Source of the DNA: an uncultured Verrucomicrobiae bacterium
Lineage (GTDB): Bacteria; Verrucomicrobiota; Verrucomicrobiia; Chthoniobacterales; JAATET01
Assembly (NCBI GenBank): GCA_963719495.1
Contig: CAVRCI010000012.1
Location: 32,001-96,000 of the forward strand
Length of the DNA: 64,000 nt
Direction: 5' to 3'
In this document: piece after piece, positions 1-64,000 of the stretch
Layout: each line of letters starts with the position of its first letter
Numbering within the stretch: the first letter of the stretch is position 1
Notes under the pieces: generated by a model
The model's input: only the letters and a program-made list of their open reading frames with translations
What the model was told of the DNA's origin: nothing
The model's database searches: none
Made by a program: the position numbers and the translations under genes

Positions 1-175
1 AGACAACCCGAATCACCGGATGCAATTCGTCCGAAGCCGAACCGGCGGACATGAACCGAACCGTCGACCAGAAATCCAGCCCAGCCGCCACCCCCAAAAC
101 CACCAAATCAGGCCAGAACTCCGCAACAAACCCCACCCAATTCACCCGAATCCGCAGACCGTAGAACTCAACCAC
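1..175 (-). CDS. Partial hypothetical membrane protein (runs off window start)
   Basis: Hand-translated open frame VVEFYGLRIRVNWVGFVAEFWPDLVVLGVAAGLDFWSTVRF..., hydrophobic and co-oriented with the adjacent operon; start uncertain. Confidence 0.3.
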   Translation of the reverse strand, partial: MVEFYGLRIRVNWVGFVAEFWPDLVVLGVAAGLDFWSTVRFMSAGSASDELHPVIRVV

Positions 176-269
176 TCCCCGAACCAGATCCCTGAAGCGC
201 GAATCGCCTCTAAAAAAGGTAGGGTAGCCGCGCCGCGGGTTCCGTGACCACCTCCCAGCGCTCTGATTC

Positions 270-1388
270 CTAGCCCGACGCCGTCCCAACCCCATCGCCT
301 AGCCCCAGAGCAAACTTCGCGATCTCGTCCGCCGCCATCGGCTTCTGCACCGCCGCCAGATTCCGCTTCCACCGCCGCCATCCCGCCGCATCATCCGCGA
401 CCGCCTCGGCGACGCGCTTCGCCAATTCATCCGGCCGCCCCATCGCCGGCTTCCCTACGTTCAGCCGCTCGATGAGCGCAATGTTGCCTTCCTCCTGACC
501 CGGCACCACGTGACTCACCAAGAACGGACACCGCGCCGCGATCGCCTCCTGCACGATCGCCCCCCCCGCCTTTCCAATGAAAACGTGGTGCGACGAAAGC
601 AGCCGCGGCATCTGATCGGTCCACCCTAGAATCCGCACCCTCCGATCCGCCTCCAACCCGGAGTGCCGCAGCGCCCGGTGCAACCGATCGTGCCGACCCG
701 CCAGCACCGTCAACTCGACGTCCGGCAACCGAAGCAAGGCCGTAATCTGCCGCATCGTCCGCACAAGTTGCGTCGATGGCATGAAGAGAAGTTTCCAAGG
801 TTTTCCCGCCGATTCCGGCAGCGGCTCGACCGCCGCGAACTTCCGCGACACCGGGAACCCCAGCGAATGCACGATCGCCGGGTCGACCCCGTTGCCCACC
901 ACCACCTTCGCCGTCTCGTCATCCGCCACCACGAACGCGTCCGACCGGCACCGATACCAGGCGGAATTCACCTCCACCGAATCCGTGATGACCGTCACAA
1001 ACGGCGTTCGAAGCCCCGGCTGCCGCTTCTGAATCTTCCGAAACAGATACGCGTAAAGCGGATACGTCGAAATCACGACCGCCGGTTCGTGTTCCCGCAA
1101 TTCCTCCTCCATCGCCCGCTCCAGCGCCCCGGTCGTCCACATCATCCGCTCCATCAGACCCGGATGATCGAGCGCCTTGAAAATGAGATCCCAGATCCAG
1201 GGAAAACGATTGATCGCCAGCGAGTACCCGACCTGCACCGACCGGTCGATCAGCGGCACCGCGCGAGCATAGAGGTCGACCACCGTCCCCCGCGCGTCAT
1301 CGCGAGCCGCCACGGCCTCCGCGATCCCCTTGGCCGCCGCGTTGTGTCCGTCGCCAAAGCTGGCGGTCAGAACCAGGACATTCTTCAT
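270..1388 (-). CDS. MGDG synthase/UgtP-like glycosyltransferase (GT28)
   Basis: N-terminal SFGDGH, STYP, VITD, KAGG and PGQEEGN motifs. Confidence 0.85.
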   Translation of the reverse strand: MKNVLVLTASFGDGHNAAAKGIAEAVAARDDARGTVVDLYARAVPLIDRSVQVGYSLAINRFPWIWDLIFKALDHPGLMERMMWTTGALERAMEEELREHEPAVVISTYPLYAYLFRKIQKRQPGLRTPFVTVITDSVEVNSAWYRCRSDAFVVADDETAKVVVGNGVDPAIVHSLGFPVSRKFAAVEPLPESAGKPWKLLFMPSTQLVRTMRQITALLRLPDVELTVLAGRHDRLHRALRHSGLEADRRVRILGWTDQMPRLLSSHHVFIGKAGGAIVQEAIAARCPFLVSHVVPGQEEGNIALIERLNVGKPAMGRPDELAKRVAEAVADDAAGWRRWKRNLAAVQKPMAADEIAKFALGLGDGVGTASG

Positions 1389-1398
1389 GCCGACGATT

Positions 1399-2121
1399 TT
1401 ACAATCCGCTCAGCGCTTTGCGAGCCCGCTCCTGCGAGTCCCGCTCCTCCTGATCCACCGGCTTCAAATCCAACGCGGCCGCCAATTCCTTCTCCGCCTT
1501 CGCATCGTCGCCCACCGCCAGATAAGCTCGACCCAATTCCGCCCGATACATCGCCCGATCCCCGTCCAGCGCCACCGCCCGCTCCAGGCATTCGACCGCC
1601 CGTTCGTTCGACGCGTCCGGCATTTTTCCGAAGAACGTCTCGGCAAAAAACTTCGTCCCGCCCCCGAGATTCGCCAACTCGTAATTCCACCGCCCCAGCA
1701 CAAACCAAGCCAGCGAGTTCCCCGCATCCAGCTCGATCGCCCGCTCCGCCTCGTCCCGGATCTCCCCGGCGTCCTTGATCCGCTCCCTCGCCGACTTCAA
1801 AAACGACAATTTCCCCACGGTGATGGCCACCGACAAATGAGCCTCCGAGTTCGAGTCATCCGCCGCCACCGACTCCCTCGCCAGCTTCAGCGCCTCCAAT
1901 CCCAACTCCCGCTTTGCCCCGCTGGAACCAACCTCCCCCATCCGCTCCACCAAAGCCTTCGACTCCATCCGCAAAGCCTCCGACTTCGCCAAATCCCCCG
2001 CCGAAACAAACGTCAAGCCAACCGCCCCGAAGAGGGCGATCCAAACCCGGAGGGCGAGGCTCCCGCCGAGCCGTGGCCCCCACCGACAGCCGCCCAAACC
2101 ACCCGACGCCCCGCCCCTCAT
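1399..2121 (-). CDS. Exported TPR-repeat protein
   Basis: TPR-like helices ([24 protein letters not shown]); ATG at 2121 overlaps the upstream stop (ATGA); hydrophobic N-terminal segment. Confidence 0.7.
2047..2072. repeat. REP-like family A (CCGGAGGGCGAGGCTCCCGCCGAGCC)
   Basis: Further copies at 29887-29912 with an inverted partner at 29973-29997, and tandem at 60687-60731. Confidence 0.8.
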
Positions 2122-3158
2122 TTCACGAACAAATAATGCGAAACGATCCACTCGTTCCCGCCCCGAAACCCCCAAAGCTCCGCGCACGACATGTAAAACA
2201 CCCGCCAATAAGCCCGCCATTTTCCGACGTTCGCCTCGCCATAAACCTCCGCCAAAATTGGACGCACCTTCGCATCGTTCGCATCCATCTCCGCCAGCCA
2301 CGCCTCCGAGGTCCGCTGATAATGCGTCCCGCTCACCTGCCAATGCCGCGCGATTTTGAGATCCTCCTGGAAATAAAGCAGCAAGTCGTCCGAAGGCATC
2401 GTCCCTCCCTCGAAAAAATACCGCGTGATCCAGTCCGAAGGATCCGTCCCCTCGAAGTGGTAGGCAAACCGCACGTGCGTGAAAATGTGCACGAACAACT
2501 TCCCACCCGGCACCATCCACGAAGCCACCCGCCGCATCAGCTCCCGGTAATTCTTCATGTGCTCGAACATCTCGACGCTCACCACCCGGTCAAACTGACC
2601 CTCCTCCAGCGCGAGCTCGTTCATGTCGCAAGTGATCACCGTCACGTTCCCGAATCCCCGCTCCGCGCACACCGCCTCGATGTGCTCCCGCTGCGTGGCC
2701 GAATTCGACACCGCGGTAATGAGCAAAGTCGGATACTTCTCCGCCATCCACAAAGTCAGACTCCCCCACCCGCACCCAAGCTCCAAAATACGCTGACCCT
2801 CCACCAAGGCCCCAAGCTCCGCCCGCTCGCACGACAGCGCCAGCATCGCCTCCTCCGACTCCGCAAACGTCGTGTCCGGCTTCGGCCAATACCCCGAGCT
2901 GTATTTCATCCGAGGCCCCAGACACAATTTGAAGAACTCCGTCGGCACCTCGTAATGCTGCTCGTTGGCCGCCTCGGTCTTGATCGCAATCGGGCTCGTC
3001 TTCAGTTCATCGACAAAAGCCTGCAAAGCCCCCTGCTGAGCCTCGACCCCACCCCGGTCCTCCTCCTTCAGTTTCCTGGCAAGCAGGTTCCGAATCCCAA
3101 TCCGCACCACCGCATCCGGCACCAGCCCCTTAGCCAAAAGTTCATCAATCGAAATCAT
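2118..3158 (-). CDS. SAM-dependent methyltransferase, CFA-synthase/coclaurine N-methyltransferase-like
   Basis: [28 protein letters not shown] and [10 protein letters not shown] motifs. Confidence 0.85.
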
Positions 3159-3165
3159 AATTCAC

Positions 3166-3195
3166 ATTCGCGTCCATTCGCGTCCATTAGCGGTT
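3166..3195. repeat. Solo arm of the 10-nt-periodic repeat found around the GxxExxY gene (ATTCGCGTCCATTCGCGTCCATTAGCGGTT)
   Basis: Near-identical to 58647-58676 and 59097-59126; related copy at 22214-22251. Confidence 0.8.
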
Positions 3196-3211
3196 GACTG
3201 CACGAATCCCA

Positions 3212-4006
3212 TCAATCGCGCTTGGGGAACCAAGGCACGAACACGCTCGTCGTCCGCTGATACTCCCGATACTTGTCCCCGCGCGATTTGAGCGATTGCT
3301 CCTCCGCCGTCGGCACGCCCGTCACCTTCAACAGGAAATACAACATGATCGCCGGACAAAACGCCGAGATCCACCCGTCCTCCGTCCCCAAGGCAAACAC
3401 AAAATACCCGACCCACACCAGCCACTCGCAGAAATAATTCGGGTGCCGCGAATACCGCCACAACCCCGTCTGGCAAACCTCCCCCTTGTTCTCATCCTTC
3501 GAACGAAACTGATCCAACTGCCAATCCGCCACACTCTCCCCAACCATCGCGATCAACCAGATCGCCACCCCCGCCCACTCGAACGGCCCGATCACCGCAC
3601 CCTGATTTTGAGCCACGAACGCAAACGGCACCGTCAGCAAAGCCAGCAGCACCGCCTGCAGCTGAAAAAAACCAAAGAACATTAGCCACGGCCGCTCGGA
3701 GAATTGCTCCCGCAATGTCGCGTAGCGCCCATCCTCCTCCGGATGATGCTTGGCGACCCGCCGCCACAAATGCGTCCCCAGCCGCAAGCTCCACAACGAC
3801 ACCATCACCGCAATGAGGGTTTTCCGATCCTGCGCTCCGGTGCCCAACACCCAATACGCCCCGACCAACAACGTGAAACCCAACGACCACGCGACATCCA
3901 CGACGCTCGCGTTGTCGATCCGCTTCGCGAAAAGCCACGTCGCCACCATGAGAACCATCGCCAGCGCAAACCCGACGGTCATCAAAAACCAAAAATCCTC
4001 ACTCAT
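3212..4006 (-). CDS. DUF1295 / steroid 5-alpha-reductase-like membrane protein
   Basis: VDVAWS, EDGRY, ESVADWQL and GLWRYSRHPNYF motifs; multiple TM segments. Confidence 0.9.
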   Translation of the reverse strand: MSEDFWFLMTVGFALAMVLMVATWLFAKRIDNASVVDVAWSLGFTLLVGAYWVLGTGAQDRKTLIAVMVSLWSLRLGTHLWRRVAKHHPEEDGRYATLREQFSERPWLMFFGFFQLQAVLLALLTVPFAFVAQNQGAVIGPFEWAGVAIWLIAMVGESVADWQLDQFRSKDENKGEVCQTGLWRYSRHPNYFCEWLVWVGYFVFALGTEDGWISAFCPAIMLYFLLKVTGVPTAEEQSLKSRGDKYREYQRTTSVFVPWFPKRD

Positions 4007-5268
4007 GCCCTGACATCGTTTCCGCCCCCGCCGCCAATTTCATAAACCTCCGACGTAATCCCAAGATTATTCGGCCGCGTGTAGATCGCCTGCACCACCG
4101 AGATGTGCCGCGCCCCGAAAGCCGCCTCGCAATACCGCAAATAATACCGCCACTTCCGCAGGAACCGCTCGTCGAATCCCAGCGCCAACACCTCGTCCCG
4201 CGCCGCCTCGAACGCCTCCGCCCACAGCTTGAGCGTCTTCGCGTAGCAAAGCCCCATGTCCTCCCAATCGTAGAGATTCAGCCAGCCCGTCTTGTTGAAC
4301 GCCTCCGTCATCCGAGCCTGCGACACCAGCAGCGACCCCGGGAAAATGTGCTTCTGAATGAAATCCACCCCGTCCCTCAGAATTTTGAACTGCCGGTCCG
4401 GGCAAGTGATCATCTGCAATCCCATCATCCCCCGCGGCCGCAGCAGCCGACCGCAAGCCGCGACGAAGGTATCCAAATACGCGTCGCCCACGGCCTCGAT
4501 CATCTCGATCGACACGATCTTATCGAACTGACCCGTGATGTTCCGATAGTCCTCGAGCTTCACCGTCACCCGGTCCGCCAACCCCGCCGCCTCGATCCGC
4601 GCCGTCGCCTCGGCGAATTGCTCGTCCGAGATCGTCACCGTCGTCACCCGGCACCCGTACGTCCCCGCCGCGTGCAGGCTGAACCCCCCCCACCCGGTCC
4701 CGATCTCGAGCACCTCGTCGTCCGACCCAATTTGGAGTTTGCGGCAGAGCTGATCGTATTTCTTCGTCTGCGCGTCCTCCAACGATAGGTCCGCCGGATC
4801 GAAATAAGCGCTGGAATACGTCATCGTCGGATCCAGCCACAGCTTGAAAAACGCGTTGCTCAGATCGTAGTGCTCGCGAATGTTCCGCCGACTCGTTTTA
4901 AGGCTGTTCGGCCGACGTTTGTGCAACAGCCGGTTGTAGGCGTTCAGCAAACCGATCCCGACCCCCGCCCGGCCACCCTCCGTCCGCATCCCCGCGGTCG
5001 AATCCGCGTTCAGAATGAAGAACGCGATCACCAGCGCCAGATCCGGCGTGTCCCAATCGCCATCCACGTAAGCCTCCCCCAGCCCGATCGGCCCCGACAC
5101 CACGCACCTGCGAAAAAACGTCTCCCGCCGCACCTCGATCCGCGCGTCCAGGCCCGGATACAGCCCGCCGAACCGCAGCTCCTCGCCGTCCGGCAGCTCG
5201 AAAACCAACGTCCCACGAGTCAGCGACCCAAGGCTTTTGAGGACGAATTTCCGAAACAACGAATTCAT
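4003..5268 (-). CDS. cfa: Cyclopropane-fatty-acyl-phospholipid synthase family methyltransferase (UfaM-like)
   Basis: HYDLSN, MTYSSA, LEIGTGWG, SIEMIEAVG and IFPG motifs; ATG 5268 chosen. Confidence 0.88.
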   Translation of the reverse strand: MNSLFRKFVLKSLGSLTRGTLVFELPDGEELRFGGLYPGLDARIEVRRETFFRRCVVSGPIGLGEAYVDGDWDTPDLALVIAFFILNADSTAGMRTEGGRAGVGIGLLNAYNRLLHKRRPNSLKTSRRNIREHYDLSNAFFKLWLDPTMTYSSAYFDPADLSLEDAQTKKYDQLCRKLQIGSDDEVLEIGTGWGGFSLHAAGTYGCRVTTVTISDEQFAEATARIEAAGLADRVTVKLEDYRNITGQFDKIVSIEMIEAVGDAYLDTFVAACGRLLRPRGMMGLQMITCPDRQFKILRDGVDFIQKHIFPGSLLVSQARMTEAFNKTGWLNLYDWEDMGLCYAKTLKLWAEAFEAARDEVLALGFDERFLRKWRYYLRYCEAAFGARHISVVQAIYTRPNNLGITSEVYEIGGGGGNDVRA

Positions 5269-5320
5269 GACGACAGCCTTACGTCCGAACCCGAATTGGC
5301 GATGAATAAATTGTGGACCC

Positions 5321-6481
5321 TCACTCGCGGACAAACTGACTCTCGTCTCGCGGCACCTTTCCCGGGCGAATCGCCATGAGAAAGCGGACGATCCGCTCGG
5401 CCCCGTGAGGCGACCCGGCCCCGCGGCCGTTCTCCGACAGCGTCACCAATCCCGCGCAATCGTCCGCGATCAACTCCTCGACCTTGGGCCGGACCCCCGT
5501 CCGCTTTCGCACGAAAAATCCCGCACCCAGCCGTTTCAACAACTTCGCGTTCCCCGGCTCCTGGCCCGGCACCGCCTTCGTCACGATCATCGGCAGATTC
5601 GCCGCCAACGCCTCCTGCGTCGTCGCCCCCCCCGCCTTCGCCACCAGCAGATGACTCCGCGCAAAAAGCTCCGCGTGCCGCTTCGTCCAGCCCAGCACAT
5701 TCACCCGACCGCCGCGCCGCCGCATCTCCCGGCGCAGCGCCTTCAACAACTTCACGTCGAACGCCACCGTGATCGTGAGCTCGATCCCAGGAATGTCCGC
5801 CAGTTCCTTCGCGATCCAATCCGAATCCAGCCGACCCGAATTGATCATGTAAAGCACCCGCACGGCCTCACCCGCCCGCGGCGGAATGGACCGCCCAGCT
5901 TTCGCACATTCCACCGCAATGTCGGGATTGACCGCGAATCCCAGCGGCAGGATTTTCTCGTCCGGAATCCCCCGCGACCGGACCACGTCCGCCGTCATCC
6001 GGTTCGGCACCACGATCGCGTCACAAGCCGCGCCCGTCCAAACGGTGTTCACGGTGATCGAATCCGTCACCACGATGACGTTCGCGCAGTCCGGATAGGG
6101 CTCGAGCAGCCGGTAATATTCCAAAAAATGCGGAAAGATCGGGTAGGTCGACACCACCACGTCCGGCCGCTCCTCCGCCAACAACTCACGCAGCCGCTTT
6201 TTGAGATCCTGCATCACCCACAGACTGATCCGCGTGTGCCACGGTTGATCGATGATCAAAAAGTAAATCCCCCACACCCACGGCACGCAGCGAATGAGCC
6301 ACAGATAAAAACGCCGCGACCACGGATAAAGCTCATCCCCCGTCCGCTTGAGCGGATCGACCACCAACAGCTCGACCTCCTCGCCCTCGGCCCGCAACCG
6401 CTCGGTCACCCGCTTCAGCGCCGCCGAAGCACTGTGGTGCCCCTGCCCAAACCCAGCCGATAAAACGAGAATCTTCCTCAC
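5321..6481 (-). CDS. Second MGDG synthase/UgtP-like glycosyltransferase (GT28)
   Basis: SAGFGQGH, STYP, VVTD, KAGG and PGQEPGN motifs. Confidence 0.85.
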   Translation of the reverse strand: MRKILVLSAGFGQGHHSASAALKRVTERLRAEGEEVELLVVDPLKRTGDELYPWSRRFYLWLIRCVPWVWGIYFLIIDQPWHTRISLWVMQDLKKRLRELLAEERPDVVVSTYPIFPHFLEYYRLLEPYPDCANVIVVTDSITVNTVWTGAACDAIVVPNRMTADVVRSRGIPDEKILPLGFAVNPDIAVECAKAGRSIPPRAGEAVRVLYMINSGRLDSDWIAKELADIPGIELTITVAFDVKLLKALRREMRRRGGRVNVLGWTKRHAELFARSHLLVAKAGGATTQEALAANLPMIVTKAVPGQEPGNAKLLKRLGAGFFVRKRTGVRPKVEELIADDCAGLVTLSENGRGAGSPHGAERIVRFLMAIRPGKVPRDESQFVRE

Positions 6482-6537
6482 AGAAGTCCCACTAAACCCA
6501 CTCCCCCGCCACCTGACCAGCCCCCGCTCGCCATAAT

Positions 6538-6564
6538 CGTGGCATCGGCTTCCAGCCGATCACC
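6538..6564. repeat. REP-like hairpin (CGTGGCATCGGCTTCCAGCCGATCACC)
   Basis: Copy with one mismatch at 30075-30101. Confidence 0.75.
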
Positions 6565-6599
6565 AAACCCACGCGAAGCGCAAACTTCATTCCTCACCC

Positions 6600-7379
6600 C
6601 TACCGTCGCAAAGACTCGTGCGGATTATAAACCTCCCGCTGCAACTCCGGCTCCGCCTCCTTCCTCCGAAACGGCAAACCCTTCCACCACAGCTTCAGCG
6701 CCTCCCAGTGAATCCCCCCGATCACCTGTAGCGTCACGAACGGATACTTCACCGTCATCCAAATCAAATTCGAGGTCGTCAATTCCAACCGCTCTCCGGT
6801 CAGCGAAGTCACCAACTCCCGCTCATCCCCCCGCCAATCGTCGATCCAAACCCCCAACCGCTCACCCGGCACCGCGAACCGGAAATCAAACTCCAAATCC
6901 AAATCGGCAAACGGCGACACGTAAAAATGCTTCGTCACCCGCCGCTCCATCCGCCCCCCGCCAGCCGCCGGCACCAGATACAATTTCAGTTCCCGAAACG
7001 TATTCCCGACCTGAATCACCGACGCAAAAGCCAACCCACCCGCGTCGTAGCAGTAAAAAATCGTGACCGGATTGAAGATGTAGCCCACCACCCGAGGCAG
7101 CGTCAGCATCCGGATCCGATCCGGCCGCCGCGCCTCACCATTCTCCCGCAAAAACTCCTCCACCGTCCCCCGCAGACCCGCCCCGCCCAGCGAGTAATAA
7201 TCCGACTCCCGCAACGAATACAGATTCGGCTCGTTGAACCCAAACAGCGGCACCCGGTCCGTCACCTCCGCCAGCTCATCCAGATCGAGCCAGAACATGA
7301 AGATCCGATAACCAAACTCATGCCGCTTCGGCGCAAGCCGCCGGTGCATCACCGAACATTCGTAGAGGCACGATTCCAT
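6600..7379 (-). CDS. DUF1365 protein (UfaO-like)
   Basis: HRRLAPKRHEF, FNPVTIFYC, KHFYVSPF and IHWEALKLWWKG motifs. Confidence 0.9.
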   Translation of the reverse strand: MESCLYECSVMHRRLAPKRHEFGYRIFMFWLDLDELAEVTDRVPLFGFNEPNLYSLRESDYYSLGGAGLRGTVEEFLRENGEARRPDRIRMLTLPRVVGYIFNPVTIFYCYDAGGLAFASVIQVGNTFRELKLYLVPAAGGGRMERRVTKHFYVSPFADLDLEFDFRFAVPGERLGVWIDDWRGDERELVTSLTGERLELTTSNLIWMTVKYPFVTLQVIGGIHWEALKLWWKGLPFRRKEAEPELQREVYNPHESLRR

Positions 7380-7387
7380 CGCGCCGC

Positions 7388-8668
7388 TCAACCCACGTCG
7401 CCGACGCCCAGATGCTCCTTCACCGCACCGCACACCCGCACCGCCGACCAATAAGCATCCTCGTGGAACCCATACCGAAAGTAGCTCCCACAAAAATAAA
7501 CCCGCTGGTCCGGCGACCGCCGATTCAGTCCACCCAATTCCTTCTGCGCCGCCACCGCATCGAGCGTGAACGTCGGATGATCGTAGTCCGTTTCGTAAAG
7601 CACGCGCTTCTCCGGGACCAGCCCCTCCGCGTTGATCGAAACGAAGTAATTCACCTCCGGCGAAACGTTCTGCAACGCGTTCATCCAGTAATGAGTCGTC
7701 GCACGGGTCCCGCCATCCGCCGCCGCTTCGATCTTATAATTCCACGAAGCCCAGGCGATCCGCCGCTTAGGCATCACGCGCTCGTCCGTGTGCAAAATCG
7801 CGTGATTATGCTGATACCCAAACTCCCGCAAAAGCCGCAATTCGTCGGGCTCGGGATCACTCAGCAAAGCCAAAGCCTCGTCCGCGTGCGTGGCCACAAT
7901 CACCCGGTCGAACGCCTCCGCCGCCCCCCCCTCGACCCGCACCGTCACGCCATCCGCCGTCCGCTTGACCGCCACCACCTTCGAGTTCAATCGCGGCTCC
8001 GCCGTCCCGGCGATGATCCGTCGCACGTAGCTCAGCGAGCCTTTGCTAACGGTGAACCACGGATGATGCGTGTGAACCCCCAGAAAACCATGATTGTAAA
8101 AGAACCGGATCAGCATCCCGGCGGGAAATTCCAAAACATCCTCCGGCCGCGTCGACCAGACCGCCGAACTCATCGGAATGAGGTAGTGATTCAGCAAATC
8201 GCGACTGAACCCATACTCCGCCGCAAATTCCCGCACGCTCCCCCGCGGCTCGTTTTCGAGCGTGGCATTGGCGATCTCGAAGAATCGGGTGATCTCGCCC
8301 AACAACCGGTGAAACCGCGGCCGCGCGAGGTTCCGCCACTGCGCGAAAACCTTTCGCACGCTCATCCCATTGTATTCGAGATGATCCGGCCCGTGCTGGA
8401 CGCTGAACGACATCTGACTCGGCTCCGTCGGCACCCCCAACTCCTCGAAGAGTGCGCAGAGGTGTGGATAAGTCACGTGATTGAAGACAATGAACCCCGT
8501 GTCGATCGGCACATCCCGCCCGTCCTCGCGAACGACCACCGTATTCGAATGCCCCCCCGGCCGCCCCGCCTGCTCGAACAGCGTCACATCCGCAACGTCC
8601 CGCAAATTCCAAGCACACCCCAGCCCAGCCACGCCGGACCCGATCACCGCAATCCGTTCCCTAGTCAT
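7388..8668 (-). CDS. FAD-dependent oxidoreductase, amine-oxidase family (UfaD-like)
   Basis: VIGSGVAG, DTGFIVFN..TYP, WASWNY and GFHEDA motifs. Confidence 0.9.
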   Translation of the reverse strand: MTRERIAVIGSGVAGLGCAWNLRDVADVTLFEQAGRPGGHSNTVVVREDGRDVPIDTGFIVFNHVTYPHLCALFEELGVPTEPSQMSFSVQHGPDHLEYNGMSVRKVFAQWRNLARPRFHRLLGEITRFFEIANATLENEPRGSVREFAAEYGFSRDLLNHYLIPMSSAVWSTRPEDVLEFPAGMLIRFFYNHGFLGVHTHHPWFTVSKGSLSYVRRIIAGTAEPRLNSKVVAVKRTADGVTVRVEGGAAEAFDRVIVATHADEALALLSDPEPDELRLLREFGYQHNHAILHTDERVMPKRRIAWASWNYKIEAAADGGTRATTHYWMNALQNVSPEVNYFVSINAEGLVPEKRVLYETDYDHPTFTLDAVAAQKELGGLNRRSPDQRVYFCGSYFRYGFHEDAYWSAVRVCGAVKEHLGVGDVG

Positions 8669-8692
8669 GCGAAGCTATCCCCATTCCAAACC

Positions 8693-8726
8693 CTGTCATG
8701 CTGAGCGAAGCGAAGCATCTCTGGCT
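8693..8726. repeat. REP-like family C (CTGTCATGCTGAGCGAAGCGAAGCATCTCTGGCT)
   Basis: Copies at 24356-24389 (inverted partner 24421-24454), 56623-56656 and 61094-61126. Confidence 0.85.
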
Positions 8727-8737
8727 TACACTAAATC

Positions 8738-9700
8738 CTAAACCGAAGACCGCCGCCGAGCACTAGCTTCATCATAAGCCGAAACCGGCACTCCACGCAG
8801 ATCCCAAACCAACCCACAAGCCGCCAACCCCTTCAGCAAGTAATAAGAAATGTCGATCTCCCACCAATAAAACCCCTGCCGGGCCGAAGCTTGAAAGTGG
8901 TGGTGATTATTGTGCCAACCCTCGCCAAGCGTTATGAGCGCGAGAATCAACGAATTCCGACTCTCGTCGTCCGTCTCATACCGCTTGCTCCCCAGCGTGT
9001 GCGCAAACGAGTTCACCGCGCAAGTCCCGTGGAAGAGCACCGTCGTGCTGATGAAAAACCCCCACACCACCATCTGCCAGGCACCCGTCCCGAGACCAGG
9101 AGCCACCGCCGCCAGCAACAGACCCAGACCGGCCATGGCGGCAATCATCAACAGCGGTCCGATCAGATCGAAACGATTGAGAAAAACCAACTCCGGATAC
9201 TTCGCGAGATCGCGCACGACTTTGTAATTCGTCGGAAAATTCCGGCTACTCGTCAGCCACCCGATGTGCGACCAGGTGAATCCCTTCTTCACGGGCGAAT
9301 GCGCATCGTGCTCCTCGTCCGAATGCTTGTGGTGATGGCGATGCACCGCCGCCCACCAGAGCGGCCCGCGCTGCACGGCCGTCAGACCGATCAGAGCAAA
9401 GATAAACTGCCCAACCCGCGACGTCCGGTAAGCCCGGTGGCAAAAATACCGATGGTAAAATCCGGTAATCGCAAACATTCGCACCAAATAAAGCGCCGCG
9501 GCGACGCCGACCGCCGTCCAACTCCAACCCACCCAGATCACTCCAAGACACCCCACGTGCAGAATCACAAACGGAATGGCCCGCGACCATTCGAAGCGCT
9601 CGGGTTTTTCGGCGACCGCCTCGGCCCCCTCCGGAAAGTAATCGGAGTCGATCTGCTGAATGAAAGCGCGTCCCACGCGCCGCCACCACGCCGGGCGCAA
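8738..9700 (-). CDS. Membrane fatty acid (acyl-CoA, delta-9-like) desaturase
   Basis: Three His boxes HRYFCH, HRHHH and HNNHH; start uncertain (TTG 9700, or ATG 9769 overlapping the parB end). Confidence 0.9.
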   Translation of the reverse strand: MRPAWWRRVGRAFIQQIDSDYFPEGAEAVAEKPERFEWSRAIPFVILHVGCLGVIWVGWSWTAVGVAAALYLVRMFAITGFYHRYFCHRAYRTSRVGQFIFALIGLTAVQRGPLWWAAVHRHHHKHSDEEHDAHSPVKKGFTWSHIGWLTSSRNFPTNYKVVRDLAKYPELVFLNRFDLIGPLLMIAAMAGLGLLLAAVAPGLGTGAWQMVVWGFFISTTVLFHGTCAVNSFAHTLGSKRYETDDESRNSLILALITLGEGWHNNHHHFQASARQGFYWWEIDISYYLLKGLAACGLVWDLRGVPVSAYDEASARRRSSV

Positions 9701-9710
9701 GCCGGAATTC

Positions 9711-10607
9711 TCAGTCCTCGGACTCGATACCGATGGAGCTGAGGATGCGTTGGAGGTCGTCGTTGCCATAATATTCGATGGTGATGCTGCCTTGTTTTTC
9801 ACCATGATGGACTACGACGCGGGTCGCCAGCCGGTGTTGCAATAAATTCTGAACCCGCTGGACCGCCGGTGACAAACCCGGGGCCTCTTTCGCACGTTTC
9901 CGCTCGCCGCCGTTCGACCCCTGACCCGTCTTCGCCAGATGCGCGGCCGCGAGTTTCTCCGTCGCCCGCACCGATGCCGACTGCCGGATCACCATGTCCG
10001 CCAACAACTTCTGTTCGTCGTGCGTTTTCAGCGAAAGCAGCACCTTCGCGTGGCCGACCGAGACCTGCCCCTGCCGCACCATCACCTGCACGTCGGGATG
10101 CAGATCGAGCAACCTCATCGCGTTGGCCACCGACGCGCGGCTCTTCCCCACGCGCTTGGAGATCTCCTCCTGGGTCAGGCCGAACTCCCGGGACAACCGC
10201 GAATACGCCGAGGCTTCTTCGATCGGATTGAGATCCTCGCGCTGGAGATTCTCGATGAGCGCCAGCTCCAGAACTTCCTGGTCCGAGGCCTGCCGGACGA
10301 TCGCCGGAGCCTCCAGCACACCGACCTCCTGCGCCGCCCGCCACCGCCGCTCGCCCGCGATCAGTTCGTAAACGTCGCCCGCCTTCCGCACGATGAGCGG
10401 CTGAATGATCCCGCGTTCGCGGATCGACTCGACCAACTCCGTAAGCTGGTGCGGTCGGAATTCGTGCCGGGGCTGCAGCGGGCTCGGAATGATCTTCGTC
10501 AACGCGATCACCTGGATGCGCTCGCCATTGCTCGCGGACGGCTGGGGATCCGCAACCCGAGTATTGATGAGCGCGCCGAGTCCTTTTCCGAGCGCCTGCT
10601 TTGCCAT
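9711..10607 (-). CDS. parB: ParB/Spo0J chromosome partitioning protein
   Basis: LGKGLGALI N-terminus, GIIQPL, IAGERRWRA box, ENLQREDLNPIEEA and HTH. Confidence 0.95.
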   Translation of the reverse strand: MAKQALGKGLGALINTRVADPQPSASNGERIQVIALTKIIPSPLQPRHEFRPHQLTELVESIRERGIIQPLIVRKAGDVYELIAGERRWRAAQEVGVLEAPAIVRQASDQEVLELALIENLQREDLNPIEEASAYSRLSREFGLTQEEISKRVGKSRASVANAMRLLDLHPDVQVMVRQGQVSVGHAKVLLSLKTHDEQKLLADMVIRQSASVRATEKLAAAHLAKTGQGSNGGERKRAKEAPGLSPAVQRVQNLLQHRLATRVVVHHGEKQGSITIEYYGNDDLQRILSSIGIESED

Positions 10608-10647
10608 GAAGGCCGGATGGTAGGGACGGTAACCCGACAAATCAAAC

Positions 10648-11364
10648 TTGATCCTCGCCCCCGTCCAAAGAAACCTCCCACTCGTGCTCGCCCGCCTCGC
10701 CGTCTGGAACGACCCCGCCATCCACTCCGGCCCGGTTCACATGGCCACCGACGAGCTGCTTCCGCGGGAAAATGGCCCGCCCGTCCTGCGACTCTACCGC
10801 TGGGCCCGACCGGAGATCACCTTCGGCTACCCCCAACGCTGGTCCGACGTCGAACCGCTCGCCGGCGACCGACCCGCCACCCGCCGCTGGACCGGCGGCG
10901 GCCTCGTCGAGCACGGTGCGGACCTCACGATCACCCTGGCCGTCCCCGCGAACGAATCCCTCGCCGGCCTCCCCCCCACCGAATCCTACCGCACCATCCA
11001 CACGGCCATTCGGAATGCCCTCGCTTCAGCGGAACCGACCATCCGCCTCGCCACCGCCGCCGAAGCCCACCCCGGCCTCGCCTGCTTCACCAGCCCCGCC
11101 TGCCTCGACGTCCTCTTCAATGGGCAAAAAATCGTCGGCGGAGCCCAACGCCGCACCCGCGCGGGACTCCTCTATCAAGGAAGTCTCCAGAAACTCGACC
11201 CACCGGCCGACTTTGCCGAAAAATTAGCGCTCGCGCTCGCGCTCGAATTCACCCCGCTCGATCCGACCCTGGCGCCCGACCCCGCCGACGTCGCCCACCT
11301 CGCCGCCAGCCGCTACGCCAACCCGATCTGGAACTCAACCCGCCGCGTCCCCGTCGTCCGCTGA
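10648..11364 (+). CDS. Lipoate-protein ligase A / BPL-LPL family protein
   Basis: MATDE, LRLYRW, RRWTGGGLVEH and KIVGGAQRR motifs. Confidence 0.85.
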   Translation: MILAPVQRNLPLVLARLAVWNDPAIHSGPVHMATDELLPRENGPPVLRLYRWARPEITFGYPQRWSDVEPLAGDRPATRRWTGGGLVEHGADLTITLAVPANESLAGLPPTESYRTIHTAIRNALASAEPTIRLATAAEAHPGLACFTSPACLDVLFNGQKIVGGAQRRTRAGLLYQGSLQKLDPPADFAEKLALALALEFTPLDPTLAPDPADVAHLAASRYANPIWNSTRRVPVVR

Positions 11365-12162
11365 TCCCGTCAGCGCCGAACGCGTCCGGATATTCGTCCC
11401 GCAAAGGCCCCGCCGCGACCTTTCCCCGACGAAATCCAGAAACCGCCGCGCCGTCGGTCCCCATTCCACCGTCTTCGCCTCCTCGAGAGCCTGCGTGATG
11501 TTCAACCCGCTTCGGTAGATCAGCAGATACGCCCTTTTGACGTCCGCCCGCTCCGCCGCGCCGATCCCCTTTCGCCGCATCCCCACCGCGTTCAACCCGC
11601 GCAAAGTATTGATGATCAGCCCCGTCGTGAATGGCGGGATGTCCTTCGTCCAAGCCGTGCCGCCGCGAATCATCGTCAGGTCGCCCACGCGAATGTGCTG
11701 ATGGAATACCGAGCCACCACCCACCACGATGTCGTCGCCCATGATCACGTGACCCGCGAATAGACAATTGTTCGCGATCACGTTCCGATTCCCGATCTCG
11801 ACGTTGTGGCCGAGATGCACTCCGACCATGAGAAAATTCCCGTTCCCGATCCGCGTCGACGTCCCTTCCTCCGTCCCCCGGTGGATCGTCACGTGCTCAC
11901 GAAAACGATTATCGTCCCCGATCACCACCTCGCTCGAGATCGAGTCATCGTGCCCGTAATCCTGCGGAGCCTCCCCGATCACCGCGCCGTAGCCGACGTA
12001 ATTCCGATCGCCCATCGTCACCCGATTCGTGATCACCGCATGCGGGCGAACCACACAATCGTCCCCCAACACGACGCCATCATCGACGATGGCGTAGGCC
12101 CCAATCTCCACGTTCGCCCCCAACCGAACCCCCGACCCCACAATCGCCGTCGAATGAATCAT
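11335..12162 (-). CDS. lpxA: Acyl-ACP--UDP-N-acetylglucosamine O-acyltransferase (LpxA paralog)
   Basis: Hexapeptide repeats; PQD, TIHRGT, HLGHN, KDIPPF and GLNAVGMRR motifs. Confidence 0.88.
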   Translation of the reverse strand: MIHSTAIVGSGVRLGANVEIGAYAIVDDGVVLGDDCVVRPHAVITNRVTMGDRNYVGYGAVIGEAPQDYGHDDSISSEVVIGDDNRFREHVTIHRGTEEGTSTRIGNGNFLMVGVHLGHNVEIGNRNVIANNCLFAGHVIMGDDIVVGGGSVFHQHIRVGDLTMIRGGTAWTKDIPPFTTGLIINTLRGLNAVGMRRKGIGAAERADVKRAYLLIYRSGLNITQALEEAKTVEWGPTARRFLDFVGERSRRGLCGTNIRTRSALTGSADDGDAAG

Positions 12163-12216
12163 CAAGCCCAGATGCTCCCCACGGATCGGCGCGCTGTCAA
12201 TACGGTGAGGAACCAC

Positions 12217-12455
12217 GGATGGGTGAACAAATTCTCAGAACCAATCATGGCAGAGAGATCGATCGTTCGCGGGAACAACGTCTGATCGAGAAGCTTCGGG
12301 CTCACCCCGAGTTGACCGGGCGGATTGAAACGATTTTGGAGCTGACCGAAAGCGGAGACGGGAAGTTCAAGCCTGCGGACGAAGTCGAAGGGATGCTCGT
12401 CGAGGAAGTGCGGCGCATCGGCGACGTGGCGAAGTTTTCTGGCTCCTTCCCCTAG
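12217..12455 (+). pseudogene. Truncated IS transposase N-terminus (ISKra4/Mutator-like, recognised from memory)
   Basis: EKLRAHPELTGRIETILELTESGDGKFKPADEVEGMLVEEVRRIG resembles the N-terminal region of ISKra4-type transposases; ends with no catalytic domain. Confidence 0.55.
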
Positions 12456-12557
12456 CCGCCTGACCTCGGACTCATTTTCAATCACACCCGCGATCACCAC
12501 CACACCTCCCCAAGCCTTGATTCCCCCCCGACCATCCGAAATACTCCGTCCTCACCA

Positions 12558-13715
12558 ATGAGCACATTCACCCCCGTCACAAACCGGAAGATCCGCCTCG
12601 GCATGGTCGGAGGAGGCCGCGGAGCCTTCATCGGAGCCGTCCACCGCACCGCCGCCGCCATCGACGGTCAGATCGAACTCGTCTGCGGCGCCTTCTCGTC
12701 CGACGCCGACCGATCCCGCGAATCCGGTGCCGACTTCTTCCTCCCCGCCGACCGCTGCTACCCCTCCTACGAGGCCATGATCGCCGCCGAGGCCGCCCGG
12801 CCCGCCGACGACCGCATGGACGCCGTCGCCATCGTCACGCCGAATCACGTCCACTACGAACCCGCCCGCCTCGCCCTCGAAAGCGGCTTTCACGTCATCT
12901 GCGAAAAGCCCGTCACCTTCGACCTCGAACAGGCGGAAAAACTTGCCACCCTCGTCGCGAGCACCGGCCTCCGCTTCTGCCTCACGCACAACTACACCGG
13001 CTACCCGATGGTCCGCGAAGCCCGCGAACTCGTCCGCCGCGGCGACCTCGGCCCGATCCGCAAGATCGTCGTCGAATACCCGCAAGGCTGGCTCGCCACC
13101 GACCTCGAATCCTCCGACCAGAAGCAGGCCACCTGGCGCACCGACCCGACGAAATCCGGAGCCGCCGGCTGCGTCGGCGACATCGGCACCCACGCCGAAA
13201 ACCTCGCCGAATTCATCTCCGGCTTGAAGATCGCCGAGCTCGCCGCCGACCTCACGACCTTCGTCCCCGGCCGCCGACTCGACGACGACGCCAACGTCCT
13301 CCTCCGCTTCGACAACGGAGCCAAAGGCGTCCTCCACGCCTCCCAAATTTCCGTCGGCGAGGAAAACGCCCTCAACATCCGGATCTACGGCGAGAAAGCC
13401 GGCCTCGAATGGCACCAGATGGAGCCCAACACCCTCCTCGTCAAATACCCCGACCGCCCCACCGAAATCCGCCGCACCGGCGGCCCCACCGCCACCCCGG
13501 CAGCCACCGGAGCCACCCGCATCCCGGCCGGCCACCCCGAAGGCTACCTCGAAGGCTTCGCGAACCTCTACCGAGACTTCGCCGCCTCCCTCCGCGACCC
13601 AACCGCCGAACCCACCTACCCCACCATCGCCGACGGAGTCCGCGGCATGGCCTTCATCGAAGCCGTCGTCGCCTCCTCGCGTGCCAACGCCGCCTGGACC
13701 AAACTCCATTTCTAA
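12558..13715 (+). CDS. Gfo/Idh/MocA family oxidoreductase
   Basis: [22 protein letters not shown] and GDIGTH motifs. Confidence 0.92.
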
Positions 13716-13743
13716 TTCCCCATTTCTAATTTCTAATTTTCCC

Positions 13744-14736
13744 ATGAGATCAATCACCCTCTTCACCGGCCAATGGGCCGACCTCCCGCTCGCCGAACTC
13801 CTCCCGAAGATCAAATCCTTCGGTTACGACGGCGTCGAACTCGCCTGCTGGGGCGACCACTTCGAAGTCGATCAGGCCGACGCCGCCTACTGCGAAGCCA
13901 AGCACGCCCTCCTCGCCGAGCACGGCCTCGTCTGCCACGCCATCTCGACCCACCTCGTCGGCCAGGCCGTCTGCGACCTCATCGACGAACGCCACCAAGC
14001 CATCCTCCCCCCAGCCGTCTGGGGCGACGGCGAGCCCGAAGGCGTCCGCCAGCGCGCCGCCGAAGAGGTCATCCGCACCGCCCAAGCCGCCGCCCGCTTC
14101 GGCGTGAAGGTCGTCAACGGCTTCACCGGCTCGTCCATCTGGCACCTCCTCTACGGATTTCCGCCCACCGCCCCCGGCCAGATCGAGGCCGGCTTCGCCG
14201 ATTTCGGCAGACGTTGGACCCCCATCCTCGACGCCTTCTCCGAAGCCGGCGTCCGCTTCGCCCTCGAAGTCCACCCCAGCGAAATCGCCTTCGACATCGC
14301 CTCCGCCAGACAAGCCCTCGCCGCCGTCGACCACCACCCCGCCTTCGGCTTCAACTACGACCCCTCGCACCTCGGCTACCAGGGCGTCGACTACGTCCGC
14401 TTCATCGAAGAATTCTCCGACCGCATCTTCCACGTCCACATGAAGGACGCCGCCTGGGGCCCCAACCTCGCCGACGCCGGCGTCTTCGGCGGCCACGTCC
14501 CGTTCCATTCCCCGGGCCGCTACTGGGATTTCCGCTCCGTCGGCCGCGGCAACGTCGACTTCGAACGCGTCATCCGAGCCATCAACCACATCGGCTACAC
14601 CGGCCCGCTCTCCGTCGAGTGGGAGGACGGCGGAATGGACCGCGAACACGGAGCCAAGGAAAGCTGCGAATACGTCCGCAAAATCGACTTCCCCCCATCG
14701 GACCTGGTCTTCGACGCCCAATTCGCCGACAAGTAG
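13744..14736 (+). CDS. Sugar phosphate isomerase/epimerase (xylose-isomerase-like TIM barrel)
   Basis: [24 protein letters not shown] and SVEWED motifs. Confidence 0.9.
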
Positions 14737-14794
14737 GGGAGCGCACGCGTCCCCGCGTGCGAGATGCGGCGTCCCGCCGCATCAAGCCCGGCAA
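14736..14794. repeat. REP-like family B double hairpin (59 bp)
   Basis: Identical copy at 16930-16988; structurally covarying variant at 22133-22179. Confidence 0.85.
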
Positions 14795-14911
14795 ATCGAG
14801 CGAAGCGAGAGAGCCGAATCCGCTCAGAAGCGGCGATTTGCGATTCGCTTCGCCCGGCTCCGCATCGCTCCGGCTGCCGAACCGACCCAAACGGCGAAGC
14901 CGTCACTCCCC

Positions 14912-16150
14912 TCACAAAAGCACCCCCACCACGGTAGCCGAAAGGTAACAAGCCAGCACCCCACCCACCATCGCGCGAAGCCCGAGCCGCGCCAAATCCC
15001 CCCGCCGCTCCGGCACCAGCGACCCGATCCCGCCGATCTGAATCGCAATGCTCGACAAATTCGCGAACCCGCACAGCGCGTAAGCCGTTAGAATAAAGCT
15101 TCGTTCGTCCATCGTGTCCTTCAGCTGCGCGAGACTCAGATACCCAATGAACTCATTGAGAACGATCCGCTCGCCCAGCACCTGACCCGCCACCGCGCAA
15201 TCCTCCGCCCGGATCCCGATCACCCAGGCAAACGGCCAGTTCAACCACCCCAAAAACTGCTGCAACGTCACCGGCTCCGCCACCCCCAGCGCCGCCTGCG
15301 GAGCCGTCACCAACGCGTTGAGCAGCGCCACGATCGCCACGAACGCGATCAGCATCGCGATTACGTTGATCGCCAGCATCATCCCATCGCCCGCCCCCCG
15401 GCACAGCGCATCCAGCCCGTTCGAAGTCGTCCGCTCCACCTCCGCCGAAGCCTCCGCCCCCGTCTCACTCTCCTCCGTCTCCGGCAGCATGATCTTCGCG
15501 ATGATCAATCCAGCCGGCGCACTCAGCACCGACGCCGTCAGCAGATGCCCCGCGTCCACCCCCAGCTGCGCGTAAATCGCAAACACGCTGCTCGCCACCG
15601 TCGCGAACCCGCACGTCATGAGCGCCATCAGTTCACTCTGCGTCATCCCCTTCAAATAAGGCCGAATGAGCAACGGAGCCTCCGTCTGCCCGACAAAAAT
15701 GTTACTCGCCGCCGCCAACGTCTCGCTCCCACTCGTCCGCAGAAGTTTCCGCATCACCCAGGCCAACCCGTGGACCACTTTCTGCAAAATCCCGTAGTGG
15801 TAAAGCGCCGCCGAAATCGACGAAACCACCACGATCACCGCCGTCACCGTGACCGCGAAGACGTAGGCATTCGGGCCAAAAGCCGCCCCCAACTTCGCCC
15901 CATCCGCCAACGGCCCGAAGACCATTTGCGCCCCCACGTTCGCAAACTCCGCGATCTTCGCCACCCCCAACCGCGCCCCGCCGAAGACCGTTTTCCCCAA
16001 ATCCGTTTTCAGAATCAGCACCGCCAAAACGAACTGCAACCCGAGCCCCCAGACCACCGTCCGCCACGGAAACAACCGCTTGTGCCGCGACAACGCCCAA
16101 GCCAACCCCAGCATCACCACCAATCCCAGAAGACTCGTTAACTGCAACAT
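14912..16150 (-). CDS. NupC/CNT family nucleoside transporter
   Basis: SGSETLAAASNIFVGQTEAPL, GERIVLNEF and LCGFANLSSIAIQIG motifs. Confidence 0.92.
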   Translation of the reverse strand: MLQLTSLLGLVVMLGLAWALSRHKRLFPWRTVVWGLGLQFVLAVLILKTDLGKTVFGGARLGVAKIAEFANVGAQMVFGPLADGAKLGAAFGPNAYVFAVTVTAVIVVVSSISAALYHYGILQKVVHGLAWVMRKLLRTSGSETLAAASNIFVGQTEAPLLIRPYLKGMTQSELMALMTCGFATVASSVFAIYAQLGVDAGHLLTASVLSAPAGLIIAKIMLPETEESETGAEASAEVERTTSNGLDALCRGAGDGMMLAINVIAMLIAFVAIVALLNALVTAPQAALGVAEPVTLQQFLGWLNWPFAWVIGIRAEDCAVAGQVLGERIVLNEFIGYLSLAQLKDTMDERSFILTAYALCGFANLSSIAIQIGGIGSLVPERRGDLARLGLRAMVGGVLACYLSATVVGVLL

Positions 16151-16183
16151 CCCCACCCCTTTAAGCAATTCCCATTCCCCAAA

Positions 16184-16241
16184 CCGCCACCCCTTGCAAA
16201 ACTCCGATGCGGCCGCATCGGAGTTTTGCAAGGGGTGGCGG
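16184..16241. repeat. 58-bp perfect spacerless palindrome
   Basis: CCGCCACCCCTTGCAAAACTCCGATGCGG followed directly by its exact reverse complement. Confidence 0.95.
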
Positions 16242-16299
16242 CTGATTCGACGTCGGGCTGGCCAAATTTCGCCCACCCCGCCTAGTCTCCCGCCGCGCC

Positions 16300-16926
16300 A
16301 TGCAAGAAGCCTTCACGAATTGGATGACCGAGAGCATGACGTGGATCGAGGCCAGCGGCTGGGTGGGCTGGTTCGGGTTCATCGTCCTTTACGCCATCAC
16401 GTGCGTCTTCCTGCTCCCCGGCTCCCTCCTCACCGTCGGCGCCGGAGCCGCCTACGGCTTCTGGTCCGGCACCCTCCTCGTCACCATCGCCTCCGTCGCC
16501 GGAGCCGCCCTCAACTTCGCCACCAGCCGCTACCTCGTCCACAATTGGTTCCAGCGAAAATTCGCCCACAGCCCGAAATTCCGCGCCCTCGACCGAGCCA
16601 TCGCCCACGGCGGCTGGCGCATCGTCCTCCTCAGCCGCCTCTCCCCGGTCCTCCCCCACAGCCTCGTCAGCTACGCCTGCGGACTCACGACCATCTCCAT
16701 GACCCGATTCACCCTCGCATCGTGGATCGGTTTCATCCCCATCAGCGCCGCCTACGCCTACACCGGAGCCCTATTGGGAAAAATCGCGAGAGCCAAAGCC
16801 GGCCTCCCCCACGGAATCGAATCCTGGATCCTCTACGGCCTGGGCCTGGCAGCCACAATCGCCGTAACCGTCTATTCAGCAAAAATCGCCAACGAAGCCC
16901 TCCGAACAAAGGTCGACATCGAGTAG
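16300..16926 (+). CDS. TVP38/TMEM64 (DedA/VTT) membrane protein
   Basis: LPGSLLTVGAGAAYG, RLSPVLP and SYACGLT motifs. Confidence 0.9.
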   Translation: MQEAFTNWMTESMTWIEASGWVGWFGFIVLYAITCVFLLPGSLLTVGAGAAYGFWSGTLLVTIASVAGAALNFATSRYLVHNWFQRKFAHSPKFRALDRAIAHGGWRIVLLSRLSPVLPHSLVSYACGLTTISMTRFTLASWIGFIPISAAYAYTGALLGKIARAKAGLPHGIESWILYGLGLAATIAVTVYSAKIANEALRTKVDIE

Positions 16927-16980
16927 AGCGGGGAGCGCACGCGTCCCCGCGTGCGAGATGCGGCGTCCCGCCGCATCAAG

Positions 16981-17047
16981 CCCGGCAACCCGCGCCAGCG
17001 GGAGCCGCCCGCCCTCCACCAGTCACCAATCACCAATCACCAATCAC
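16981..17047. repeat. 28-bp repeat plus heptamer (TCACCAA)n tract
   Basis: 16981-17008 is identical to 53743-53770; CCTCCACCAGTCACCA(A/G)TCACCAATC recurs at about 56701-56727. Confidence 0.7.
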
Positions 17048-17070
17048 GCCGTAACCGGCCCCTCCACCAA

Positions 17071-19020
17071 TCACGCGACAAACTGCCGGTGCAAAATCTG
17101 CAAACACAACAAGTGGTTAAGCAAAGCATCCTTCCGCACCAGCGAAGCCGAGTCGCCATCCGCCCGATACCCGTCCAAAAACGCCCCAACCCGCCCCGCG
17201 TCGAACAACCCAGCCTCCCGCACGCTCCCCTCGTCCAGATACTTGTCGGTCAAAGCCCGCACCGCTTGCTGCTTTTTCACGTCGGTATGCGCCGGCGGAG
17301 CCATGAACGAAAACTTCTCCCGCTTATACAACACCTCCGGCAACACCCCCCGCACCGCCTCCCGCAGCACGTGCTTTTCGATGTTCCCCTTGATTCGCAA
17401 ATTCGGTGGCACGTGAACCGCCGCCTCCGCCACGTGGTGATCGAGAAACGCCGGTCGCGACTCCATCGAGTTCGCCATATCCACCCGGTCGCCGCCCCAG
17501 TTGAGAATCTGACTCTCCAGCATCGTCTTGCTCCACGTGTATTGCGACTTATCCAGCGGATGCCGCCCGCGCACCATCGACGGGTCGATTTCGCCCGCGA
17601 TCGCCGCCACCGGATCGTAAGCCCCGATCTCCTCGGCCGCGTCATCACTCAGCAAAGGCCGCGCGATCCCCAGCGTCGCGATCCAACTCTGAATCCATGC
17701 CGGCGTGAACCCGCACAAATCCTCCCAGGCTGGATGCGTCTCCGCCTGCTCGGAAAGCAAAGCCCCCTTGAAGATCGCGTTGAATTTCTCGAGCGCCGCC
17801 TCGTATTCCCGCCGCACGCTTGCCGGCTCGTCCGCCAGTCCGTGTTGAAACATGTCGCGCTTGAAAAACGCGTAGCCGCCGAAAAGCTCGTCCGCCCCCT
17901 CGCCCGTGATCACCGTCTTGTAGCCCGCGTCCCGCACGTGCTGGCTCATGCAATACTTCGCCACGCCCAGCGTGTTGTAGAACGACCGTTCCGTGTGCCA
18001 CACCGTCCGCTCGTAATTCTCGCCGTAAAGCTCCGCCGCCTGCAGCTTGATCACGTCGTGATCCGCCCCGACGCTCGCCGCCATCTCGCGCGCGATCACC
18101 GATTCATCGTAGTCGTCGCTGTCGAAGCTAATGGTAAACGCCTTCACCGGACTTTGCATCGCACCCGAAGCCATCCCGAGGATGCAACAGCTGTCGATGC
18201 CGCCCGAAAGATAACACCCCACCGGCACGTCCGCCTCGAGCCGATGCCCGACGGCCTCGACCAATTCCTTGCGAATCGTCGCCACGTGGTCCGCTTCCGA
18301 GCGCCCTGGGTCCCGCGCGTCCGCCTCCGGAAATTCCAGGTCCCAATACCGCCGCTCCTCCACGTCCAGCCGGTCGCCCCGCCGCTTCACGATCACCATG
18401 TGCCCCGGCTTCACGGCCTTGATGCCCTCGAACGCACTGGTCCCGAGCACCATCGTTTGCATCATCTGATTCAGCGCCGCCCGCCGATCCATCCGGCACG
18501 GAACGTCCGGATGCGCGAGCAGCACCTTGACCTCTGACCCAAAGTAAATCCCCTTCTCGGAAACGTGGTAAAACAAAGGCCGCACCCCGAAGCGATCCCG
18601 CACCAAGGCTAAACGATCCTCCTTCCGATCATACAGTGCGAAGGCAAATTCCCCCCGAATCTGCGGCATGAGATCCAGCCCATACTTGCGATACAACGGC
18701 ATCACCAACTCGCTGTCCGACTTCGTCACGAATCGCTCGCCCTCCGTCATCAGCGTCGACCGGATCCGCTTGTAATCGTAGAGCTCCCCGTTCATCACCA
18801 TCGACAAATCGTCGTCGCCGCTGGACAGCGGCTGACAACCCGTGTGCAGATCGACGATCGTCAACCGCGCGTGCCCCAGAGCCAAGCCCAGCTTGGGATC
18901 TACCTTCGTCCCGCGCCCATCCGGCCCACGGTGACGCTGCACGTCGATCATCCGGTTGAGGGCGCGTTCGTCGTCGGGCGCGAGGCCCGTCGGTTTGAAA
19001 AATCCGGCAATTCCGCACAT
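17071..19020 (-). CDS. asnB: Asparagine synthase (glutamine-hydrolysing)-like amidotransferase
   Basis: N-terminal MCGIAG (Ntn Cys), HRGPDG, RDRFGVRPL, LSGGIDS and TGEGADELFGGY motifs. Confidence 0.92.
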   Translation of the reverse strand: MCGIAGFFKPTGLAPDDERALNRMIDVQRHRGPDGRGTKVDPKLGLALGHARLTIVDLHTGCQPLSSGDDDLSMVMNGELYDYKRIRSTLMTEGERFVTKSDSELVMPLYRKYGLDLMPQIRGEFAFALYDRKEDRLALVRDRFGVRPLFYHVSEKGIYFGSEVKVLLAHPDVPCRMDRRAALNQMMQTMVLGTSAFEGIKAVKPGHMVIVKRRGDRLDVEERRYWDLEFPEADARDPGRSEADHVATIRKELVEAVGHRLEADVPVGCYLSGGIDSCCILGMASGAMQSPVKAFTISFDSDDYDESVIAREMAASVGADHDVIKLQAAELYGENYERTVWHTERSFYNTLGVAKYCMSQHVRDAGYKTVITGEGADELFGGYAFFKRDMFQHGLADEPASVRREYEAALEKFNAIFKGALLSEQAETHPAWEDLCGFTPAWIQSWIATLGIARPLLSDDAAEEIGAYDPVAAIAGEIDPSMVRGRHPLDKSQYTWSKTMLESQILNWGGDRVDMANSMESRPAFLDHHVAEAAVHVPPNLRIKGNIEKHVLREAVRGVLPEVLYKREKFSFMAPPAHTDVKKQQAVRALTDKYLDEGSVREAGLFDAGRVGAFLDGYRADGDSASLVRKDALLNHLLCLQILHRQFVA

Positions 19021-19027
19021 AAGAAGA

Positions 19028-20116
19028 TTAGCTAAGTGGAAGATTCTCGGGCAGCCGATTGCACCTGCCCATCACCGCCGTCAGCAGCGCCTGACGAATG
19101 AAGACCGCCCCGTGCGCCTGCGACCAGTAGAGATTGTGCGGCGTCCGATCCAGACTCGTGTCCAGCTCCTCGAGCCTCGCAAGCGGATGCAGAATGACCG
19201 CGCCATCCTTGAGTTCGCTGTCCGCGTCGAGGCGGAACCTGGAGTCCAGATTTTTGTAACCATCGCCGACCTGCACGATGGAGTTCATGTAGATCACGTC
19301 CAATTCCGGAAGGCAGTTTTCGATGTCGTTCGTGATCTCGGACTCGAAACTCGCCGCCGCGATGTCGTTCGCCAGCTCCTCGCCGAACGGATCGGCCATC
19401 TCCGAAACGAACGTGATCTTTTCGATGTGTTCCTGAAAGAGCAACGCCATGTGAACGAAACTCTTCACCGCCCGCATGCTCCCCGGCGTCCCGAGCACCC
19501 CAATCCGGAGCCGCTCCGAGACCGGCTCGCGCTTGGCTAATTCAGGACGCCACTTCAGCAGCGCATACCAATCCGCCATGGCCTGAGTCGGGTGGTCGCC
19601 CGTGCCGTTTCCGGCGTTGATCAACGGCAGGCGCAGATTTTTCATGATCCGCTCCGGCGCGTCCGCTTCGGTGTGCCGCATGATCACGCAATCGCCGTAG
19701 GCGTTGAACATTTCGCCGATGTCCTCGAGCGATTCCCCCTTCTTCACTCCCGTCGTCTTCCCGTCCGGGATGCTAATGATTCGCCCGTCGAGCCGCAGCA
19801 CCGCGCTCTCGAACGACAACCGCGTCCGCGTGCTCGCCTCGAAGAACGCCGTGATCACGATGTATTTGTCCAACGGCCGGTGTGGCCCAATTTCAATCGC
19901 CTCCAACACCGAGGCCAGCTTGCAAAGCTCGACGATCTCCGTCCGCGAGAATTGCTTCACCGACAGCACGCTGCGAAACGCCATCCCCTGCAGCACCTCG
20001 AGGTCGATGTTCGTCCGCCGAAAGAGCGAATTTGCCTCCGGGTGCAAAGACAGCGACTCCGGCGGCGGCGCGAGCACCTCGAGCAACCGATTCGGTTTGA
20101 ACGTCGGCGCGTCCAT
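19028..20116 (-). CDS. ATCase/OTCase-family carbamoyltransferase with non-canonical acceptor site
   Basis: FFEASTRT, KGES, INAGNG..HPTQ and HPLAR present; YMNSIVQ where ATCase has YMTRVQKER. Confidence 0.85.
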   Translation of the reverse strand: MDAPTFKPNRLLEVLAPPPESLSLHPEANSLFRRTNIDLEVLQGMAFRSVLSVKQFSRTEIVELCKLASVLEAIEIGPHRPLDKYIVITAFFEASTRTRLSFESAVLRLDGRIISIPDGKTTGVKKGESLEDIGEMFNAYGDCVIMRHTEADAPERIMKNLRLPLINAGNGTGDHPTQAMADWYALLKWRPELAKREPVSERLRIGVLGTPGSMRAVKSFVHMALLFQEHIEKITFVSEMADPFGEELANDIAAASFESEITNDIENCLPELDVIYMNSIVQVGDGYKNLDSRFRLDADSELKDGAVILHPLARLEELDTSLDRTPHNLYWSQAHGAVFIRQALLTAVMGRCNRLPENLPLS

Positions 20117-20235
20117 CACCAAACGCGTCCTTTCCGGTGATCCCGCCAGATCATCGCGATCAGCGTCACCGCGCCAGCCGACGTCCAGATCAGCGCGGTC
20201 CAAATGAGAATTTCGACGAAGGTGAGTGCAAACAT
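20116..20235 (-). CDS. 39-aa single-TM small protein (not in ORF track)
   Basis: MFALTFVEILIWTALIWTSAGAVTLIAMIWRDHRKGRVW; starts 4 nt after the transporter stop, and its TGA overlaps the next ATG (TGATG). Confidence 0.7.
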   Translation of the reverse strand: MFALTFVEILIWTALIWTSAGAVTLIAMIWRDHRKGRVW

Positions 20236-20239
20236 GGCG

Positions 20240-21661
20240 TTAGTGTTCGTTGAGGGTCTTCCAATCGAATGGGTCGGGTCGCAAAGCCGTCGTCACGAGC
20301 ACCGTCACCATCGACACCGCCGCGCTGATCAGCGACGCCGAGAACCAACCAATCTGATAATACGCGATCAACCCGATCACCGACCCCAGCAACATCGCCG
20401 CCGTCGCACCCGCTCGCGACGTCCGCGGAAAATACAACCCGGACACGATTGGCCAGATCGTGCTCGCGACCAGCGGCCCCGAAAGAAAGAGCACCGTAAT
20501 GAGATCGCCCACGTTCGGCAGACAGATCCCCCAAGTCAGCACCCCCAACCCCACGATCACCCAGGTCGAAGCTCGGCGCACCGTCGCCTCGCTGGCCGCC
20601 GGATTGAACGCCTTCCGGTAAATGTCCTCCGTCACCAGATCCGCCGTCGCCGCCAGCAGGCTGTCGATGCTCGAAGCCAGCGAACAGAACAGCACGATGA
20701 ACACCAGGATCGAACCCACTCCCCCCAGCACCTGACTCGCCACCAGCGGCCCGACCATGTCCGGGTCCGCCGCGTTGATCCCCAACGGCCCCGCGCAAAG
20801 CCCGATGAACCCCGCCGCAATCGGAATCGGGAACCACAGCACCCCCGAAATAAGAAACGCCTTCAGCGGCACCCCCTTCCGCATGGCAAAGGCCCGACTC
20901 CACCACACGTTGTTGTGAAAGACCTCGCCGAACCCGAAGAACAGATTGTTGAACAGCGCCAGCAGCGCCACCGGCATGAATACATGCAGCAAAGTCGGCT
21001 GATCCGCCGAGATCGACGTGTAAACCGCCTCGACGTCGATCCGCATGAGCACGACCACACCGACCACCACGATCCCGACGAGAATGATGACGCTCTGAAT
21101 AAAATCCGTCCCGATCACCGCGTAAAGCCCGCCGAAGAGCGTGTAGGTAATGCAAACGAACAAAATCGCCGACATCCCGTATTCGTAAGGAATCCCCGAC
21201 AGCGCCTGCAGAAATTTCCCGCCTGCCATTGCCATGCTCACCAGCCACGCCATCGAATAAACCAGCGAAATCACCAAAAACAGCCCCCAGGCCACCCGCC
21301 CGAACCGCAGCCGCACGAAGTCACCGCTCGTGTAGCCATTCGGCATCAAGTCGCGAATCCTGTGCGCCATCGGCGCAAACAGAAACAACCCGAAACTCGC
21401 CGTCGAATAAGCCAGCATCCCCCAGATCCCCATCTTCATCGCGAAGACCGGCGCGAGCATCACCGTGCTCGACGTCACCCACGTCGCCATCGCCGTCGCC
21501 GCCGAGAGAGCCAACCCGACGTTCCGCCCCGCGAGCATGAACCCATCCAGATTGACCGCCTTCTTCCCCCAATAAACCCCCAACCCGATCCAGATCACGC
21601 CAAAGACCGCGAGCAGCAGATAGCCCATTCCAGGATCGAGCACGGAGCTTTGCAAATTCAT
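20240..21661 (-). CDS. Sodium:solute symporter family transporter (DUR3/urea-transporter-like)
   Basis: FMLAGRNVG, ATWVT, GGLYAVIGTDFIQ and SSIDSLL motifs; many TM segments; ATG 21661 coupled to the upstream stop. Confidence 0.9.
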   Translation of the reverse strand: MNLQSSVLDPGMGYLLLAVFGVIWIGLGVYWGKKAVNLDGFMLAGRNVGLALSAATAMATWVTSSTVMLAPVFAMKMGIWGMLAYSTASFGLFLFAPMAHRIRDLMPNGYTSGDFVRLRFGRVAWGLFLVISLVYSMAWLVSMAMAGGKFLQALSGIPYEYGMSAILFVCITYTLFGGLYAVIGTDFIQSVIILVGIVVVGVVVLMRIDVEAVYTSISADQPTLLHVFMPVALLALFNNLFFGFGEVFHNNVWWSRAFAMRKGVPLKAFLISGVLWFPIPIAAGFIGLCAGPLGINAADPDMVGPLVASQVLGGVGSILVFIVLFCSLASSIDSLLAATADLVTEDIYRKAFNPAASEATVRRASTWVIVGLGVLTWGICLPNVGDLITVLFLSGPLVASTIWPIVSGLYFPRTSRAGATAAMLLGSVIGLIAYYQIGWFSASLISAAVSMVTVLVTTALRPDPFDWKTLNEH

Positions 21662-22140
21662 CAGACGAGTTCCTCCCCGGCCTGCTGCCGCCGAAATCCC
21701 CTCACCACGGTCGACACCGTCAGCCCAAACACCGTCAATCCGACGCCCAGGAGCGTCCAAACCTTCCAAGCCGCTGGGTATTCCACGAGCACGTCCAGCG
21801 TCTCCGACCAAGGACCCCCAACCGCCCGCACCCGGAACGAATGCGTCCCATCCGGCAGCCCCGAAGCAAAGAACGCCAAATCCGGCCCCACGTAGCGAAC
21901 CTTCTCACCTTCAACGACTTCGTAATCCACCGCCCCCGCGACCGCCAACCAATTGAGCAGAACGTGGCCCTCCCCCGCGACCACCGGCTCCGTCATTTCC
22001 CAGCGCGGAGCCTCCAGAGCCAACGCCGAACCAATCAGCAAAAACGCAACAAAAACTCGAATGGGGATCGAAAAAGCGATGCTCCCACCGTGAAAAACGA
22101 ACTCCCGAACATCAAGCAAAAGCCGGGAGACAGGGAGCAC
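21661..22140 (-). CDS. Small exported, membrane-anchored protein with FN3-like domain
   Basis: Signal-like FVAFLLIGSALA, LNW..V.GAVDYEV, SGLPDGTHSFRVRAVGGPWS, C-terminal TM helix; start uncertain. Confidence 0.65.
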   Translation of the reverse strand: MLPVSRLLLDVREFVFHGGSIAFSIPIRVFVAFLLIGSALALEAPRWEMTEPVVAGEGHVLLNWLAVAGAVDYEVVEGEKVRYVGPDLAFFASGLPDGTHSFRVRAVGGPWSETLDVLVEYPAAWKVWTLLGVGLTVFGLTVSTVVRGFRRQQAGEELV

Positions 22141-22295
22141 ACCCGTCCCGGGTGTGAGCTTCGGCGTCCCCGCCGAAGCCTCGTTCCAAAACGCGAAGCG
22201 TCACTTCCCCCTTCACCCGCATCCATTCGCGTCCATTCGCGTGTTTAGCGGGTCCCTCACCCGATTTGCCAACCTCCCCGCCCACCTGTTAACCA

Positions 22296-23585
22296 TTGGC
22301 GGTGCCACCCGAAAACACCCGCGCCACCCCGCTCGCCGACCTCCGCGTCGACCCGAAGCGCCTCCGCGAAGACCTCCGCACCCTCTCCGCCTTCGGTTAC
22401 AACGACACCGACCACGGCATCTACCGCATGGCGTTCACCGAGGCCGACCTCGCCGCCCGCCATTGGCTGCAGGACGAAATGCGCGCCCTCGGCATGGCCG
22501 TCCGCATCGACGGAGCCGCCAACGTCATCGGCCACTGGCCGCCCCACGACACCCGGCCCGCCGTTATCCTCGGTTCCCACACCGACACCGTCCCCTGCGG
22601 CGGCCACCTCGACGGCAACCTCGGCGTCCTCTGCGGCCTCGAAGCCGCCCGCGTCCTCATCGAAGCCGACGTCCAGCTCGACCGCCCCATCGAAGTCATC
22701 TCCTTCTCCGACGAAGAGGGTCGTTTCGGCGGCATGCTCGGATCCGAAGCCTTCACCGGTCGCCTCACCCCCGAGCGCCTCCTCGGAGCCATCGATTTAA
22801 CCGGCACCCGCCTCGCCGACGCGATGATCGCTCGCGGCCTCGAACCCACCGCCGCCCTCGACGCCCGCCGCGAACCCTCCAGTATCCACGCCTTCCTCGA
22901 ACTCCACATCGAGCAAGGCCCCGTCCTCGACGCCGCCCGCAAGCAGCTCGGCATCGTCGACCAGATCACCGGCCTCTTCCGCTGGTCCGCCCGCCTCTTC
23001 GGCAAACCCAACCACGCCGGCACCACCCCCATGAACCTCCGCCAGGACGCCTTTCTGGGCCTGGCCGAATTCGCCAACGAAATCCCTCGCGTCCTCGAGG
23101 AAAACGGCAGCGACCGCAGCCGCGCCACCATCGGCAACGTCGAACTCACCCCCGGCGCCGCGAACACCATCCCGGGCTGCGCGGAATTCTCGCTCGACGT
23201 CCGCGACACCGACCCCGACACCCTCGAAGAGCTCTCCCGCGCCTTCCGCAAGGCCCTCTCCGCCATCGCCCGCCGTCACGACCTCCGCTTCGAATTCGAC
23301 GAAGTCTCCCGCATCGCCCCCCGGCCCTGCGCCCCCGCCGTCGTCGACGCCCTCCGCCGCCAAGCCGAGCGGCTCGAGACCACCTTCGAAGTCATGCCCA
23401 GCGGCGCCGCCCACGATTCCCAGCTTCTCGCCGAGATTTGTCCCGTCGGCATGATCTTCGTCCCCAGCCGCGACGGCCAGAGCCACTCGCCCGCCGAATG
23501 GACCGCCTGGCAGGACGTCGAAGCCGGTGCCAACGTCCTCCTCCAAACCGCACTCGAACTCACCCGCACTGAAATCGAACGATGA
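22296..23585 (+). CDS. Zn-dependent N-carbamoyl-L-amino acid amidohydrolase / allantoate amidohydrolase family (M20)
   Basis: GSHTDTV, DGNLG, DEEG, ELHIEQGP, HAGTTPM and SGAAHD motifs. Confidence 0.92.
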   Translation: MAVPPENTRATPLADLRVDPKRLREDLRTLSAFGYNDTDHGIYRMAFTEADLAARHWLQDEMRALGMAVRIDGAANVIGHWPPHDTRPAVILGSHTDTVPCGGHLDGNLGVLCGLEAARVLIEADVQLDRPIEVISFSDEEGRFGGMLGSEAFTGRLTPERLLGAIDLTGTRLADAMIARGLEPTAALDARREPSSIHAFLELHIEQGPVLDAARKQLGIVDQITGLFRWSARLFGKPNHAGTTPMNLRQDAFLGLAEFANEIPRVLEENGSDRSRATIGNVELTPGAANTIPGCAEFSLDVRDTDPDTLEELSRAFRKALSAIARRHDLRFEFDEVSRIAPRPCAPAVVDALRRQAERLETTFEVMPSGAAHDSQLLAEICPVGMIFVPSRDGQSHSPAEWTAWQDVEAGANVLLQTALELTRTEIER

Positions 23586-24319
23586 AAATTACCGACGCCA
23601 CCGACCGCGATCCGCTCCTCGACCTCTACAAAAGCTCCCTCGGCGAGGAAAACCCAGCCCACCACTGGATGCTGGCCCGCCAGCAGACCGCGCTCCTTTG
23701 CATCGACATGCAATACCTCGACGCCGCCCGCGGCCACGGCATCTTCCGCGACGCCACCTCCTCCGGCGTCCCGCTCGAGGACCAGGAATACTACTTCTCC
23801 ACCCTCGAAGGCCGCGTCATCCCCCGCCTCCGCCGCCTCCAGGACACCTTCCGCCGCGCCGAACTCGAAGTCATCCACGTCCGCATCCAGGCCCTCACCG
23901 CCGACGGACGCGACCGTTCCAAGGGCCACAAACGCCTCGGCGTCCTCGCCGGCCCCGGCACCCGCGAAGCCGATTTCCTCGAAGCCGTCGCCCCCCAAGG
24001 CGACGAAATCGTCATCAACAAGACCGCCAGCGGCGTCTTCTCCGCCACGAACATCAATTTCGTCCTGAAAAATCTCGGCATTACCGCCGTCTACGTCGCC
24101 GGCGTCTACACCAACGAATGCGTGGAAACGACGATCCGCGACGCCTGCGACCTCGGCTACCTCGTCACCATGGTCGACGACTGCTGCACGACCGTGACCC
24201 CCGAACTCCAACGCGCCTCCATCGCCGTCCTCCGCGACCGCTACGCCCGCATCCTCTCCAGCGACGACGCCATCGCCGAGATCCAGTCCATCGAGGCGGA
24301 ACGGCAACCCGCCGCGTAA
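23582..24319 (+). CDS. Isochorismatase-family cysteine hydrolase
   Basis: Asp-Lys-Cys triad: IDMQ, INKTASG, GVYTNECVETT; ATGA overlap with the upstream gene. Confidence 0.9.
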   Translation: MKITDATDRDPLLDLYKSSLGEENPAHHWMLARQQTALLCIDMQYLDAARGHGIFRDATSSGVPLEDQEYYFSTLEGRVIPRLRRLQDTFRRAELEVIHVRIQALTADGRDRSKGHKRLGVLAGPGTREADFLEAVAPQGDEIVINKTASGVFSATNINFVLKNLGITAVYVAGVYTNECVETTIRDACDLGYLVTMVDDCCTTVTPELQRASIAVLRDRYARILSSDDAIAEIQSIEAERQPAA

Positions 24320-24355
24320 TCAGACCGAGCGAAGCAAAGCCATCCTCCAAAAAAA

Positions 24356-24454
24356 CTGTCATGTTGAGCGAAGCGAAGCATCTCTGGCTTCTCAGGCGTG
24401 ACGGCCCGCAACCAGAAACGAGCCAGAGATATTTCGCTCCGCTCAATATAACAG
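24356..24454. repeat. Inverted pair of REP family C (REPIN-like, possible terminator)
   Basis: 24356-24389 and 24421-24454 are imperfect reverse complements. Confidence 0.8.
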
Positions 24455-24644
24455 GTTTTGGAAAAAGGCCGTCTTCCCAACCAGGGTCAATCCTCTCCTC
24501 CACGCCTCACTTTCCAATCGACGCCGCCCTTCCTCCACCCAGCATCACCCCACCCCCCCGGAAAAGAGATTCACGCCCACGCCGCCTCGTGCGTATCCTT
24601 CGACAGATACCAGCAACCGCAAATTTTTACTTAAAAGCCATCCC

Positions 24645-25766
24645 ATGCCCACCATCGCCAAAGGACTCGAAGGAATCATCGCAAACTCGACCTCGCTCAG
24701 CGAAGTCATGGGAGCCGAGGGCATCCTCATCTACTCCGGCTACAACATCAACGACCTCGCCGGAAACGTCACTTTCGAGGAAATCGTCCACCTCCTCTGG
24801 CGCGGACACCTCCCCAACCGCGCCGAACTCGACGCCCTCACCGCGGAACTCCGCGCCCAGCGTGAACTCCCCGCCGGTGTTATCGAATTTCTCGAAACCG
24901 CCCCCAAAGACGCGGGCCCGATGGACGTCATCCGCACCGCCGTCTCCATGCTCGGCCTCTACGACCACGTCACCGGCGACGACGCCGAGGCCAACCAACA
25001 CCGCGCTGTCAGCATCACGTCGAAGATGGGCGTGATCGCCGCCTACTACCACCGCGCCCGCCAGGGTCTGGAGCTCCCCGCCGTCCGCGACGACCTCGGC
25101 GAAGCCGCCCACTTCCTCTACCTCCTCAACGGCGAGGAACCCACCGCCGAGATGGAACGAACCCTCGACGTCGCCTACGTCCTCCACGCCGACCACGGCA
25201 TGAACGCCTCGACCTTCTCCGCCCGCGTCACCATCGCCACCCTCAGCGACATTTTCTCCGCCATCACCTCCGCCATCGGCACCCTCAAGGGTCCCCTCCA
25301 CGGCGGGGCCAACGAAGGCGTCATCCACATGCTCCAGGAGATCGGCAGCGTCGACGCCGTCGACGCCTGGGTCGACGACGCCCTCGAAAACAAAAAGAAG
25401 ATCATGGGCATCGGCCACCGCGTTTACAAAACGCTCGACCCCCGCGCCCCCCACCTCCGCACCATGGCCATCAAGCTCTGCGAACAACTCGGCGAGCAGA
25501 AGTGGATCAAGATGAGCGAGCGGATCGCCGAGATCATGCGCGAGAAGAAGGAACTCAACGCCAACGTCGATTTCTACTCCGCCACGGTCTACTACTCGCT
25601 CGGCGTCCCGACCGACATGTTCACGCCGATCTTCGCGATTTCCCGCGCCGCGGGTTGGACCGCCCACGTCCTCGAGCAGCTCTCCGACAACCGCCTCTAC
25701 CGCCCCCTCAGCGAATACGTCGGCCCCGAAGTCGGCAAGAAAGTCGTCCCCATCGACGAACGGTAG
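24645..25766 (+). CDS. gltA: Citrate synthase
   Basis: KGLEG, HADHGMNASTF, GPLHGGANE, GIGHRVYK and NVDFYS motifs. Confidence 0.95.
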   Translation: MPTIAKGLEGIIANSTSLSEVMGAEGILIYSGYNINDLAGNVTFEEIVHLLWRGHLPNRAELDALTAELRAQRELPAGVIEFLETAPKDAGPMDVIRTAVSMLGLYDHVTGDDAEANQHRAVSITSKMGVIAAYYHRARQGLELPAVRDDLGEAAHFLYLLNGEEPTAEMERTLDVAYVLHADHGMNASTFSARVTIATLSDIFSAITSAIGTLKGPLHGGANEGVIHMLQEIGSVDAVDAWVDDALENKKKIMGIGHRVYKTLDPRAPHLRTMAIKLCEQLGEQKWIKMSERIAEIMREKKELNANVDFYSATVYYSLGVPTDMFTPIFAISRAAGWTAHVLEQLSDNRLYRPLSEYVGPEVGKKVVPIDER

Positions 25767-25775
25767 GTTGCGGGT

Positions 25776-25857
25776 GGGTCGAGAGACGAGGGTCGAGGGT
25801 CGAGCGCTAATGAGTTCACCCTCAGGCCCTCGACTCTCGACGCTCGACCCTCGACTC
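25776..25857. repeat. Inverted heptamer repeat arrays (GGGTCGA)n/(TCGACCC)n, possible terminator
   Basis: About four 7-mers per arm, directly after the gltA stop. Confidence 0.7.
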
Positions 25858-25912
25858 ATCAAAAGGCCCGATTCTCGTTCGGTCTCACGGAAAACCCTGC
25901 TAGCGTCCGCCC

Positions 25913-28165
25913 ATGAATCCATCCCTGCTCTCCGACGCGGACTATTATCCGTTGGTCGAAGCCCGGCACGACGACCCCTTCCGCATCCTCGGCATCCGCG
26001 GCACCGATAAGGCCAAAATCGCCCGCGTCTTCCGCCCCGACGCCAAGTCCGTCACCCTCGTCGAATCCGGCGGATCCGAGCGCAAGATCGAGTTGAATCG
26101 CGCCGGCGACGGCGGCGTCTTCGAAGCCGAGCTCGGCAAGGACGCCCCCATCGGCTATCACCTCGATTACACCGGATTCAACGGCGAGACTTGGTCCCAG
26201 CTCGACCCCTACGCCTTCGGCCCCGTCCTCGGCGAGATGGACATCTACCTCTTCGGCGAGGGCACCCATTACGACGTTTACAAGAAGCTCGGCGCCCACC
26301 CGATCGAGCACGACGGTGTTCGCGGCGTCCACTTCGCCGTCTGGGCCCCAAATGCCCAGCGCGTCAGCGTCGTCGGCGACCTCAACCACTGGGACGGTCG
26401 CGTCCACCCCATGCGGAAGATTCTCTCCGCTGGCATCTGGGAAATTTTCATCCCTGAGCTCGGCGAAGGTGACCACTACAAATTCGAAATCCGCGGCCCG
26501 CAGGGCGACGTCAACCTCAAGACCGATCCCTTCGCGACCTACGCCCAGCACGGCACCTCCACCGGCTGCATGGTCTTCGACCTCGACCGCTACAAGTGGG
26601 ACGACGGCGACTGGATGAAGGCCCGCGAAACCCGCGACCATCTCAATTCCCCCATGAGCGTCTACGAGGTGCACCTCGGCTCCTGGCAGCGCGTGAGCGA
26701 GGATGGCAATCGCGAGCTCAGCTACCGCGAACTCGCCGACCGCCTCATCCCCTACACCAAGGAAATGGGCTTCACCCACCTCGAGCTCATGCCCGTGATG
26801 GAGCATCCGTTCGACGGCTCCTGGGGCTACCAGGTCACGAATTACTACGCGCCCACCAGCCGCTTCGGTAATCCCGACGAATTCCGCAACTTCGTGGACC
26901 GCTGCCACCAGGAAGGCATCGGCGTCATCCTCGACTGGGTCCCCGGCCATTTCCCCAAGGACGCCCACGGCCTCGCGAAATACGACGGCACCTGCCTCTA
27001 CGAGCACGAGGACCCGCGCCTCGGCGAGCACATGGATTGGGGCACCCTCATTTTCAACTACGGGCGCAACGAGGTGAAAAACTTCCTCATCGGCAACGCC
27101 CTCTACTGGATGGACGAATACCACGTCGACGGCCTCCGCGTGGACGCGGTCGCGTCGATGCTCTACCTCGACTACTCCCGCAAAGCCGGCGAATGGGTGC
27201 CCAACCGCTTCGGCGGACGCGAGAACCTCGAAGCCGTCGATTTCCTCAAGCGCTGCAACGAAGTCTGCTACGAGCGCTTCCCCGGCATCGTGACCATCGC
27301 CGAGGAATCCACCTCCTACCCCGGCGTCTCCAAGCCGACCTACCTCGGCGGCCTCGGCTTCGGCTTCAAGTGGAACATGGGCTGGATGAACGACTCCCTG
27401 CGCTACATCGCGCTCGACCCCATCCACCGCCGCTACCACCAGAGCGAGATCACCTTCTCGATGGTCTACGCCTTCTCCGAGCACTTCATGCTCGTCCTCA
27501 GCCACGACGAAGTCGTCCACGGCAAGGGCTCGATGATCGGGAAAATGCCCGGCGACGATTGGCAGAAGTTCGCCAATCTCCGCATGTTCATCGCCTGGAT
27601 GTGGGGCCACCCCGGCAAAAAGCTCATCTTCCAGGGCATGGAATTCGGCCAATTCGCCGAGTGGAACCACGCCCGCAGCATCGACTGGCACCTCAAGGAC
27701 TCCCACCTCAACGCCGGCATGAGCCGCCTCGTGCAGCACCTCAACTGGCTCTACCGCAGCGAACCCGCCCTCTTCGACCAAGACGATTCCTACGACGGAT
27801 TCGAGTGGATCGACTTCAGCGACGCCGACAACACCGTCTGGTCCTTCATGCGCAAGTCGAAGGACGGCGATAAGCTCGTCTTTATCGTCAACGCCACCCC
27901 GGTGGTCCGGCCAAATTACCGCGTCGGCGTGCCACTCGGCGGATTCTACGCGGAAATTCTCAACACCGACGCCGGCAACTACGGCGGCAGCAACGTCGGG
28001 AACTACGGCGGCAAATACGCCGATCAGCAACGCTGGCAGGACCGCGACCACTCGATCCTCGTCGACCTCCCACCCCTCGCCGTTGTCGCCTTCAAATACC
28101 GGGACAATGCCCCCTCCACCCCGGCACTCGAAGCGACCCCAAAACCGAAGGCCCTCGAGACCTGA
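25913..28165 (+). CDS. glgB: 1,4-alpha-glucan branching enzyme
   Basis: FAVWAPNA, YEVHLGSW, SWGYQ, GLRVDAVASM, IAEEST and LSHDEVVHGK motifs. Confidence 0.97.
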   Translation: MNPSLLSDADYYPLVEARHDDPFRILGIRGTDKAKIARVFRPDAKSVTLVESGGSERKIELNRAGDGGVFEAELGKDAPIGYHLDYTGFNGETWSQLDPYAFGPVLGEMDIYLFGEGTHYDVYKKLGAHPIEHDGVRGVHFAVWAPNAQRVSVVGDLNHWDGRVHPMRKILSAGIWEIFIPELGEGDHYKFEIRGPQGDVNLKTDPFATYAQHGTSTGCMVFDLDRYKWDDGDWMKARETRDHLNSPMSVYEVHLGSWQRVSEDGNRELSYRELADRLIPYTKEMGFTHLELMPVMEHPFDGSWGYQVTNYYAPTSRFGNPDEFRNFVDRCHQEGIGVILDWVPGHFPKDAHGLAKYDGTCLYEHEDPRLGEHMDWGTLIFNYGRNEVKNFLIGNALYWMDEYHVDGLRVDAVASMLYLDYSRKAGEWVPNRFGGRENLEAVDFLKRCNEVCYERFPGIVTIAEESTSYPGVSKPTYLGGLGFGFKWNMGWMNDSLRYIALDPIHRRYHQSEITFSMVYAFSEHFMLVLSHDEVVHGKGSMIGKMPGDDWQKFANLRMFIAWMWGHPGKKLIFQGMEFGQFAEWNHARSIDWHLKDSHLNAGMSRLVQHLNWLYRSEPALFDQDDSYDGFEWIDFSDADNTVWSFMRKSKDGDKLVFIVNATPVVRPNYRVGVPLGGFYAEILNTDAGNYGGSNVGNYGGKYADQQRWQDRDHSILVDLPPLAVVAFKYRDNAPSTPALEATPKPKALET

Positions 28166-28234
28166 AATTACGGCTCAATCTTCTGCCGAAACCATTGACG
28201 AAATCGCAAATGCACGTATCTTCACACAAAACTC

Positions 28235-28846
28235 ATGAAAATTAAAAAGTCCCCCTCCGCATTCACCCTCATCGAGCTCCTCGTCGTGATCTCGATCATC
28301 GCAATTCTCGCCTCGCTGGCGATTCCCGCCGTCACCGGCGCGCTCACCCGCGGCCAGATGGTCCAAACGCTCAACAACGCCCGCCAGCTCCAGCTCGCGA
28401 CGCAAACGATGAGTCTGGATACCTTCACCTCCGGCAACGGCATGGCTTGGACCTTCGATGACACGGGCGCTCCGGCCGATCTTTCAACGTTCTTCCTTAA
28501 TCTGACCCGGGATAACTATCTCACCGAAAATGATCTCAACAAACTCCTCACGGCTCCCGGCATCGGTCCGGGTGCCAGTGGAACGCCCACTGCTTCGAAC
28601 ATTGCATTCAAGATCTTCCAGGTTGCGGAGAATAACCCCGGCGATCAGCCGTTTGTCGTCACCAATAATTGGGCTGGAGGCGAGCTGACTCCCGATGCCA
28701 GCCCTTACGGCAGCAAGGGATTCGTTCTCTTCCGCAAAGGCGGTGAAGGCAACTTCTTCACGCGTCCTTCTGAGGCCGCGAACGTGATTCCAGATACCAC
28801 CGGCAGCGCAAATCCTGTGACTTACGTCGAAACTTTCATGCAGTAG
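28235..28846 (+). CDS. Prepilin-type N-terminal cleavage/methylation domain protein
   Basis: KKSPSA|FTLIELLVVISIIAILASLAIP with Glu at +5. Confidence 0.88.
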   Translation: MKIKKSPSAFTLIELLVVISIIAILASLAIPAVTGALTRGQMVQTLNNARQLQLATQTMSLDTFTSGNGMAWTFDDTGAPADLSTFFLNLTRDNYLTENDLNKLLTAPGIGPGASGTPTASNIAFKIFQVAENNPGDQPFVVTNNWAGGELTPDASPYGSKGFVLFRKGGEGNFFTRPSEAANVIPDTTGSANPVTYVETFMQ

Positions 28847-28871
28847 TCGACATACCCGTTACTTATCCAAG

Positions 28872-28898
28872 ACGCCGGACCCGCGGGTCCGGCGTTTT
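28872..28898 (+). terminator. Rho-independent terminator
   Basis: ACGCCGGACC-CGCG-GGTCCGGCGT hairpin followed by a T run. Confidence 0.75.
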
Positions 28899-28901
28899 CG
28901 T

Positions 28902-29696
28902 ATGCACATGAGACTATTTTCAACACTTCTCCTCGTTGCCGCGTTCTGCGTCGCTTGGACCGCTTGCGGCCCGGTGGCATCCACCTCGACCCTCACCGTC
29001 GGCATGGATCTCTCCTACCCGCCATTCGAGACCATCGACGAGTCGGGGGAGCCTTCCGGAATCAGCGTCGAAATCGCCGAAGCGCTCGGCGACTACCTCG
29101 CCCGACCCGTCCGGATCGAAAACATTCCGTTCGTCGGCCTCATCCCCGCTCTCCAGACCAACAAGGTTGATCTCGTGATTTCATCCATGACCGAAACCAG
29201 CGAACGCGCCGAATCGATCGATTTCTCCGACCCCTACCTCTCCACCGGCCTCGCGCTCCTCGTCGGAACCGAATCACCGATCACGTCGGCCGATGACCTC
29301 GACCAGCCGGAGCGCACCATCGCGGTGCGCCAGGGAACGACCGGCGAGACCTACGCCCGCTCGGCGTTCACCCAGGCCAAAGTCCTCGCCCTCGAGAAGG
29401 AATCATCCGCCGTCCTCGAAGTCATTCAAGGCAAGGCCGACGCCTTCATCTACGACCAGATGTCCGTCTGGCAGAACGCCCGCCAGCATCCCGGCGAAAC
29501 CAAAGCTCTGCTCCAACCCATCAAGGAAGAGTCCTGGGTAATCGGGATCAAGAAGGGCAACGACAGCCTTCGCGATCAGGTGAACGCCTTCCTCCGAATC
29601 TTCCGCTCCGCCGAAGGCTTCGAGCAGCTCGGCGACAAATACCTCGGCGACCAAAAAGAAGCCTTCGAGCGCGAAAACATCCCGTTCTACTTCTAG
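28902..29696 (+). CDS. Amino acid ABC transporter substrate-binding lipoprotein (family 3)
   Basis: Lipobox-like WTAC, YPPFE, ISSMTET.ER and FSDPY motifs. Confidence 0.9.
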   Translation: MHMRLFSTLLLVAAFCVAWTACGPVASTSTLTVGMDLSYPPFETIDESGEPSGISVEIAEALGDYLARPVRIENIPFVGLIPALQTNKVDLVISSMTETSERAESIDFSDPYLSTGLALLVGTESPITSADDLDQPERTIAVRQGTTGETYARSAFTQAKVLALEKESSAVLEVIQGKADAFIYDQMSVWQNARQHPGETKALLQPIKEESWVIGIKKGNDSLRDQVNAFLRIFRSAEGFEQLGDKYLGDQKEAFERENIPFYF

Positions 29697-29841
29697 AGCA
29701 CTTTCAAACTGGTTGGACGACTTGATCCGGCAAGCGGGGGGAGGGCGTCCCGCCCTCCTGATCCAAAAATTAGGACGAGACGTCCCCACCCCGTTTTCGT
29801 CGGCTCTTGCCGAGGTCGCCAGTGACTTTGAAATTGCGCTA
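29694..29841. mobile_element. ~148-bp MITE-like element with TA termini
   Basis: TAGAGCACTTTCAAACT versus reverse complement of the right end TAGCGCAATTTCAAAGT (14/17 match). Confidence 0.55.
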
Positions 29842-30057
29842 AGCCGAAATCCGACGAAAGACAATCGCCGTTGGCAAAAATCCAACCCGGAGGGCGAGGC
29901 TCCGACCGAGCCGTATTCGCATCGCATCGCCGTCGACGAGCGGGAGATCAGTCGCTTCAGGCGCTGACGCAACGGCTCGGCGGGAGCCTTGGCTTCCACT
30001 CACGAGGGTCTCCGGGTGCAAAGGATCGTCGTTTGATGCCAGTCTCCCTTGGATATC

Positions 30058-30177
30058 GGACGCACTCCGAAGTTCGTGCCATCGGCTTCCAGCCGATCAC
30101 CGCCCGAAAATCAGCTTGAAGCCGATTCGACTCGATACCCGAAAGGGCGCAGTCGCCCGGAACTTTGGTGTGAGGCC
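30058..30177. mobile_element. ~120-bp inverted-repeat element containing a REP pair
   Basis: GGACGCACTCCGAAGTTC versus GGCCTCACACCAAAGTTC (reverse complement of right end, 14/18 match); internal ATCGGCTTCCAGCCGAT hairpin. Confidence 0.45.
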
Positions 30178-30189
30178 CGAGATTCGGCC

Positions 30190-31050
30190 TCATTCCTCCG
30201 GCGCCAGGGCCGGGATCGCATACTCCCGCACGACCGCCATGTGCTGCATCTGGAAGCGCTCGCTGTCGCCCCGCCGCACCGGTTCCCCCAACGGCGCGAA
30301 GACCCGCGAGTCAAAGACCAACCCATGTGGAAATTCCTCCCCACCAACCGTCACCGGCACCTCGAAGCCGGCCAGCTCCTTCTCCGGCAGCACCCAGTCG
30401 TAGAGCTTTTCGCGCCTCGCATTCGTGTCGCCATCACCCGCCTGATCGACCGGCAGGTCACCATCCGTGGCGAAGACCTCCCCCAGGACCTCGATCGCCG
30501 GCGAATTCCTCGACGCCGTGTTGAAATCCCCGCCCAGCACGACCAGATCCTCCGGCGGAATGTCCGCCAGAAACCGACGCACCAGCTCCTCCGATTCCTC
30601 CACCCGCACGACTGATTTCTGCGAATACAAATGCACGCTGATCGCCCACAACATCCGCCCGTTTGGGAGAGCGATCTTCGCCCAGGCGAAATCGCGGTTC
30701 GTCTGCGTCGGATCGTCCCACTCGCCGGATTCGACGATGGGATACCGGCTCACAATGCCGTTCGGAATCCCCTCACCCTCCTCGCGAGAGAATTCAAACT
30801 CCTCGCCGAACGTGTCCCGAACCCATTCCGCCGTCGGCACCTCGCTGTTGAACTCCTGCATCAACGCAATGTCCGGCTCGAGAAACCGAAGAATCCGCGC
30901 ACCCGCACCCTCCGGATCCGCCGCCAGCGCGTAGGTCTGATACCGCCCGCTCGTCAGGTTCGAAGCGACGACCCGGACCTCGACCACCTCCGCTCCGACT
31001 GGCGGGGAAATCGCTAGCAACAGACAAGTCAGACGAATGAGCATTTTCAT
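30190..31050 (-). CDS. Secreted endonuclease/exonuclease/phosphatase family protein
   Basis: Signal peptide; SNL, DIALMQE, SVHL, GGDFN, YDWV and terminal H motifs. Confidence 0.85.
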   Translation of the reverse strand: MKMLIRLTCLLLAISPPVGAEVVEVRVVASNLTSGRYQTYALAADPEGAGARILRFLEPDIALMQEFNSEVPTAEWVRDTFGEEFEFSREEGEGIPNGIVSRYPIVESGEWDDPTQTNRDFAWAKIALPNGRMLWAISVHLYSQKSVVRVEESEELVRRFLADIPPEDLVVLGGDFNTASRNSPAIEVLGEVFATDGDLPVDQAGDGDTNARREKLYDWVLPEKELAGFEVPVTVGGEEFPHGLVFDSRVFAPLGEPVRRGDSERFQMQHMAVVREYAIPALAPEE

Positions 31051-31061
31051 AAATTTGAAGA

Positions 31062-31089
31062 TTTAGGATCGTTTAACACCGAACCTAAA
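31062..31089. promoter_or_regulatory. Candidate operator (imperfect inverted repeat) in the divergent promoter region
   Basis: TTTAGGATCG-N8-CGAACCTAAA (9/10 arms) in an AT-rich gap upstream of the RND operon. Confidence 0.45.
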
Positions 31090-31118
31090 AAATACTGGAT
31101 CAATTCCAAAGGTTCGAT

Positions 31119-32345
31119 ATGAGTCGAACTATGATGGACGGGCGGATTCGATTGGAGAGAAAAAAACTCGTCGGTCTCGCGGCCCTGCTTCTGACCGTGA
31201 TCGGCTGTGAGAAGAGACCCGAAGCGCCCGCCCGCCCCGCCCCGTCGGTGACGGTGGCCCAGCCGGTGTCGGAGCGCCTGATCGAATGGAACGAATACAC
31301 GGCCCGGCTCGCGGCCGTCGAAGCGGTCGAGATTCGGCCACGCGTCAGCGGATACATCGACTCCGTCCACTTCACCGAAGGCGAGCGTGTCGCCGAGGGT
31401 GATCTCCTTTTCAGCATCGACCCCAGACCCTTCGTCGCCGAGGTCAACCGCGCGAAAGCCGGTCTCGCTCAAGCCAACGCCGCCGCCAGCCTCGGCCGGG
31501 CGAACCTCAAGCGCGCCATCGAGCTGGCCCGGACGCAGGTGATCTCCAAGGAGGAGGCCGACATCCGGCAATCCGAATCGCTTCAGGCCGACGCCGACGT
31601 CGAGGAGGCGCGGGCCAACCTCGACGCCGCGACTCTTCAGCTGGACTACACCAAAATCTCCGCCCCGATCTCCGGCATTGCCGGCCGTTACCTCGTGACC
31701 CGGGGTAATCTGATCCAAGGTGGATCGGGCCAGGGGACGCTGCTCACGACCGTCGTTCCGCACGATCCGATCTACGCTTATTTCGAAACCGACGAGGCGG
31801 CCGTCCTCAGTAGTATTCGCCGATTTTTCGAGGGGAAAATCGCGGGCCGCGGCGAGGAGGGCAGCCGTCCCATTGAAATGGAGCTGGCCGACGAAACCGA
31901 TTTTCCGCGGAGGGGTGAGGTCGATTTCATCGATAACCAGCTCGACACCGATACGGCGACCCTGCTGATTCGCGGGAAGTTCGAGAACGACAATTTCCTG
32001 CTCACACCCGGCATGTTTGCCCGCGTTCGCGTCCCCGCCAGCGACGAATACGACGCGATCCTCATTCCCGACGAGGCCATCGGAGCCGACCTGTCCCAGC
32101 GCTTCGTCTGGGTGCTCGGCGAGGACAACAAGGTCGAGCGTCGCACCGTCGAACTCGGGCCCCATCACCAGAAACTGCGCATCGTCCGCTCGGGCCTCTC
32201 GACCGACGACCAGCTCGTAATCCGCGGCACCCAGACGCTCCGTCCCGGCACCGAGGTCAAGCCGGAGGAAGGCAGGATCGATACCGGCGACGCGGAGCCG
32301 ACGCCGACGCCAGCCGCCACGCCGGTCGAGGAGGACGCTCGGTGA
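31119..32345 (+). CDS. RND efflux periplasmic adaptor (MFP)
   Basis: Lipobox VIGC, RPRVSGYI, YTKISAPISG, FIDNQLD and PGMFARVR motifs. Confidence 0.93.
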   Translation: MSRTMMDGRIRLERKKLVGLAALLLTVIGCEKRPEAPARPAPSVTVAQPVSERLIEWNEYTARLAAVEAVEIRPRVSGYIDSVHFTEGERVAEGDLLFSIDPRPFVAEVNRAKAGLAQANAAASLGRANLKRAIELARTQVISKEEADIRQSESLQADADVEEARANLDAATLQLDYTKISAPISGIAGRYLVTRGNLIQGGSGQGTLLTTVVPHDPIYAYFETDEAAVLSSIRRFFEGKIAGRGEEGSRPIEMELADETDFPRRGEVDFIDNQLDTDTATLLIRGKFENDNFLLTPGMFARVRVPASDEYDAILIPDEAIGADLSQRFVWVLGEDNKVERRTVELGPHHQKLRIVRSGLSTDDQLVIRGTQTLRPGTEVKPEEGRIDTGDAEPTPTPAATPVEEDAR

Positions 32346-32427
32346 AGCTCTCCTCACTTCGACCACTACGAACCGCCGGAAACCTCGTGGAAGCGGAAGC
32401 CACGACGCTTCCAACCATGGCCGCCCG

Positions 32428-35400
32428 ATGAACCTGAGCCATTTCTTCATCGACCGGCCGCGGTTCGCCGCCGTGCTCTCCATCGTCATCATGATCGTGG
32501 GCGGGATCTCCTACTTCACGCTGCCGATCGCGCAATTCCCGGAGGTCGCGCCACCGACCGTCGTCGTCCGCGCCAACTACCCGGGAGCGACGCCGAACGT
32601 GATCGCCGAGACCGTCGCCGCGCCGCTCGAGCAGGAGATCAACGGTGTCGAAAACATGATCTACCTCAGCTCGCAGGCCACGTCCGACGGCGGGCTCGCG
32701 ATCACGGTGACCTTCGCGCTCGGCACCGATCTCGACGAAGCCCAGGTCCTCGTGCAGAACCGCGTCGCCATCGCGGAGCCGCGTCTGCCGGAGGAAGTCC
32801 GCCGCATCGGTGTGACCGTCATCAAGAGCACACCCGACCTCCTGATGGTCGTCCAGATGTTCTCGCCCGACGAGACCTTCGACGAGCTCTACGTCAGCAA
32901 CTACGCCATCCTACAGGTCCGCGAGAAGCTCCGCCGCATTGATGGTGTCGGCGAAGTCCGCCTCTTCGGCGCGCGTGAATACAGCATGCGAATCTGGCTC
33001 GACCCGGATCGCCTTTCTTCGCTCAGCATGACGCCCGGCGAAGTCGTCGACGCCCTTCGCGAACAGAACGTTCAGGTCGCCGCCGGCGCCTTCGGTCAGC
33101 AGCCAGCGCCGCCCGGCACGGCGACGCAGATCAACATCAGCGCGCTCGGGCGCCTGAGCGAAGAAACGGAATTCGAGAACATCGTCGTCAAGACCGGCTC
33201 GGACGGCAAAGTCGTTCGCCTCCGCGACGTCGCCCGCGTCGAGCTCGGCGCGCTCGACTACGGCGTCAACAACTACGCCACCGACATCCCCGCCCTCGCG
33301 ATGCCGATCTCCCAACGTCCGGGATCGAATGCCCTCGAGACCTCGCGACTCATCCGCGAGGCGATGACCGAAATGAGCCGCGATTTTCCGGAGGGCCTCG
33401 AATACGCGATCATCTACGACCCGACCGTCTTCATCGCGGAATCCGTCGAATCCGTGAAGCACACGATCTACGAGGCCATCATCCTCGTGGTGCTCGTGAT
33501 CATGGTCTTCCTCCAATCGTGGCGCGCCTCGGTCATCCCGCTCGTTGCCATCCCGGTCTCGCTCATCGGGACGTTCGCCTGCATGGAGGCGCTCGGATTT
33601 TCGCTGAACAATCTGTCGCTCTTCGGCCTCGTGCTGGCGATCGGTATCGTGGTCGACGACGCCATCGTCGTGGTCGAAAATATCCAGCGCAACCTCGAGG
33701 AAGGCCTCGAGCCACGCGAAGCCGCCCGCAAGGCGATGACCGAAGTGAGCGGCGCGGTGATCGCAACGACGCTCGTGATGGTCGCCATCTTTGTGCCGAC
33801 GGCGTTTCTGCCCGGGATCTCGGGAGAATTCTATCGGCAGTTCGCCCTCACGATCGCGTGTTCCGTCACCATCTCGAGTTTCGTTTCGCTCACGCTCAGC
33901 CCGGCGCTTTGCGCAATTCTGCTCAAGCCCGAGGATGCGAAGCCGGATTGGTTTACCCGGATGTGGAACTTCCTCTTTGGCTGGTTCTTCAGGGGCTTCA
34001 ACTGGGTCTTCGACAAAGTCATCGGCGGATACACCGGTGCCGTGCGTCGACTCGTCCGGCTGAGCCTCATCGCGATGCTTTTCTACGTTGGAATGCTCGC
34101 GCTCACGTGGTTTGGGTTCCGCGTCGTCCCGGCTGGCTTCATCCCGCAGCAGGACCAGGGTTACGCCATCATCGCGGCCCAACTGCCCGACGGAGCCTCG
34201 TTGCAACGCACCGACGCGGTTGTGAAGGATCTCGTGAAAATCGCCACGGGAGTCGAGGGGATCGAAAGCGTCGTCGCGTTCGCTGGCTTCAACGGCGCGA
34301 CCTTCACCAACGCGCCGAACTCTGCCGCGATGTTTCCGGTTTTCCTCCCGTTCGAGGAGCGCTCCAAAAAAGGAATCACCGGCGAATCCATCATCGCCGA
34401 ACTTCGCCAACGCACGGCAGCCATTCAGGACGCCATCGTGTTCGTGATCCCGCCGCCATCCGTGCGCGGCATCGGCAATGGCGGCGGCTTCAAGATGATG
34501 CTCGAGGACCGCGCCGACCTCGGCTCGCAGGCCCTGCAGGACGCGGCGATGCGACTGATCGCCGCCGCGAACTCCGAGCCCGTCATCGCGCAGGCTTTCA
34601 CAGCCTTCCGCGCCAGCGTCCCGCGCTACTTCGCCGACGTCGACCGCGTGAAGGCGAAGATGCTCGACGTCCCGCTCGGCAACGTCTTTTCGGCGATGCA
34701 GATTTACCTCGGCTCGCTCTTCGTGAACGACCTCAACCTCTTCGGTCGCACCTACCGCGTTACCGCGCAGGCCGACATCCCGTTCCGCGACGAAGCCAGG
34801 GACCTCGACCGATTAAAAACCCGCAACAACACCGGCGGCATGGTCCCGCTCGGATCGCTCGTGGAACTGAAACTCACGACCGGCCCCGACCGTTTCGTTC
34901 GCTACAACCTGTATCCCGCCCTGGCAATTCAGGGGTCCGCCGCGCCCGGATTCTCGACCGGTGAAGTCATTCAAACGATGGAGCGGCTCGCCGCCGACAT
35001 TCTCCCACCGGGCGTCACCTACGAGTGGACCGAACTCGCCTACCAGGAGACGCAGGCCGGCTCGACGGGACTGCTCGTGTTTCCGCTCGCGGTGCTCTTC
35101 GTCTTCCTCGTGCTCGTCGCGCAATACGAGAACTGGTCGCTGCCGCTGGCCGTCATCATGATCGTGCCGATGTGCCTGATCGGCGCGATCTGGTTCGTCT
35201 GGCTCCGCGGCATGGACAACAACATCCTCACGCAAATTGGCCTCGTCGTGCTGATCGGCCTGGCGGCAAAAAATGCCATCCTCATCGTGGAATTTGCCAA
35301 GCAGAAAGAAGACGATGGCCTCGGTCTCTTCGACGCCGCCGTCGAAGCGTCGAAGCTGCGCCTGCGCCCGATCCTCATGACGTCGTTCGCGTTCATCCTC

Positions 35401-35574
35401 GGCGTCGTGCCTCTCGTCATCGCGAGCGGAGCGGGATCGGAGATGCGTCAGTCGCTGGGCACCGCCGTTTTCGGCGGCATGCTCGGCGTCACGATCTTTG
35501 GTGTCTTCCTGACGCCCGTCTTCTACGTCCTGATCCGAAGACTCGGCGGCGGCGGAAAGGGACATCGTGGCTGA
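32428..35574 (+). CDS. RND efflux permease, HAE1 family (MexF/OqxB-like)
   Basis: FFIDRPRFA, GIVVDDAIVVVEN, KNAILIVEFA and RLRPILMTS motifs; 1048 aa. Confidence 0.96.
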   Translation: MNLSHFFIDRPRFAAVLSIVIMIVGGISYFTLPIAQFPEVAPPTVVVRANYPGATPNVIAETVAAPLEQEINGVENMIYLSSQATSDGGLAITVTFALGTDLDEAQVLVQNRVAIAEPRLPEEVRRIGVTVIKSTPDLLMVVQMFSPDETFDELYVSNYAILQVREKLRRIDGVGEVRLFGAREYSMRIWLDPDRLSSLSMTPGEVVDALREQNVQVAAGAFGQQPAPPGTATQINISALGRLSEETEFENIVVKTGSDGKVVRLRDVARVELGALDYGVNNYATDIPALAMPISQRPGSNALETSRLIREAMTEMSRDFPEGLEYAIIYDPTVFIAESVESVKHTIYEAIILVVLVIMVFLQSWRASVIPLVAIPVSLIGTFACMEALGFSLNNLSLFGLVLAIGIVVDDAIVVVENIQRNLEEGLEPREAARKAMTEVSGAVIATTLVMVAIFVPTAFLPGISGEFYRQFALTIACSVTISSFVSLTLSPALCAILLKPEDAKPDWFTRMWNFLFGWFFRGFNWVFDKVIGGYTGAVRRLVRLSLIAMLFYVGMLALTWFGFRVVPAGFIPQQDQGYAIIAAQLPDGASLQRTDAVVKDLVKIATGVEGIESVVAFAGFNGATFTNAPNSAAMFPVFLPFEERSKKGITGESIIAELRQRTAAIQDAIVFVIPPPSVRGIGNGGGFKMMLEDRADLGSQALQDAAMRLIAAANSEPVIAQAFTAFRASVPRYFADVDRVKAKMLDVPLGNVFSAMQIYLGSLFVNDLNLFGRTYRVTAQADIPFRDEARDLDRLKTRNNTGGMVPLGSLVELKLTTGPDRFVRYNLYPALAIQGSAAPGFSTGEVIQTMERLAADILPPGVTYEWTELAYQETQAGSTGLLVFPLAVLFVFLVLVAQYENWSLPLAVIMIVPMCLIGAIWFVWLRGMDNNILTQIGLVVLIGLAAKNAILIVEFAKQKEDDGLGLFDAAVEASKLRLRPILMTSFAFILGVVPLVIASGAGSEMRQSLGTAVFGGMLGVTIFGVFLTPVFYVLIRRLGGGGKGHRG

Positions 35575-36175
35575 CGCGACTTCGCTCGTCGACGGACGCT
35601 GCGGGTGGGGCGCCGAGCCGGAGATCTACCGCCGATACCACGACGAAGAGTGGGGCCGCCCGGTCGCCGACGACCGGCGGCTCTTCGAAAAAATCTGTCT
35701 CGAAGGATTCCAGAGCGGCCTGAGCTGGCTGACCATTCTCAAGAAGCGGGAAAATTTCCGCGCCGCCTTCGCGGGCTTTGATTTTCGTAAAATCGCCGAG
35801 TTCGACCAGACCGACGAGACCCGCCTGATGAACGACGCCGGCATCGTCCGCCACCGCGGCAAAATCCAGGCGACCGTCAACAACGCCCGCCGCGCCGTCG
35901 AGCTCGTCGAGGAATGCGGCTCACTCGCCGCGTATTTCTGGCGCTGGGAACCGCCCACCGCCGCGACCGGCGCATTCGTCAGCCAATCGCCGGAGTCCCG
36001 GGCGCTCAGCAAAGATCTGCGGCGGCGCGGCTGGAAATTTGTCGGTCCCACCACCGCCTACGCGTTCATGCAAGCCATGGGCCTCGTGAACGACCACCTC
36101 CCCGGCTGCCGGGCGCTCGCCGAATGCGCCCGCACTCGCGACATTTTCGTCAAGCCAGGCGTGCGGTGCAAATAG
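35567..36175 (+). CDS. tag: DNA-3-methyladenine glycosylase I
   Basis: RCGW, YHDEEWG, LEGFQSGLSW and FMQAMGLVNDH motifs. Confidence 0.95.
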   Translation: MADATSLVDGRCGWGAEPEIYRRYHDEEWGRPVADDRRLFEKICLEGFQSGLSWLTILKKRENFRAAFAGFDFRKIAEFDQTDETRLMNDAGIVRHRGKIQATVNNARRAVELVEECGSLAAYFWRWEPPTAATGAFVSQSPESRALSKDLRRRGWKFVGPTTAYAFMQAMGLVNDHLPGCRALAECARTRDIFVKPGVRCK

Positions 36176-36260
36176 GGCCCGGTCGACCCGGCCCGTACAA
36201 AAGGTTTTCCATCACCGGGTCGTTCCAATATTTTCCGCGTCTCCCCTCGTGGGAGTCATC

Positions 36261-36911
36261 ATGCGTTACAAAACTCTGATTTTTCACGGTGGCTGGGATG
36301 GCCACTCACCAACCGAAATGGCGAACAAAACCGCCGAATCCCTGGGTCGCGAGGGCCACGATGTCGTCCTGAGCGACTCCCTCGATTGCCTCACCGATGC
36401 CGACGCGCTTCTGAACTACGACCTGATCGTGCCGTGCTGGACGATGGGAACTCTGCCGGAAGGCGCGATCGCCAACCTCACCGCCGCCGTGCGCGCCGGC
36501 ACGGGACTCGCCGGTTTCCACGGCGGGATGGGCGATGCCTTCCGCGGCGAAATCGATTTCGAATGGATGGCCGGTGGACACTTCCTCGGTCACCCGACCG
36601 TCGGCACCTACGAAGTCCAGGTCACCCAACCCGACAATCCGATCATGGCCGGCGTCCCGGCGACCTTCGAATACGACTCCGAGCAATACTACATGGCCAT
36701 GGATCCGGCCGTCACCGTGCTCGCCGAGACGCCCTACACCTACGAAGCGCAGACCGTGGCGATGCCCGCCGTCTGGACGCGGACGTGGGGCCAGGGGCGC
36801 GTCTTTTATTCGGCCTTCGGTCACAAGATCGAGGAGTTCGACACCTACCCGTTTGTCTGGGACATGACCGTGCGCGGACTTGTCTGGGCCACCCGCCCGG
36901 GGGTCGAATGA
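36261..36911 (+). CDS. ThuA-like domain protein
   Basis: GGWDGHSP, CWTMG, GFHGG, EQYY and WGQGRVFYSAFGH motifs. Confidence 0.85.
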   Translation: MRYKTLIFHGGWDGHSPTEMANKTAESLGREGHDVVLSDSLDCLTDADALLNYDLIVPCWTMGTLPEGAIANLTAAVRAGTGLAGFHGGMGDAFRGEIDFEWMAGGHFLGHPTVGTYEVQVTQPDNPIMAGVPATFEYDSEQYYMAMDPAVTVLAETPYTYEAQTVAMPAVWTRTWGQGRVFYSAFGHKIEEFDTYPFVWDMTVRGLVWATRPGVE

Positions 36912-37999
36912 GCCAGCGCACCCGCATCGGCATCGTTGGCTGCGGCGACATCGCCCGGAAGGCGTACCTCCCCTTCATCCGCGAGCGCGAGGAATGTGAG
37001 ATCGTGGCCTGCGCGGACGTCCGCGCCGACGTCGCGGCGACCCTCGCAACCGACTTCGGTATCCCGACCGTCCACACTCTCGACGAAATGCTCGCCGACC
37101 CGGGCGTCGACGTCATCCTCAACCTCACGCACCCCGCCGCCCACGCGCCGGTGAACCTCGCCGCGCTCGAAAACGGCAAACACGTCGTCTGCGAAAAACC
37201 CTTCGCTCTCGACCGCGAAGAAGGCCAGGCCGTGCTCGCGAAGTCCAGGGAGACCGGCCTGCTCGTCGCCTGCGCACCCGACACCGTGCTCGGCCCCGGC
37301 ACCCAGACCGCCCGCCAGGCCATCGACTCGGGATTGATCGGCCAGCCCGTCGGCGGCCGCGTGATGTGGACCTGTGGCGGCCACGAAGCCTGGCACCCGA
37401 ATCCGGCTTTCTACTACCAGCACGGCGGCGGCCCCATGCTCGACATGGGACCCTATTACCTCTCCGCGCTGGTCCATTTGCTCGGCCCCATCAAGAGCAT
37501 CATCGGTCGCACGAGCCGCGCCCACGACTCCCGCACGATTGCCAGCCAGCCGCTCGCGGGTTCGGCCATCGACGTCGAGGTCGCCACGCATTACTCGGGG
37601 GTCGTCGAGATGGTCAGCGGAGTTCACGTCGTCGCGCTCATGAGTTTCGACGTCCCGGGATCGCCCGATTTTGGTTCTCTTCCCGAGATCATGGGCAGCA
37701 AGGGCACCCTGGTTTCGAGCGATCCGAACAGCTTCGCGGGAGAAGTCCGCTATCGGGCCGACAGCAAGGATTGGCTGACGGTCGATTCGAAGTTCGACTA
37801 TCCCGCCGGTCGCGGCCTCGGCCTCGTGGACCTCGTGCATTCGATCCACTCCGGGCAGGCCCCGCGGGCCAGCGGCGAGCTGGCCTACCACGTCCTCGAC
37901 GCGATGCTGGCCTTCGAGGATTCCGAGCGCACCGGACGACGGATCGACCTCGAGTCGACCTGCGAACGCCCCACCGCCATCGGCGAACGCGGCTTGTAA
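36908..37999 (+). CDS. Gfo/Idh/MocA oxidoreductase
   Basis: GIVGCGDIA, CEKP, APDT.LG and GGGPMLDMGPYY motifs; ATGA overlap with the ThuA-like gene. Confidence 0.9.
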   Translation: MSQRTRIGIVGCGDIARKAYLPFIREREECEIVACADVRADVAATLATDFGIPTVHTLDEMLADPGVDVILNLTHPAAHAPVNLAALENGKHVVCEKPFALDREEGQAVLAKSRETGLLVACAPDTVLGPGTQTARQAIDSGLIGQPVGGRVMWTCGGHEAWHPNPAFYYQHGGGPMLDMGPYYLSALVHLLGPIKSIIGRTSRAHDSRTIASQPLAGSAIDVEVATHYSGVVEMVSGVHVVALMSFDVPGSPDFGSLPEIMGSKGTLVSSDPNSFAGEVRYRADSKDWLTVDSKFDYPAGRGLGLVDLVHSIHSGQAPRASGELAYHVLDAMLAFEDSERTGRRIDLESTCERPTAIGERGL

Positions 38000-38108
38000 C
38001 CAAGTGGCGCGCAGCGCCAATCCTTCAAAGGTAGGGATGGTCGCGCCGCGCCAGCCGTCACTTCCCCGCGGGACTCTCGACGCCAACCGAGCACGGGATC
38101 GCGATCCG

Positions 38109-39339
38109 CTACCGGCCCAGCAGCCGCCCGATCGCCAGCGCATTCAGCACCGTCTTGGGGACGAACGAATCGGCGGCGACCCATTCCTGCTCCTTCGTCC
38201 CATCGGCCGATTGCTCGGAACAATGGGAATTCTCCCCGCCGGGCCCCAGCCCGTCCAGCGTCGGAAAGGTGCCCCACAGGACGTTGCCGTCGCTGAGCCC
38301 CCCGCGGGACGGCGAGCACCGAATGGCCCACTTGGCGGCCCGCCTCCTTCCAGATCGCGATGAGCGAGTCCGTCCCCTCGTTCCGCGGCCACGGCGGAGT
38401 CTCGTCCTCGACCTCGACCACCACCTCGCAGGCCCGGTGGGATCCGTCCTGCGACCGCACCCGGCCCGGCCCGGCCAGCGCGAGCAGCTTCGTTTTCGCC
38501 GCCGCGTAGACGTCCGGGTCAAACGCCCGCAGCTCGAGCCGGGCGTACGCCTCGTGGGGCACCCGGTTGGTCACGGTGCCGCCCTCGATTCGACCGACGT
38601 TGACCGTGAGATCGGCGTCGTAATCCGTGAGCGCACTCGCTTCCGCGACGACGCGGGCCAGCTCGACGATGGCGTTCGCCCCGGCGGCGTGGCCACCGCC
38701 CGCGTGGGCGGCGTGGCCGGCGACTCCGATCCTCACGGAAGCCCGTCCCTTGCGGGCGGCGACGAGTTCGGACGTCTTCGGGGCGCTCGAGTCGGCCTCG
38801 AAAATGAGGCAGGCGCGGGTGTCGGACGGGAGCACGCGGTGACAAACCCGGCCAAAGTCGTGCGAATCGACCTCCTCGCAGGCGTTGATCAGCAGGATCC
38901 AATCCGTCTCGTGGAAGAGCCCTTCGTCCGCGTCCCGGATGGCGTTTAGCAGGAGAAAAATCCCGACGGTTCCGCCCTTGATGTCGTTCGTTCCCGGGCC
39001 GTAGATCCGATCGCCTTCGCGGCGCCACGCAAAGGCGTTGCGCCGTTCTTCGTCCGCCGGAAAGACGGTGTCGTGGTGGGAGATGAGCGCAATGGTCGGC
39101 GCGCCCGGGATCTGCCGAGGTCGGCGAAGGATCAAGTGCGGGCCGTGCGCGGCGTTGGCGGCTGGCACCATTTCCGCCTCGAAACCCAGCGGGGCGAAGG
39201 CGGCGGCGGTCAGCTCGGCCACCCGGCGCACCCCATCCGGGTTCGTCGTGAAGCTGTTCACCGCGACCAGTCGCTCGAGCAACTCGAGGGCTGGCGTGAG
39301 GTGACGTTCGCAGATGGCGGTGAGATTCGTGGGATTCAT
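38109..39339 (-). pseudogene. M20 peptidase (glutamate carboxypeptidase-like), frameshifted near 38310
   Basis: SHHDTVF, GPGTNDIKGG and CEE in one frame; C-terminal RGGLSDGN..DGLGP...H in another frame. Confidence 0.8.
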
Positions 39340-39413
39340 TCGGTGGGAGACTGCCGGTGGCACGTCCATTGGACATGGCGCGCCCGATGCTAGGATAATC
39401 CGCAAACTCACGC

Positions 39414-40346
39414 ATGGAAATTTCCGCCGATCTCCCCGTCGTCGACCTCGATCTCACCGTTCGGGTCGGCTACGAAATTTCCTACGAGACCACCTCGCCG
39501 ACTCCGGCCTTGGTCACGCTGAAACCACGGCAGGACCCCTTCCAATCGATCCGTCAGGAGAGCATCGGATTCGAACCCGAGCCGCACGCGACGGAATTCG
39601 AGGACGACCACGAGAACATCGTCTACCGGATGAAGCTCGCGGCGGGGCGCAACGTCATGCGCTACGACGCGTTGGTGAACGTCCCAGCGCGTAGCGAGGA
39701 CTTCCTCTGGCTCGACGAGCCCCACGCCCCGCACCTCCTGCCCGCCGCGATCCTGCGTTACACGGTCCCGACGCGCTACTGCGACTCCGACAAGCTCCTC
39801 GACTTCGCGTGGCAGAAATTCGGCCACCTGCCGCAGGGCCTCGGACGAATCCGCGCGATCTGCGCCTGGTTGCACGAAAACATCGAGTATCGCACCGGGA
39901 CCTACAGCGCGAACACGTCGGCCTGGGAGACCATCCAGCGCGGCTACGGCGTGTGCCGCGATCTCGCGCACGCCGGGGTGGCGCTGTGCCGCACCTTCAA
40001 TCTGCCCGCCCGATACGTCAGTGGCTACGTGCCCGACATCGGGTGCGAGGATCCCGGGACGCCGATGGATTTCCACGCCTACTTCGAGGTCTTCATGGGC
40101 GGGCGCTGGCAGGTCTTCGACGCCCGGTTCGCCGGGCCGCGGACGGGGCGCATCCGGATTTGTGCCGGCTACGACGCGGTCAACTGCGCGTTCGGCACGT
40201 TTTTTGGTTCGGCGATTCTGACGAATTTCACGGTCTGGTCCTATCAGGTCGATCCGGTCGACGTGCGGGTCGGGGACCCCGTCGACCTGTCGAAACGCTG
40301 GTGCGGAACGCCCGAAATCCGCCGGCCCGCCGCGGCGATGGTTTGA
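39414..40346 (+). CDS. Transglutaminase-like protein
   Basis: GVCRDLAH, PARYVSGY, DFHAYFEV and FDAR (Cys-His-Asp triad). Confidence 0.9.
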   Translation: MEISADLPVVDLDLTVRVGYEISYETTSPTPALVTLKPRQDPFQSIRQESIGFEPEPHATEFEDDHENIVYRMKLAAGRNVMRYDALVNVPARSEDFLWLDEPHAPHLLPAAILRYTVPTRYCDSDKLLDFAWQKFGHLPQGLGRIRAICAWLHENIEYRTGTYSANTSAWETIQRGYGVCRDLAHAGVALCRTFNLPARYVSGYVPDIGCEDPGTPMDFHAYFEVFMGGRWQVFDARFAGPRTGRIRICAGYDAVNCAFGTFFGSAILTNFTVWSYQVDPVDVRVGDPVDLSKRWCGTPEIRRPAAAMV

Positions 40347-40423
40347 TTCCCGCCCAGCCATTTCCGAATTAGGGCTTTCGTGAGCAGCGACCCGGGGTAA
40401 CTTCCACGAAACCTCCATCTCTC

Positions 40424-40831
40424 ATGAAAATCGTCGAACAACTCGCCCTCTTCCTCGACAACCAGCCCGGAACTCTCGCGGCCGTCTGCGACGCCCTCGC
40501 GGACGAACGAATCAGCATTTACGCGCTGAGCGTGGCGGACTCCTCGGACTACGCGGTGATCCGCCTGGTCGTGAGCGACCCTCGCCGGGCGCTGCATTTG
40601 TTCGAGGAGCGTGGGACTCTCGTGATCGAGAGCGACGTCCTCATGCTCGAGGGTTCGAACAAACCGGGCGGGCTCTCCGCCATCGTGAAGGTCCTCGCGA
40701 AGAAGAAGATCAACATCGACTACGCCTACCTCGCGACCCTGCCAACCGCGAAAAAGGGCCTCCTCATTCTCAGCGTGAGCGACGTGAAGCGCGGGCAGAA
40801 GGCGCTCCAGGACGCCGGCCTGGACCGCTGA
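40424..40831 (+). CDS. ACT domain protein
   Basis: Tandem ACT repeats: LDNQPGTLA, NKPGGL, NIDYAY. Confidence 0.88.
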   Translation: MKIVEQLALFLDNQPGTLAAVCDALADERISIYALSVADSSDYAVIRLVVSDPRRALHLFEERGTLVIESDVLMLEGSNKPGGLSAIVKVLAKKKINIDYAYLATLPTAKKGLLILSVSDVKRGQKALQDAGLDR

Positions 40832-40851
40832 TCCGGCCTCGGGATCGTCGA

Positions 40852-43470
40852 TCAGGCGCGCTCGCTGATCTTGCGGAGAGTCCGCTCGAGGGCGTCGCGG
40901 CGGATCGGTTTGGTGAGGTAAAAATCCATTCCGGCGGCGAAACACGCTTCGCGATCATCGCTCATCGCTCCGGCGGTGAGCGCGACGATCGGCAGGGGCG
41001 AGCGGCGTCCCACCCCGCCGAGTTCACGCTCGCGGATGGCTCGCGTCGCGTCGAGCCCGTCGATCTCGGGCATCTGGACATCCATCAGGATGACGTCGAA
41101 GGACCCGGCCTCCAGCGCCGCGTAACATTCCTTCGCCGAGCCGACGGCCTCGCTGCGATCCCCGAGCAGGGCGAGCAGCTGCGTGGTGAGCCGACGGTTG
41201 ATGGGATTATCGTCGACGACGAGCACTCGCAACGCCCGGCGCGAGGTCTCGTTGATCGGCGGCGGCTCCCGCCTCTGGTCGCCGGACAGGGAGGCGGCCT
41301 CCATTTCCGTCGGCAGCACGAGCGGGATCTCGAGGTAGAAGGTCGTCCCGTCCTCCGACGACTTGACGATGCCAATCTCGCCGTCGAGCAGGCCGGCGAG
41401 CCGCCTGCTGATGGCCAGGCCCAGGCCGGTGCCGCCGAAGCGCCGCGTCGTCGACGTGTCGGCCTGGGAGAAGGGCTGGAAGAGGTTCTGAATTTTCTCG
41501 GCGGAAATGCCGATGCCCGTATCGACGACCTCGAAGCGAACGACCGGAGCCTCCGACGTGTTCGCCCTCCGCACGTCGACCGTGACACTGCCACGGTCGG
41601 TGAATTTGACGGCGTTCCCGACGAGGTTGATGAGAATCTGGCGCAGTCGGGCGGAATCCGTTCGGACGTGGCGGGGGATGCCGGGGTCGATGCGAATTTC
41701 GAGGGCCACGTCGCGCGAGCGGCTGGCGGGGAGGTAGAGATCCACGACGTCCTCGACGCAGCGGTGGAGATCCGTCGCGACAATCTCGACGGCCATGCGC
41801 CCGGACTCGATCTTCGAGAAATCGAGGATGTCGTTGAGCAGGACGAGCAGGGCGTCGCCGCTGCGCTGGATCGTGTCGAGGTATTCGCGCTGCAGGTCGT
41901 CGAGCGGGGTCTGGAGGATGAGGTCGGCGAATCCCAGGACGCTGTTGAGCGGCGTCCGGATCTCGTGGCTCATCATCGCGAGGAAGGCGCTCTTCGTGAG
42001 AGCGGCGGCCTCGGCGGCTTCCTTCTGGAAGCGCAGTTCCTGCTCGTGACGCTGCCTCTCGGTGATGTCGAGCGAGGCCCCGCGGTAGCCGATGCATTGG
42101 CCACTGTCGTCGAATCGCGGCACGCCGCTCGCGGAGATCCAGAGAATCTCGCCGTCGGACCGCCGGATGCGGTGAACGAAATTCCGGAACGGTCCGGCCT
42201 CGGCGACGATCTCGTCGGATTCCTGCACCACCTGATCCCGGTCCTCGGCTGGCAGCCAGTCGAATGGGTGGTGGCCGAGAACGTCCTTCGGCGCGCGGCC
42301 CAACACCTCCTGCACGCGGGGCGAAACGAACACGTAACGCCCCTCGACGTCGACTTCCCAGATGAACTCGCCCACGGCGTCGCTCACGTCTCGAAAACGC
42401 TGCTCGCTGACGATGAGCTGCGCCTGCGCGGAGTGGATTTCGGACAAATCGTAGCACGCCAGCAGCAGGACCTCGCGCTGCTCGTCGGTCGCCCGGCTGA
42501 GGAAGACGTCCATCTCGAGACTCGAGCCATCGGTCCGGCGAAAGGTCCATTCGAAGTGGGCGAAGGATTCCTCCATCGCCCGCAGGACGTGCTCGGACCA
42601 GGCCTCGGCCGAGAGCGCGCCGTCCGGCTGGCGCTTCGGCCACAGACTCCAGAGCGGCATGGCGAGCAGCGCGTCCGGCGAATCGGCACCAAACGCGCGC
42701 GCCGCGGCGTGGTTGGCACGCAGGAATTCGTCGCCGTCGAACTCGAGGTGAGGCGTGGGATTTTGGCTAATGAATCCGGCGACGCTCTCGGCGGCCTTCC
42801 GTTCGGTGGCCTGGGCCGCGGTCAGATCGGCCTCCTGGCGGAGGGCCTGAAGCCGGGAGCGGTAGACGTAAAGCCCGAGACCGACCGCCGCCAGGAGAAC
42901 GGCGACCGTAGCTCCCAATCCGCCGACGACGATCCACGCGACCCACGTGCGGATGTTGGTGAGGTCGACGTCCACGGCGACGATGCGGTCGACCGCGCCA
43001 CCGCTCCCGTGGACGGGGGCGTAACCGGTGAGCGATCGCGGCGTCCGAAAAATGTCGGGCAGCCTCGCCTCGACCTCGTCGAGTCCCTGCCGGATCCGGG
43101 CGACGATCGAGGCCGTCAACGGCCCGCCAGCCTCCCGCGTGCCGCGGATCTGCCCGCCTTCGAGTGAATACACGCGCAACCCGACGACGGTCGGATCATC
43201 CGACAGCACCCCGGCGAGATCCGCGTCGAGTCGACCGCTCGGGGCGGACTGCGAAGGGAGCGCCGCCACGGACTGCGCCGCCCGCGCGGCCAGATCCTCG
43301 ACCCGCTCGTGCTCGTCGACGAGCAGCGACCCCCGCAACAGCAGCATCGCGAAGAGGGTGACGTGGGCGAGAACGAATCCGGCGGCGATCGCGGTGAAGA
43401 TCGCGTCGCGGACGGGACGGATTCCCGGTCCGGCGGCGGCGGACTGGGATGCGGGCGGGCGGCTTTTCAA
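40852..43470 (-). CDS. Hybrid PAS sensor histidine kinase/response regulator
   Basis: MSHEIRTPLN H-box, NAVKFT, DTGIG, GGTGLGL and receiver DVILMDVQMP; two TM segments; start uncertain. Confidence 0.92.
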   Translation of the reverse strand: MKSRPPASQSAAAGPGIRPVRDAIFTAIAAGFVLAHVTLFAMLLLRGSLLVDEHERVEDLAARAAQSVAALPSQSAPSGRLDADLAGVLSDDPTVVGLRVYSLEGGQIRGTREAGGPLTASIVARIRQGLDEVEARLPDIFRTPRSLTGYAPVHGSGGAVDRIVAVDVDLTNIRTWVAWIVVGGLGATVAVLLAAVGLGLYVYRSRLQALRQEADLTAAQATERKAAESVAGFISQNPTPHLEFDGDEFLRANHAAARAFGADSPDALLAMPLWSLWPKRQPDGALSAEAWSEHVLRAMEESFAHFEWTFRRTDGSSLEMDVFLSRATDEQREVLLLACYDLSEIHSAQAQLIVSEQRFRDVSDAVGEFIWEVDVEGRYVFVSPRVQEVLGRAPKDVLGHHPFDWLPAEDRDQVVQESDEIVAEAGPFRNFVHRIRRSDGEILWISASGVPRFDDSGQCIGYRGASLDITERQRHEQELRFQKEAAEAAALTKSAFLAMMSHEIRTPLNSVLGFADLILQTPLDDLQREYLDTIQRSGDALLVLLNDILDFSKIESGRMAVEIVATDLHRCVEDVVDLYLPASRSRDVALEIRIDPGIPRHVRTDSARLRQILINLVGNAVKFTDRGSVTVDVRRANTSEAPVVRFEVVDTGIGISAEKIQNLFQPFSQADTSTTRRFGGTGLGLAISRRLAGLLDGEIGIVKSSEDGTTFYLEIPLVLPTEMEAASLSGDQRREPPPINETSRRALRVLVVDDNPINRRLTTQLLALLGDRSEAVGSAKECYAALEAGSFDVILMDVQMPEIDGLDATRAIRERELGGVGRRSPLPIVALTAGAMSDDREACFAAGMDFYLTKPIRRDALERTLRKISERA

Positions 43471-43584
43471 AACTCGGGATGGGGCTTGCGCCCGATCAGG
43501 TTTGCCACGCTGGATTGAGGATTGCAAACGCGGGGGGCATTTGCGACGACGGACAAGGCTTTTCAACCCGCCTTGATCGATCGA

Positions 43585-44742
43585 ATGAACGTCCTCCGAC
43601 CCGCCACCCACTCAATCGCCATTGTGCTCTGCCTCGCCGCCACGTCGGCCTTCGCGCAGGACACCCCCACCATCACGGTGCGAAAAACCGACGCGGTCAG
43701 TCTGGCCGTCGAGGGCATCGGCGGCGGTGAGGGCCCGGCCGTGCAATCCGTCCTCACGAACGATCTTTCCCTCGCGGGCTGGTTCTCCCTGTCGGCCCCC
43801 GGCAGCGCGTCCTACGTCGTGTCGGGTTCGGCGTCCGGCGGATCGCTCAGCGGGACGGTCAAGGACCGCGGCGGGGCCACCGTTCTGAGTGGAAAATACT
43901 CCGGCACGCCGCGCGAGCGGGCGCACCAATTCGCCGACGAGATCGTCGAGACGATCACCGGGAATCCCGGCATCGCGACGTCGACGATCGCGTTCGTCTC
44001 CACGAAGACCGGGAAAAAGGAGATTTACACGGCCGACTACGATGGCGCGAACGTCAAGCAGCTCACCCGCGACGGCGTCATCAGCGTGGCTCCGGCGATC
44101 AGCCCCAACGCCCGCAAACTCGCCTACACCGGCTACCAGAGCGGCTACGCCGACATCTATCTGGTGGAACTCGCCAGCGGCTCCCGTAATCGGATCATCA
44201 AATTCCCCGGCACGAACAGCGGCGCGGCATTCTCGCCCGACGGTGGCCGCATCGCGTGCTCGATCAGCAAGGACGGCAACCCGGAACTCTACGTCCTGAG
44301 CGCCAACGGCGGAGGTGCCCGCCGCCTCACCCGCACCCGCGGCGTCGAGTCGTCGCCGAGCTGGTCGCCGGATGGCGGCGAGATCGCCTATTCGTCGGAC
44401 GAAGGCGGTAGCCCGCAGATTTACCGCATCGGCTCCGGCGGCGGATCGGCCCGCAAGATCAACACCGGCTACGGCTACTGCACCGAGCCGAGCTGGTCGC
44501 CGGACGGCAAAAAACTCGCCTTCACGGCGCGGACGGGCGGTTTTTCCATCGCGATGGTCGATCTGGCTTCGGGCGGCGCACGCATCCTCGCGTCGGGCGA
44601 GAACCCCGAGTGGGGCGCGAATTCCCGCCACGTCATCTACAGTTCGGGATCGTCGATCATCCTGCTCGACACGCAAACCGGCCGACCCACCACGGTCGTA
44701 TCGGGTCTCGGCAAGGTCTCCGAACCCTCGTGGTCGCGTTGA
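43585..44742 (+). CDS. tolB: TolB-like beta-propeller protein
   Basis: AHQFADEI, repeated P.WSPDG (PD40) motifs; lies upstream of pal. Confidence 0.88.
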   Translation: MNVLRPATHSIAIVLCLAATSAFAQDTPTITVRKTDAVSLAVEGIGGGEGPAVQSVLTNDLSLAGWFSLSAPGSASYVVSGSASGGSLSGTVKDRGGATVLSGKYSGTPRERAHQFADEIVETITGNPGIATSTIAFVSTKTGKKEIYTADYDGANVKQLTRDGVISVAPAISPNARKLAYTGYQSGYADIYLVELASGSRNRIIKFPGTNSGAAFSPDGGRIACSISKDGNPELYVLSANGGGARRLTRTRGVESSPSWSPDGGEIAYSSDEGGSPQIYRIGSGGGSARKINTGYGYCTEPSWSPDGKKLAFTARTGGFSIAMVDLASGGARILASGENPEWGANSRHVIYSSGSSIILLDTQTGRPTTVVSGLGKVSEPSWSR

Positions 44743-44793
44743 TCGGCGGATAAGCATTGAGTTTTCGTTCGAAACGGCGTTTTCAATAGCGGC

Positions 44794-45300
44794 ATGAAGC
44801 GATTTTTCTCAGTTGTTCTCGTCACCGCGCTCGCGGTCGGCCTCACGTCCTGCGCCAACAAGAAGGGGACCGATGGCGACTACGTCGGCGTCGATGGCGA
44901 TTACGTGACCGGCACGCCGCTTCCGGATCGGATCGAAGGCTCGAATTTCTTCGGCTCGACGGTGAACCGCAGCCAATTCCCACCCGTTTACTTCGGCTAC
45001 GACAGCGTCGAGGTCGCCGACTCCGAATTCACGACCCTGGACACCGTCGCCTCCTCGATGCAGGGGCTCGACAACGACATCATCATCGCCGGCTTCACCG
45101 ACGAGCGGGGCACCGAGGAATACAATCGCGGTCTCGGCGAGCGCCGGGCGCAGGCCGTCCGCGAAGCGCTCATCGGAATGGGAATCAGCGGCCAGCGCAT
45201 CCAGACCGTCAGCTTCGGCGAGGAAATGCCCGCCGACGCCGGCAGCGGCGACTCCGCCTGGGCGGCCAACCGCCGCGCGGAGTTCGGCGTCATTCGCTAG
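44794..45300 (+). CDS. pal: Peptidoglycan-associated lipoprotein (OmpA family)
   Basis: Lipobox LTSC, DERGTEEYNRGLGERRA and NRRAEF motifs. Confidence 0.9.
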   Translation: MKRFFSVVLVTALAVGLTSCANKKGTDGDYVGVDGDYVTGTPLPDRIEGSNFFGSTVNRSQFPPVYFGYDSVEVADSEFTTLDTVASSMQGLDNDIIIAGFTDERGTEEYNRGLGERRAQAVREALIGMGISGQRIQTVSFGEEMPADAGSGDSAWAANRRAEFGVIR

Positions 45301-45310
45301 ATCGGCTGGC

Positions 45311-46501
45311 GTGGCCGTTCCCCTACTCGACCTCGCGCGGCAATACGCGCGCATCAAGGACGCCGTCTCGGCCGAGATCGAGGCCGTCGTGGCGTCGCAG
45401 GCGTTCATCCTCGGCCCCAAAGTCGAGGCGCTGGAATCGGAGTTCGTCACCGCGACCGGCTGCGGCCACGCGGTCGGCATGTCGTCCGGCACCGACGCGT
45501 GGCTGGCCATCCTCATGGCGGAGGGCTGGGGCCCGCGTGACGCGATCGTCACGACGCCCTACACGTTTTTTGCGACGGTCGGTTGCGTCCACCGCCTCGG
45601 GATCGAGACCGTCTTCGTCGACATCGACCCGGTCACCTACAACCTCGATCCCGCAAAATTGGAGGATTGCCTCGCCGGGATGAGCCGCGGGCCGGACGGG
45701 GAATTCATCACGCCGAACGGCAACACGCTCCGCGCCATCGTCCCCGTCCACCTCTTCGGCCTCGTCTGCGAGATGGACGCGATCCGGCGGATCGCGACGA
45801 ATTGTCGGCTCAAGATCGTCGAAGACGCCGCGCAGGCCATCGGGGCCGAGTATCCCGGCGAGGCGGGCACGTTGCGGGCGGGCGCCATCGGGGAATACGG
45901 CTACTTCAGCTTCTTCCCGGCGAAAAATCTCGGAGCCTACGGCGACGCGGGGCTCTCGACGTGCGCGGCAGCCGGGGACGCCGACCGCCTCCGCCTGATG
46001 CGTAATCACGGGATGGAGCAGCGGTATTTTCACCGCGAAGTCGGTGGGAATTTCCGCCTCGATTCGCTCCAGGCCGCGATCCTCAGCGTCAAATTCCCCC
46101 ACGTGGCCCAATGGAACGCCGAGCGCCGCCGCAACGCCGACCTCTACGCCGAAGCCTTCGACGCCGCCGGACTCACCGACCGGCTCACGCTACCCGCCCG
46201 CCCCTTCCGCGGCCGCGTCGAGAGCGACCACATTTTCCATCAGTTCGTCCTCCGCGCTCCGCACCGCGACGCACTCTCGCGGCACCTCGCCGATCGGAAG
46301 ATTGGCCACGGGATCTACTACCCCGTGCCGCTCCACCGGCAGGAGTGCTTCGCGTATCTCGAGTACGAGGAAGGCAGCCTCCCGGAATCCGAACGCGCGG
46401 CGCTCGAGACCCTCGCGCTCCCGATCTTCTCCGAGCTCCGCGAGGACGAGATCGGCGAAATCGTCGACGCCGTCGCGGCGTTCTACGAGAGCCACGCCTG
46501 A
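45311..46501 (+). CDS. DegT/DnrJ/EryC1/StrS aminotransferase
   Basis: SSGTDA, VHLFG, EDAAQAIGA and SFFPAKNLG motifs. Confidence 0.93.
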   Translation: MAVPLLDLARQYARIKDAVSAEIEAVVASQAFILGPKVEALESEFVTATGCGHAVGMSSGTDAWLAILMAEGWGPRDAIVTTPYTFFATVGCVHRLGIETVFVDIDPVTYNLDPAKLEDCLAGMSRGPDGEFITPNGNTLRAIVPVHLFGLVCEMDAIRRIATNCRLKIVEDAAQAIGAEYPGEAGTLRAGAIGEYGYFSFFPAKNLGAYGDAGLSTCAAAGDADRLRLMRNHGMEQRYFHREVGGNFRLDSLQAAILSVKFPHVAQWNAERRRNADLYAEAFDAAGLTDRLTLPARPFRGRVESDHIFHQFVLRAPHRDALSRHLADRKIGHGIYYPVPLHRQECFAYLEYEEGSLPESERAALETLALPIFSELREDEIGEIVDAVAAFYESHA

Positions 46502-46529
46502 TACTCCTTCGCGGGAGTGCCGCCGCCCA

Positions 46530-48386
46530 CTAACCGGACTGGTCCGCCGAATCTTCGGCCGCCGAATCGTCGTCGCCGTCAGCGCCGGCGCCATTGAACG
46601 CCTGCTCGAGTGCCTTACCGATCAGCGGAGCCGCGTGCGATCCGCCGTGAATGCTGTCGTCGCCGGGCTTGCCTTCGTAGACAGCCGCGAAGGCATATCG
46701 GGCGTTGTCCGCCGGTGCGAATCCGCAGAACCACGCCGCCGTCTTCTGGTTATCCTTCGGACCCCACTGCGCGGTCCCCGTCTTGCCCGCGACGTGGATG
46801 CCGTCGACCTGCGCGCGGTGCGCCGTGCCATTGCCCGCCTCCGTCACGTCGACCAACGCCTTGCGGAGCTGATCCATGATCTCGTCCGAAATCGGCAGCT
46901 CGGCTCGCAGGCGATCCGGGTAGGCGGCGACCACGCCATTGTCGAGCGACTGGATCTGCTTCACGAGCCGGGTCTGGTGAAATTTCCCGCCTTCCGCGAT
47001 CACCCCCATCGCCTGCGCCATCTGGAGCGGCGTGATGAGAATGTCGCCCTGCCCGATGCTCATGTTCGCGACGTCGCCGTTGAGAATCTTCCGCTTGTGG
47101 ACGCGCAGCATGTATTCGTCGGTCGGGATGTTTCCCGAGGCCTCGGCCTGCAGCGGGATGCCGGTCCTCTGACCCAATCCGAGCCGAGTCGCCCAGTCGA
47201 TGATCGGCTCCGACCCGATCTTGATCCCGACCTGGTAGAACCACGTGTTGCAGGACTGCGTGAGCGCCTCGACAAAGTTCAGCGAACCCGCGCCGGTCTT
47301 CTTCCAATTCCGGAAAACAAAATTCCCAACGCTCAGCGCCGCCGGACACCCGAACTCCGACGACGGCTTGATCTTGCCGGTCTCGAGCGCGGCCAATCCG
47401 ACGATCGTCTTGAAGATCGACCCGGGCGGATACGCCGACCGAAACGCCCGCGGATACAGCGGCACGGCGGGATCGTTGTTCAGCACGTCGAAGTCGGCCT
47501 GCGTCACGTAAGGCACGAAGACGTTCGGGTCGAAGCTCGGCCACGACGCCATCGCCAGAATCTCCCCCGTTTTCGGATCGATCATCACGATCGCCCCGCG
47601 CTCGCAATTCTTCTCCAGCACTTCTTCGCAGATCGCCTGCAGCCGGGCGTCGATGGTCGAAATCACGTTGTACCCCGGCACCGGCGGCTGCGCGATTCGC
47701 TCCGACGTCTTCCGTCCCTCGGCGTCGAACGTGAGGCTCAGGACTCCCGGGCGGCCTTCGAGCTCGGTGTTGAAAATCTGCTCCAGCCCTTCGCGACCCT
47801 CGCTTTCGGAGAAAATCAGATCGCCGTTTTCGATCGGTTTGAGCGAAAGCGGTGCCTGCTGCCCGACGTAACCGATGATGTGAGCCGCCAGCCGCCCCTG
47901 CGGGTAAAAACGCGCGTAGCTCTGCCGCAAAACGAGCGTCGGCGTCACCCCAGCCGCCACGACGGATAACTCGCTCGCCTGCAGATCCTCGGCGATGTCA
48001 TACGGCAGCGCGCCCCGATTTTTGTAATGATCGAGGACCTTCTTCTCGTTGATCCGGATCTCCCGTCCCAGCAAACCCCGCGCCAGGGTCGCCTGCTGCC
48101 GCGCGAAAGCGACCACCCGCTCGTCGGTGAAATCCAGCGGAGAAGGAAACGCGATCGCCAGATTGTAGCTCACCTCGGACTGCGCAAAGGGCTTGCCGTT
48201 GCGGTCCGTGATCAGGCCGCGCGGAGCCGGGATGCCGAGCTGCCAGGTGCGCGCCTGCTTCTGCGTCTCCCACGTCGGCTTGGGATTTTCGACCGTCCCC
48301 GTGTTGTCCACCACAGCCTCCTGACCGACCGCGGCCGCCACCAGCCCTATCCCCACCAAACTCCGAAGCAAACGCGTCATTTTCAC
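46530..48386 (-). CDS. mrdA: Penicillin-binding protein 2 (class B transpeptidase)
   Basis: PAPRGLITDRNG; SxxK (SIFK), SxN (SCN) and KTG motifs. Confidence 0.92.
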   Translation of the reverse strand: MKMTRLLRSLVGIGLVAAAVGQEAVVDNTGTVENPKPTWETQKQARTWQLGIPAPRGLITDRNGKPFAQSEVSYNLAIAFPSPLDFTDERVVAFARQQATLARGLLGREIRINEKKVLDHYKNRGALPYDIAEDLQASELSVVAAGVTPTLVLRQSYARFYPQGRLAAHIIGYVGQQAPLSLKPIENGDLIFSESEGREGLEQIFNTELEGRPGVLSLTFDAEGRKTSERIAQPPVPGYNVISTIDARLQAICEEVLEKNCERGAIVMIDPKTGEILAMASWPSFDPNVFVPYVTQADFDVLNNDPAVPLYPRAFRSAYPPGSIFKTIVGLAALETGKIKPSSEFGCPAALSVGNFVFRNWKKTGAGSLNFVEALTQSCNTWFYQVGIKIGSEPIIDWATRLGLGQRTGIPLQAEASGNIPTDEYMLRVHKRKILNGDVANMSIGQGDILITPLQMAQAMGVIAEGGKFHQTRLVKQIQSLDNGVVAAYPDRLRAELPISDEIMDQLRKALVDVTEAGNGTAHRAQVDGIHVAGKTGTAQWGPKDNQKTAAWFCGFAPADNARYAFAAVYEGKPGDDSIHGGSHAAPLIGKALEQAFNGAGADGDDDSAAEDSADQSG

Positions 48387-48450
48387 AAGGCCGCGAACAT
48401 AACCCCGGCCCCGTCAAAGGCAAATCCGCGCTTGATCGGATCGGAACTCC

Positions 48451-49041
48451 AGGTGTGATTGAGAGCGCGTCCGAGGCCGGACCGGAAAGTGGCTGTGGAA
48501 TTCGCGATAGCAAACCAGCACCCGTCGAGTCGCCAGCGAGGCCCACGCCCGGACGGCCAAGAGCCCGCGCGAGCGAATCAAACCTTCGGCTACCCTCGGA
48601 GTTCGCGGCAGAACCCCAATCCCCCACCTTCCCTGTAAAATGTGACGACCGTCACATTTTACAGGGAAGGGGATGGGCGGCGAGATGCTCGGGCGGAGCC
48701 CGGCTGGGTGCTTCTGGCGAGCCGTGGCGATCCGGAGTTTGCTTGTCGGAAGGCCGCCAATTCAGCCCCCCCGGCCTGGCAGCGGCGACCGCACCAATGA
48801 ATCCGCTCCCGATAAAACGTAACGGCCGTTACGTTTTATCGGTCGACGCTGCGGGGACTTGGGAGGAGGTGGGATATTGGGCTGAGGCGCGCTCGGATGA
48901 AGCGGGTGATCCGATGCCGACAGGTCGGATCGCGGCGATCTCCCGCGGATTCGTCGCCGGCATCCTGGTGCACCCTCGGTCACGCGTTGTTGGGTTTCGT
49001 GCGACTCTCCGACCGAACAGGACGCGCTCTCGATCTCATCC
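48451..49041. mobile_element. ~590-bp MITE-like element, copy 1
   Basis: 22-bp TIRs (18/22), flanks CGGAACTCC/CGGCGCTCC, internal palindromes at 48627-48670 and 48809-48842; homologous to 56013-56593. Confidence 0.85.
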
Positions 49042-49117
49042 CGGCGCTCCGTCGCTGGCTTCGGTGCGCACCCCGCCTTCGCAATCCTCGGTTTGCAGCA
49101 AACTTCCGGACTATTCG

Positions 49118-49408
49118 ATGCTTTTCGGTGAATTTCCCAGCGATCGAATCACCGTTGATCCGGACGAATCCGTCCTCGAGGACTTGGCCCGGATCACCGG
49201 CGAGAAGAAAAAAAGCCCCGCCGTCGCCCGGGCCGTCACCGAATTCATCGGTCGCAAGAAAGCCCGCGAGTTCGGGGCGCTCCTCCGCGAAGGTGCCTTC
49301 GATTACCCCGATACGAACGACGAGATCGGGAACTTCGGGCACTGGATCGCATGGTGCTCATGGATTCGTCCGGCTGGATCGAGGCGTCCCGCCGCCGGGG
49401 AGACCTGA
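49118..49408 (+). CDS. VapB-like antitoxin, termini possibly damaged
   Basis: RITVDPDESVLEDLARITGEKKKSPAVARAVTEF, directly upstream of a PIN toxin gene. Confidence 0.7.
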   Translation: MLFGEFPSDRITVDPDESVLEDLARITGEKKKSPAVARAVTEFIGRKKAREFGALLREGAFDYPDTNDEIGNFGHWIAWCSWIRPAGSRRPAAGET

Positions 49409-49776
49409 AGACCAAGGTCGCGCTCGAAGCGCTCCTCGACGAATACGTCGCTCTCTGGTGCGGCCCGGTCAAACTGGAGGTTCTCGGCGGAGCCCGCCCG
49501 GAGGAGCGGCGCAAACTCTCGTTCTTCTTCCAGACCATCCCCTACCGCGAGACCACCGACCGCCATTGGCATCTCGCGATTCAATCCGCCTGGCGGCTCC
49601 GCGACCAGGGCATCACCGCCCCGTGGAGCGACGTCCTCATTGCCACCCTCGCCGTTGATTGGCAGGTCCGCGTCTTCGCCCGCGATCAGCACTTCGAAGC
49701 CATGGCCCCGATCCTCGGCTTCACCCTCTACGCCCCCGGCTACGGCGGCACCTACACGCCCGACAACGCGGCCTGA
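49351..49776 (+). CDS. VapC-like PIN domain toxin
   Basis: VLMDSSGWIE, VKLEVL, DVLIA and RDQHF acidic PIN motifs. Confidence 0.9.
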   Translation: MVLMDSSGWIEASRRRGDLKTKVALEALLDEYVALWCGPVKLEVLGGARPEERRKLSFFFQTIPYRETTDRHWHLAIQSAWRLRDQGITAPWSDVLIATLAVDWQVRVFARDQHFEAMAPILGFTLYAPGYGGTYTPDNAA

Positions 49777-50771
49777 CCGAATCCGCGAAAGGTCGGCACG
49801 ACATCGACATCCAAAGCGTCGCCGTCCGGATTCGCCGAAAATTGGTGCGACGCCACGAACGCAATCATCGCCGCGTTATCCGTCCGCAACGCCGGCTCCG
49901 CGACCCGCAGTTCGACCCCGAGCCGCTCCGCCATCCCGCCCGCCCGCTCGCGCAATCGCCGGTTCGAACTCACCCCACCACTCAGCGCCAGGCAGCGCCG
50001 ATCCGTTCCCGCCAGCGCCCGCTCGGCCTTTCCAACCAGCACCTCGACAACGGCCTCCTGAAACGACGCGCACGCGTCGGCCAGCCGCGGCTTTTCCTTC
50101 TCGAAGCAATACCGCACCGCCGTCTTCAGTCCGCTGAAACTGAACTGGTAATCCCCCGAATGCAGCATGCTTCGCGGAAACGCGTAGGCCGCCGCGTCCC
50201 CCTCCGCCGCCAGCCGGTCGATCTCGATTCCGCCCGGATAACCCAGCCCGAGCAGCTTCGCGACTTTGTCGAATGCCTCGCCCGCCGCGTCGTCGACCGT
50301 CGCTCCCAGCACCTCGTAAGCCCCGTAACCCGCCACGTCGACAAGCATCGTGTGGCCACCGCTCACCACCAATCCCACGTGCGGCGCAATCTCCGGTTCG
50401 CCAAAAAACGGCGACAACAAATGCCCCTCCATGTGATTCACCGCGACAAAGGGCCGACCCGCCCCGATCGCCAGCGCCTTCCCCATCGCCACGCCCACCA
50501 CCAGAGCCGCCGGCAATCCCGGACCCGTCGTCGCCGAGAAATAATCCACCGCCGCGAGCTCGATCCCAGCCGACACCAGCGCCCGCTCCACCAGTCCCGG
50601 CAGAATCTCCGAATGACTCCGCGACGCCACTTCGGGCACGACCCCGCCGTAGGCGGAATGAATCTCCGCCTGCGACCAGACCTCGCTCGCCAGCAACTCA
50701 CCGTGCCCGCGCAACACGGCCACCGCCGTCTCGTCGCACGACGTCTCGATCGCCAATCCAACCATCGTCAC
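49752..50771 (-). CDS. tsaD: tRNA threonylcarbamoyladenosine biosynthesis protein TsaD
   Basis: IETSCDET, HMEGH, SGGHT, DDAAGEAFDK, FSFSGLKT and DNAAMIA motifs. Confidence 0.96.
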   Translation of the reverse strand: MTMVGLAIETSCDETAVAVLRGHGELLASEVWSQAEIHSAYGGVVPEVASRSHSEILPGLVERALVSAGIELAAVDYFSATTGPGLPAALVVGVAMGKALAIGAGRPFVAVNHMEGHLLSPFFGEPEIAPHVGLVVSGGHTMLVDVAGYGAYEVLGATVDDAAGEAFDKVAKLLGLGYPGGIEIDRLAAEGDAAAYAFPRSMLHSGDYQFSFSGLKTAVRYCFEKEKPRLADACASFQEAVVEVLVGKAERALAGTDRRCLALSGGVSSNRRLRERAGGMAERLGVELRVAEPALRTDNAAMIAFVASHQFSANPDGDALDVDVVPTFRGFGQAALSGV

Positions 50772-50799
50772 CCGCCCCGACCGAACGCCTCAGCCGCCG

Positions 50800-52077
50800 C
50801 TATCCGCGGCTCGGCTTCCCCGATTTCTCCTTGTCCGAATACAGCAGCACACCTGTGATCGCGTCCACGGCACGATCGAGCTGCGGATCGGTCACGCTGG
50901 ATTCCATCGTCGCATCCGCCAGCCCGGGGACGGACCGCCGCCGCCGCTCGCGGTAAAGCTCCGCCTCCTCGGCCAGCGTCATCGTGCAGCGAATGTCGGG
51001 ATCGACGCCGTGCTCGTGGATCGGGCGGCGACTCGGCGTGTAGTATTTCTGCGTCGTGAACCGCATCGCCGATCCGTCCGGCAGCGATACGACACTTTGA
51101 ACCGATCCTTTCCCGAACGTTGTTTCGCCCACGAGAATCGCTCGATTCAGGTCCTTGAGCGCACCGGCCACAATCTCCGAGCCGCTCGCGCTGGAATTAT
51201 TGATCAGGATCGCCACGGGATAAGTGCGGGTCCCGCCGGGCATCCGCCGCGTCGTGTATTCCCGCGACGGCGACCGGCCTTCCGTCGAGACGACCCGCGT
51301 ATTCGGCGGGAGAAATTGCGCGCAAACGTCGACCGCGCTCCCGAGCAAACCACCCGGATTGAAACGCAGATCCAACACCAACGCTTCCATTCCCTCCTCC
51401 TCCAGCCCGTCGAGTGCCTGGCCCAGCTCGGCCGCGGTGGGCTCGTTGAATTGCTCGACCCGCACGTAGCCCACCTTGTGCCCCGCCGTCCGGCCTTCCG
51501 GTATGATCTGAGCATCGACCACACTCGGGACCTTGATCACCGCACGCGCGAGCGTCACGTCCTTGAGCGTCCGGGTCGCTGGTTGCCCGATGGTGAGAGT
51601 CACCTTCTCGCCGGCTTCCCCGCGCAGCATTTCGACCGCGTCGCCCATCGTGAGCCGGTCCGTCGAGATGTTGTTGATCTTGCGAATCTGATCCCCCGGC
51701 AGCAGCCCCGCGTTGAAGCCCGGCGTCCCGTCGGCGACGCCGATGATCGTGAGCAGACCACCCTTCGTCGTGACCGTCACGCCGAGTCCGCCGAATTCAC
51801 TCTTCGTATCCTCCTGCATCCCCTTGAAGTCCCGCGGATCCATGAACGAACTGTGCGGATCGAGTTCCGAAAGCATTCCCCGCATCGCGCTGTAAGTCAG
51901 GTCCTTGAACGACGTTTTCTCTCCGTCGACGTAATCCTGCCGGATCAACTGCATGGCTCGCGCCAGCACCTGCATGCTCTCGTAGGGCGAATCATCCTCC
52001 GCCTTCTCGTCCGCGCCCCGGGCCAGGCCCAAACCCACCACCAAAACGACTCCGCAGCCCGCCAGCCAATTTTTCAT
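50800..52077 (-). CDS. ctpA: Carboxyl-terminal processing protease (S41)
   Basis: LDPHS, PDZ domain, DLRFNPGG, SASGSEIV and GKGSVQ motifs. Confidence 0.92.
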   Translation of the reverse strand: MKNWLAGCGVVLVVGLGLARGADEKAEDDSPYESMQVLARAMQLIRQDYVDGEKTSFKDLTYSAMRGMLSELDPHSSFMDPRDFKGMQEDTKSEFGGLGVTVTTKGGLLTIIGVADGTPGFNAGLLPGDQIRKINNISTDRLTMGDAVEMLRGEAGEKVTLTIGQPATRTLKDVTLARAVIKVPSVVDAQIIPEGRTAGHKVGYVRVEQFNEPTAAELGQALDGLEEEGMEALVLDLRFNPGGLLGSAVDVCAQFLPPNTRVVSTEGRSPSREYTTRRMPGGTRTYPVAILINNSSASGSEIVAGALKDLNRAILVGETTFGKGSVQSVVSLPDGSAMRFTTQKYYTPSRRPIHEHGVDPDIRCTMTLAEEAELYRERRRRSVPGLADATMESSVTDPQLDRAVDAITGVLLYSDKEKSGKPSRG

Positions 52078-52766
52078 GCCGAAAAACTACCACAATCCGG
52101 CCGCCGCGAAAGGGCCGCGTAGGCCTCGGCGAGTTCCTCCCCCGGCACCACCACCGAATCATACCACCGGTTCAGATGCCGCAGGATCGCGACGAGCACC
52201 GCCTCCCGCTCCACCACCCGGCCCGCCGCCAGCGCCAGCGAAGTCGCCGAAGCCCGCAGCTCGATCGGAAAATCCGCCACCGCGTGCCCCACGTTCACCC
52301 CGATCCCCAGCACCGCGAAGGATTCCCGCCCCGTGCGCGCCTCGGTCAGAATCCCCGCCACCTTCCGCCCACTGAGAAACACGTCGTTCGGCGGCTTGAT
52401 CCGCGGCGTCAGCCCCGTCGCCTCCGCGACCCCACCCGCCACCGCCACCGCCGCCAGGGGCGTCACCCGTTCCAAAAACTCCGCGCCCCACGCCGGCCGC
52501 AGCAGCACCGAAAACCAAAGCCCCACCCCACCCAACGAATCCCACCGCCGGCCATACTGACCCCGCCCCCGCGTCTGCCGATCCGCGACCACCACCGCCC
52601 CCTCGACCGCACCCCCGATCGCCATCTCCCGCACCAAATCATTCGTCGAAGCCGTTTCCCGAAAAACCAAAACCCGTCGCCCGATGGCGCCGACACCCAG
52701 CGCCTCCCGCACCCGATCCGGATCCAGATCCACCGCCGAGAACGCACTTTTGACCGCAGACATCAC
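52074..52766 (-). CDS. birA: Biotin--[acetyl-CoA carboxylase] ligase
   Basis: STND, QTRGRGQYGRRW, KPPND, KVAGIL and GIGVNV motifs; no HTH; start uncertain. Confidence 0.9.
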   Translation of the reverse strand: MMSAVKSAFSAVDLDPDRVREALGVGAIGRRVLVFRETASTNDLVREMAIGGAVEGAVVVADRQTRGRGQYGRRWDSLGGVGLWFSVLLRPAWGAEFLERVTPLAAVAVAGGVAEATGLTPRIKPPNDVFLSGRKVAGILTEARTGRESFAVLGIGVNVGHAVADFPIELRASATSLALAAGRVVEREAVLVAILRHLNRWYDSVVVPGEELAEAYAALSRRPDCGSFSA

Positions 52767-52846
52767 AGATTTCGCGGATAATTACCCAACGAGCCAGTCA
52801 CCTCATTCATCCCCTCACCATCCGCGTAATCCGCGTAATCTGCGGT
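52753..52846. repeat. Inverted pair of a 9-nt-periodic repeat
   Basis: ACCGCAGACATCACAGATTTCGCGGAT ... ATCCGCGTAATCCGCGTAATCTGCGGT. Confidence 0.65.
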
Positions 52847-52860
52847 TGAAATTCTCACCC

Positions 52861-53706
52861 TCACAGATCTCGGATCAACTCCAGCGACAAGTCCACCGCC
52901 ACGGCCGAATGCGTCAGCGCCCCGATCGAAACGAAGTCCACCCCGGTCTTCGCCACGCTCCGCACCGTCCGCAGGTCGATCCCCCCACTCGCCTCCAACT
53001 CGATCCCCGCCGGGCGTCGGGCCACCGCCTCGCGCATCACGTCCAACGGCATGTTGTCCAGCAGCACGATGTCGACCCCCGGAATCTCGAAGAACGCCAA
53101 CGCCTGCTCCAGCGTGTCCGCCTCCACCTCCACCCGCACCTCCGGCCGCTCCCCCTTCACCCGGGCGATCCGGTCCGCCAAAGTCGCAACCTCGATCCCG
53201 CCGACCAAGTGATTGTCCTTCACCATCACCCGGTCGTAGAGCCCCATTCGGTGGTTCGTCCCGCCGCCCGCCAAGACCGCCGCTTTCTCCAGCGCCCGCC
53301 AACCAGGCGTCGTCTTCCGAGTATCCAGCACCCGGCACCCCGTCCCCGCCAACGCGTCGACGAACCGCCGAGTCAAAGTCGCCACCCCGCTCAGTCGCTG
53401 TAAAAAATTCAGAGCCACCCGCTCGCCCGTCAGCATTCCCCGGGTCGACCCGGAAATCTCCAGCACCGTATCCCCCGCCACCAGAGCCTCCCCATCCTCC
53501 ACCACCGCCCTCACAACCAACTCCGCATTCACCCGCCGAAAGACCTCCACCGCCAAATCGACCCCCGCCACCACGCAATCCCCCTTGGAAAAAATCCGCC
53601 CCGCACTCCGCCGCCCCGCATCGGTAAAAAACAGCGAAGTGACGTCCCCCGACCCAACATCCTCCGCCAGAGCCAACCCAATCAAATCATCCCCGTATTC
53701 TTTCAC
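52861..53706 (-). CDS. nadC: Nicotinate-nucleotide diphosphorylase (quinolinate phosphoribosyltransferase)
   Basis: EDVGSGDVT, DTRKTTPG, HRMGL, KDNH, LLDNM and EASGG motifs. Confidence 0.96.
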   Translation of the reverse strand: MKEYGDDLIGLALAEDVGSGDVTSLFFTDAGRRSAGRIFSKGDCVVAGVDLAVEVFRRVNAELVVRAVVEDGEALVAGDTVLEISGSTRGMLTGERVALNFLQRLSGVATLTRRFVDALAGTGCRVLDTRKTTPGWRALEKAAVLAGGGTNHRMGLYDRVMVKDNHLVGGIEVATLADRIARVKGERPEVRVEVEADTLEQALAFFEIPGVDIVLLDNMPLDVMREAVARRPAGIELEASGGIDLRTVRSVAKTGVDFVSIGALTHSAVAVDLSLELIRDL

Positions 53707-53770
53707 CCCTTTGCGTCCTTCGCGTTCTTCTGTTAAAAAAACCCCGGCAACCCGCGCCAGCGGGAGCCGC

Positions 53771-54820
53771 TCACACCGGCAACCCGATCAACTCCCGCTG
53801 CCACCGCATGAGACTATCCGCGGTCTCGTCGTTCGCCACCGCCTCCAATGCCCCGCGCGAAGCCACGATCGAAGGATCCAACCCCAACTCACTCGCCGCC
53901 CGATCCCGCACGACCTTCAGTTCGTCAAACCGATCCACCTGCGCCTGCGTCCGCCGCAATCCCCGTTTCCGGATCGGCTGAGGCCACTCGGCCTCCGGCA
54001 CCTGAAGTGCCAGCGCCAACGCCACGTCAAAACTCCGCCGACGCCGATTCGTCAGCCGAGGCGTCGAAAACGCCTGACCCCGACTCGCCCGCTCCGACAG
54101 CTCCAGCAAATCCCGGTTCCCCATCACGTGAAACGGCGGCCGATCCCAGTCCCGCGACTCCGTATCGCGCCAGTGCCACAGCACCCGGAGCACCGACTGC
54201 GCCCGCGTCGACAACTTCGCCGAACCCGAGATCCGCCACACCGTCTCCTCGTCCCGCTCCCGCGTCTCCCGCGACGCCGCGATGATCCGCACGATGGATT
54301 CCTGAAACCAATCCCAACGCCCCAGCCGCCGCAGCTCGGCCTCGATTTCCTCGCAAATCTTCAGCAGATACCGCGTGTCGTTCACCGCGTATTCCAGCAT
54401 CTGCTCCGGCAGCGGCCGCAGCGCCCAGTTCGCCTTCTGCGACGACTTCGAGAGCGTCACGCCAAAGTATTTCTCCACTAAAGCCGAGTAACCCAGCGCA
54501 TCGAACCCACACAGCCGCGCCCCGATCATCGTGTCGAAAATCTCGCCCGGCTCGAACGTCCCCGACTTCCGCAGCATCCGCAGATCGTAGTCCGCCCCGT
54601 GAAAAATCACCCGCCGCCCCGCGAACACGTCGAGAAAAGGTTGCAGCGGCATGTCCGCCAGCGGGTCCACCAGATCGTCGCCATCCGGCGTCGACACCTG
54701 AATCAAACAAAGCTTTTCGAAGTAGCAATGCAGACTGTCCGCCTCGGTATCGAGCGCGATGGTCGAGTGACCCTCCAGCCGCCCGATGAACTGCTCGAGC
54801 GCTTCCGACGTCGAAATCAA
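53771..54820 (-). CDS. rnd: Ribonuclease D (DEDDy exonuclease plus HRDC)
   Basis: ALDTEADS, HGADYD, FDTM, W..RPL and YAVNDT motifs. Confidence 0.9.
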   Translation of the reverse strand: MISTSEALEQFIGRLEGHSTIALDTEADSLHCYFEKLCLIQVSTPDGDDLVDPLADMPLQPFLDVFAGRRVIFHGADYDLRMLRKSGTFEPGEIFDTMIGARLCGFDALGYSALVEKYFGVTLSKSSQKANWALRPLPEQMLEYAVNDTRYLLKICEEIEAELRRLGRWDWFQESIVRIIAASRETRERDEETVWRISGSAKLSTRAQSVLRVLWHWRDTESRDWDRPPFHVMGNRDLLELSERASRGQAFSTPRLTNRRRRSFDVALALALQVPEAEWPQPIRKRGLRRTQAQVDRFDELKVVRDRAASELGLDPSIVASRGALEAVANDETADSLMRWQRELIGLPV

Positions 54821-55416
54821 GACAGTCGTGAGTTGTCCTCGTCCGGCACGAGTTCACCCGGACGACGCGCCCGCGGCTCGCGAGCCTGCGTATTCCCCTC
54901 GACCGGCACCGTCACGAACGGACCACCAGCCAGCGGCGCCACCTCCGTAAACGCCACGTCCGGCACGTCGCTCGGCTTCCCCTCGAGCGGGAAATCCTTG
55001 CGCAGCGGGTAATACGGATAGCCGTCCCACATCAGGATGCGGCGCAGATCGGGATGATTCGCGAATCGGATCCCCATCATGTCGAAGATCTCGCGCTCGT
55101 GCCAATCCGCCGTCGGCCACAGATCCGACACCGTCGGCGCCTCCGCCTCGTCCTCCGGCAGCTGAATCTTCACGCGCAAGTGCCCGTGAGTCGCCATCGA
55201 GTAAAGTTCGTAGACGATCTCCCACCGCGGCTCGGTCTCGAAATGATCCACGCTCGTGATGTCGATCAGGTAGTCGTAACCCAGCTCCGATTTGCAAAAA
55301 CCCAGCACGTCCCGCAACGCCGTCGGCAGAATCGAAACCGACGTCTCGCCCCGGAATTCCTTCGTCTCCAGCACCGCGTCCGGGAATTTTTCCTTAATTT
55401 TGTCCGCCTTCTCCAT
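54817..55416 (-). CDS. nuoC: NADH-quinone oxidoreductase subunit C
   Basis: WHEREIFDMMGI, HPDLRRIL and PLRKDFPL motifs. Confidence 0.95.
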   Translation of the reverse strand: MEKADKIKEKFPDAVLETKEFRGETSVSILPTALRDVLGFCKSELGYDYLIDITSVDHFETEPRWEIVYELYSMATHGHLRVKIQLPEDEAEAPTVSDLWPTADWHEREIFDMMGIRFANHPDLRRILMWDGYPYYPLRKDFPLEGKPSDVPDVAFTEVAPLAGGPFVTVPVEGNTQAREPRARRPGELVPDEDNSRLS

Positions 55417-55428
55417 CTGAAAAATCGA

Positions 55429-55950
55429 TCAAGCCGGTTCGAGCATCGCCCGCTTCTGGTCCTCGACCGCGTGCTCGCCCATGATCTTGTGCTGCAGCTT
55501 CATCAGCCCATCGAGCAACGCCTCCGGCCGCGGCGGGCAACCCGAGATGTAAACGTCCACCGGTAGCAAGTGATCGATCCCCTGCAGCACCGCGTAGCTG
55601 CGATACATCCCGCCGCTCGAGGCGCACGCGCCCATCGCGATCACCCACTTCGGCTCCGGCATCTGATCGTAGATCCGTTTGACCGCCAACGCCATTTTGT
55701 AGGTCACCGTCCCGGCCACGATCATCACGTCGGACTGACGCGGCGAAAACCGCATCACCTCCGCGCCAAATCGCGAAATATCGAACCTCGAAGACGAGGC
55801 CGCCATCAGCTCGATCGCGCAACAGGCCAGCCCCATCGGCATCGGCCAAAGGGAATTCGACCGCATCCAATTGATTGCGGCATCCACGCGGGTAAAAATT
55901 ACATTCCCCTCCACCTTCGAATCATACGCCACCGGGCTCTCCACACTCAT
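55429..55950 (-). CDS. nuoB: NADH-quinone oxidoreductase subunit B
   Basis: [23 protein letters not shown] and GCPPRPE motifs. Confidence 0.96.
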
Positions 55951-56012
55951 GCCCCGGACACTATTGAGGGACCGGAACGAATCAAGGCGGAATGTCGCCA
56001 CGCCGCCACGCC

Positions 56013-56593
56013 GGGTGTGATTGAAAGTGCGTCCGAGGCAAAGCCCAAAGGTGCGAGTGAGATTGGGATCAACGAGCCAGCCCGCGTCGAGCCGCGGGTA
56101 AAGCCACCCTCGAGTGGCCATGATACCACCCGCGCGGAAAAGCAAATCTCCGGGCACCCTCGGAGTCGGCGGCAGAGCGCCCCAACCAATCCATTACCTG
56201 TAAAATCTGACGGCCGTCACCTTTTACAGGTAATGGATTGGTGGCGAGGTCCTCGGAAGAGCCCGGGCCTTACTGCTGGCGGGCCGGAGCTTGCCCGTCG
56301 GAAGGCCGCGGATCCGGGGGTCCCCGGACGGGGAGTGGCGAGCGAACGAATAAACGAACGAACGAACGAATGAATCCGCTCCCGATAAAACGTAACGGCC
56401 GTTACGTTTTATCGGTCGACTCCGTGGGAATTGGGGGGGCGTCTGGATGAGGCTGGAGACCCGATGCTGCGAGGCCTTGGACCGTGGCGATCTCCCACGG
56501 ACTCGTCGCCAGCCTCCTGGCGTCCCCTCGGTTAGACGTTGTTGGCGTTCACGAGATTCTTCTTCTGATCAGGACGCGCTTTCGATCACACCC
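56013..56593. mobile_element. ~580-bp MITE-like element, copy 2
   Basis: TIRs GGGTGTGATTGAAAGTGCGTCC / GGACGCGCTTTCGATCACACCC (20/22); palindromes at 56185-56242 and 56382-56415. Confidence 0.88.
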
Positions 56594-56736
56594 CTCCGCG
56601 CCAGCGGCCTATTCCCCAGGCCCTGTCATGCTGAGCAAAGCGAAGCATCTCTGGCTGACACTGCATTCGCCCCCACGCTCAGGCTGAACGAGCCAAAGAC
56701 CCTCCACCAGTCACCAGTCACCAATCAAGCCACCCA

Positions 56737-57627
56737 TCACGCCCGCGGATGAAACTGCTTGTGCACCGCCTTCAGCCGCTTCCCATCGACGTGGGTATAA
56801 ATCTGCGTCGTCGCGATGTCCGCGTGCCCCAGCAGTTCCTGAATGATCCGCAGATCCGCCCCGTTGCTCAGCAAATGTGTCGCGAAACTGTGCCGCAACA
56901 AGTGCGGATACACGTTCGCCTCCAGCCCCGCGAGCGCCGCGTATTGCTTCACCAATTGCCACACGCGCTGGGGCGTCAGCCGCTTCCCGCGCACCGACAG
57001 AAAAATTTCCGCCCCCGTCTTCGGCGCGACCAGCGTCGGGCGTTCCTTCGTCAGATACCGCCCGATCGCCTCCCGCGCCTGCGACCCCACCGGCACCATC
57101 CGCGTCTTGTTCCCCTTGCCCGTCACCCGGATCCACCCCGCCTCGGCGTCGAAATTCTCCAGCCGCGCGTTGCACAATTCCGAGATCCGCAACCCCGACG
57201 CGTAGAGCAGCTCGATGATCGCCCGATTCCGCAGCCCCAGTGGATCCGTCTCGTCCACCGCCTCGATCAGCCGCTCCACGTCCGGCAGATTCAGCGTGTC
57301 CGGCAGATACCGCTCGATCCGCGGGATCCCGATGAACTCCGCCGGATCAATCCGCAAATGCCCGCGCGTCACCAGAAACCGAAAGAAAATCCGGATCGCC
57401 ACCGCCTCGACCTTGATCGAAGCCGCCGCCAACCCCGCCCGTTTCCGGTGCGCGAGGTAATCGCTGATCTGACCCGCCTCGACCGCCCCCGGCTCGGTCA
57501 CCCGCGCCGTCGACGCCAGCCATTGCGCAAACGTCTCCAGCGACCGCCGGGTGGAAAGTTGGTAATTCGTCGACAACCCGCGTTCGACCGCGAGGAAGAT
57601 GATGAATTCCTCAACGAACGACTCCAT
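56737..57627 (-). CDS. xerD: Tyrosine recombinase XerD (or XerC)
   Basis: LYASGLRISE, GKGNK, HLLRHSFATHLL and LGHADIATTQIYTH motifs. Confidence 0.88.
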   Translation of the reverse strand: MESFVEEFIIFLAVERGLSTNYQLSTRRSLETFAQWLASTARVTEPGAVEAGQISDYLAHRKRAGLAAASIKVEAVAIRIFFRFLVTRGHLRIDPAEFIGIPRIERYLPDTLNLPDVERLIEAVDETDPLGLRNRAIIELLYASGLRISELCNARLENFDAEAGWIRVTGKGNKTRMVPVGSQAREAIGRYLTKERPTLVAPKTGAEIFLSVRGKRLTPQRVWQLVKQYAALAGLEANVYPHLLRHSFATHLLSNGADLRIIQELLGHADIATTQIYTHVDGKRLKAVHKQFHPRA

Positions 57628-58516
57628 GGCCCGCCGGGTCGAATTTCAAGCCCGTCAGCCGCGTGTAAGCCTCGATGTATTTCTCCGACGTCCGCCGCGC
57701 CACATCGGTCGGCAACTCCGGAGCCGGCGGTGCCTTGTCCCAATCCAGCGTCTCCAGGTAATCGCGCACGAACTGCTTGTCGAAGCTCAGCGGACTCGTC
57801 CCGACCACGTATTCGTCCGCCTGCCAGAACCGCGACGAATCCGGCGTCAGGCACTCGTCGATCAGCACCAACTCGCCGCCCACCATCCCGAATTCAAACT
57901 TCGTGTCCGCGATGATGATCCCCCGCTGAGCCGCCACCGCCCGTCCGTGCTCGTAAAGATCGATCGAAAAATCCCGCACCCGAATCGCGATCTCGTCGCC
58001 CAGCAGCCCGCGGCATTTGTTCCAGGAAATGTTCTCGTCGTGCCCCGATGTCGCCTTCGTCGAAGGCGTGAAAATCGGCTCCGGCAGTTTCTCCGCCTGC
58101 CGCAAACCCGCCGGCAGCTTGTGCCCGCAGACCGATCCCGTCCGCCGATAATCCGCCCAACCCGACCCCGCCAGGTAACCCCGCACCACGCACTCCACCG
58201 GCAGCGGCATCGCCTTCTCCACGATCATCGACCGCCCCGCCAGCAGCTCCTCGTGCGGCTTGAGCACCTCCGGCAGCGCCCCCACCGGCAACCCGGCCAG
58301 TTGATTCGGAACAAAATCCAGCCGCTCGAACCAAAACTCCGACAGCTGCGTGAGCAAACTCCCCTTCGAAGGAATCGCCGTCGGCAAAATGCAATCGAAA
58401 GCCGAGATCCGATCCGTAGCCACGATGAGCAACCGATCGCCGAGATCGAACACCTCCCGCACCTTCCCGCTGCGCAATTTCGGAATACCCGGCAGATCAA
58501 CCGTAAGAACGTCCAT
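57611..58516 (-). CDS. purC: SAICAR synthase
   Basis: GKVRE, TDRISAFD, ECVVRGYLAGS, DTKFEFG and TPDSSRFW motifs. Confidence 0.96.
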   Translation of the reverse strand: MDVLTVDLPGIPKLRSGKVREVFDLGDRLLIVATDRISAFDCILPTAIPSKGSLLTQLSEFWFERLDFVPNQLAGLPVGALPEVLKPHEELLAGRSMIVEKAMPLPVECVVRGYLAGSGWADYRRTGSVCGHKLPAGLRQAEKLPEPIFTPSTKATSGHDENISWNKCRGLLGDEIAIRVRDFSIDLYEHGRAVAAQRGIIIADTKFEFGMVGGELVLIDECLTPDSSRFWQADEYVVGTSPLSFDKQFVRDYLETLDWDKAPPAPELPTDVARRTSEKYIEAYTRLTGLKFDPAGHGVVR

Positions 58517-58565
58517 GTCCGCGCGACGATATTTTCACCACCCAAAAACGCAAATTCCGATTTCC

Positions 58566-58676
58566 AACCGCGAATGGACGCCAATGAACGCGAATATTCT
58601 GAAAGGACAGCGCATTCGCCCCGCCCCCCTCCTGTCACCCGCATCCATTCGCATCCATTCGCGTCCATTAGCGGTT
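58566..58676. mobile_element. Empty inverted-repeat unit, putative deletion derivative of the GxxExxY cassette
   Basis: Arms at 58566-58595 and 58647-58676; left arm followed by ATTCTGAAAG, similar to GTCCTGAAAG at the GxxExxY 3' end. Confidence 0.65.
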
Positions 58677-58694
58677 CCCCATGCATTCCTTTAT

Positions 58695-59108
58695 CTAATC
58701 GCCAAAGCACGCCAATGGACGCGAATGTCCTGAAAGCACCAGACGTTCCCACTCCAGTTTTGCACGCCTGAAGTTCAAGATCACACCGACCGAATGCCCA
58801 GTGATTCGGAGGTAATTCAGCATCTGCCCCCGCTCGTGGTCGGTGATTCGATCAATCACCTTGGTGTCCACGACCAAGCATCCAAAGACGATCAAGTCAG
58901 GAACGTATTCCGAGACCTTCACCCGTTTATAAACCACGTCAAAACGCGGCTGTTGTTGGAGAGGGATCTCGAGCAATTCAAACTCCACCACCAAAGCATT
59001 CTCGTAAGGCTTCTCATGAAGCCCCGGACCCACCCCGTTCAGCACCTCCATCGCCGCCCCGACGACCCGAAAAACCTCCTCCTTCAGCAGCAACCCATTA
59101 GCGTTCAT
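58695..59108 (-). CDS. GxxExxY protein (PD-(D/E)XK-like)
   Basis: GPGLHEKPYENAL, PDLIV, VDTK, QMLNYL and LNF motifs. Confidence 0.92.
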   Translation of the reverse strand: MNANGLLLKEEVFRVVGAAMEVLNGVGPGLHEKPYENALVVEFELLEIPLQQQPRFDVVYKRVKVSEYVPDLIVFGCLVVDTKVIDRITDHERGQMLNYLRITGHSVGVILNFRRAKLEWERLVLSGHSRPLACFGD

Positions 59109-59148
59109 TCGCGTCCATTAGCGGTTCAAATCTCACTCACCACAACGA

Positions 59149-60675
59149 ATGATCCTCCTCACCACCCTCAACGCCCGCTACATCCACGCCGCCTTCGGCC
59201 TGCGGTATTTGCGCGCGAACCTCGGTGAGCTGAAGGACCGATGCGAGATCGTCGAATTCGACATCAAGCAGCGCCCCATCGAGATCGTCGAGCGCCTCCT
59301 CGCCGACCAGCCCCGCATCATCGGAATCGGAGTCTACATCTGGAACGTCCGCGAATCGCTCGAAATCGTCTCCCTCCTCAAACGCATCGCCCCCGGGGTT
59401 TGCGTCGTCCTCGGCGGTCCCGAGGTCAGCCACGAGACCGCCGGCCAACCCATCGTCGAGCTCGCCGATCACACCATCACCGGCGAAGCCGATCTCGCCT
59501 TCGCCCAATTCTGCCGCCAATACCTCGCCGGCACCCCGCCCACCGCCAAGGTCATCCACGCCACCCTGCCCACCATCGACGACATCGTCCTCCCCTACGA
59601 CGAATACGACGCCGACGACATCGCCCACCGCGTCCTCTACGTCGAGGCCTCCCGCGGCTGCCCGTTCACCTGCGAATTCTGCCTCTCCTCACTCGACGCC
59701 CCCGTCCGCCAATTCGCGCTCGAGCCCTTCCTCCGATCCCTCGACGACCTGATGCGGCGCGGCGTCCGCCAATTCAAATTCGTCGACCGCACCTTCAACC
59801 TCAACCTCAAGATCAGCGCCGCCATCCTGCAATTCTTCCTCGACCGCATCGAACCCGGCCTCTTCGTCCACTTCGAAATGGTCCCCGACCGCCTACCCGA
59901 AGCCCTGCGCGATCTCATCGTCCAATTCCCACCCGGCGCCCTGCAATTCGAGGTCGGCATCCAGACCTTCAACCCCGAAGTCGCCGCCCTCATCAGCCGT
60001 CGGCAAAATTACGACCGCCTCGCCGCGAACCTCACGTTCTTGAAGGAGGAAACCGGCGTCCACGTCCACGCCGACCTCATCTTCGGACTCCCCGGCGAAT
60101 CGCTCGAAAGCTTCGGCGAAGGTTTCGACCGCCTCGTCCGCATTGGCCCGCAGGAGATCCAGGTCGGCATGCTCAAACGCCTCCGCGGCACGCCCATCAT
60201 CCGCCACGACGCCGAGTGGGGCATGGTCTACGCCGACCACCCGCCCTACGAGATCCTCCGCACCAAGCTCGTCGACTTTGACGCCATGCAGCGCCTGCGC
60301 CGATTCGCCCGCTTCTGGGATCTCATCGGCAACAGCGGCAACTTCCCGAGCACCCTCGCCGCCCTCTGGGAAACGACTTCCTCCCCGTTCCAGGCCTTCC
60401 TCGCCCTCAGCGATTGGCTCCACGCCACCCTCGGTCGCACCAGCGCCATCCCGCTCCACACCCTTGCCGAGCTTCTCCACCGCCACCTCACCGAAGTCCA
60501 GGCCGTCCCCCCGGCCACCATCGACGCCCACCTCCGCGCCGACTACGCCGCCGCCGGCCGCACCGACCTCCCGAAGTGGCTCCGCCGCGCAGGCGACCAC
60601 GTCCGCTCCACGAGAAGAGCGACCCCCACCGACCTCCCCAAACGCCAGGCCCGCCGCACCCCCACCGCGGCCTGA
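59149..60675 (+). CDS. B12-binding radical SAM protein (DUF4080-type)
   Basis: LNARYIH, YIWN, LGGPEVS, CPFTCEFC, FVDRTFN and HADLIFGLP motifs. Confidence 0.9.
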   Translation: MILLTTLNARYIHAAFGLRYLRANLGELKDRCEIVEFDIKQRPIEIVERLLADQPRIIGIGVYIWNVRESLEIVSLLKRIAPGVCVVLGGPEVSHETAGQPIVELADHTITGEADLAFAQFCRQYLAGTPPTAKVIHATLPTIDDIVLPYDEYDADDIAHRVLYVEASRGCPFTCEFCLSSLDAPVRQFALEPFLRSLDDLMRRGVRQFKFVDRTFNLNLKISAAILQFFLDRIEPGLFVHFEMVPDRLPEALRDLIVQFPPGALQFEVGIQTFNPEVAALISRRQNYDRLAANLTFLKEETGVHVHADLIFGLPGESLESFGEGFDRLVRIGPQEIQVGMLKRLRGTPIIRHDAEWGMVYADHPPYEILRTKLVDFDAMQRLRRFARFWDLIGNSGNFPSTLAALWETTSSPFQAFLALSDWLHATLGRTSAIPLHTLAELLHRHLTEVQAVPPATIDAHLRADYAAAGRTDLPKWLRRAGDHVRSTRRATPTDLPKRQARRTPTAA

Positions 60676-61165
60676 ACCTCGTCCCCCCGGAGGGCGAGGC
60701 TCCCCCCGGAGGGCGAGGCTCCCGCCGAGCCCACTTTAAAAACCCGACTGACGTCAAATCCAAGGGACCACCGGACGCTCGTCGCCCCGGTCTCCAGCTG
60801 CCGCCGATCTCGAGTTACGGGAGTCGAAGGTCGGGAGGCCATCTTTCGGGGCGGATCCCTGGATGGCTCATCCTCCACGCCCGCGCCACGAACCGCCCGG
60901 TCCCAGCCGCCGCACTTGTCGCCCGCTTCGAAAGCAATTGCCTCGACCCCGCGACCTACCTCCTCGTCCCCGCCGTCCTCGTCGCCCGAGCGATTCGATG
61001 GACCACGCGGAGATTGATGCGGTGAGCTTTTCCCACGCAGAGACGGGGAGGCGCAGTGCTGAGGAAATCCTCACCGCACCCTTCCACAAAACCCGTCACG
61101 TTGAGCGAAGCGAAACGTCTCTGGCTTCTCACCCGCCCGACGTTCGCGTGCGGTGTAAGCCAGAA

Positions 61166-63016
61166 CTACCGGGTCACCAACTGCTCGAGCAGCGAATTGA
61201 TCCGCCGCAGCATCGCGTTCGGATCCTCCATCAGCCCCGCCGAGATCAACGCGTTGTCGTAGATCTGCTCAGTCACCTGCTTCGCCAGATCGGCGTTCGA
61301 TTCACGCGTCACGTTCAGACCCGCGATCATCGGGTGCGCCGGATTGATCTCGAGGTTCTGCTTGAACGGATTCGCCTCGCCACGGTTCAGATTTTTCAGC
61401 ATTCGCCGCATGCTCGACGTCATTCCCTTGTCGCTCTCCACGACCACCGCCGGACTGTCCACCAGCCGCGACGACACGCGCACCTCGTCGACCTTGTCGC
61501 CCAGCGTCTCTTTGAGAAAATTGCACAGCATCCGCGACGCGTCGTCGTCGAGCTTGCTCTCGCCCTTCTCGAGCTCGATCTCGGCCTTCTCCGCCGAGAC
61601 GATCAGCTTGCCGTCGAACTCGTTGAGGTGGTCCATCACGAATTCATCCCAAGGATCGAAGAGAAAAAGAACTTCCAGATTCTTCGCCTTAAGCCCCTCG
61701 TAGTAAGGGCTCGCCAGGCAGGCCTCCCGCGACGACGCCGAGATGAAGTAAATTTCCTTCTGCTCGTCGCCCATTCGCGACACGTAATCCGCGAGCGACC
61801 CCGGCGTCTCCGAAGTCGACGTCTCGTAACGCAGCAGCTTCGCCAGCGCGTCCCGGTGCGTGTAATCGCTCACGATCCCCTCCTTGAGGAAGTGGCCGAA
61901 TTCCTTGAAGAACCCCGCGAACTTGTCCGGATCACCCTTCGCCTCGTCGTCGAGAAATTTGAGGAAGCGCGTCGTGAGCACCTTGTTGATCTTCTGCAGC
62001 AGCGCGCTGTCCTGCATCGTCTCCCGCGAGATGTTCAACGGCAAATCCTCGCTGTCGACGACACCTTTGAGGAAGCGCAACCACTCGGGGAAGAGCCCCT
62101 TCGACTTCGATTGAATGAGAATCTTGCGGCAATAGAGGTGCACTTCGCTCTCGGTCTTCGGCATCCCGAGCTTCTCCATGCTGTGCGTCGGAACGAAGAG
62201 GAGCGCGCGAATCGCGAGCGGCGCGTCGGCGTTGAAGTGCAGCCGATAGAGCGGAGCCGCGCTGTCGTGGCCGATGAATTTGTAAAACTCCTCGTAGTCC
62301 GTGTCGGTGATCTCGCTTTTGTTCCGCGTCCAGATGGCGCTGATCGTGTTGACCGTTTTGCCGTTCAGCTCGATCGGCGATCCGACGAAGTTCGAATACC
62401 GCTTGATGATGGATTCGACCCGGTGCTCGTTCGCGTATTCCGAGTCATCCTCCTTGAGGTGAATGACGATCTTCGTTCCCCGCTGCAGATCGCTGGCTTC
62501 CTCCAACTCGTAACTGCTCACGCCGTCCGACGTCCAGATCCACCCCTTCGCGTCCGGCTGATAGCTCCGCGTGTAAACCGTCACCTTCTCCGCGACCATG
62601 AACGCCGAATAGAACCCAACGCCGAACTGCCCAATGATCTCCGCCGTCTCGCCGGAAGCCCCCGCCGCCGCCTTCTCCTTGATCTGTTGAAGAAACGCCT
62701 TCGATCCCGAGTGCGCGATCGTGCCAAGATTTTCGACGAGTTCCTCCTTCGTCATTCCGATCCCCGCGTCGGCAAAAGTGATCGTCTTCGCCGTGTCGTC
62801 CGTGTTCACCGCGATCTCCAGAGCCCGGTCGCCTTCGAAGACCTCCGTGCCGGAAGTCTGATGAAAACGCAGCTTCTCGGTCGCGTCGGCGGCGTTGGAA
62901 ATCAGCTCACGGATAAAGATCTCCTTATCCGTGTAGAGCGAATGGATGACGATGTTGAGAAGCTGGGCGATCTCCGCCTGGAACTCGTGTTTTTCGGGAG
63001 TGGTGGTCGTGCTCAT
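61166..63016 (-). CDS. htpG: Chaperone HtpG (Hsp90)
   Basis: IRELISNAAD, LGTIAHSG, IGQFGVGFYSAF and DLPLNISRE motifs. Confidence 0.97.
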   Translation of the reverse strand: MSTTTTPEKHEFQAEIAQLLNIVIHSLYTDKEIFIRELISNAADATEKLRFHQTSGTEVFEGDRALEIAVNTDDTAKTITFADAGIGMTKEELVENLGTIAHSGSKAFLQQIKEKAAAGASGETAEIIGQFGVGFYSAFMVAEKVTVYTRSYQPDAKGWIWTSDGVSSYELEEASDLQRGTKIVIHLKEDDSEYANEHRVESIIKRYSNFVGSPIELNGKTVNTISAIWTRNKSEITDTDYEEFYKFIGHDSAAPLYRLHFNADAPLAIRALLFVPTHSMEKLGMPKTESEVHLYCRKILIQSKSKGLFPEWLRFLKGVVDSEDLPLNISRETMQDSALLQKINKVLTTRFLKFLDDEAKGDPDKFAGFFKEFGHFLKEGIVSDYTHRDALAKLLRYETSTSETPGSLADYVSRMGDEQKEIYFISASSREACLASPYYEGLKAKNLEVLFLFDPWDEFVMDHLNEFDGKLIVSAEKAEIELEKGESKLDDDASRMLCNFLKETLGDKVDEVRVSSRLVDSPAVVVESDKGMTSSMRRMLKNLNRGEANPFKQNLEINPAHPMIAGLNVTRESNADLAKQVTEQIYDNALISAGLMEDPNAMLRRINSLLEQLVTR

Positions 63017-63150
63017 AAGGAAAATTTGGGACCGGAACCATGCCACAACCCCCAAATTAGAAAACCCAAAAGCGCGCCGCTCAAGGAGCGGCGATTTGCA
63101 ATCGCCGAACCAACCCTATCCGGCAAAGCCGGACACTCTCTCCCTAGACC

Positions 63151-63587
63151 CTACCGCCCCATCAACTCATCCATCGCCGCGTTCGCCAGCACGTCGCACC
63201 GCTCGTTCTCCCGGTGCCCGGCGTGCCCCTTCAGCCAGCGCCACTCGATCGTGTGCTTTGCCGCCGCCGCGTCGAGTTCCTTCCAGAGATCCACGTTCTT
63301 CACCGGCTGCCGCGCCTTGGTCATCCACCCGTTCTTCTTCCAGCCCGCGATCCACGACGCGATCCCGTTCTGCACGTATTTCGAATCCGTAAAAAATTCC
63401 ACCTCGCACGGCTGCACCAGCGCTTCCAGCGCCGCGATGGCCGCCTGCAGCTCCATCCGGTTATTCGTCGTCGTCGACGCTGACCCGCTCAATTCCTTGC
63501 GCTGCGTCCCGTAGACGAGCACGACCCCCCAACCGCCCGGCCCGGGATTCCCCCGGCACCCGCCGTCGGTGTGAACCACAACCCGCT

Positions 63588-63591
<4 letters not shown>
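63151..63591 (-). CDS. rnhA: Ribonuclease HI
   Basis: [25 protein letters not shown] and KGHAG..ENERCD motifs. Confidence 0.97.

Positions 63592-64000
<409 letters not shown>

Follow-up and report, generated by a model that had tools for sequence, protein, structure and literature searches.

The locus at positions 17071 to 24319 of the window (the whole 64,000-nucleotide stretch of DNA analysed here) raises the question of what genes resembling those of aspartate carbamoyltransferase (ATCase) and asparagine synthetase AsnB do in one operon, beside a transporter and two hydrolases, when the normal pyrB, argF and a second AsnB gene are located elsewhere in the genome. The seven genes of the locus were as follows.

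FN3-like protein, 22140-21661, minus strand: signal-peptide-like N-terminus and C-terminal membrane helix; start codon uncertain
SSS transporter, sodium:solute symporter family, 20240..21661, minus strand: 473 aa; PF00474
39-aa ORF, single-helix membrane peptide, 20116..20235, minus strand: putative small subunit of the transporter
ATCase-like carbamoyltransferase, 19028..20116, minus strand: 362 aa; of the marine 'pseudo-ATCase' type, its acceptor site remodelled
AsnB-like glutamine-dependent amidotransferase, 17071..19020, minus strand: 649 aa; Pfam GATase and Asn_synthase
M20 carbamoylase, 22296..23585, plus strand: passes TIGR01879
Isochorismatase-family cysteine hydrolase, 23582..24319, plus strand: 245 aa; PF00857; putative amidase

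The original prediction described a packed minus-strand operon divergent from two hydrolase genes, with no other pyr genes nearby, and both parts of this description were confirmed. The minus-strand run reads, in order, FN3-like protein, transporter, 39-aa ORF, carbamoyltransferase and AsnB-like protein, with intergenic gaps of -1, 4, -1 and 7 nt. The M20 and cysteine hydrolase genes overlap by 4 nt, and 155 nt separate the two units. No other pyr gene was identified among the 54 window ORFs, a subset of all ORFs, that were scanned with Pfam. Alignment to close homologues placed the starts of the carbamoyltransferase and the transporter at the ATG codons at 20116 and 21661, respectively, rather than at the TTG codons further upstream that the ORF list gives. 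A promoter and terminator scan of the locus revealed no signal exceeding that of shuffled sequence, and a search for sequencing runs found no RNA run listed and one DNA run (0.22 of words). Recent horizontal arrival was rejected, as the GC content of the cluster (63.2%) was that of the genome (63.0%). Searches for carriage by viruses or plasmids returned 30 viral matches, each at most 34% identical, and a single match in the plasmid collection at E <= 1e-40, which was 33% identical.

Co-occurrence of the seven genes

Homologues were numerous: of the 8000 proteins scored for one family member, at least 2498 had E <= 1e-60. The full seven-gene set was present in 39 of 63 related loci, and many of the missing genes were accounted for by contig ends; AsnB was found in 60 of these loci, the FN3-like protein in 56, M20 in 46 and the amidase in 43. 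The conservation expected in the original prediction was borne out: the block was found across at least nine named phyla, and the seven genes co-occur far above chance. The M20 gene was on the strand of the transferase in 27 of the 46 loci, which poses a futile-cycle problem wherever the two are co-transcribed.

In a sample of 400 genomes of Gammaproteobacteria, the transferase was identified in 24 and the transporter in 22 (21 common to both), and an orthologue of the amidase in 25, including all 24 transferase-positive genomes. The transporter occurred without the transferase once (1/22), as did the amidase (1/25), and both cases were at contig ends. For betaine and ectoine, genomes with only uptake or only degradation genes are not similarly rare. 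Their near absence for this module counts against a compatible-solute role of its product. It had been proposed that the symporter scavenges the product; import remains consistent with the gene content, but scavenging by non-producers seems less so, since 21 of the 22 transporters co-occur with the synthesis genes. By this distribution, the transporter looks like a means of recapturing a self-made product.

The similar marine clusters that the original prediction mentioned, with no demonstrated function, are indeed in print, and the accessible parts of the two sources give no tested function for the block (Barba 2013, PMC4016543; Doré 2022, bioRxiv 10.1101/2022.08.17.504260). The accessible part of Barba 2013 describes Subgroup 3 as a marine 'pseudo-ATCase' synteny block in Rhodopirellula baltica, Nitrosococcus oceani, Synechococcus WH8102 and Kangiella, and proposes no function for it. 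As in the window, an ATCase paralogue lies there with genes for a Na+ symporter, an Asn-related protein and an N-carbamoyl-amino-acid amidohydrolase, and the synteny of the group (Na+ symporter, Asn-related gene, HyuC-like amidohydrolase) was found at our locus. Of the group motifs STRT, HPTQ, HPLA and AIA/AIS/SIA, the first three are kept in the window copy, which has SIV for the fourth. The Asn-related neighbour is an asparaginase according to Barba and asparagine-synthetase-like here, and the FN3 protein, the peptide and the cysteine hydrolase of the window module are unmentioned in the accessible part of that paper. The asnB-pyrB2-pydC cluster of Prochlorococcus and Synechococcus, which has the same gene names in one cluster, is probably the window module, as matched by those names. 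In the accessible part of their preprint, Doré et al. interpreted it as an alternative pyrimidine pathway with nitrogen recycling, with no active-site analysis or solute hypothesis.

Active sites of the four enzymes

The window transferase retained the carbamoyl-phosphate motifs at S95-T98 (STRT), K126 (K84), R147 (R105) and H175-Q178 (HPTQ), the equivalents of which were invariant throughout the family alignments; STRT, HPTQ and the Arg167 equivalent (R215) were present in 59 of 59 homologues. The RxQ aspartate-binding motif of the 240s loop (Barba 2013, Table 1; Shi 2015) was in none of the 59. It was replaced by SIA or AIA in 42 of them and by the variant S279-I-V281 in the window copy, next to N278 (59/59) and with HPLA in 57 homologues. 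Residues M214 and S/A-I-A/V give a small, hydrophobic acceptor site. Based on the absence of the RxQ motif although the carbamoyl-phosphate motifs are intact, the transferase is, by sequence, not PyrB. It scored under the cut-offs of all carbamoyltransferase models (e.g., 174 < 237 for TIGR00670 and 170 < 263 for PRK00856), and its AlphaFold model had a pLDDT of 87. In a FastTree phylogeny with the PyrB and ArgF of the same genome as the only outgroups, the 59 transferases formed a branch separate from both. The genome's own pyrB is on contig C2, behind an ORF judged by eye to be PyrR-like, and three carbamoyltransferase genes were found in the window genome and in each of the five others checked.

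The AsnB-like protein passed TIGR01536 (416 > 267) and failed both the AsnB model PRK09431 (272 < 499) and the AsnO model TIGR03104 (300 < 570). The N-terminal Cys was present in 52 of 53 homologues and the SGGxDS loop in all 53. Judged by this Cys, the pyrophosphate loop and the TIGR01536 cut-off, it is a glutamine-dependent AsnB-type amidotransferase, whose acceptor lies outside what these features define. Its best structure match was a hydroxyamidotransferase.

The M20 enzyme passed the hydantoinase/carbamoylase family amidase model TIGR01879 (366 > 204). Its best equivalog was the ErtE N-carbamyl-L-glutamate amidohydrolase NF058540, but it scored under that cut-off (397 < 520); its best structure match was an N-carbamoyl-L-amino acid hydrolase (E 3e-77). 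Residues H95, D106, E140-E141, H204, H240, N290 and R303, which we take to have metal and carboxylate-site roles, were kept across 46 homologues. The D42/K147/C180 residues of the cysteine hydrolase were present in 42 of 42 homologues, and this protein scored far under the cut-offs for BiuH (68 < 370) and RutB (57 < 378).

The transporter and its predicted subunits

The best solved relative of the transporter was DUR3 (E 1e-31; next family 2e-7), making the DUR3 urea/H+ symporters (AtDUR3, PMC11840088) its nearest solved counterparts. Of nine DUR3 pocket residues, four were identical (the W93, T98, Y117 and W338 equivalents), two were aromatic swaps and three were reduced to Thr or Gly (W95 to Thr, Q124 and N305 to Gly). 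The W95/W338 dyad of the DUR3 urea/H+ symporters was thus half kept (W338), and their proton pair Asp312/Glu402 was missing, D312 being Asn/Ser and E402 Leu. A substituted urea would suit this widened pocket of DUR3 type. Plain urea uptake was rejected, as the pocket is altered and there is no urease in the genome.

The window transporter is ~230 residues shorter than AtDUR3 and has two predicted accessory subunits. The genes for the FN3 protein, the symporter and the 39-aa peptide travel together, also where they lie away from the enzymes. The peptide was found in 57 of 58 loci having the transporter adjacent to the transferase, its C-terminal Trp was invariant, and it may be a small subunit of the transporter. 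The FN3-like window protein had no Pfam match, and the FN3 label is weak for individual members (5/52, best E 0.0014); the family profile matched solved FN3 domains (FN3con, E 3e-5). A model of the FN3-symporter complex scored 0.84, versus 0.01 for the best control, and we predict the FN3-like protein to be an accessory subunit. No description of such an architecture on a DUR3-like transporter was found.

A candidate carbamoyl-amide solute and its alternatives

The module pairs one carbamoylating with one decarbamoylating enzyme and one amidating with one amide-cleaving enzyme. We favor, with a probability of about 0.6, the reading that its product is an uncharged N-carbamoyl amino acid amide, which the module would synthesize, take back up and break down, and which would act both as a compatible solute and as a store of nitrogen. 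From the gene order, co-occurrence, motif states and separate housekeeping paralogues, all directly observed, we infer every substrate, direction and physiological role in this scheme. With carbamoyl phosphate as donor, the transferase would carbamoylate an amino acid other than aspartate, most likely Gln or Glu, on its alpha-amino group, the alpha-carboxylate being free. The AsnB paralogue would then amidate the carboxylate of the N-carbamoyl amino acid, using ATP and glutamine-derived ammonia. The predicted three-part sodium-coupled transporter would re-import the product or its ureido-acid precursor, after which the cysteine hydrolase would remove the amide and M20 the carbamoyl group, yielding amino acid, ammonia and CO2. 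The transferase and M20 both keep a carboxylate-binding Arg, which fits the order of transferase then AsnB, and of amidase then M20. The logic of carbamoylation, amidation, import and hydrolysis put forward in the original prediction fits the active-site residues. Carbamate kinase (arcC) was not found over cut-off in the genome, nor among the 211 of 360 flanking ORFs that were scanned, which argues against a phosphorolytic direction, and phosphorolytic catabolism was rejected.

The module resembles in its logic the NAGGN system (asnO, ngg, M42 peptidase), in which an amino group is capped, a carboxylate is amidated by an AsnB paralogue and breakdown is encoded by the system itself. It differs in its cap, which is carbamoyl rather than acetyl, in having its own transporter and in using two different hydrolases, and is not an NAGGN system by its AsnO score or by Ngg (TIGR03103), for which nothing in the genome was over cut-off. 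Carbamoyl-glutamine amide is the best candidate for the specific product, although possible rather than probable. N-carbamoyl-L-glutamine 1-amide is a solute described in 1991, and no assigned genes were found in the literature searched, which covered few subscription papers. That it is described as minor and is known from one organism, Ectothiorhodospira marismortui, counts against it. Among the 31 named loci and the 120 matches listed for either homologue search, no record bore the name Ectothiorhodospira, which carries no weight against the presence of the module there. We hold only tentatively the fuller reading of an N-carbamoyl-L-glutamine 1-amide system in at least nine phyla, probably including marine picocyanobacteria, with a new carbamoyltransferase and a three-subunit, FN3-capped, DUR3-like sodium symporter. 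If correct, an orphan compatible solute would gain genes, the carbamoyltransferase family a new acceptor specificity, and the annotation of thousands of proteins as PyrB or AsnB would be corrected. Marine and saline bacteria, the abundant Synechococcus among them, would then be expected to contain a metabolite rich in nitrogen (four N in each molecule of the candidate) that has so far escaped notice.

The osmolyte context of relatives supports the solute role. An EctR/CosR-like MarR regulator was present in 15 of 63 loci, and plasmid relatives of one copy were beside ectABC or ProU in three of four annotated records. Betaine methyltransferases neighbor the module in L021, L076 and L077 (with a BCCT in L021), sucrose synthase and MscS in L083, MscS in L082 and an MPG-phosphatase-family gene in L093; osmolyte neighbors were absent in 45 of 63 loci, and these are raw counts with no chance baseline. 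In salt-shocked WH8102, the apparent orthologues SYNW2454 (+0.78 log2) and SYNW2453 (+0.62) ranked 4th and 6th of 82 salt-induced genes, with betaine methyltransferases just ahead at +0.87 (PMC2874817, additional file 10). In the same shock a nitrate transporter (+0.89), nirA (+0.59) and cyanate lyase (+0.42) were up, and the induction of the module may therefore reflect nitrogen demand. By the markers examined, the window genome does not look adapted to salt, which counts against the solute reading: nqrA, otsA/ggpS and ngg were not identified, nor were a betaine methyltransferase, a BCCT or a near copy of the MarR regulator; a marginal ectoine-synthase match inside an 869-aa frame was not accepted as EctC. 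The solute pool of R. baltica, a carrier of the block according to Barba 2013, was reported by NMR to hold only sucrose, glutamate, trehalose and MGG (PMC3694870), which is evidence against the solute reading, and RB13301 is missing from the lists of stress-regulated genes of this organism.

That lack of a reported bulk solute in R. baltica would suit a different, private metabolite, either a ureido-amide built on another amino acid or an amine, or a hydantoin- or dihydropyrimidine-like ring closed by AsnB, acting as a signal, chaperone or precursor and not as a bulk osmolyte. That the transporter and hydrolase are hardly ever seen apart from the synthesis genes points to a compound that few other organisms use, the relatives of AsnB include cyclases as well as the hydroxyamidotransferase matched above, and the acceptor site does not single out glutamine. 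However, the conserved glutaminase Cys favors amidation over ring closure, and the module has inserted repeatedly, in several unrelated lineages, beside betaine, sucrose and MPG genes and the EctR/CosR-like regulator. We consider this alternative unlikely.

It is likewise improbable that the module scavenges nitrogen or provides an alternative pyrimidine route, with an imported ureido- or pyrimidine-derived compound having its nitrogen released or reused. Doré et al. read the cluster in this way, and the accessible part of their preprint has it tracking N- and P-depleted water, most Synechococcus of such warm water carrying it. The WH8102 locus tags are near nitrate and molybdenum-cofactor genes and induced together with them, in L087 some 2.5 kb separate glnK-amtB from the module, the transporter is DUR3-like, and the two hydrolases would release ammonia. 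Against this, aspartate binding by the transferase cannot be assumed, dihydroorotase and carbamate kinase were not seen in the scanned neighbors, and the genes most constant in the 63 loci were the ATP- and glutamine-consuming ones and not the hydrolases. In addition, an orthologue of the amidase was missing from one Bacteroidia genome with the query used, the recurrent regulator resembles those of solute genes, and the Red Sea enrichment of the cluster in Prochlorococcus also fits salinity.

Redundant pyrB and asnB copies making carbamoyl-aspartate and asparagine, as suggested by the database name of the homologues ('aspartate carbamoyltransferase') and the TIGR01536 score, were rejected as very improbable given the transferase motifs, TIGR00670 score and separate branch, the housekeeping paralogues of this genome, and the three carbamoyltransferase genes in each of the six genomes.

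The favored reading, a carbamoyl-amide pathway, has a partial precedent in ureidoglycine carbamoyltransferase (Rxyl_2847), which is also ATCase-derived with a new acceptor. That enzyme is catabolic, lies beside carbamate kinase and allantoinase and has H(T/S)LP; the window module has none of these features, its transferase having HPLA. Table 1 of Barba 2013 places HPLA under group 1, whereas H(T/S)LP is the motif reported by Shi et al. for the enzyme of that group, UGTCase, and the labels in that table appear to be swapped.

The seven-gene module and its distribution

All seven open reading frames of the original prediction were found to be present as it had described them:

17071-19020, minus strand, AsnB-like amidotransferase
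19028-20116, minus strand, carbamoyltransferase
20116-20235, minus strand, 39-aa peptide
20240-21661, minus strand, transporter
21661-22140, minus strand, FN3-like protein
22296-23585, plus strand, M20 carbamoylase
23582-24319, plus strand, cysteine hydrolase ("amidase")

Pfam and NCBIfam assignments were an AsnB-type amidotransferase, an Asp/Orn carbamoyltransferase, an SSS transporter, an M20 carbamoylase and an isochorismatase-family hydrolase. On the minus strand, the five genes follow one another at intervals of -1, 4, -1 and 7 nt, and the M20 and cysteine hydrolase genes overlap by 4 nt. The GC of the cluster equals that of its genome (G000, 98.6% complete). Short intergenic repeats with many genome-wide copies occur at both cluster ends and in the divergent gap (16929-17068, 22130-22260 and 24330-24460). 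On contig C9, the 5' part of the M20 gene recurs as a frameshifted fragment (G000:C9:53565-54078; 76-80% amino-acid and 68% nucleotide identity) adjoining an ORF that by eye resembles a REP-associated transposase. A separate minus-strand lipid cluster in the window (270-9805) encodes a fatty acid desaturase, a flavin oxidoreductase, DUF1365 and DUF1295 proteins, two cyclopropane-synthase-like methyltransferases and two MGDG-synthase-like proteins.

We compared 63 loci, every one selected for having the transferase; named GTDB records supplied 31 and other genomes 32, the 32 being what was left of 36 after four on the same contigs as named loci were dropped. Of the 63, 60 carried AsnB, 58 the transporter, 56 the FN3 protein, 46 the M20 enzyme, 43 the amidase and 39 the complete set, although many absences fall where a contig ends, several of the loci are closely related and thus not independent, and two are from one genome. 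The named loci represent nine phyla, and the predicted conservation of the cluster across genomes was thereby borne out. Among 400 scored Gammaproteobacteria, sampled evenly from the class of one match, the transferase was found in 24 genomes, the transporter in 22 (21 common to both) and a close amidase orthologue in 25 (24 also with the transferase; three further matches at 40-42% were judged distant and left out), with one unpublished genome, G301, contributing one to each count and bearing on nothing else reported here. The transferase was present in 15 of 401 genomes of the window's own class. The module is real and widespread.

Four enzymes in two probable opposed pairs

All the carbamoyl-phosphate motifs and the Arg167 equivalent were invariant in 59 of 59 full-length transferase homologues, and none of the 59 had RxQ, the hallmark motif of ATCases. 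In its place the loop reads N-S/A-I-A/V, and HPLA replaces HPLP in 57. These motifs fit one row of a table in Barba et al. 2013 (PMC4016543), the available sections of which describe a block in marine bacteria that comprises a symporter, a pseudo-ATCase, an "asparaginase" and a HyuC-like hydrolase, and give no function for it. In Table 1 there, HPLA-type motifs stand with the group to which the purine enzyme UGTCase belongs. We took the labels as swapped because Shi et al. 2015 (PMC4581275) give H(T/S)LP for UGTCase; the motif rows of pseudo-ATCase groups 1 and 3 appear to be exchanged relative to the text. The module is very probably this marine block.

Carbamate kinase, which accompanies catabolic transcarbamylases, was found neither in G000 nor among the 211 flanking ORFs scanned of 360 picked. 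The transferase would be anabolic, with a neutral or longer amino acid bearing a free alpha-carboxylate as acceptor; its residues do not single out glutamine. The AsnB paralogue retains the glutaminase Cys in 52 of 53 homologues and the ATP loop in all 53, and because of this conservation amidation appears more likely than ring closure. For the M20 enzyme the nearest match was an N-carbamoyl-L-amino acid hydrolase and the best equivalog the N-carbamyl-glutamate hydrolase ErtE, with a score under the cut-off; the conserved residues kept are presumably metal and carboxylate ligands. The cysteine hydrolase, whose solved relatives are all distant, has D42, K147 and C180 in 42 of 42 homologues. The four enzymes pair off as carbamoylating and decarbamoylating, amidating and deamidating. 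G000 also encodes a separate PyrB whose RIQ motif is intact (contig C2), besides an ArgF-like gene (C14) and another AsnB (C13); that the module enzymes represent redundancy is very improbable.

In two Bacteroidia loci (L018:2757-5696 and L024:2641-5553), the place of the two hydrolases is taken by a protein of 970-979 aa, divergent from the module, in which the M20 carbamoylase domain is interrupted; NCBIfam gave no match for its first 380 residues.

The transporter and its accessory genes

Among solved structures the transporter came closest to the urea symporter DUR3 (E 1e-31, against 2e-7 for the next best), and helix 8 has a conserved Ser-Ser, which we take to resemble a Na2 site. Compared with the AtDUR3 pocket, as given in the available part of PMC11840088, the transporter keeps W93, T98, Y117 and W338, whereas Y315 and Y461 are replaced by other aromatics, W95, Q124 and N305 are reduced to Thr, Gly and Gly, with no D312/E402 proton pair. 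These differences suggest a larger ureido substrate and, probably, sodium coupling.

Of the 58 loci in which the transporter adjoins the transferase, 57 contain the 39-aa peptide. G152 has its FN3, transporter and peptide genes clustered ~1 Mb away from the four enzymes, and in G115, which carries the enzymes, a search for all three found none; these genes are therefore a unit that moves together. A three-chain model, scored for the FN3 protein with the transporter, reached 0.84, against 0.01 for the best of three controls (contact agreement at least 88%, partner pLDDT 80-81), and supports their predicted binding. Of 157 solved complexes 116 attained the score mark, as did 2 of 215 mismatched pairs; these figures apply only roughly to the alignments used here and to three chains. 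In three loci (L022:5045-5869, L026:5050-5823 and L030:5050-5823) a same-strand SAM-dependent methyltransferase gene lies directly upstream of the FN3 gene and may encode a modifier of the module product.

Physiological role

We consider it probable (about 60%) that the module makes, recaptures and degrades an N-carbamoyl amino acid amide as a solute and nitrogen reserve, working like the NAGGN system without being a member of it. N-carbamoyl-L-glutamine 1-amide as the specific product is a tentative assignment. A MarR regulator occurs in 15 of the 63 loci, in several lineages (12 of one subtype, three of another; profile constructed from 10 of the 15). Three gammaproteobacterial loci (L078, L079, L082) have the second subtype, distinct from the EctR/CosR-like one; CosR is, by the title of 10.1101/845297, a repressor of compatible-solute systems. 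Six of 39 plasmid-collection relatives of one regulator copy were examined (39-43% identity): three adjoin ectABC or ProU, one does not and two were without annotation. Solute genes lie adjacent to the module or within ~4 kb in six loci, namely betaine methyltransferases in three (accompanied by BCCT or ProV), and also sucrose synthase, MscS and an MPG-phosphatase-family gene. Solute neighbours or the regulator were found in 18 of the 63 loci together, a raw count without a chance baseline. In L088 (4517-5537), a creatininase-family gene comes after asnB together with one for a SugE-like small exporter, an association reminiscent of guanidine metabolism.

In the accessible data on mild salt shock of Synechococcus WH8102 (PMC2874817), SYNW2454 ("aspartate carbamoyltransferase") and the adjacent SYNW2453 ("asparagine synthetase") took 4th and 6th place among the 82 induced genes; their assignment to the module draws on Barba's list and the gene names, not sequence. 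Nitrate, nitrite and cyanate genes also rose in that experiment, and Doré et al., in the part available, place an asnB-pyrB2-pydC cluster in warm N- and P-poor water and interpret it as pyrimidine or nitrogen recycling; both argue against a solute role. Genomes with uptake only or degradation only, almost none of which were found, were likewise counted against it. Nitrogen scavenging is an unlikely explanation for the module, and that the module makes another private metabolite is about as unlikely.

R. baltica has the block, but its NMR solute pool, as far as PMC3694870 was available, lacked such a compound, and the candidate solute, in the accessible parts of PMC3857566, PMC1224877 and PMC7824335, has one known organism and is termed minor; both count against a solute role, yet a minor solute could therefore be missed by routine NMR. 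In the available portion of the R. baltica stress transcriptome (PMC2754498), the pseudo-ATCase gene RB13301 is not among the genes listed, whereas the salt-up sheet does contain its neighbours RB13294 and RB13300. A search of G000 for nqrA, otsA/ggpS, ngg, betaine methyltransferase, BCCT and a close copy of the MarR regulator found none, and because these salt markers are absent the module may in this genome provide the main route to a solute or else serve for nitrogen storage.

Follow-up and report, generated by a model that had tools for sequence, protein, structure and literature searches.

The window (the whole 64,000-nucleotide stretch of DNA analysed) carries on its minus strand, from position 20116 to 19028, an open reading frame for a 362-amino-acid protein of the pseudo-aspartate carbamoyltransferase (pseudo-ATCase) type, which we propose to be an L-glutamine (or L-glutamate) N-carbamoyltransferase. 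Seven nucleotides downstream lies a minus-strand gene (17071..19020) for a 649-amino-acid AsnB-family glutamine amidotransferase/amide synthetase, a putative 1-amide synthetase. On the upstream side, a minus-strand gene for a 473-amino-acid sodium:solute symporter (SSF; 20240..21661), the proposed product importer, ends 123 nt before the carbamoyltransferase gene, and its start is overlapped by the stop codon of a minus-strand gene for a small protein of up to 159 amino acids (21661..22140, start uncertain). Two plus-strand genes diverge from this run: one for an M20 N-carbamoyl-amino-acid hydrolase (22296..23585) and one for an isochorismatase-family cysteine hydrolase (23582..24319), in which the D-K-C motifs are present and which is proposed to act as a 1-amidase. 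The M20 enzyme was assigned to the broad subfamily PRK09290.1-5 (501 bits, above cut-off), while the next model, ErtE (N-carbamyl-glutamate amidohydrolase), scored 397, under its cut-off of 520. The small protein has an N-terminal hydrophobic stretch, a probable fibronectin-III/Ig-like domain, and a hydrophobic C-terminal segment; it had no Pfam match, and in the ESM Atlas it matched an unnamed Fn3-like cluster at 0.94. No Rfam match was obtained over positions 16000-25000, and a promoter/terminator scan gave no signal above chance. GC skew of the plus strand is strongly negative (about -0.1 to -0.37) over positions 1-30000 and 50000-64000 of the window, and near zero at 38-46 kb.

Both Pfam domains, OTCace_N and OTCace, were matched in the 362-residue protein. 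Its AlphaFold model (pLDDT 91.9, pTM 0.92) has the ATCase fold, with Foldseek TM values of 0.74/0.86 to the T. cruzi ATCase, and the nearest solved structures are ATCases. An N-terminal extension, pointed out in the original prediction, was indeed observed; it comprises about 40 residues, is family-wide in the alignment, and is modelled with a pLDDT of 87-89 over residues 11-40. The motifs of the transcarbamylase superfamily are all recognizable: S95-T98, H175-Q178, the beta-4 arginine (R147), and HPLA as a variant of HxLP. The protein scored under the cut-off of every NCBIfam carbamoyltransferase model, including those for ATCases (174.7 versus 236.95 for TIGR00670, and 169.9 versus 263 for another). 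The ESM Atlas returned only “aspartate carbamoyltransferase” clusters, and a plasmid search returned a single record, an ordinary ATCase-level match of 32.9%. Affiliation with OTCases/PTCases was rejected, the DxxxSMG loop and HCLP motif being absent here and present in the ArgF of the same genome, and the scores (88 or less) falling far short of cut-offs of 280-545; membership in YgeW was also rejected. A pseudogene or sequencing artefact was excluded, since nothing interrupts the reading frame and 121 close homologues keep the motifs. Judged by its sequence, the gene is genuine and intact, and its product is a conserved enzyme belonging to a subfamily already described.

Residues of the active site were mapped by aligning the protein with E. 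coli PyrB, to which it is 29% identical. The carbamoyl phosphate site is retained: S52/T53/R54/T55 of PyrB correspond to S95-T98 in the STRT phosphate-binding motif (19823..19834, minus strand), H134 and Q137 to H175 and Q178 in the carbamoyl-binding HPTQ motif (residues 175-178; 19583..19594, minus strand), and R105 and R296 to R147 and R341; the KGES loop is likewise intact, as had been predicted along with the two other motifs. The trans-acting K84 is kept as K126, and R167 as R215 (19472..19474, minus strand), which is invariant in both alignments. In ATCase, R167 and K84 contact aspartate's alpha-carboxyl, while R229 and Q231 contact its beta-carboxyl group (Shi et al., PMC4581275). The latter pair is gone. 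PyrB YMTRVQKER reads YMNSIVQVG here, exactly as originally proposed, with T228, R229, Q231, E233, and R234 replaced by N278, S279, V281, V283, and G284, respectively, so that N-S-I-V (residues 278-281; 19274..19285, minus strand) stands in place of T-R229-V-Q231; in the family, this 240s-loop segment takes the forms NSIA, NAIA, and NSIV. HPLP is replaced by HPLA (residues 310-313; 19178..19189, minus strand) through the change of P268 to A313, and D162, K164, and S80 are changed to T210, G212, and G123. The replacement of GDLKxGRTVHS by GTPGSMRAVKS was also borne out by the alignment, and the arginine of the new segment is the equivalent of Arg167, a point absent from the original prediction.

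Alpha-carboxylate binding is thus, as far as the sequence tells, preserved. With K84 and R167 kept and R229 and Q231 replaced by small residues next to a near-invariant asparagine, the predicted active site fits an L-alpha-amino acid whose side chain is longer or neutral, and not aspartate. RxQxER is stated to be present in all known ATCases (PMC4581275), and the protein under study is almost certainly not an ATCase. The window's genome, which is 98.6% complete, encodes a canonical PyrB with RxQxER (C2:738214-739185), an ArgF (C14:153517-154617), CarB, and a second AsnB (609 aa, C13), but no carbamate kinase scoring over the cut-off. Compared with PyrB (EC 2.1.3.2), the window protein therefore shares the fold, the carbamoyl phosphate site, K84, and R167, but lacks RxQxER, has HPLA for HPLP and an N-terminal extension, and coexists with a true pyrB. 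The earlier proposal that the enzyme would carbamoylate a different amino acceptor is accordingly well supported, if by inference: the beta-carboxylate ligands are gone, scores lie below ATCase cut-offs, separate pyrB and argF genes are present, and the protein belongs to a clade of its own (SH-aLRT 100).

That clade does not, as the prediction had it, define a new transcarbamylase subfamily; it is the marine group of “pseudo-ATCases” described by Barba et al. in 2013 (PMC4016543), who gave it no function. Members listed there are R. baltica RB13301 and proteins of Nitrosococcus oceani, Synechococcus WH8102, and Kangiella; their genes are flanked by a Na+ symporter gene on one side and that of a “putative asparaginase” on the other, a HyuC-like gene is close by, and the motif row gives HPLA with AIA/AIS/SIA. 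The window locus agrees in STRT/HPTQ, in HPLA, and in its SIA-type 240s loop (SIV being a close variant), as well as in synteny, with a Na+ symporter on one side, an asparagine-type enzyme on the other, and a HyuC-like gene near; it differs in that the “asparaginase” of that report is here an amidotransferase of the asparagine synthetase type. The N. oceani ATCC 19707 member, which has NSIA and HPLA, shares 45% identity with the window protein across 315 aa. The numbering of groups 1 and 3 appears to be swapped between table and text in PMC4016543: the motifs stand under “pseudo-ATCase 1” in Table 1, the marine group is Subgroup 3 in the text and Figure 5, and N. oceani (Subgroup 3 of the text) has the motifs of group 1 of the table. 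Among pseudo-ATCases, only the Rubrobacter subgroup (UGTCase) had been assayed, and no function for the marine subgroup was found in the literature searched, a scope that leaves out most subscription journals.

All 121 of the closest full-length homologues (P0002-P0122, 56-92% identity) have GTPGSMR[AS]VKS together with YMNSI[AVT], and the replaced motifs are therefore not due to chance or decay. A second subclade, mostly from Gammaproteobacteria, has GVPxRMRTVRS and N[AS]IAW; the two subclades are 42-48% identical to each other and differ in their 160s loops. In a set of 331 family proteins, chosen by the patterns HP[LM][AS]R and S[TR]RT (which makes the HPLA count circular), the 240s loop reads NSIA in 198, NAIA in 98, and NSIV in 17, with 14 other forms and 4 unparsed; SIA/AIA thus occurs in 296/331, the window protein has the rarer NSIV form, and no parsed member has an arginine at the R229 position. 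In a quick maximum-likelihood tree built from 73 selected rows, the window protein, both subclades, N. oceani P0343, the E. mobilis proteins, and 12 degenerate derivatives form one clade (SH-aLRT 100, stem 1.14), outside which PyrB-like rows fall. The 12 derivatives make up a nested daughter clade (SH-aLRT 100) of 354-374-aa proteins (P0141, P0142, P0154, P0158, P0159, P0164-P0166, P0196, P0210, P0235, and P0251), which lack STRT, KGE, and HPLA and have an altered HPTQ, but keep the R167 loop and a YFxQxRG-like motif; from these sequences, they probably serve as pseudoenzymes or bind ligands. Such a gene occurs in 1 of 58 carrier genomes (G276:C2:413232-414293, locus L158), distant from the intact cassette and next to a gene whose product we take to resemble MarC. 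Another set of proteins without R229/Q231 (P0151, P0189, P0200, P0242, P0244, P0252, P0255, P0267, and P0246) forms a separate group nearer PyrB and possibly represents UGTCase-type subgroups or further specificities.

Occurrence of the gene is patchy. It was found in 5/5 genomes of the same genus, 0/11 others of the family, and 7/61 overall; elsewhere, 24 of 400 genomes in the class of genome G001 are carriers, as are 49/55 genomes in the order of genome G152. The closest relatives of the window protein are labelled Verrucomicrobiae/Chthoniobacterales, and record titles of homologues name Verrucomicrobiota, Planctomycetota, Bacteroidia, Acidobacteriota, Polyangiaceae, Leptospiraceae, and Proteobacteria.

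The original prediction overlooked the operon, and it is the operon that points to the substrate. We examined 135 loci (31 + 24 + 80), some of which are near-duplicates and hence not independent. An AsnB-type gene lies directly downstream of the carbamoyltransferase gene in 112 of the 113 loci with at least 500 nt of downstream flank, and in the sole exception the two hydrolase genes are inserted between them. The symporter gene lies upstream in 112 of the 118 loci with at least 600 nt of upstream flank. Where at least 5 kb was available on both sides (29 loci), an orthologue of the M20 gene was found in 24 and one of the cysteine hydrolase gene in 19. The small-protein family is represented in 57/135 loci, typically at the cassette start, and its product is a probable accessory subunit of the symporter and a candidate new SSF subunit. 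A MarR regulator gene is present in 30/135 loci; its product, which presumably resembles EctR, could be tied to neither EctR nor CosR through NCBIfam or PDB. Carbamate kinase genes are present in 2/135 loci, the related loci L074 (12996-13790, behind a Na+/H+ antiporter gene) and L087 (11982-12764), 0.8-1.5 kb after asnB; these kinases could supply or consume carbamoyl phosphate. In two Bacteroidia loci (L018:2760-5696 and L024:2644-5553), the M20/hydrolase pair is replaced by a gene for a protein of about 975 aa that resembles M20 weakly in its interior (25-29%) and gave no Pfam match at 1e-15. A class I SAM methyltransferase gene is present in L026, L030, and L112, and in the first two of these its neighbours are the MarR gene on one side and the small-protein gene on the other.

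The AsnB-type protein of the window has intact equivalents of Cys1, R30, R49, N74-G75, D98, SGGIDS, E348, and K449, and in all 70 full-length cassette copies the equivalents of Cys1, the oxyanion NG, the PP-loop, E348, and K449 are kept. At the position of E. coli Arg324, which serves aspartate binding in E. coli AsnB, the window protein has glycine, and all 70 cassette copies have glycine or alanine. A parallel is offered by the NAGGN pathway (asnO-ngg), in which a glutamine derivative with a capped N-terminus is amidated at its terminal carboxyl by an AsnB-family enzyme, yielding an uncharged osmolyte, and in which a MarR regulator gene is likewise adjacent (PMC8070244); there, in contrast, the cap is an acetyl group made by Ngg, and the product is a dipeptide. 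The window amidotransferase is not itself the AsnO of that pathway (300.5 versus a TIGR03104 cut-off of 570.1), and no ngg was found among its neighbours in the window.

An uncharged solute that would fit such a scheme is N-carbamoyl-glutamine amide (CGA), a minor solute for which a single organism has been reported (PMC3857566). Looked up by name, E. marismortui gives the taxid of E. mobilis, and the subfamily includes three proteins that carry the label Ectothiorhodospira mobilis; the cassette is present in the CGA-producing species, the match being at the level of species only. Genome G471, which encodes a protein 100% identical to E. mobilis P0400, has the order marR-M20-hydrolase-carbamoyltransferase-asnB, all on the same strand, with a sucrose synthase gene diverging from the run. 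The same run of genes is found in four genomes related to G471, and a sucrose synthase-like ORF was seen in both of those whose ORFs were listed. The M20 enzyme, the hydrolase, and AsnB of this locus are 56%, 61%, and 55% identical to those of the window, and an orthologue of the window symporter (54% identical) is encoded elsewhere in the genome. The carbamoyltransferases themselves are about 42-45% identical and belong to different subclades with different 160s loops, and hence their substrates may differ. There are three OTCace-fold genes in G471, two besides that of the cassette, which are presumably pyrB and argF; neither a NodU/CmcH-type carbamoyltransferase nor a carbamate kinase over the cut-off was found in this genome. 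If the other two genes are indeed pyrB and argF, the cassette gene is the sole surplus carbamoyltransferase gene in the two families tested and, by elimination, the operon is the best candidate for CGA synthesis in E. mobilis. No genes assigned to CGA were found in the literature searched, again with most subscription journals outside its scope.

We propose that the carbamoyltransferase would act anabolically, transferring the carbamoyl group of carbamoyl phosphate, supplied by housekeeping CarAB, to the alpha-amino group of L-glutamine; alternatively, the acceptor could be L-glutamate, which would then be amidated twice. Carbamoylation would come first, and the AsnB-type enzyme would then amidate the free carboxyl. 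The Na+ symporter, together with the small accessory protein, may import or recapture the product. M20 carbamoylases need a free carboxylate; in recycling, the cysteine hydrolase would remove the 1-amide first and the M20 enzyme would then remove the carbamoyl group, giving glutamine and ammonia. That the tightest partner is an ATP-consuming amide synthetase argues for synthesis. Carbamate kinase is a marker of catabolic transcarbamylases (PMC6022934), and its nearly constant absence, together with a constant partner that spends ATP, makes the synthetic direction the most likely one.

These considerations bear on claims of different scope. The enzyme probably catalyses the first step of a pathway to some N-carbamoyl amino acid amide. 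That it is the glutamine (or glutamate) N-carbamoyltransferase of a cassette for making, importing, and recycling CGA, where the direction of the reaction, its substrate and product, the sequence of steps, transport, and any part in osmotic protection are all read from the gene set, we hold to have about an even chance. More tentative still is the strictest version, in which the acceptor is glutamine and the six-gene cassette is a complete system for CGA synthesis, uptake, and degradation; glutamine N-carbamoyltransferase activity was not found described for the family in the literature searched. Against a role in CGA metabolism stands the fact that CGA is reported from one organism while the cassette occurs in many phyla. 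R. baltica has a subfamily member (PMC4016543), yet its solute pool by NMR consists of glutamate, sucrose, and MGG, and the word “carbamoyl” does not occur in that report (PMC3694870). The supplementary tables of the salt-shift transcriptome of R. baltica do not include RB13301; RB13300, its 62-aa neighbour, is given there as up at 10 min (PMC2754498). An asnB-pyrB2-pydC cluster in marine picocyanobacteria, that of Synechococcus being enriched in N-depleted water, was described by Dore et al. (bioRxiv 10.1101/2022.08.17.504260); from the gene names and the presence of Synechococcus WH8102 in the group of Barba et al., this is probably the same cassette, and such enrichment is awkward for the making of a four-nitrogen solute.

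In the 400-genome class sample, glycine/sarcosine methyltransferase (GSMT) was encoded in 10/24 carriers versus 21/376 non-carriers (Fisher p 1.7e-6, a value overstated by kinship); neither ectC (1/24 versus 45/376) nor nqrA (3/24 versus 63/376) was enriched in carriers. Genes for both betaine methyltransferases directly follow asnB in G276 and G217, and other cassette loci have genes for sucrose synthase, BCCT, OpuAC, or ectoine at their flanks. In the window's own genome, GSMT, sucrose synthase, BCCT, OtsA, and NqrA were not found and only an OpuAC-like match was obtained, and a salty lifestyle is therefore not established there; nqrA was found in 0/61 genomes of the window's order and, with the class-sample counts given above, is uninformative as a salt marker.

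Another N-carbamoyl amino acid amide, derived from Glu, Asn, Ala, Ser, or Gly and serving as a solute or a reversible nitrogen store, is a possible though rather unlikely product of the enzyme pair, at least in the window's subclade. The site analysis yields only “an alpha-amino acid, not aspartate”, the subclades have diverged to 42-48% identity with distinct 160s loops, no CGA is reported in R. baltica, and the recycling hydrolases are usual (M20 in 24/29 and amidase in 19/29 loci); on the other hand, CGA is the only natural N-carbamoyl amino acid amide solute in the literature searched, its producer species has the cassette, and the window and G471 share 54-61% identity in their partner enzymes. 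The two hydrolases, the symporter in 112/118 loci, enrichment of the cluster in N-depleted ocean niches (bioRxiv 10.1101/2022.08.17.504260), and the carbamate kinases of the two exceptional loci would also fit nitrogen scavenging, in which the symporter would import a ureido compound from outside, the hydrolases would free ammonia, and phosphorolysis by the transcarbamylase would provide carbamoyl phosphate for arginine or pyrimidines. We consider this improbable. Phosphorolysis is unfavourable without carbamate kinase (PMC6022934), which was not found in the window's genome, in G471, or in 133/135 loci; the ATP-dependent amide synthetase, the most constant partner, is left unexplained, and it is the hydrolases that are missing from 5-10 of 29 well-flanked loci, AsnB never.

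The chance that the gene codes for a further aspartate carbamoyltransferase serving an alternative route to pyrimidines, as the name pyrB2 implies and as Dore et al. tentatively suggested (bioRxiv 10.1101/2022.08.17.504260), appears very small. ATCases are the closest characterised relatives of the protein, but an active site devoid of the aspartate ligands argues against a pyrimidine role for asnB-pyrB2-pydC; RxQxER is absent, all ATCase cut-offs are missed, a canonical pyrB is present, and no dihydroorotase was found among recurrent neighbours or in 142 scanned ORFs (roughly half of 256 clusters). Scarcely more credible, and if anything less so, is a UGTCase-like enzyme of purine catabolism. 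UGTCase (Rxyl_2847), compared here by description, is the one characterised pseudo-ATCase; like the window protein, it is ATCase-derived, has lost R229/Q231, and keeps the R167 equivalent (PMC4016543, PMC4581275), and the neighbouring M20 enzyme matches an “allantoate amidohydrolase” subfamily model. UGTCase, however, is catabolic, has H(T/S)LP where HPLA is found here, and is encoded beside allantoinase and carbamate kinase, while no recurrent purine-catabolic gene was seen among the neighbours examined and the window's genome lacks a carbamate kinase over the cut-off.

Since 2013 the subfamily has stood without a function, and its members are regularly mislabelled as aspartate carbamoyltransferases; the present analysis adds a function open to test for the group of Barba et al., one that links it to CGA. 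Should the assignment to CGA hold, a compound recorded from one halophile since 1991 would turn out to be a common but overlooked osmolyte with four nitrogens and a dissolved organic nitrogen compound, with marine picocyanobacteria, PVC bacteria, Bacteroidota, and about 6% of the Gammaproteobacteria sampled making or exchanging it. A textbook enzyme family would then gain a new acceptor, and marine and saline communities an unrecognised nitrogen-rich metabolite.
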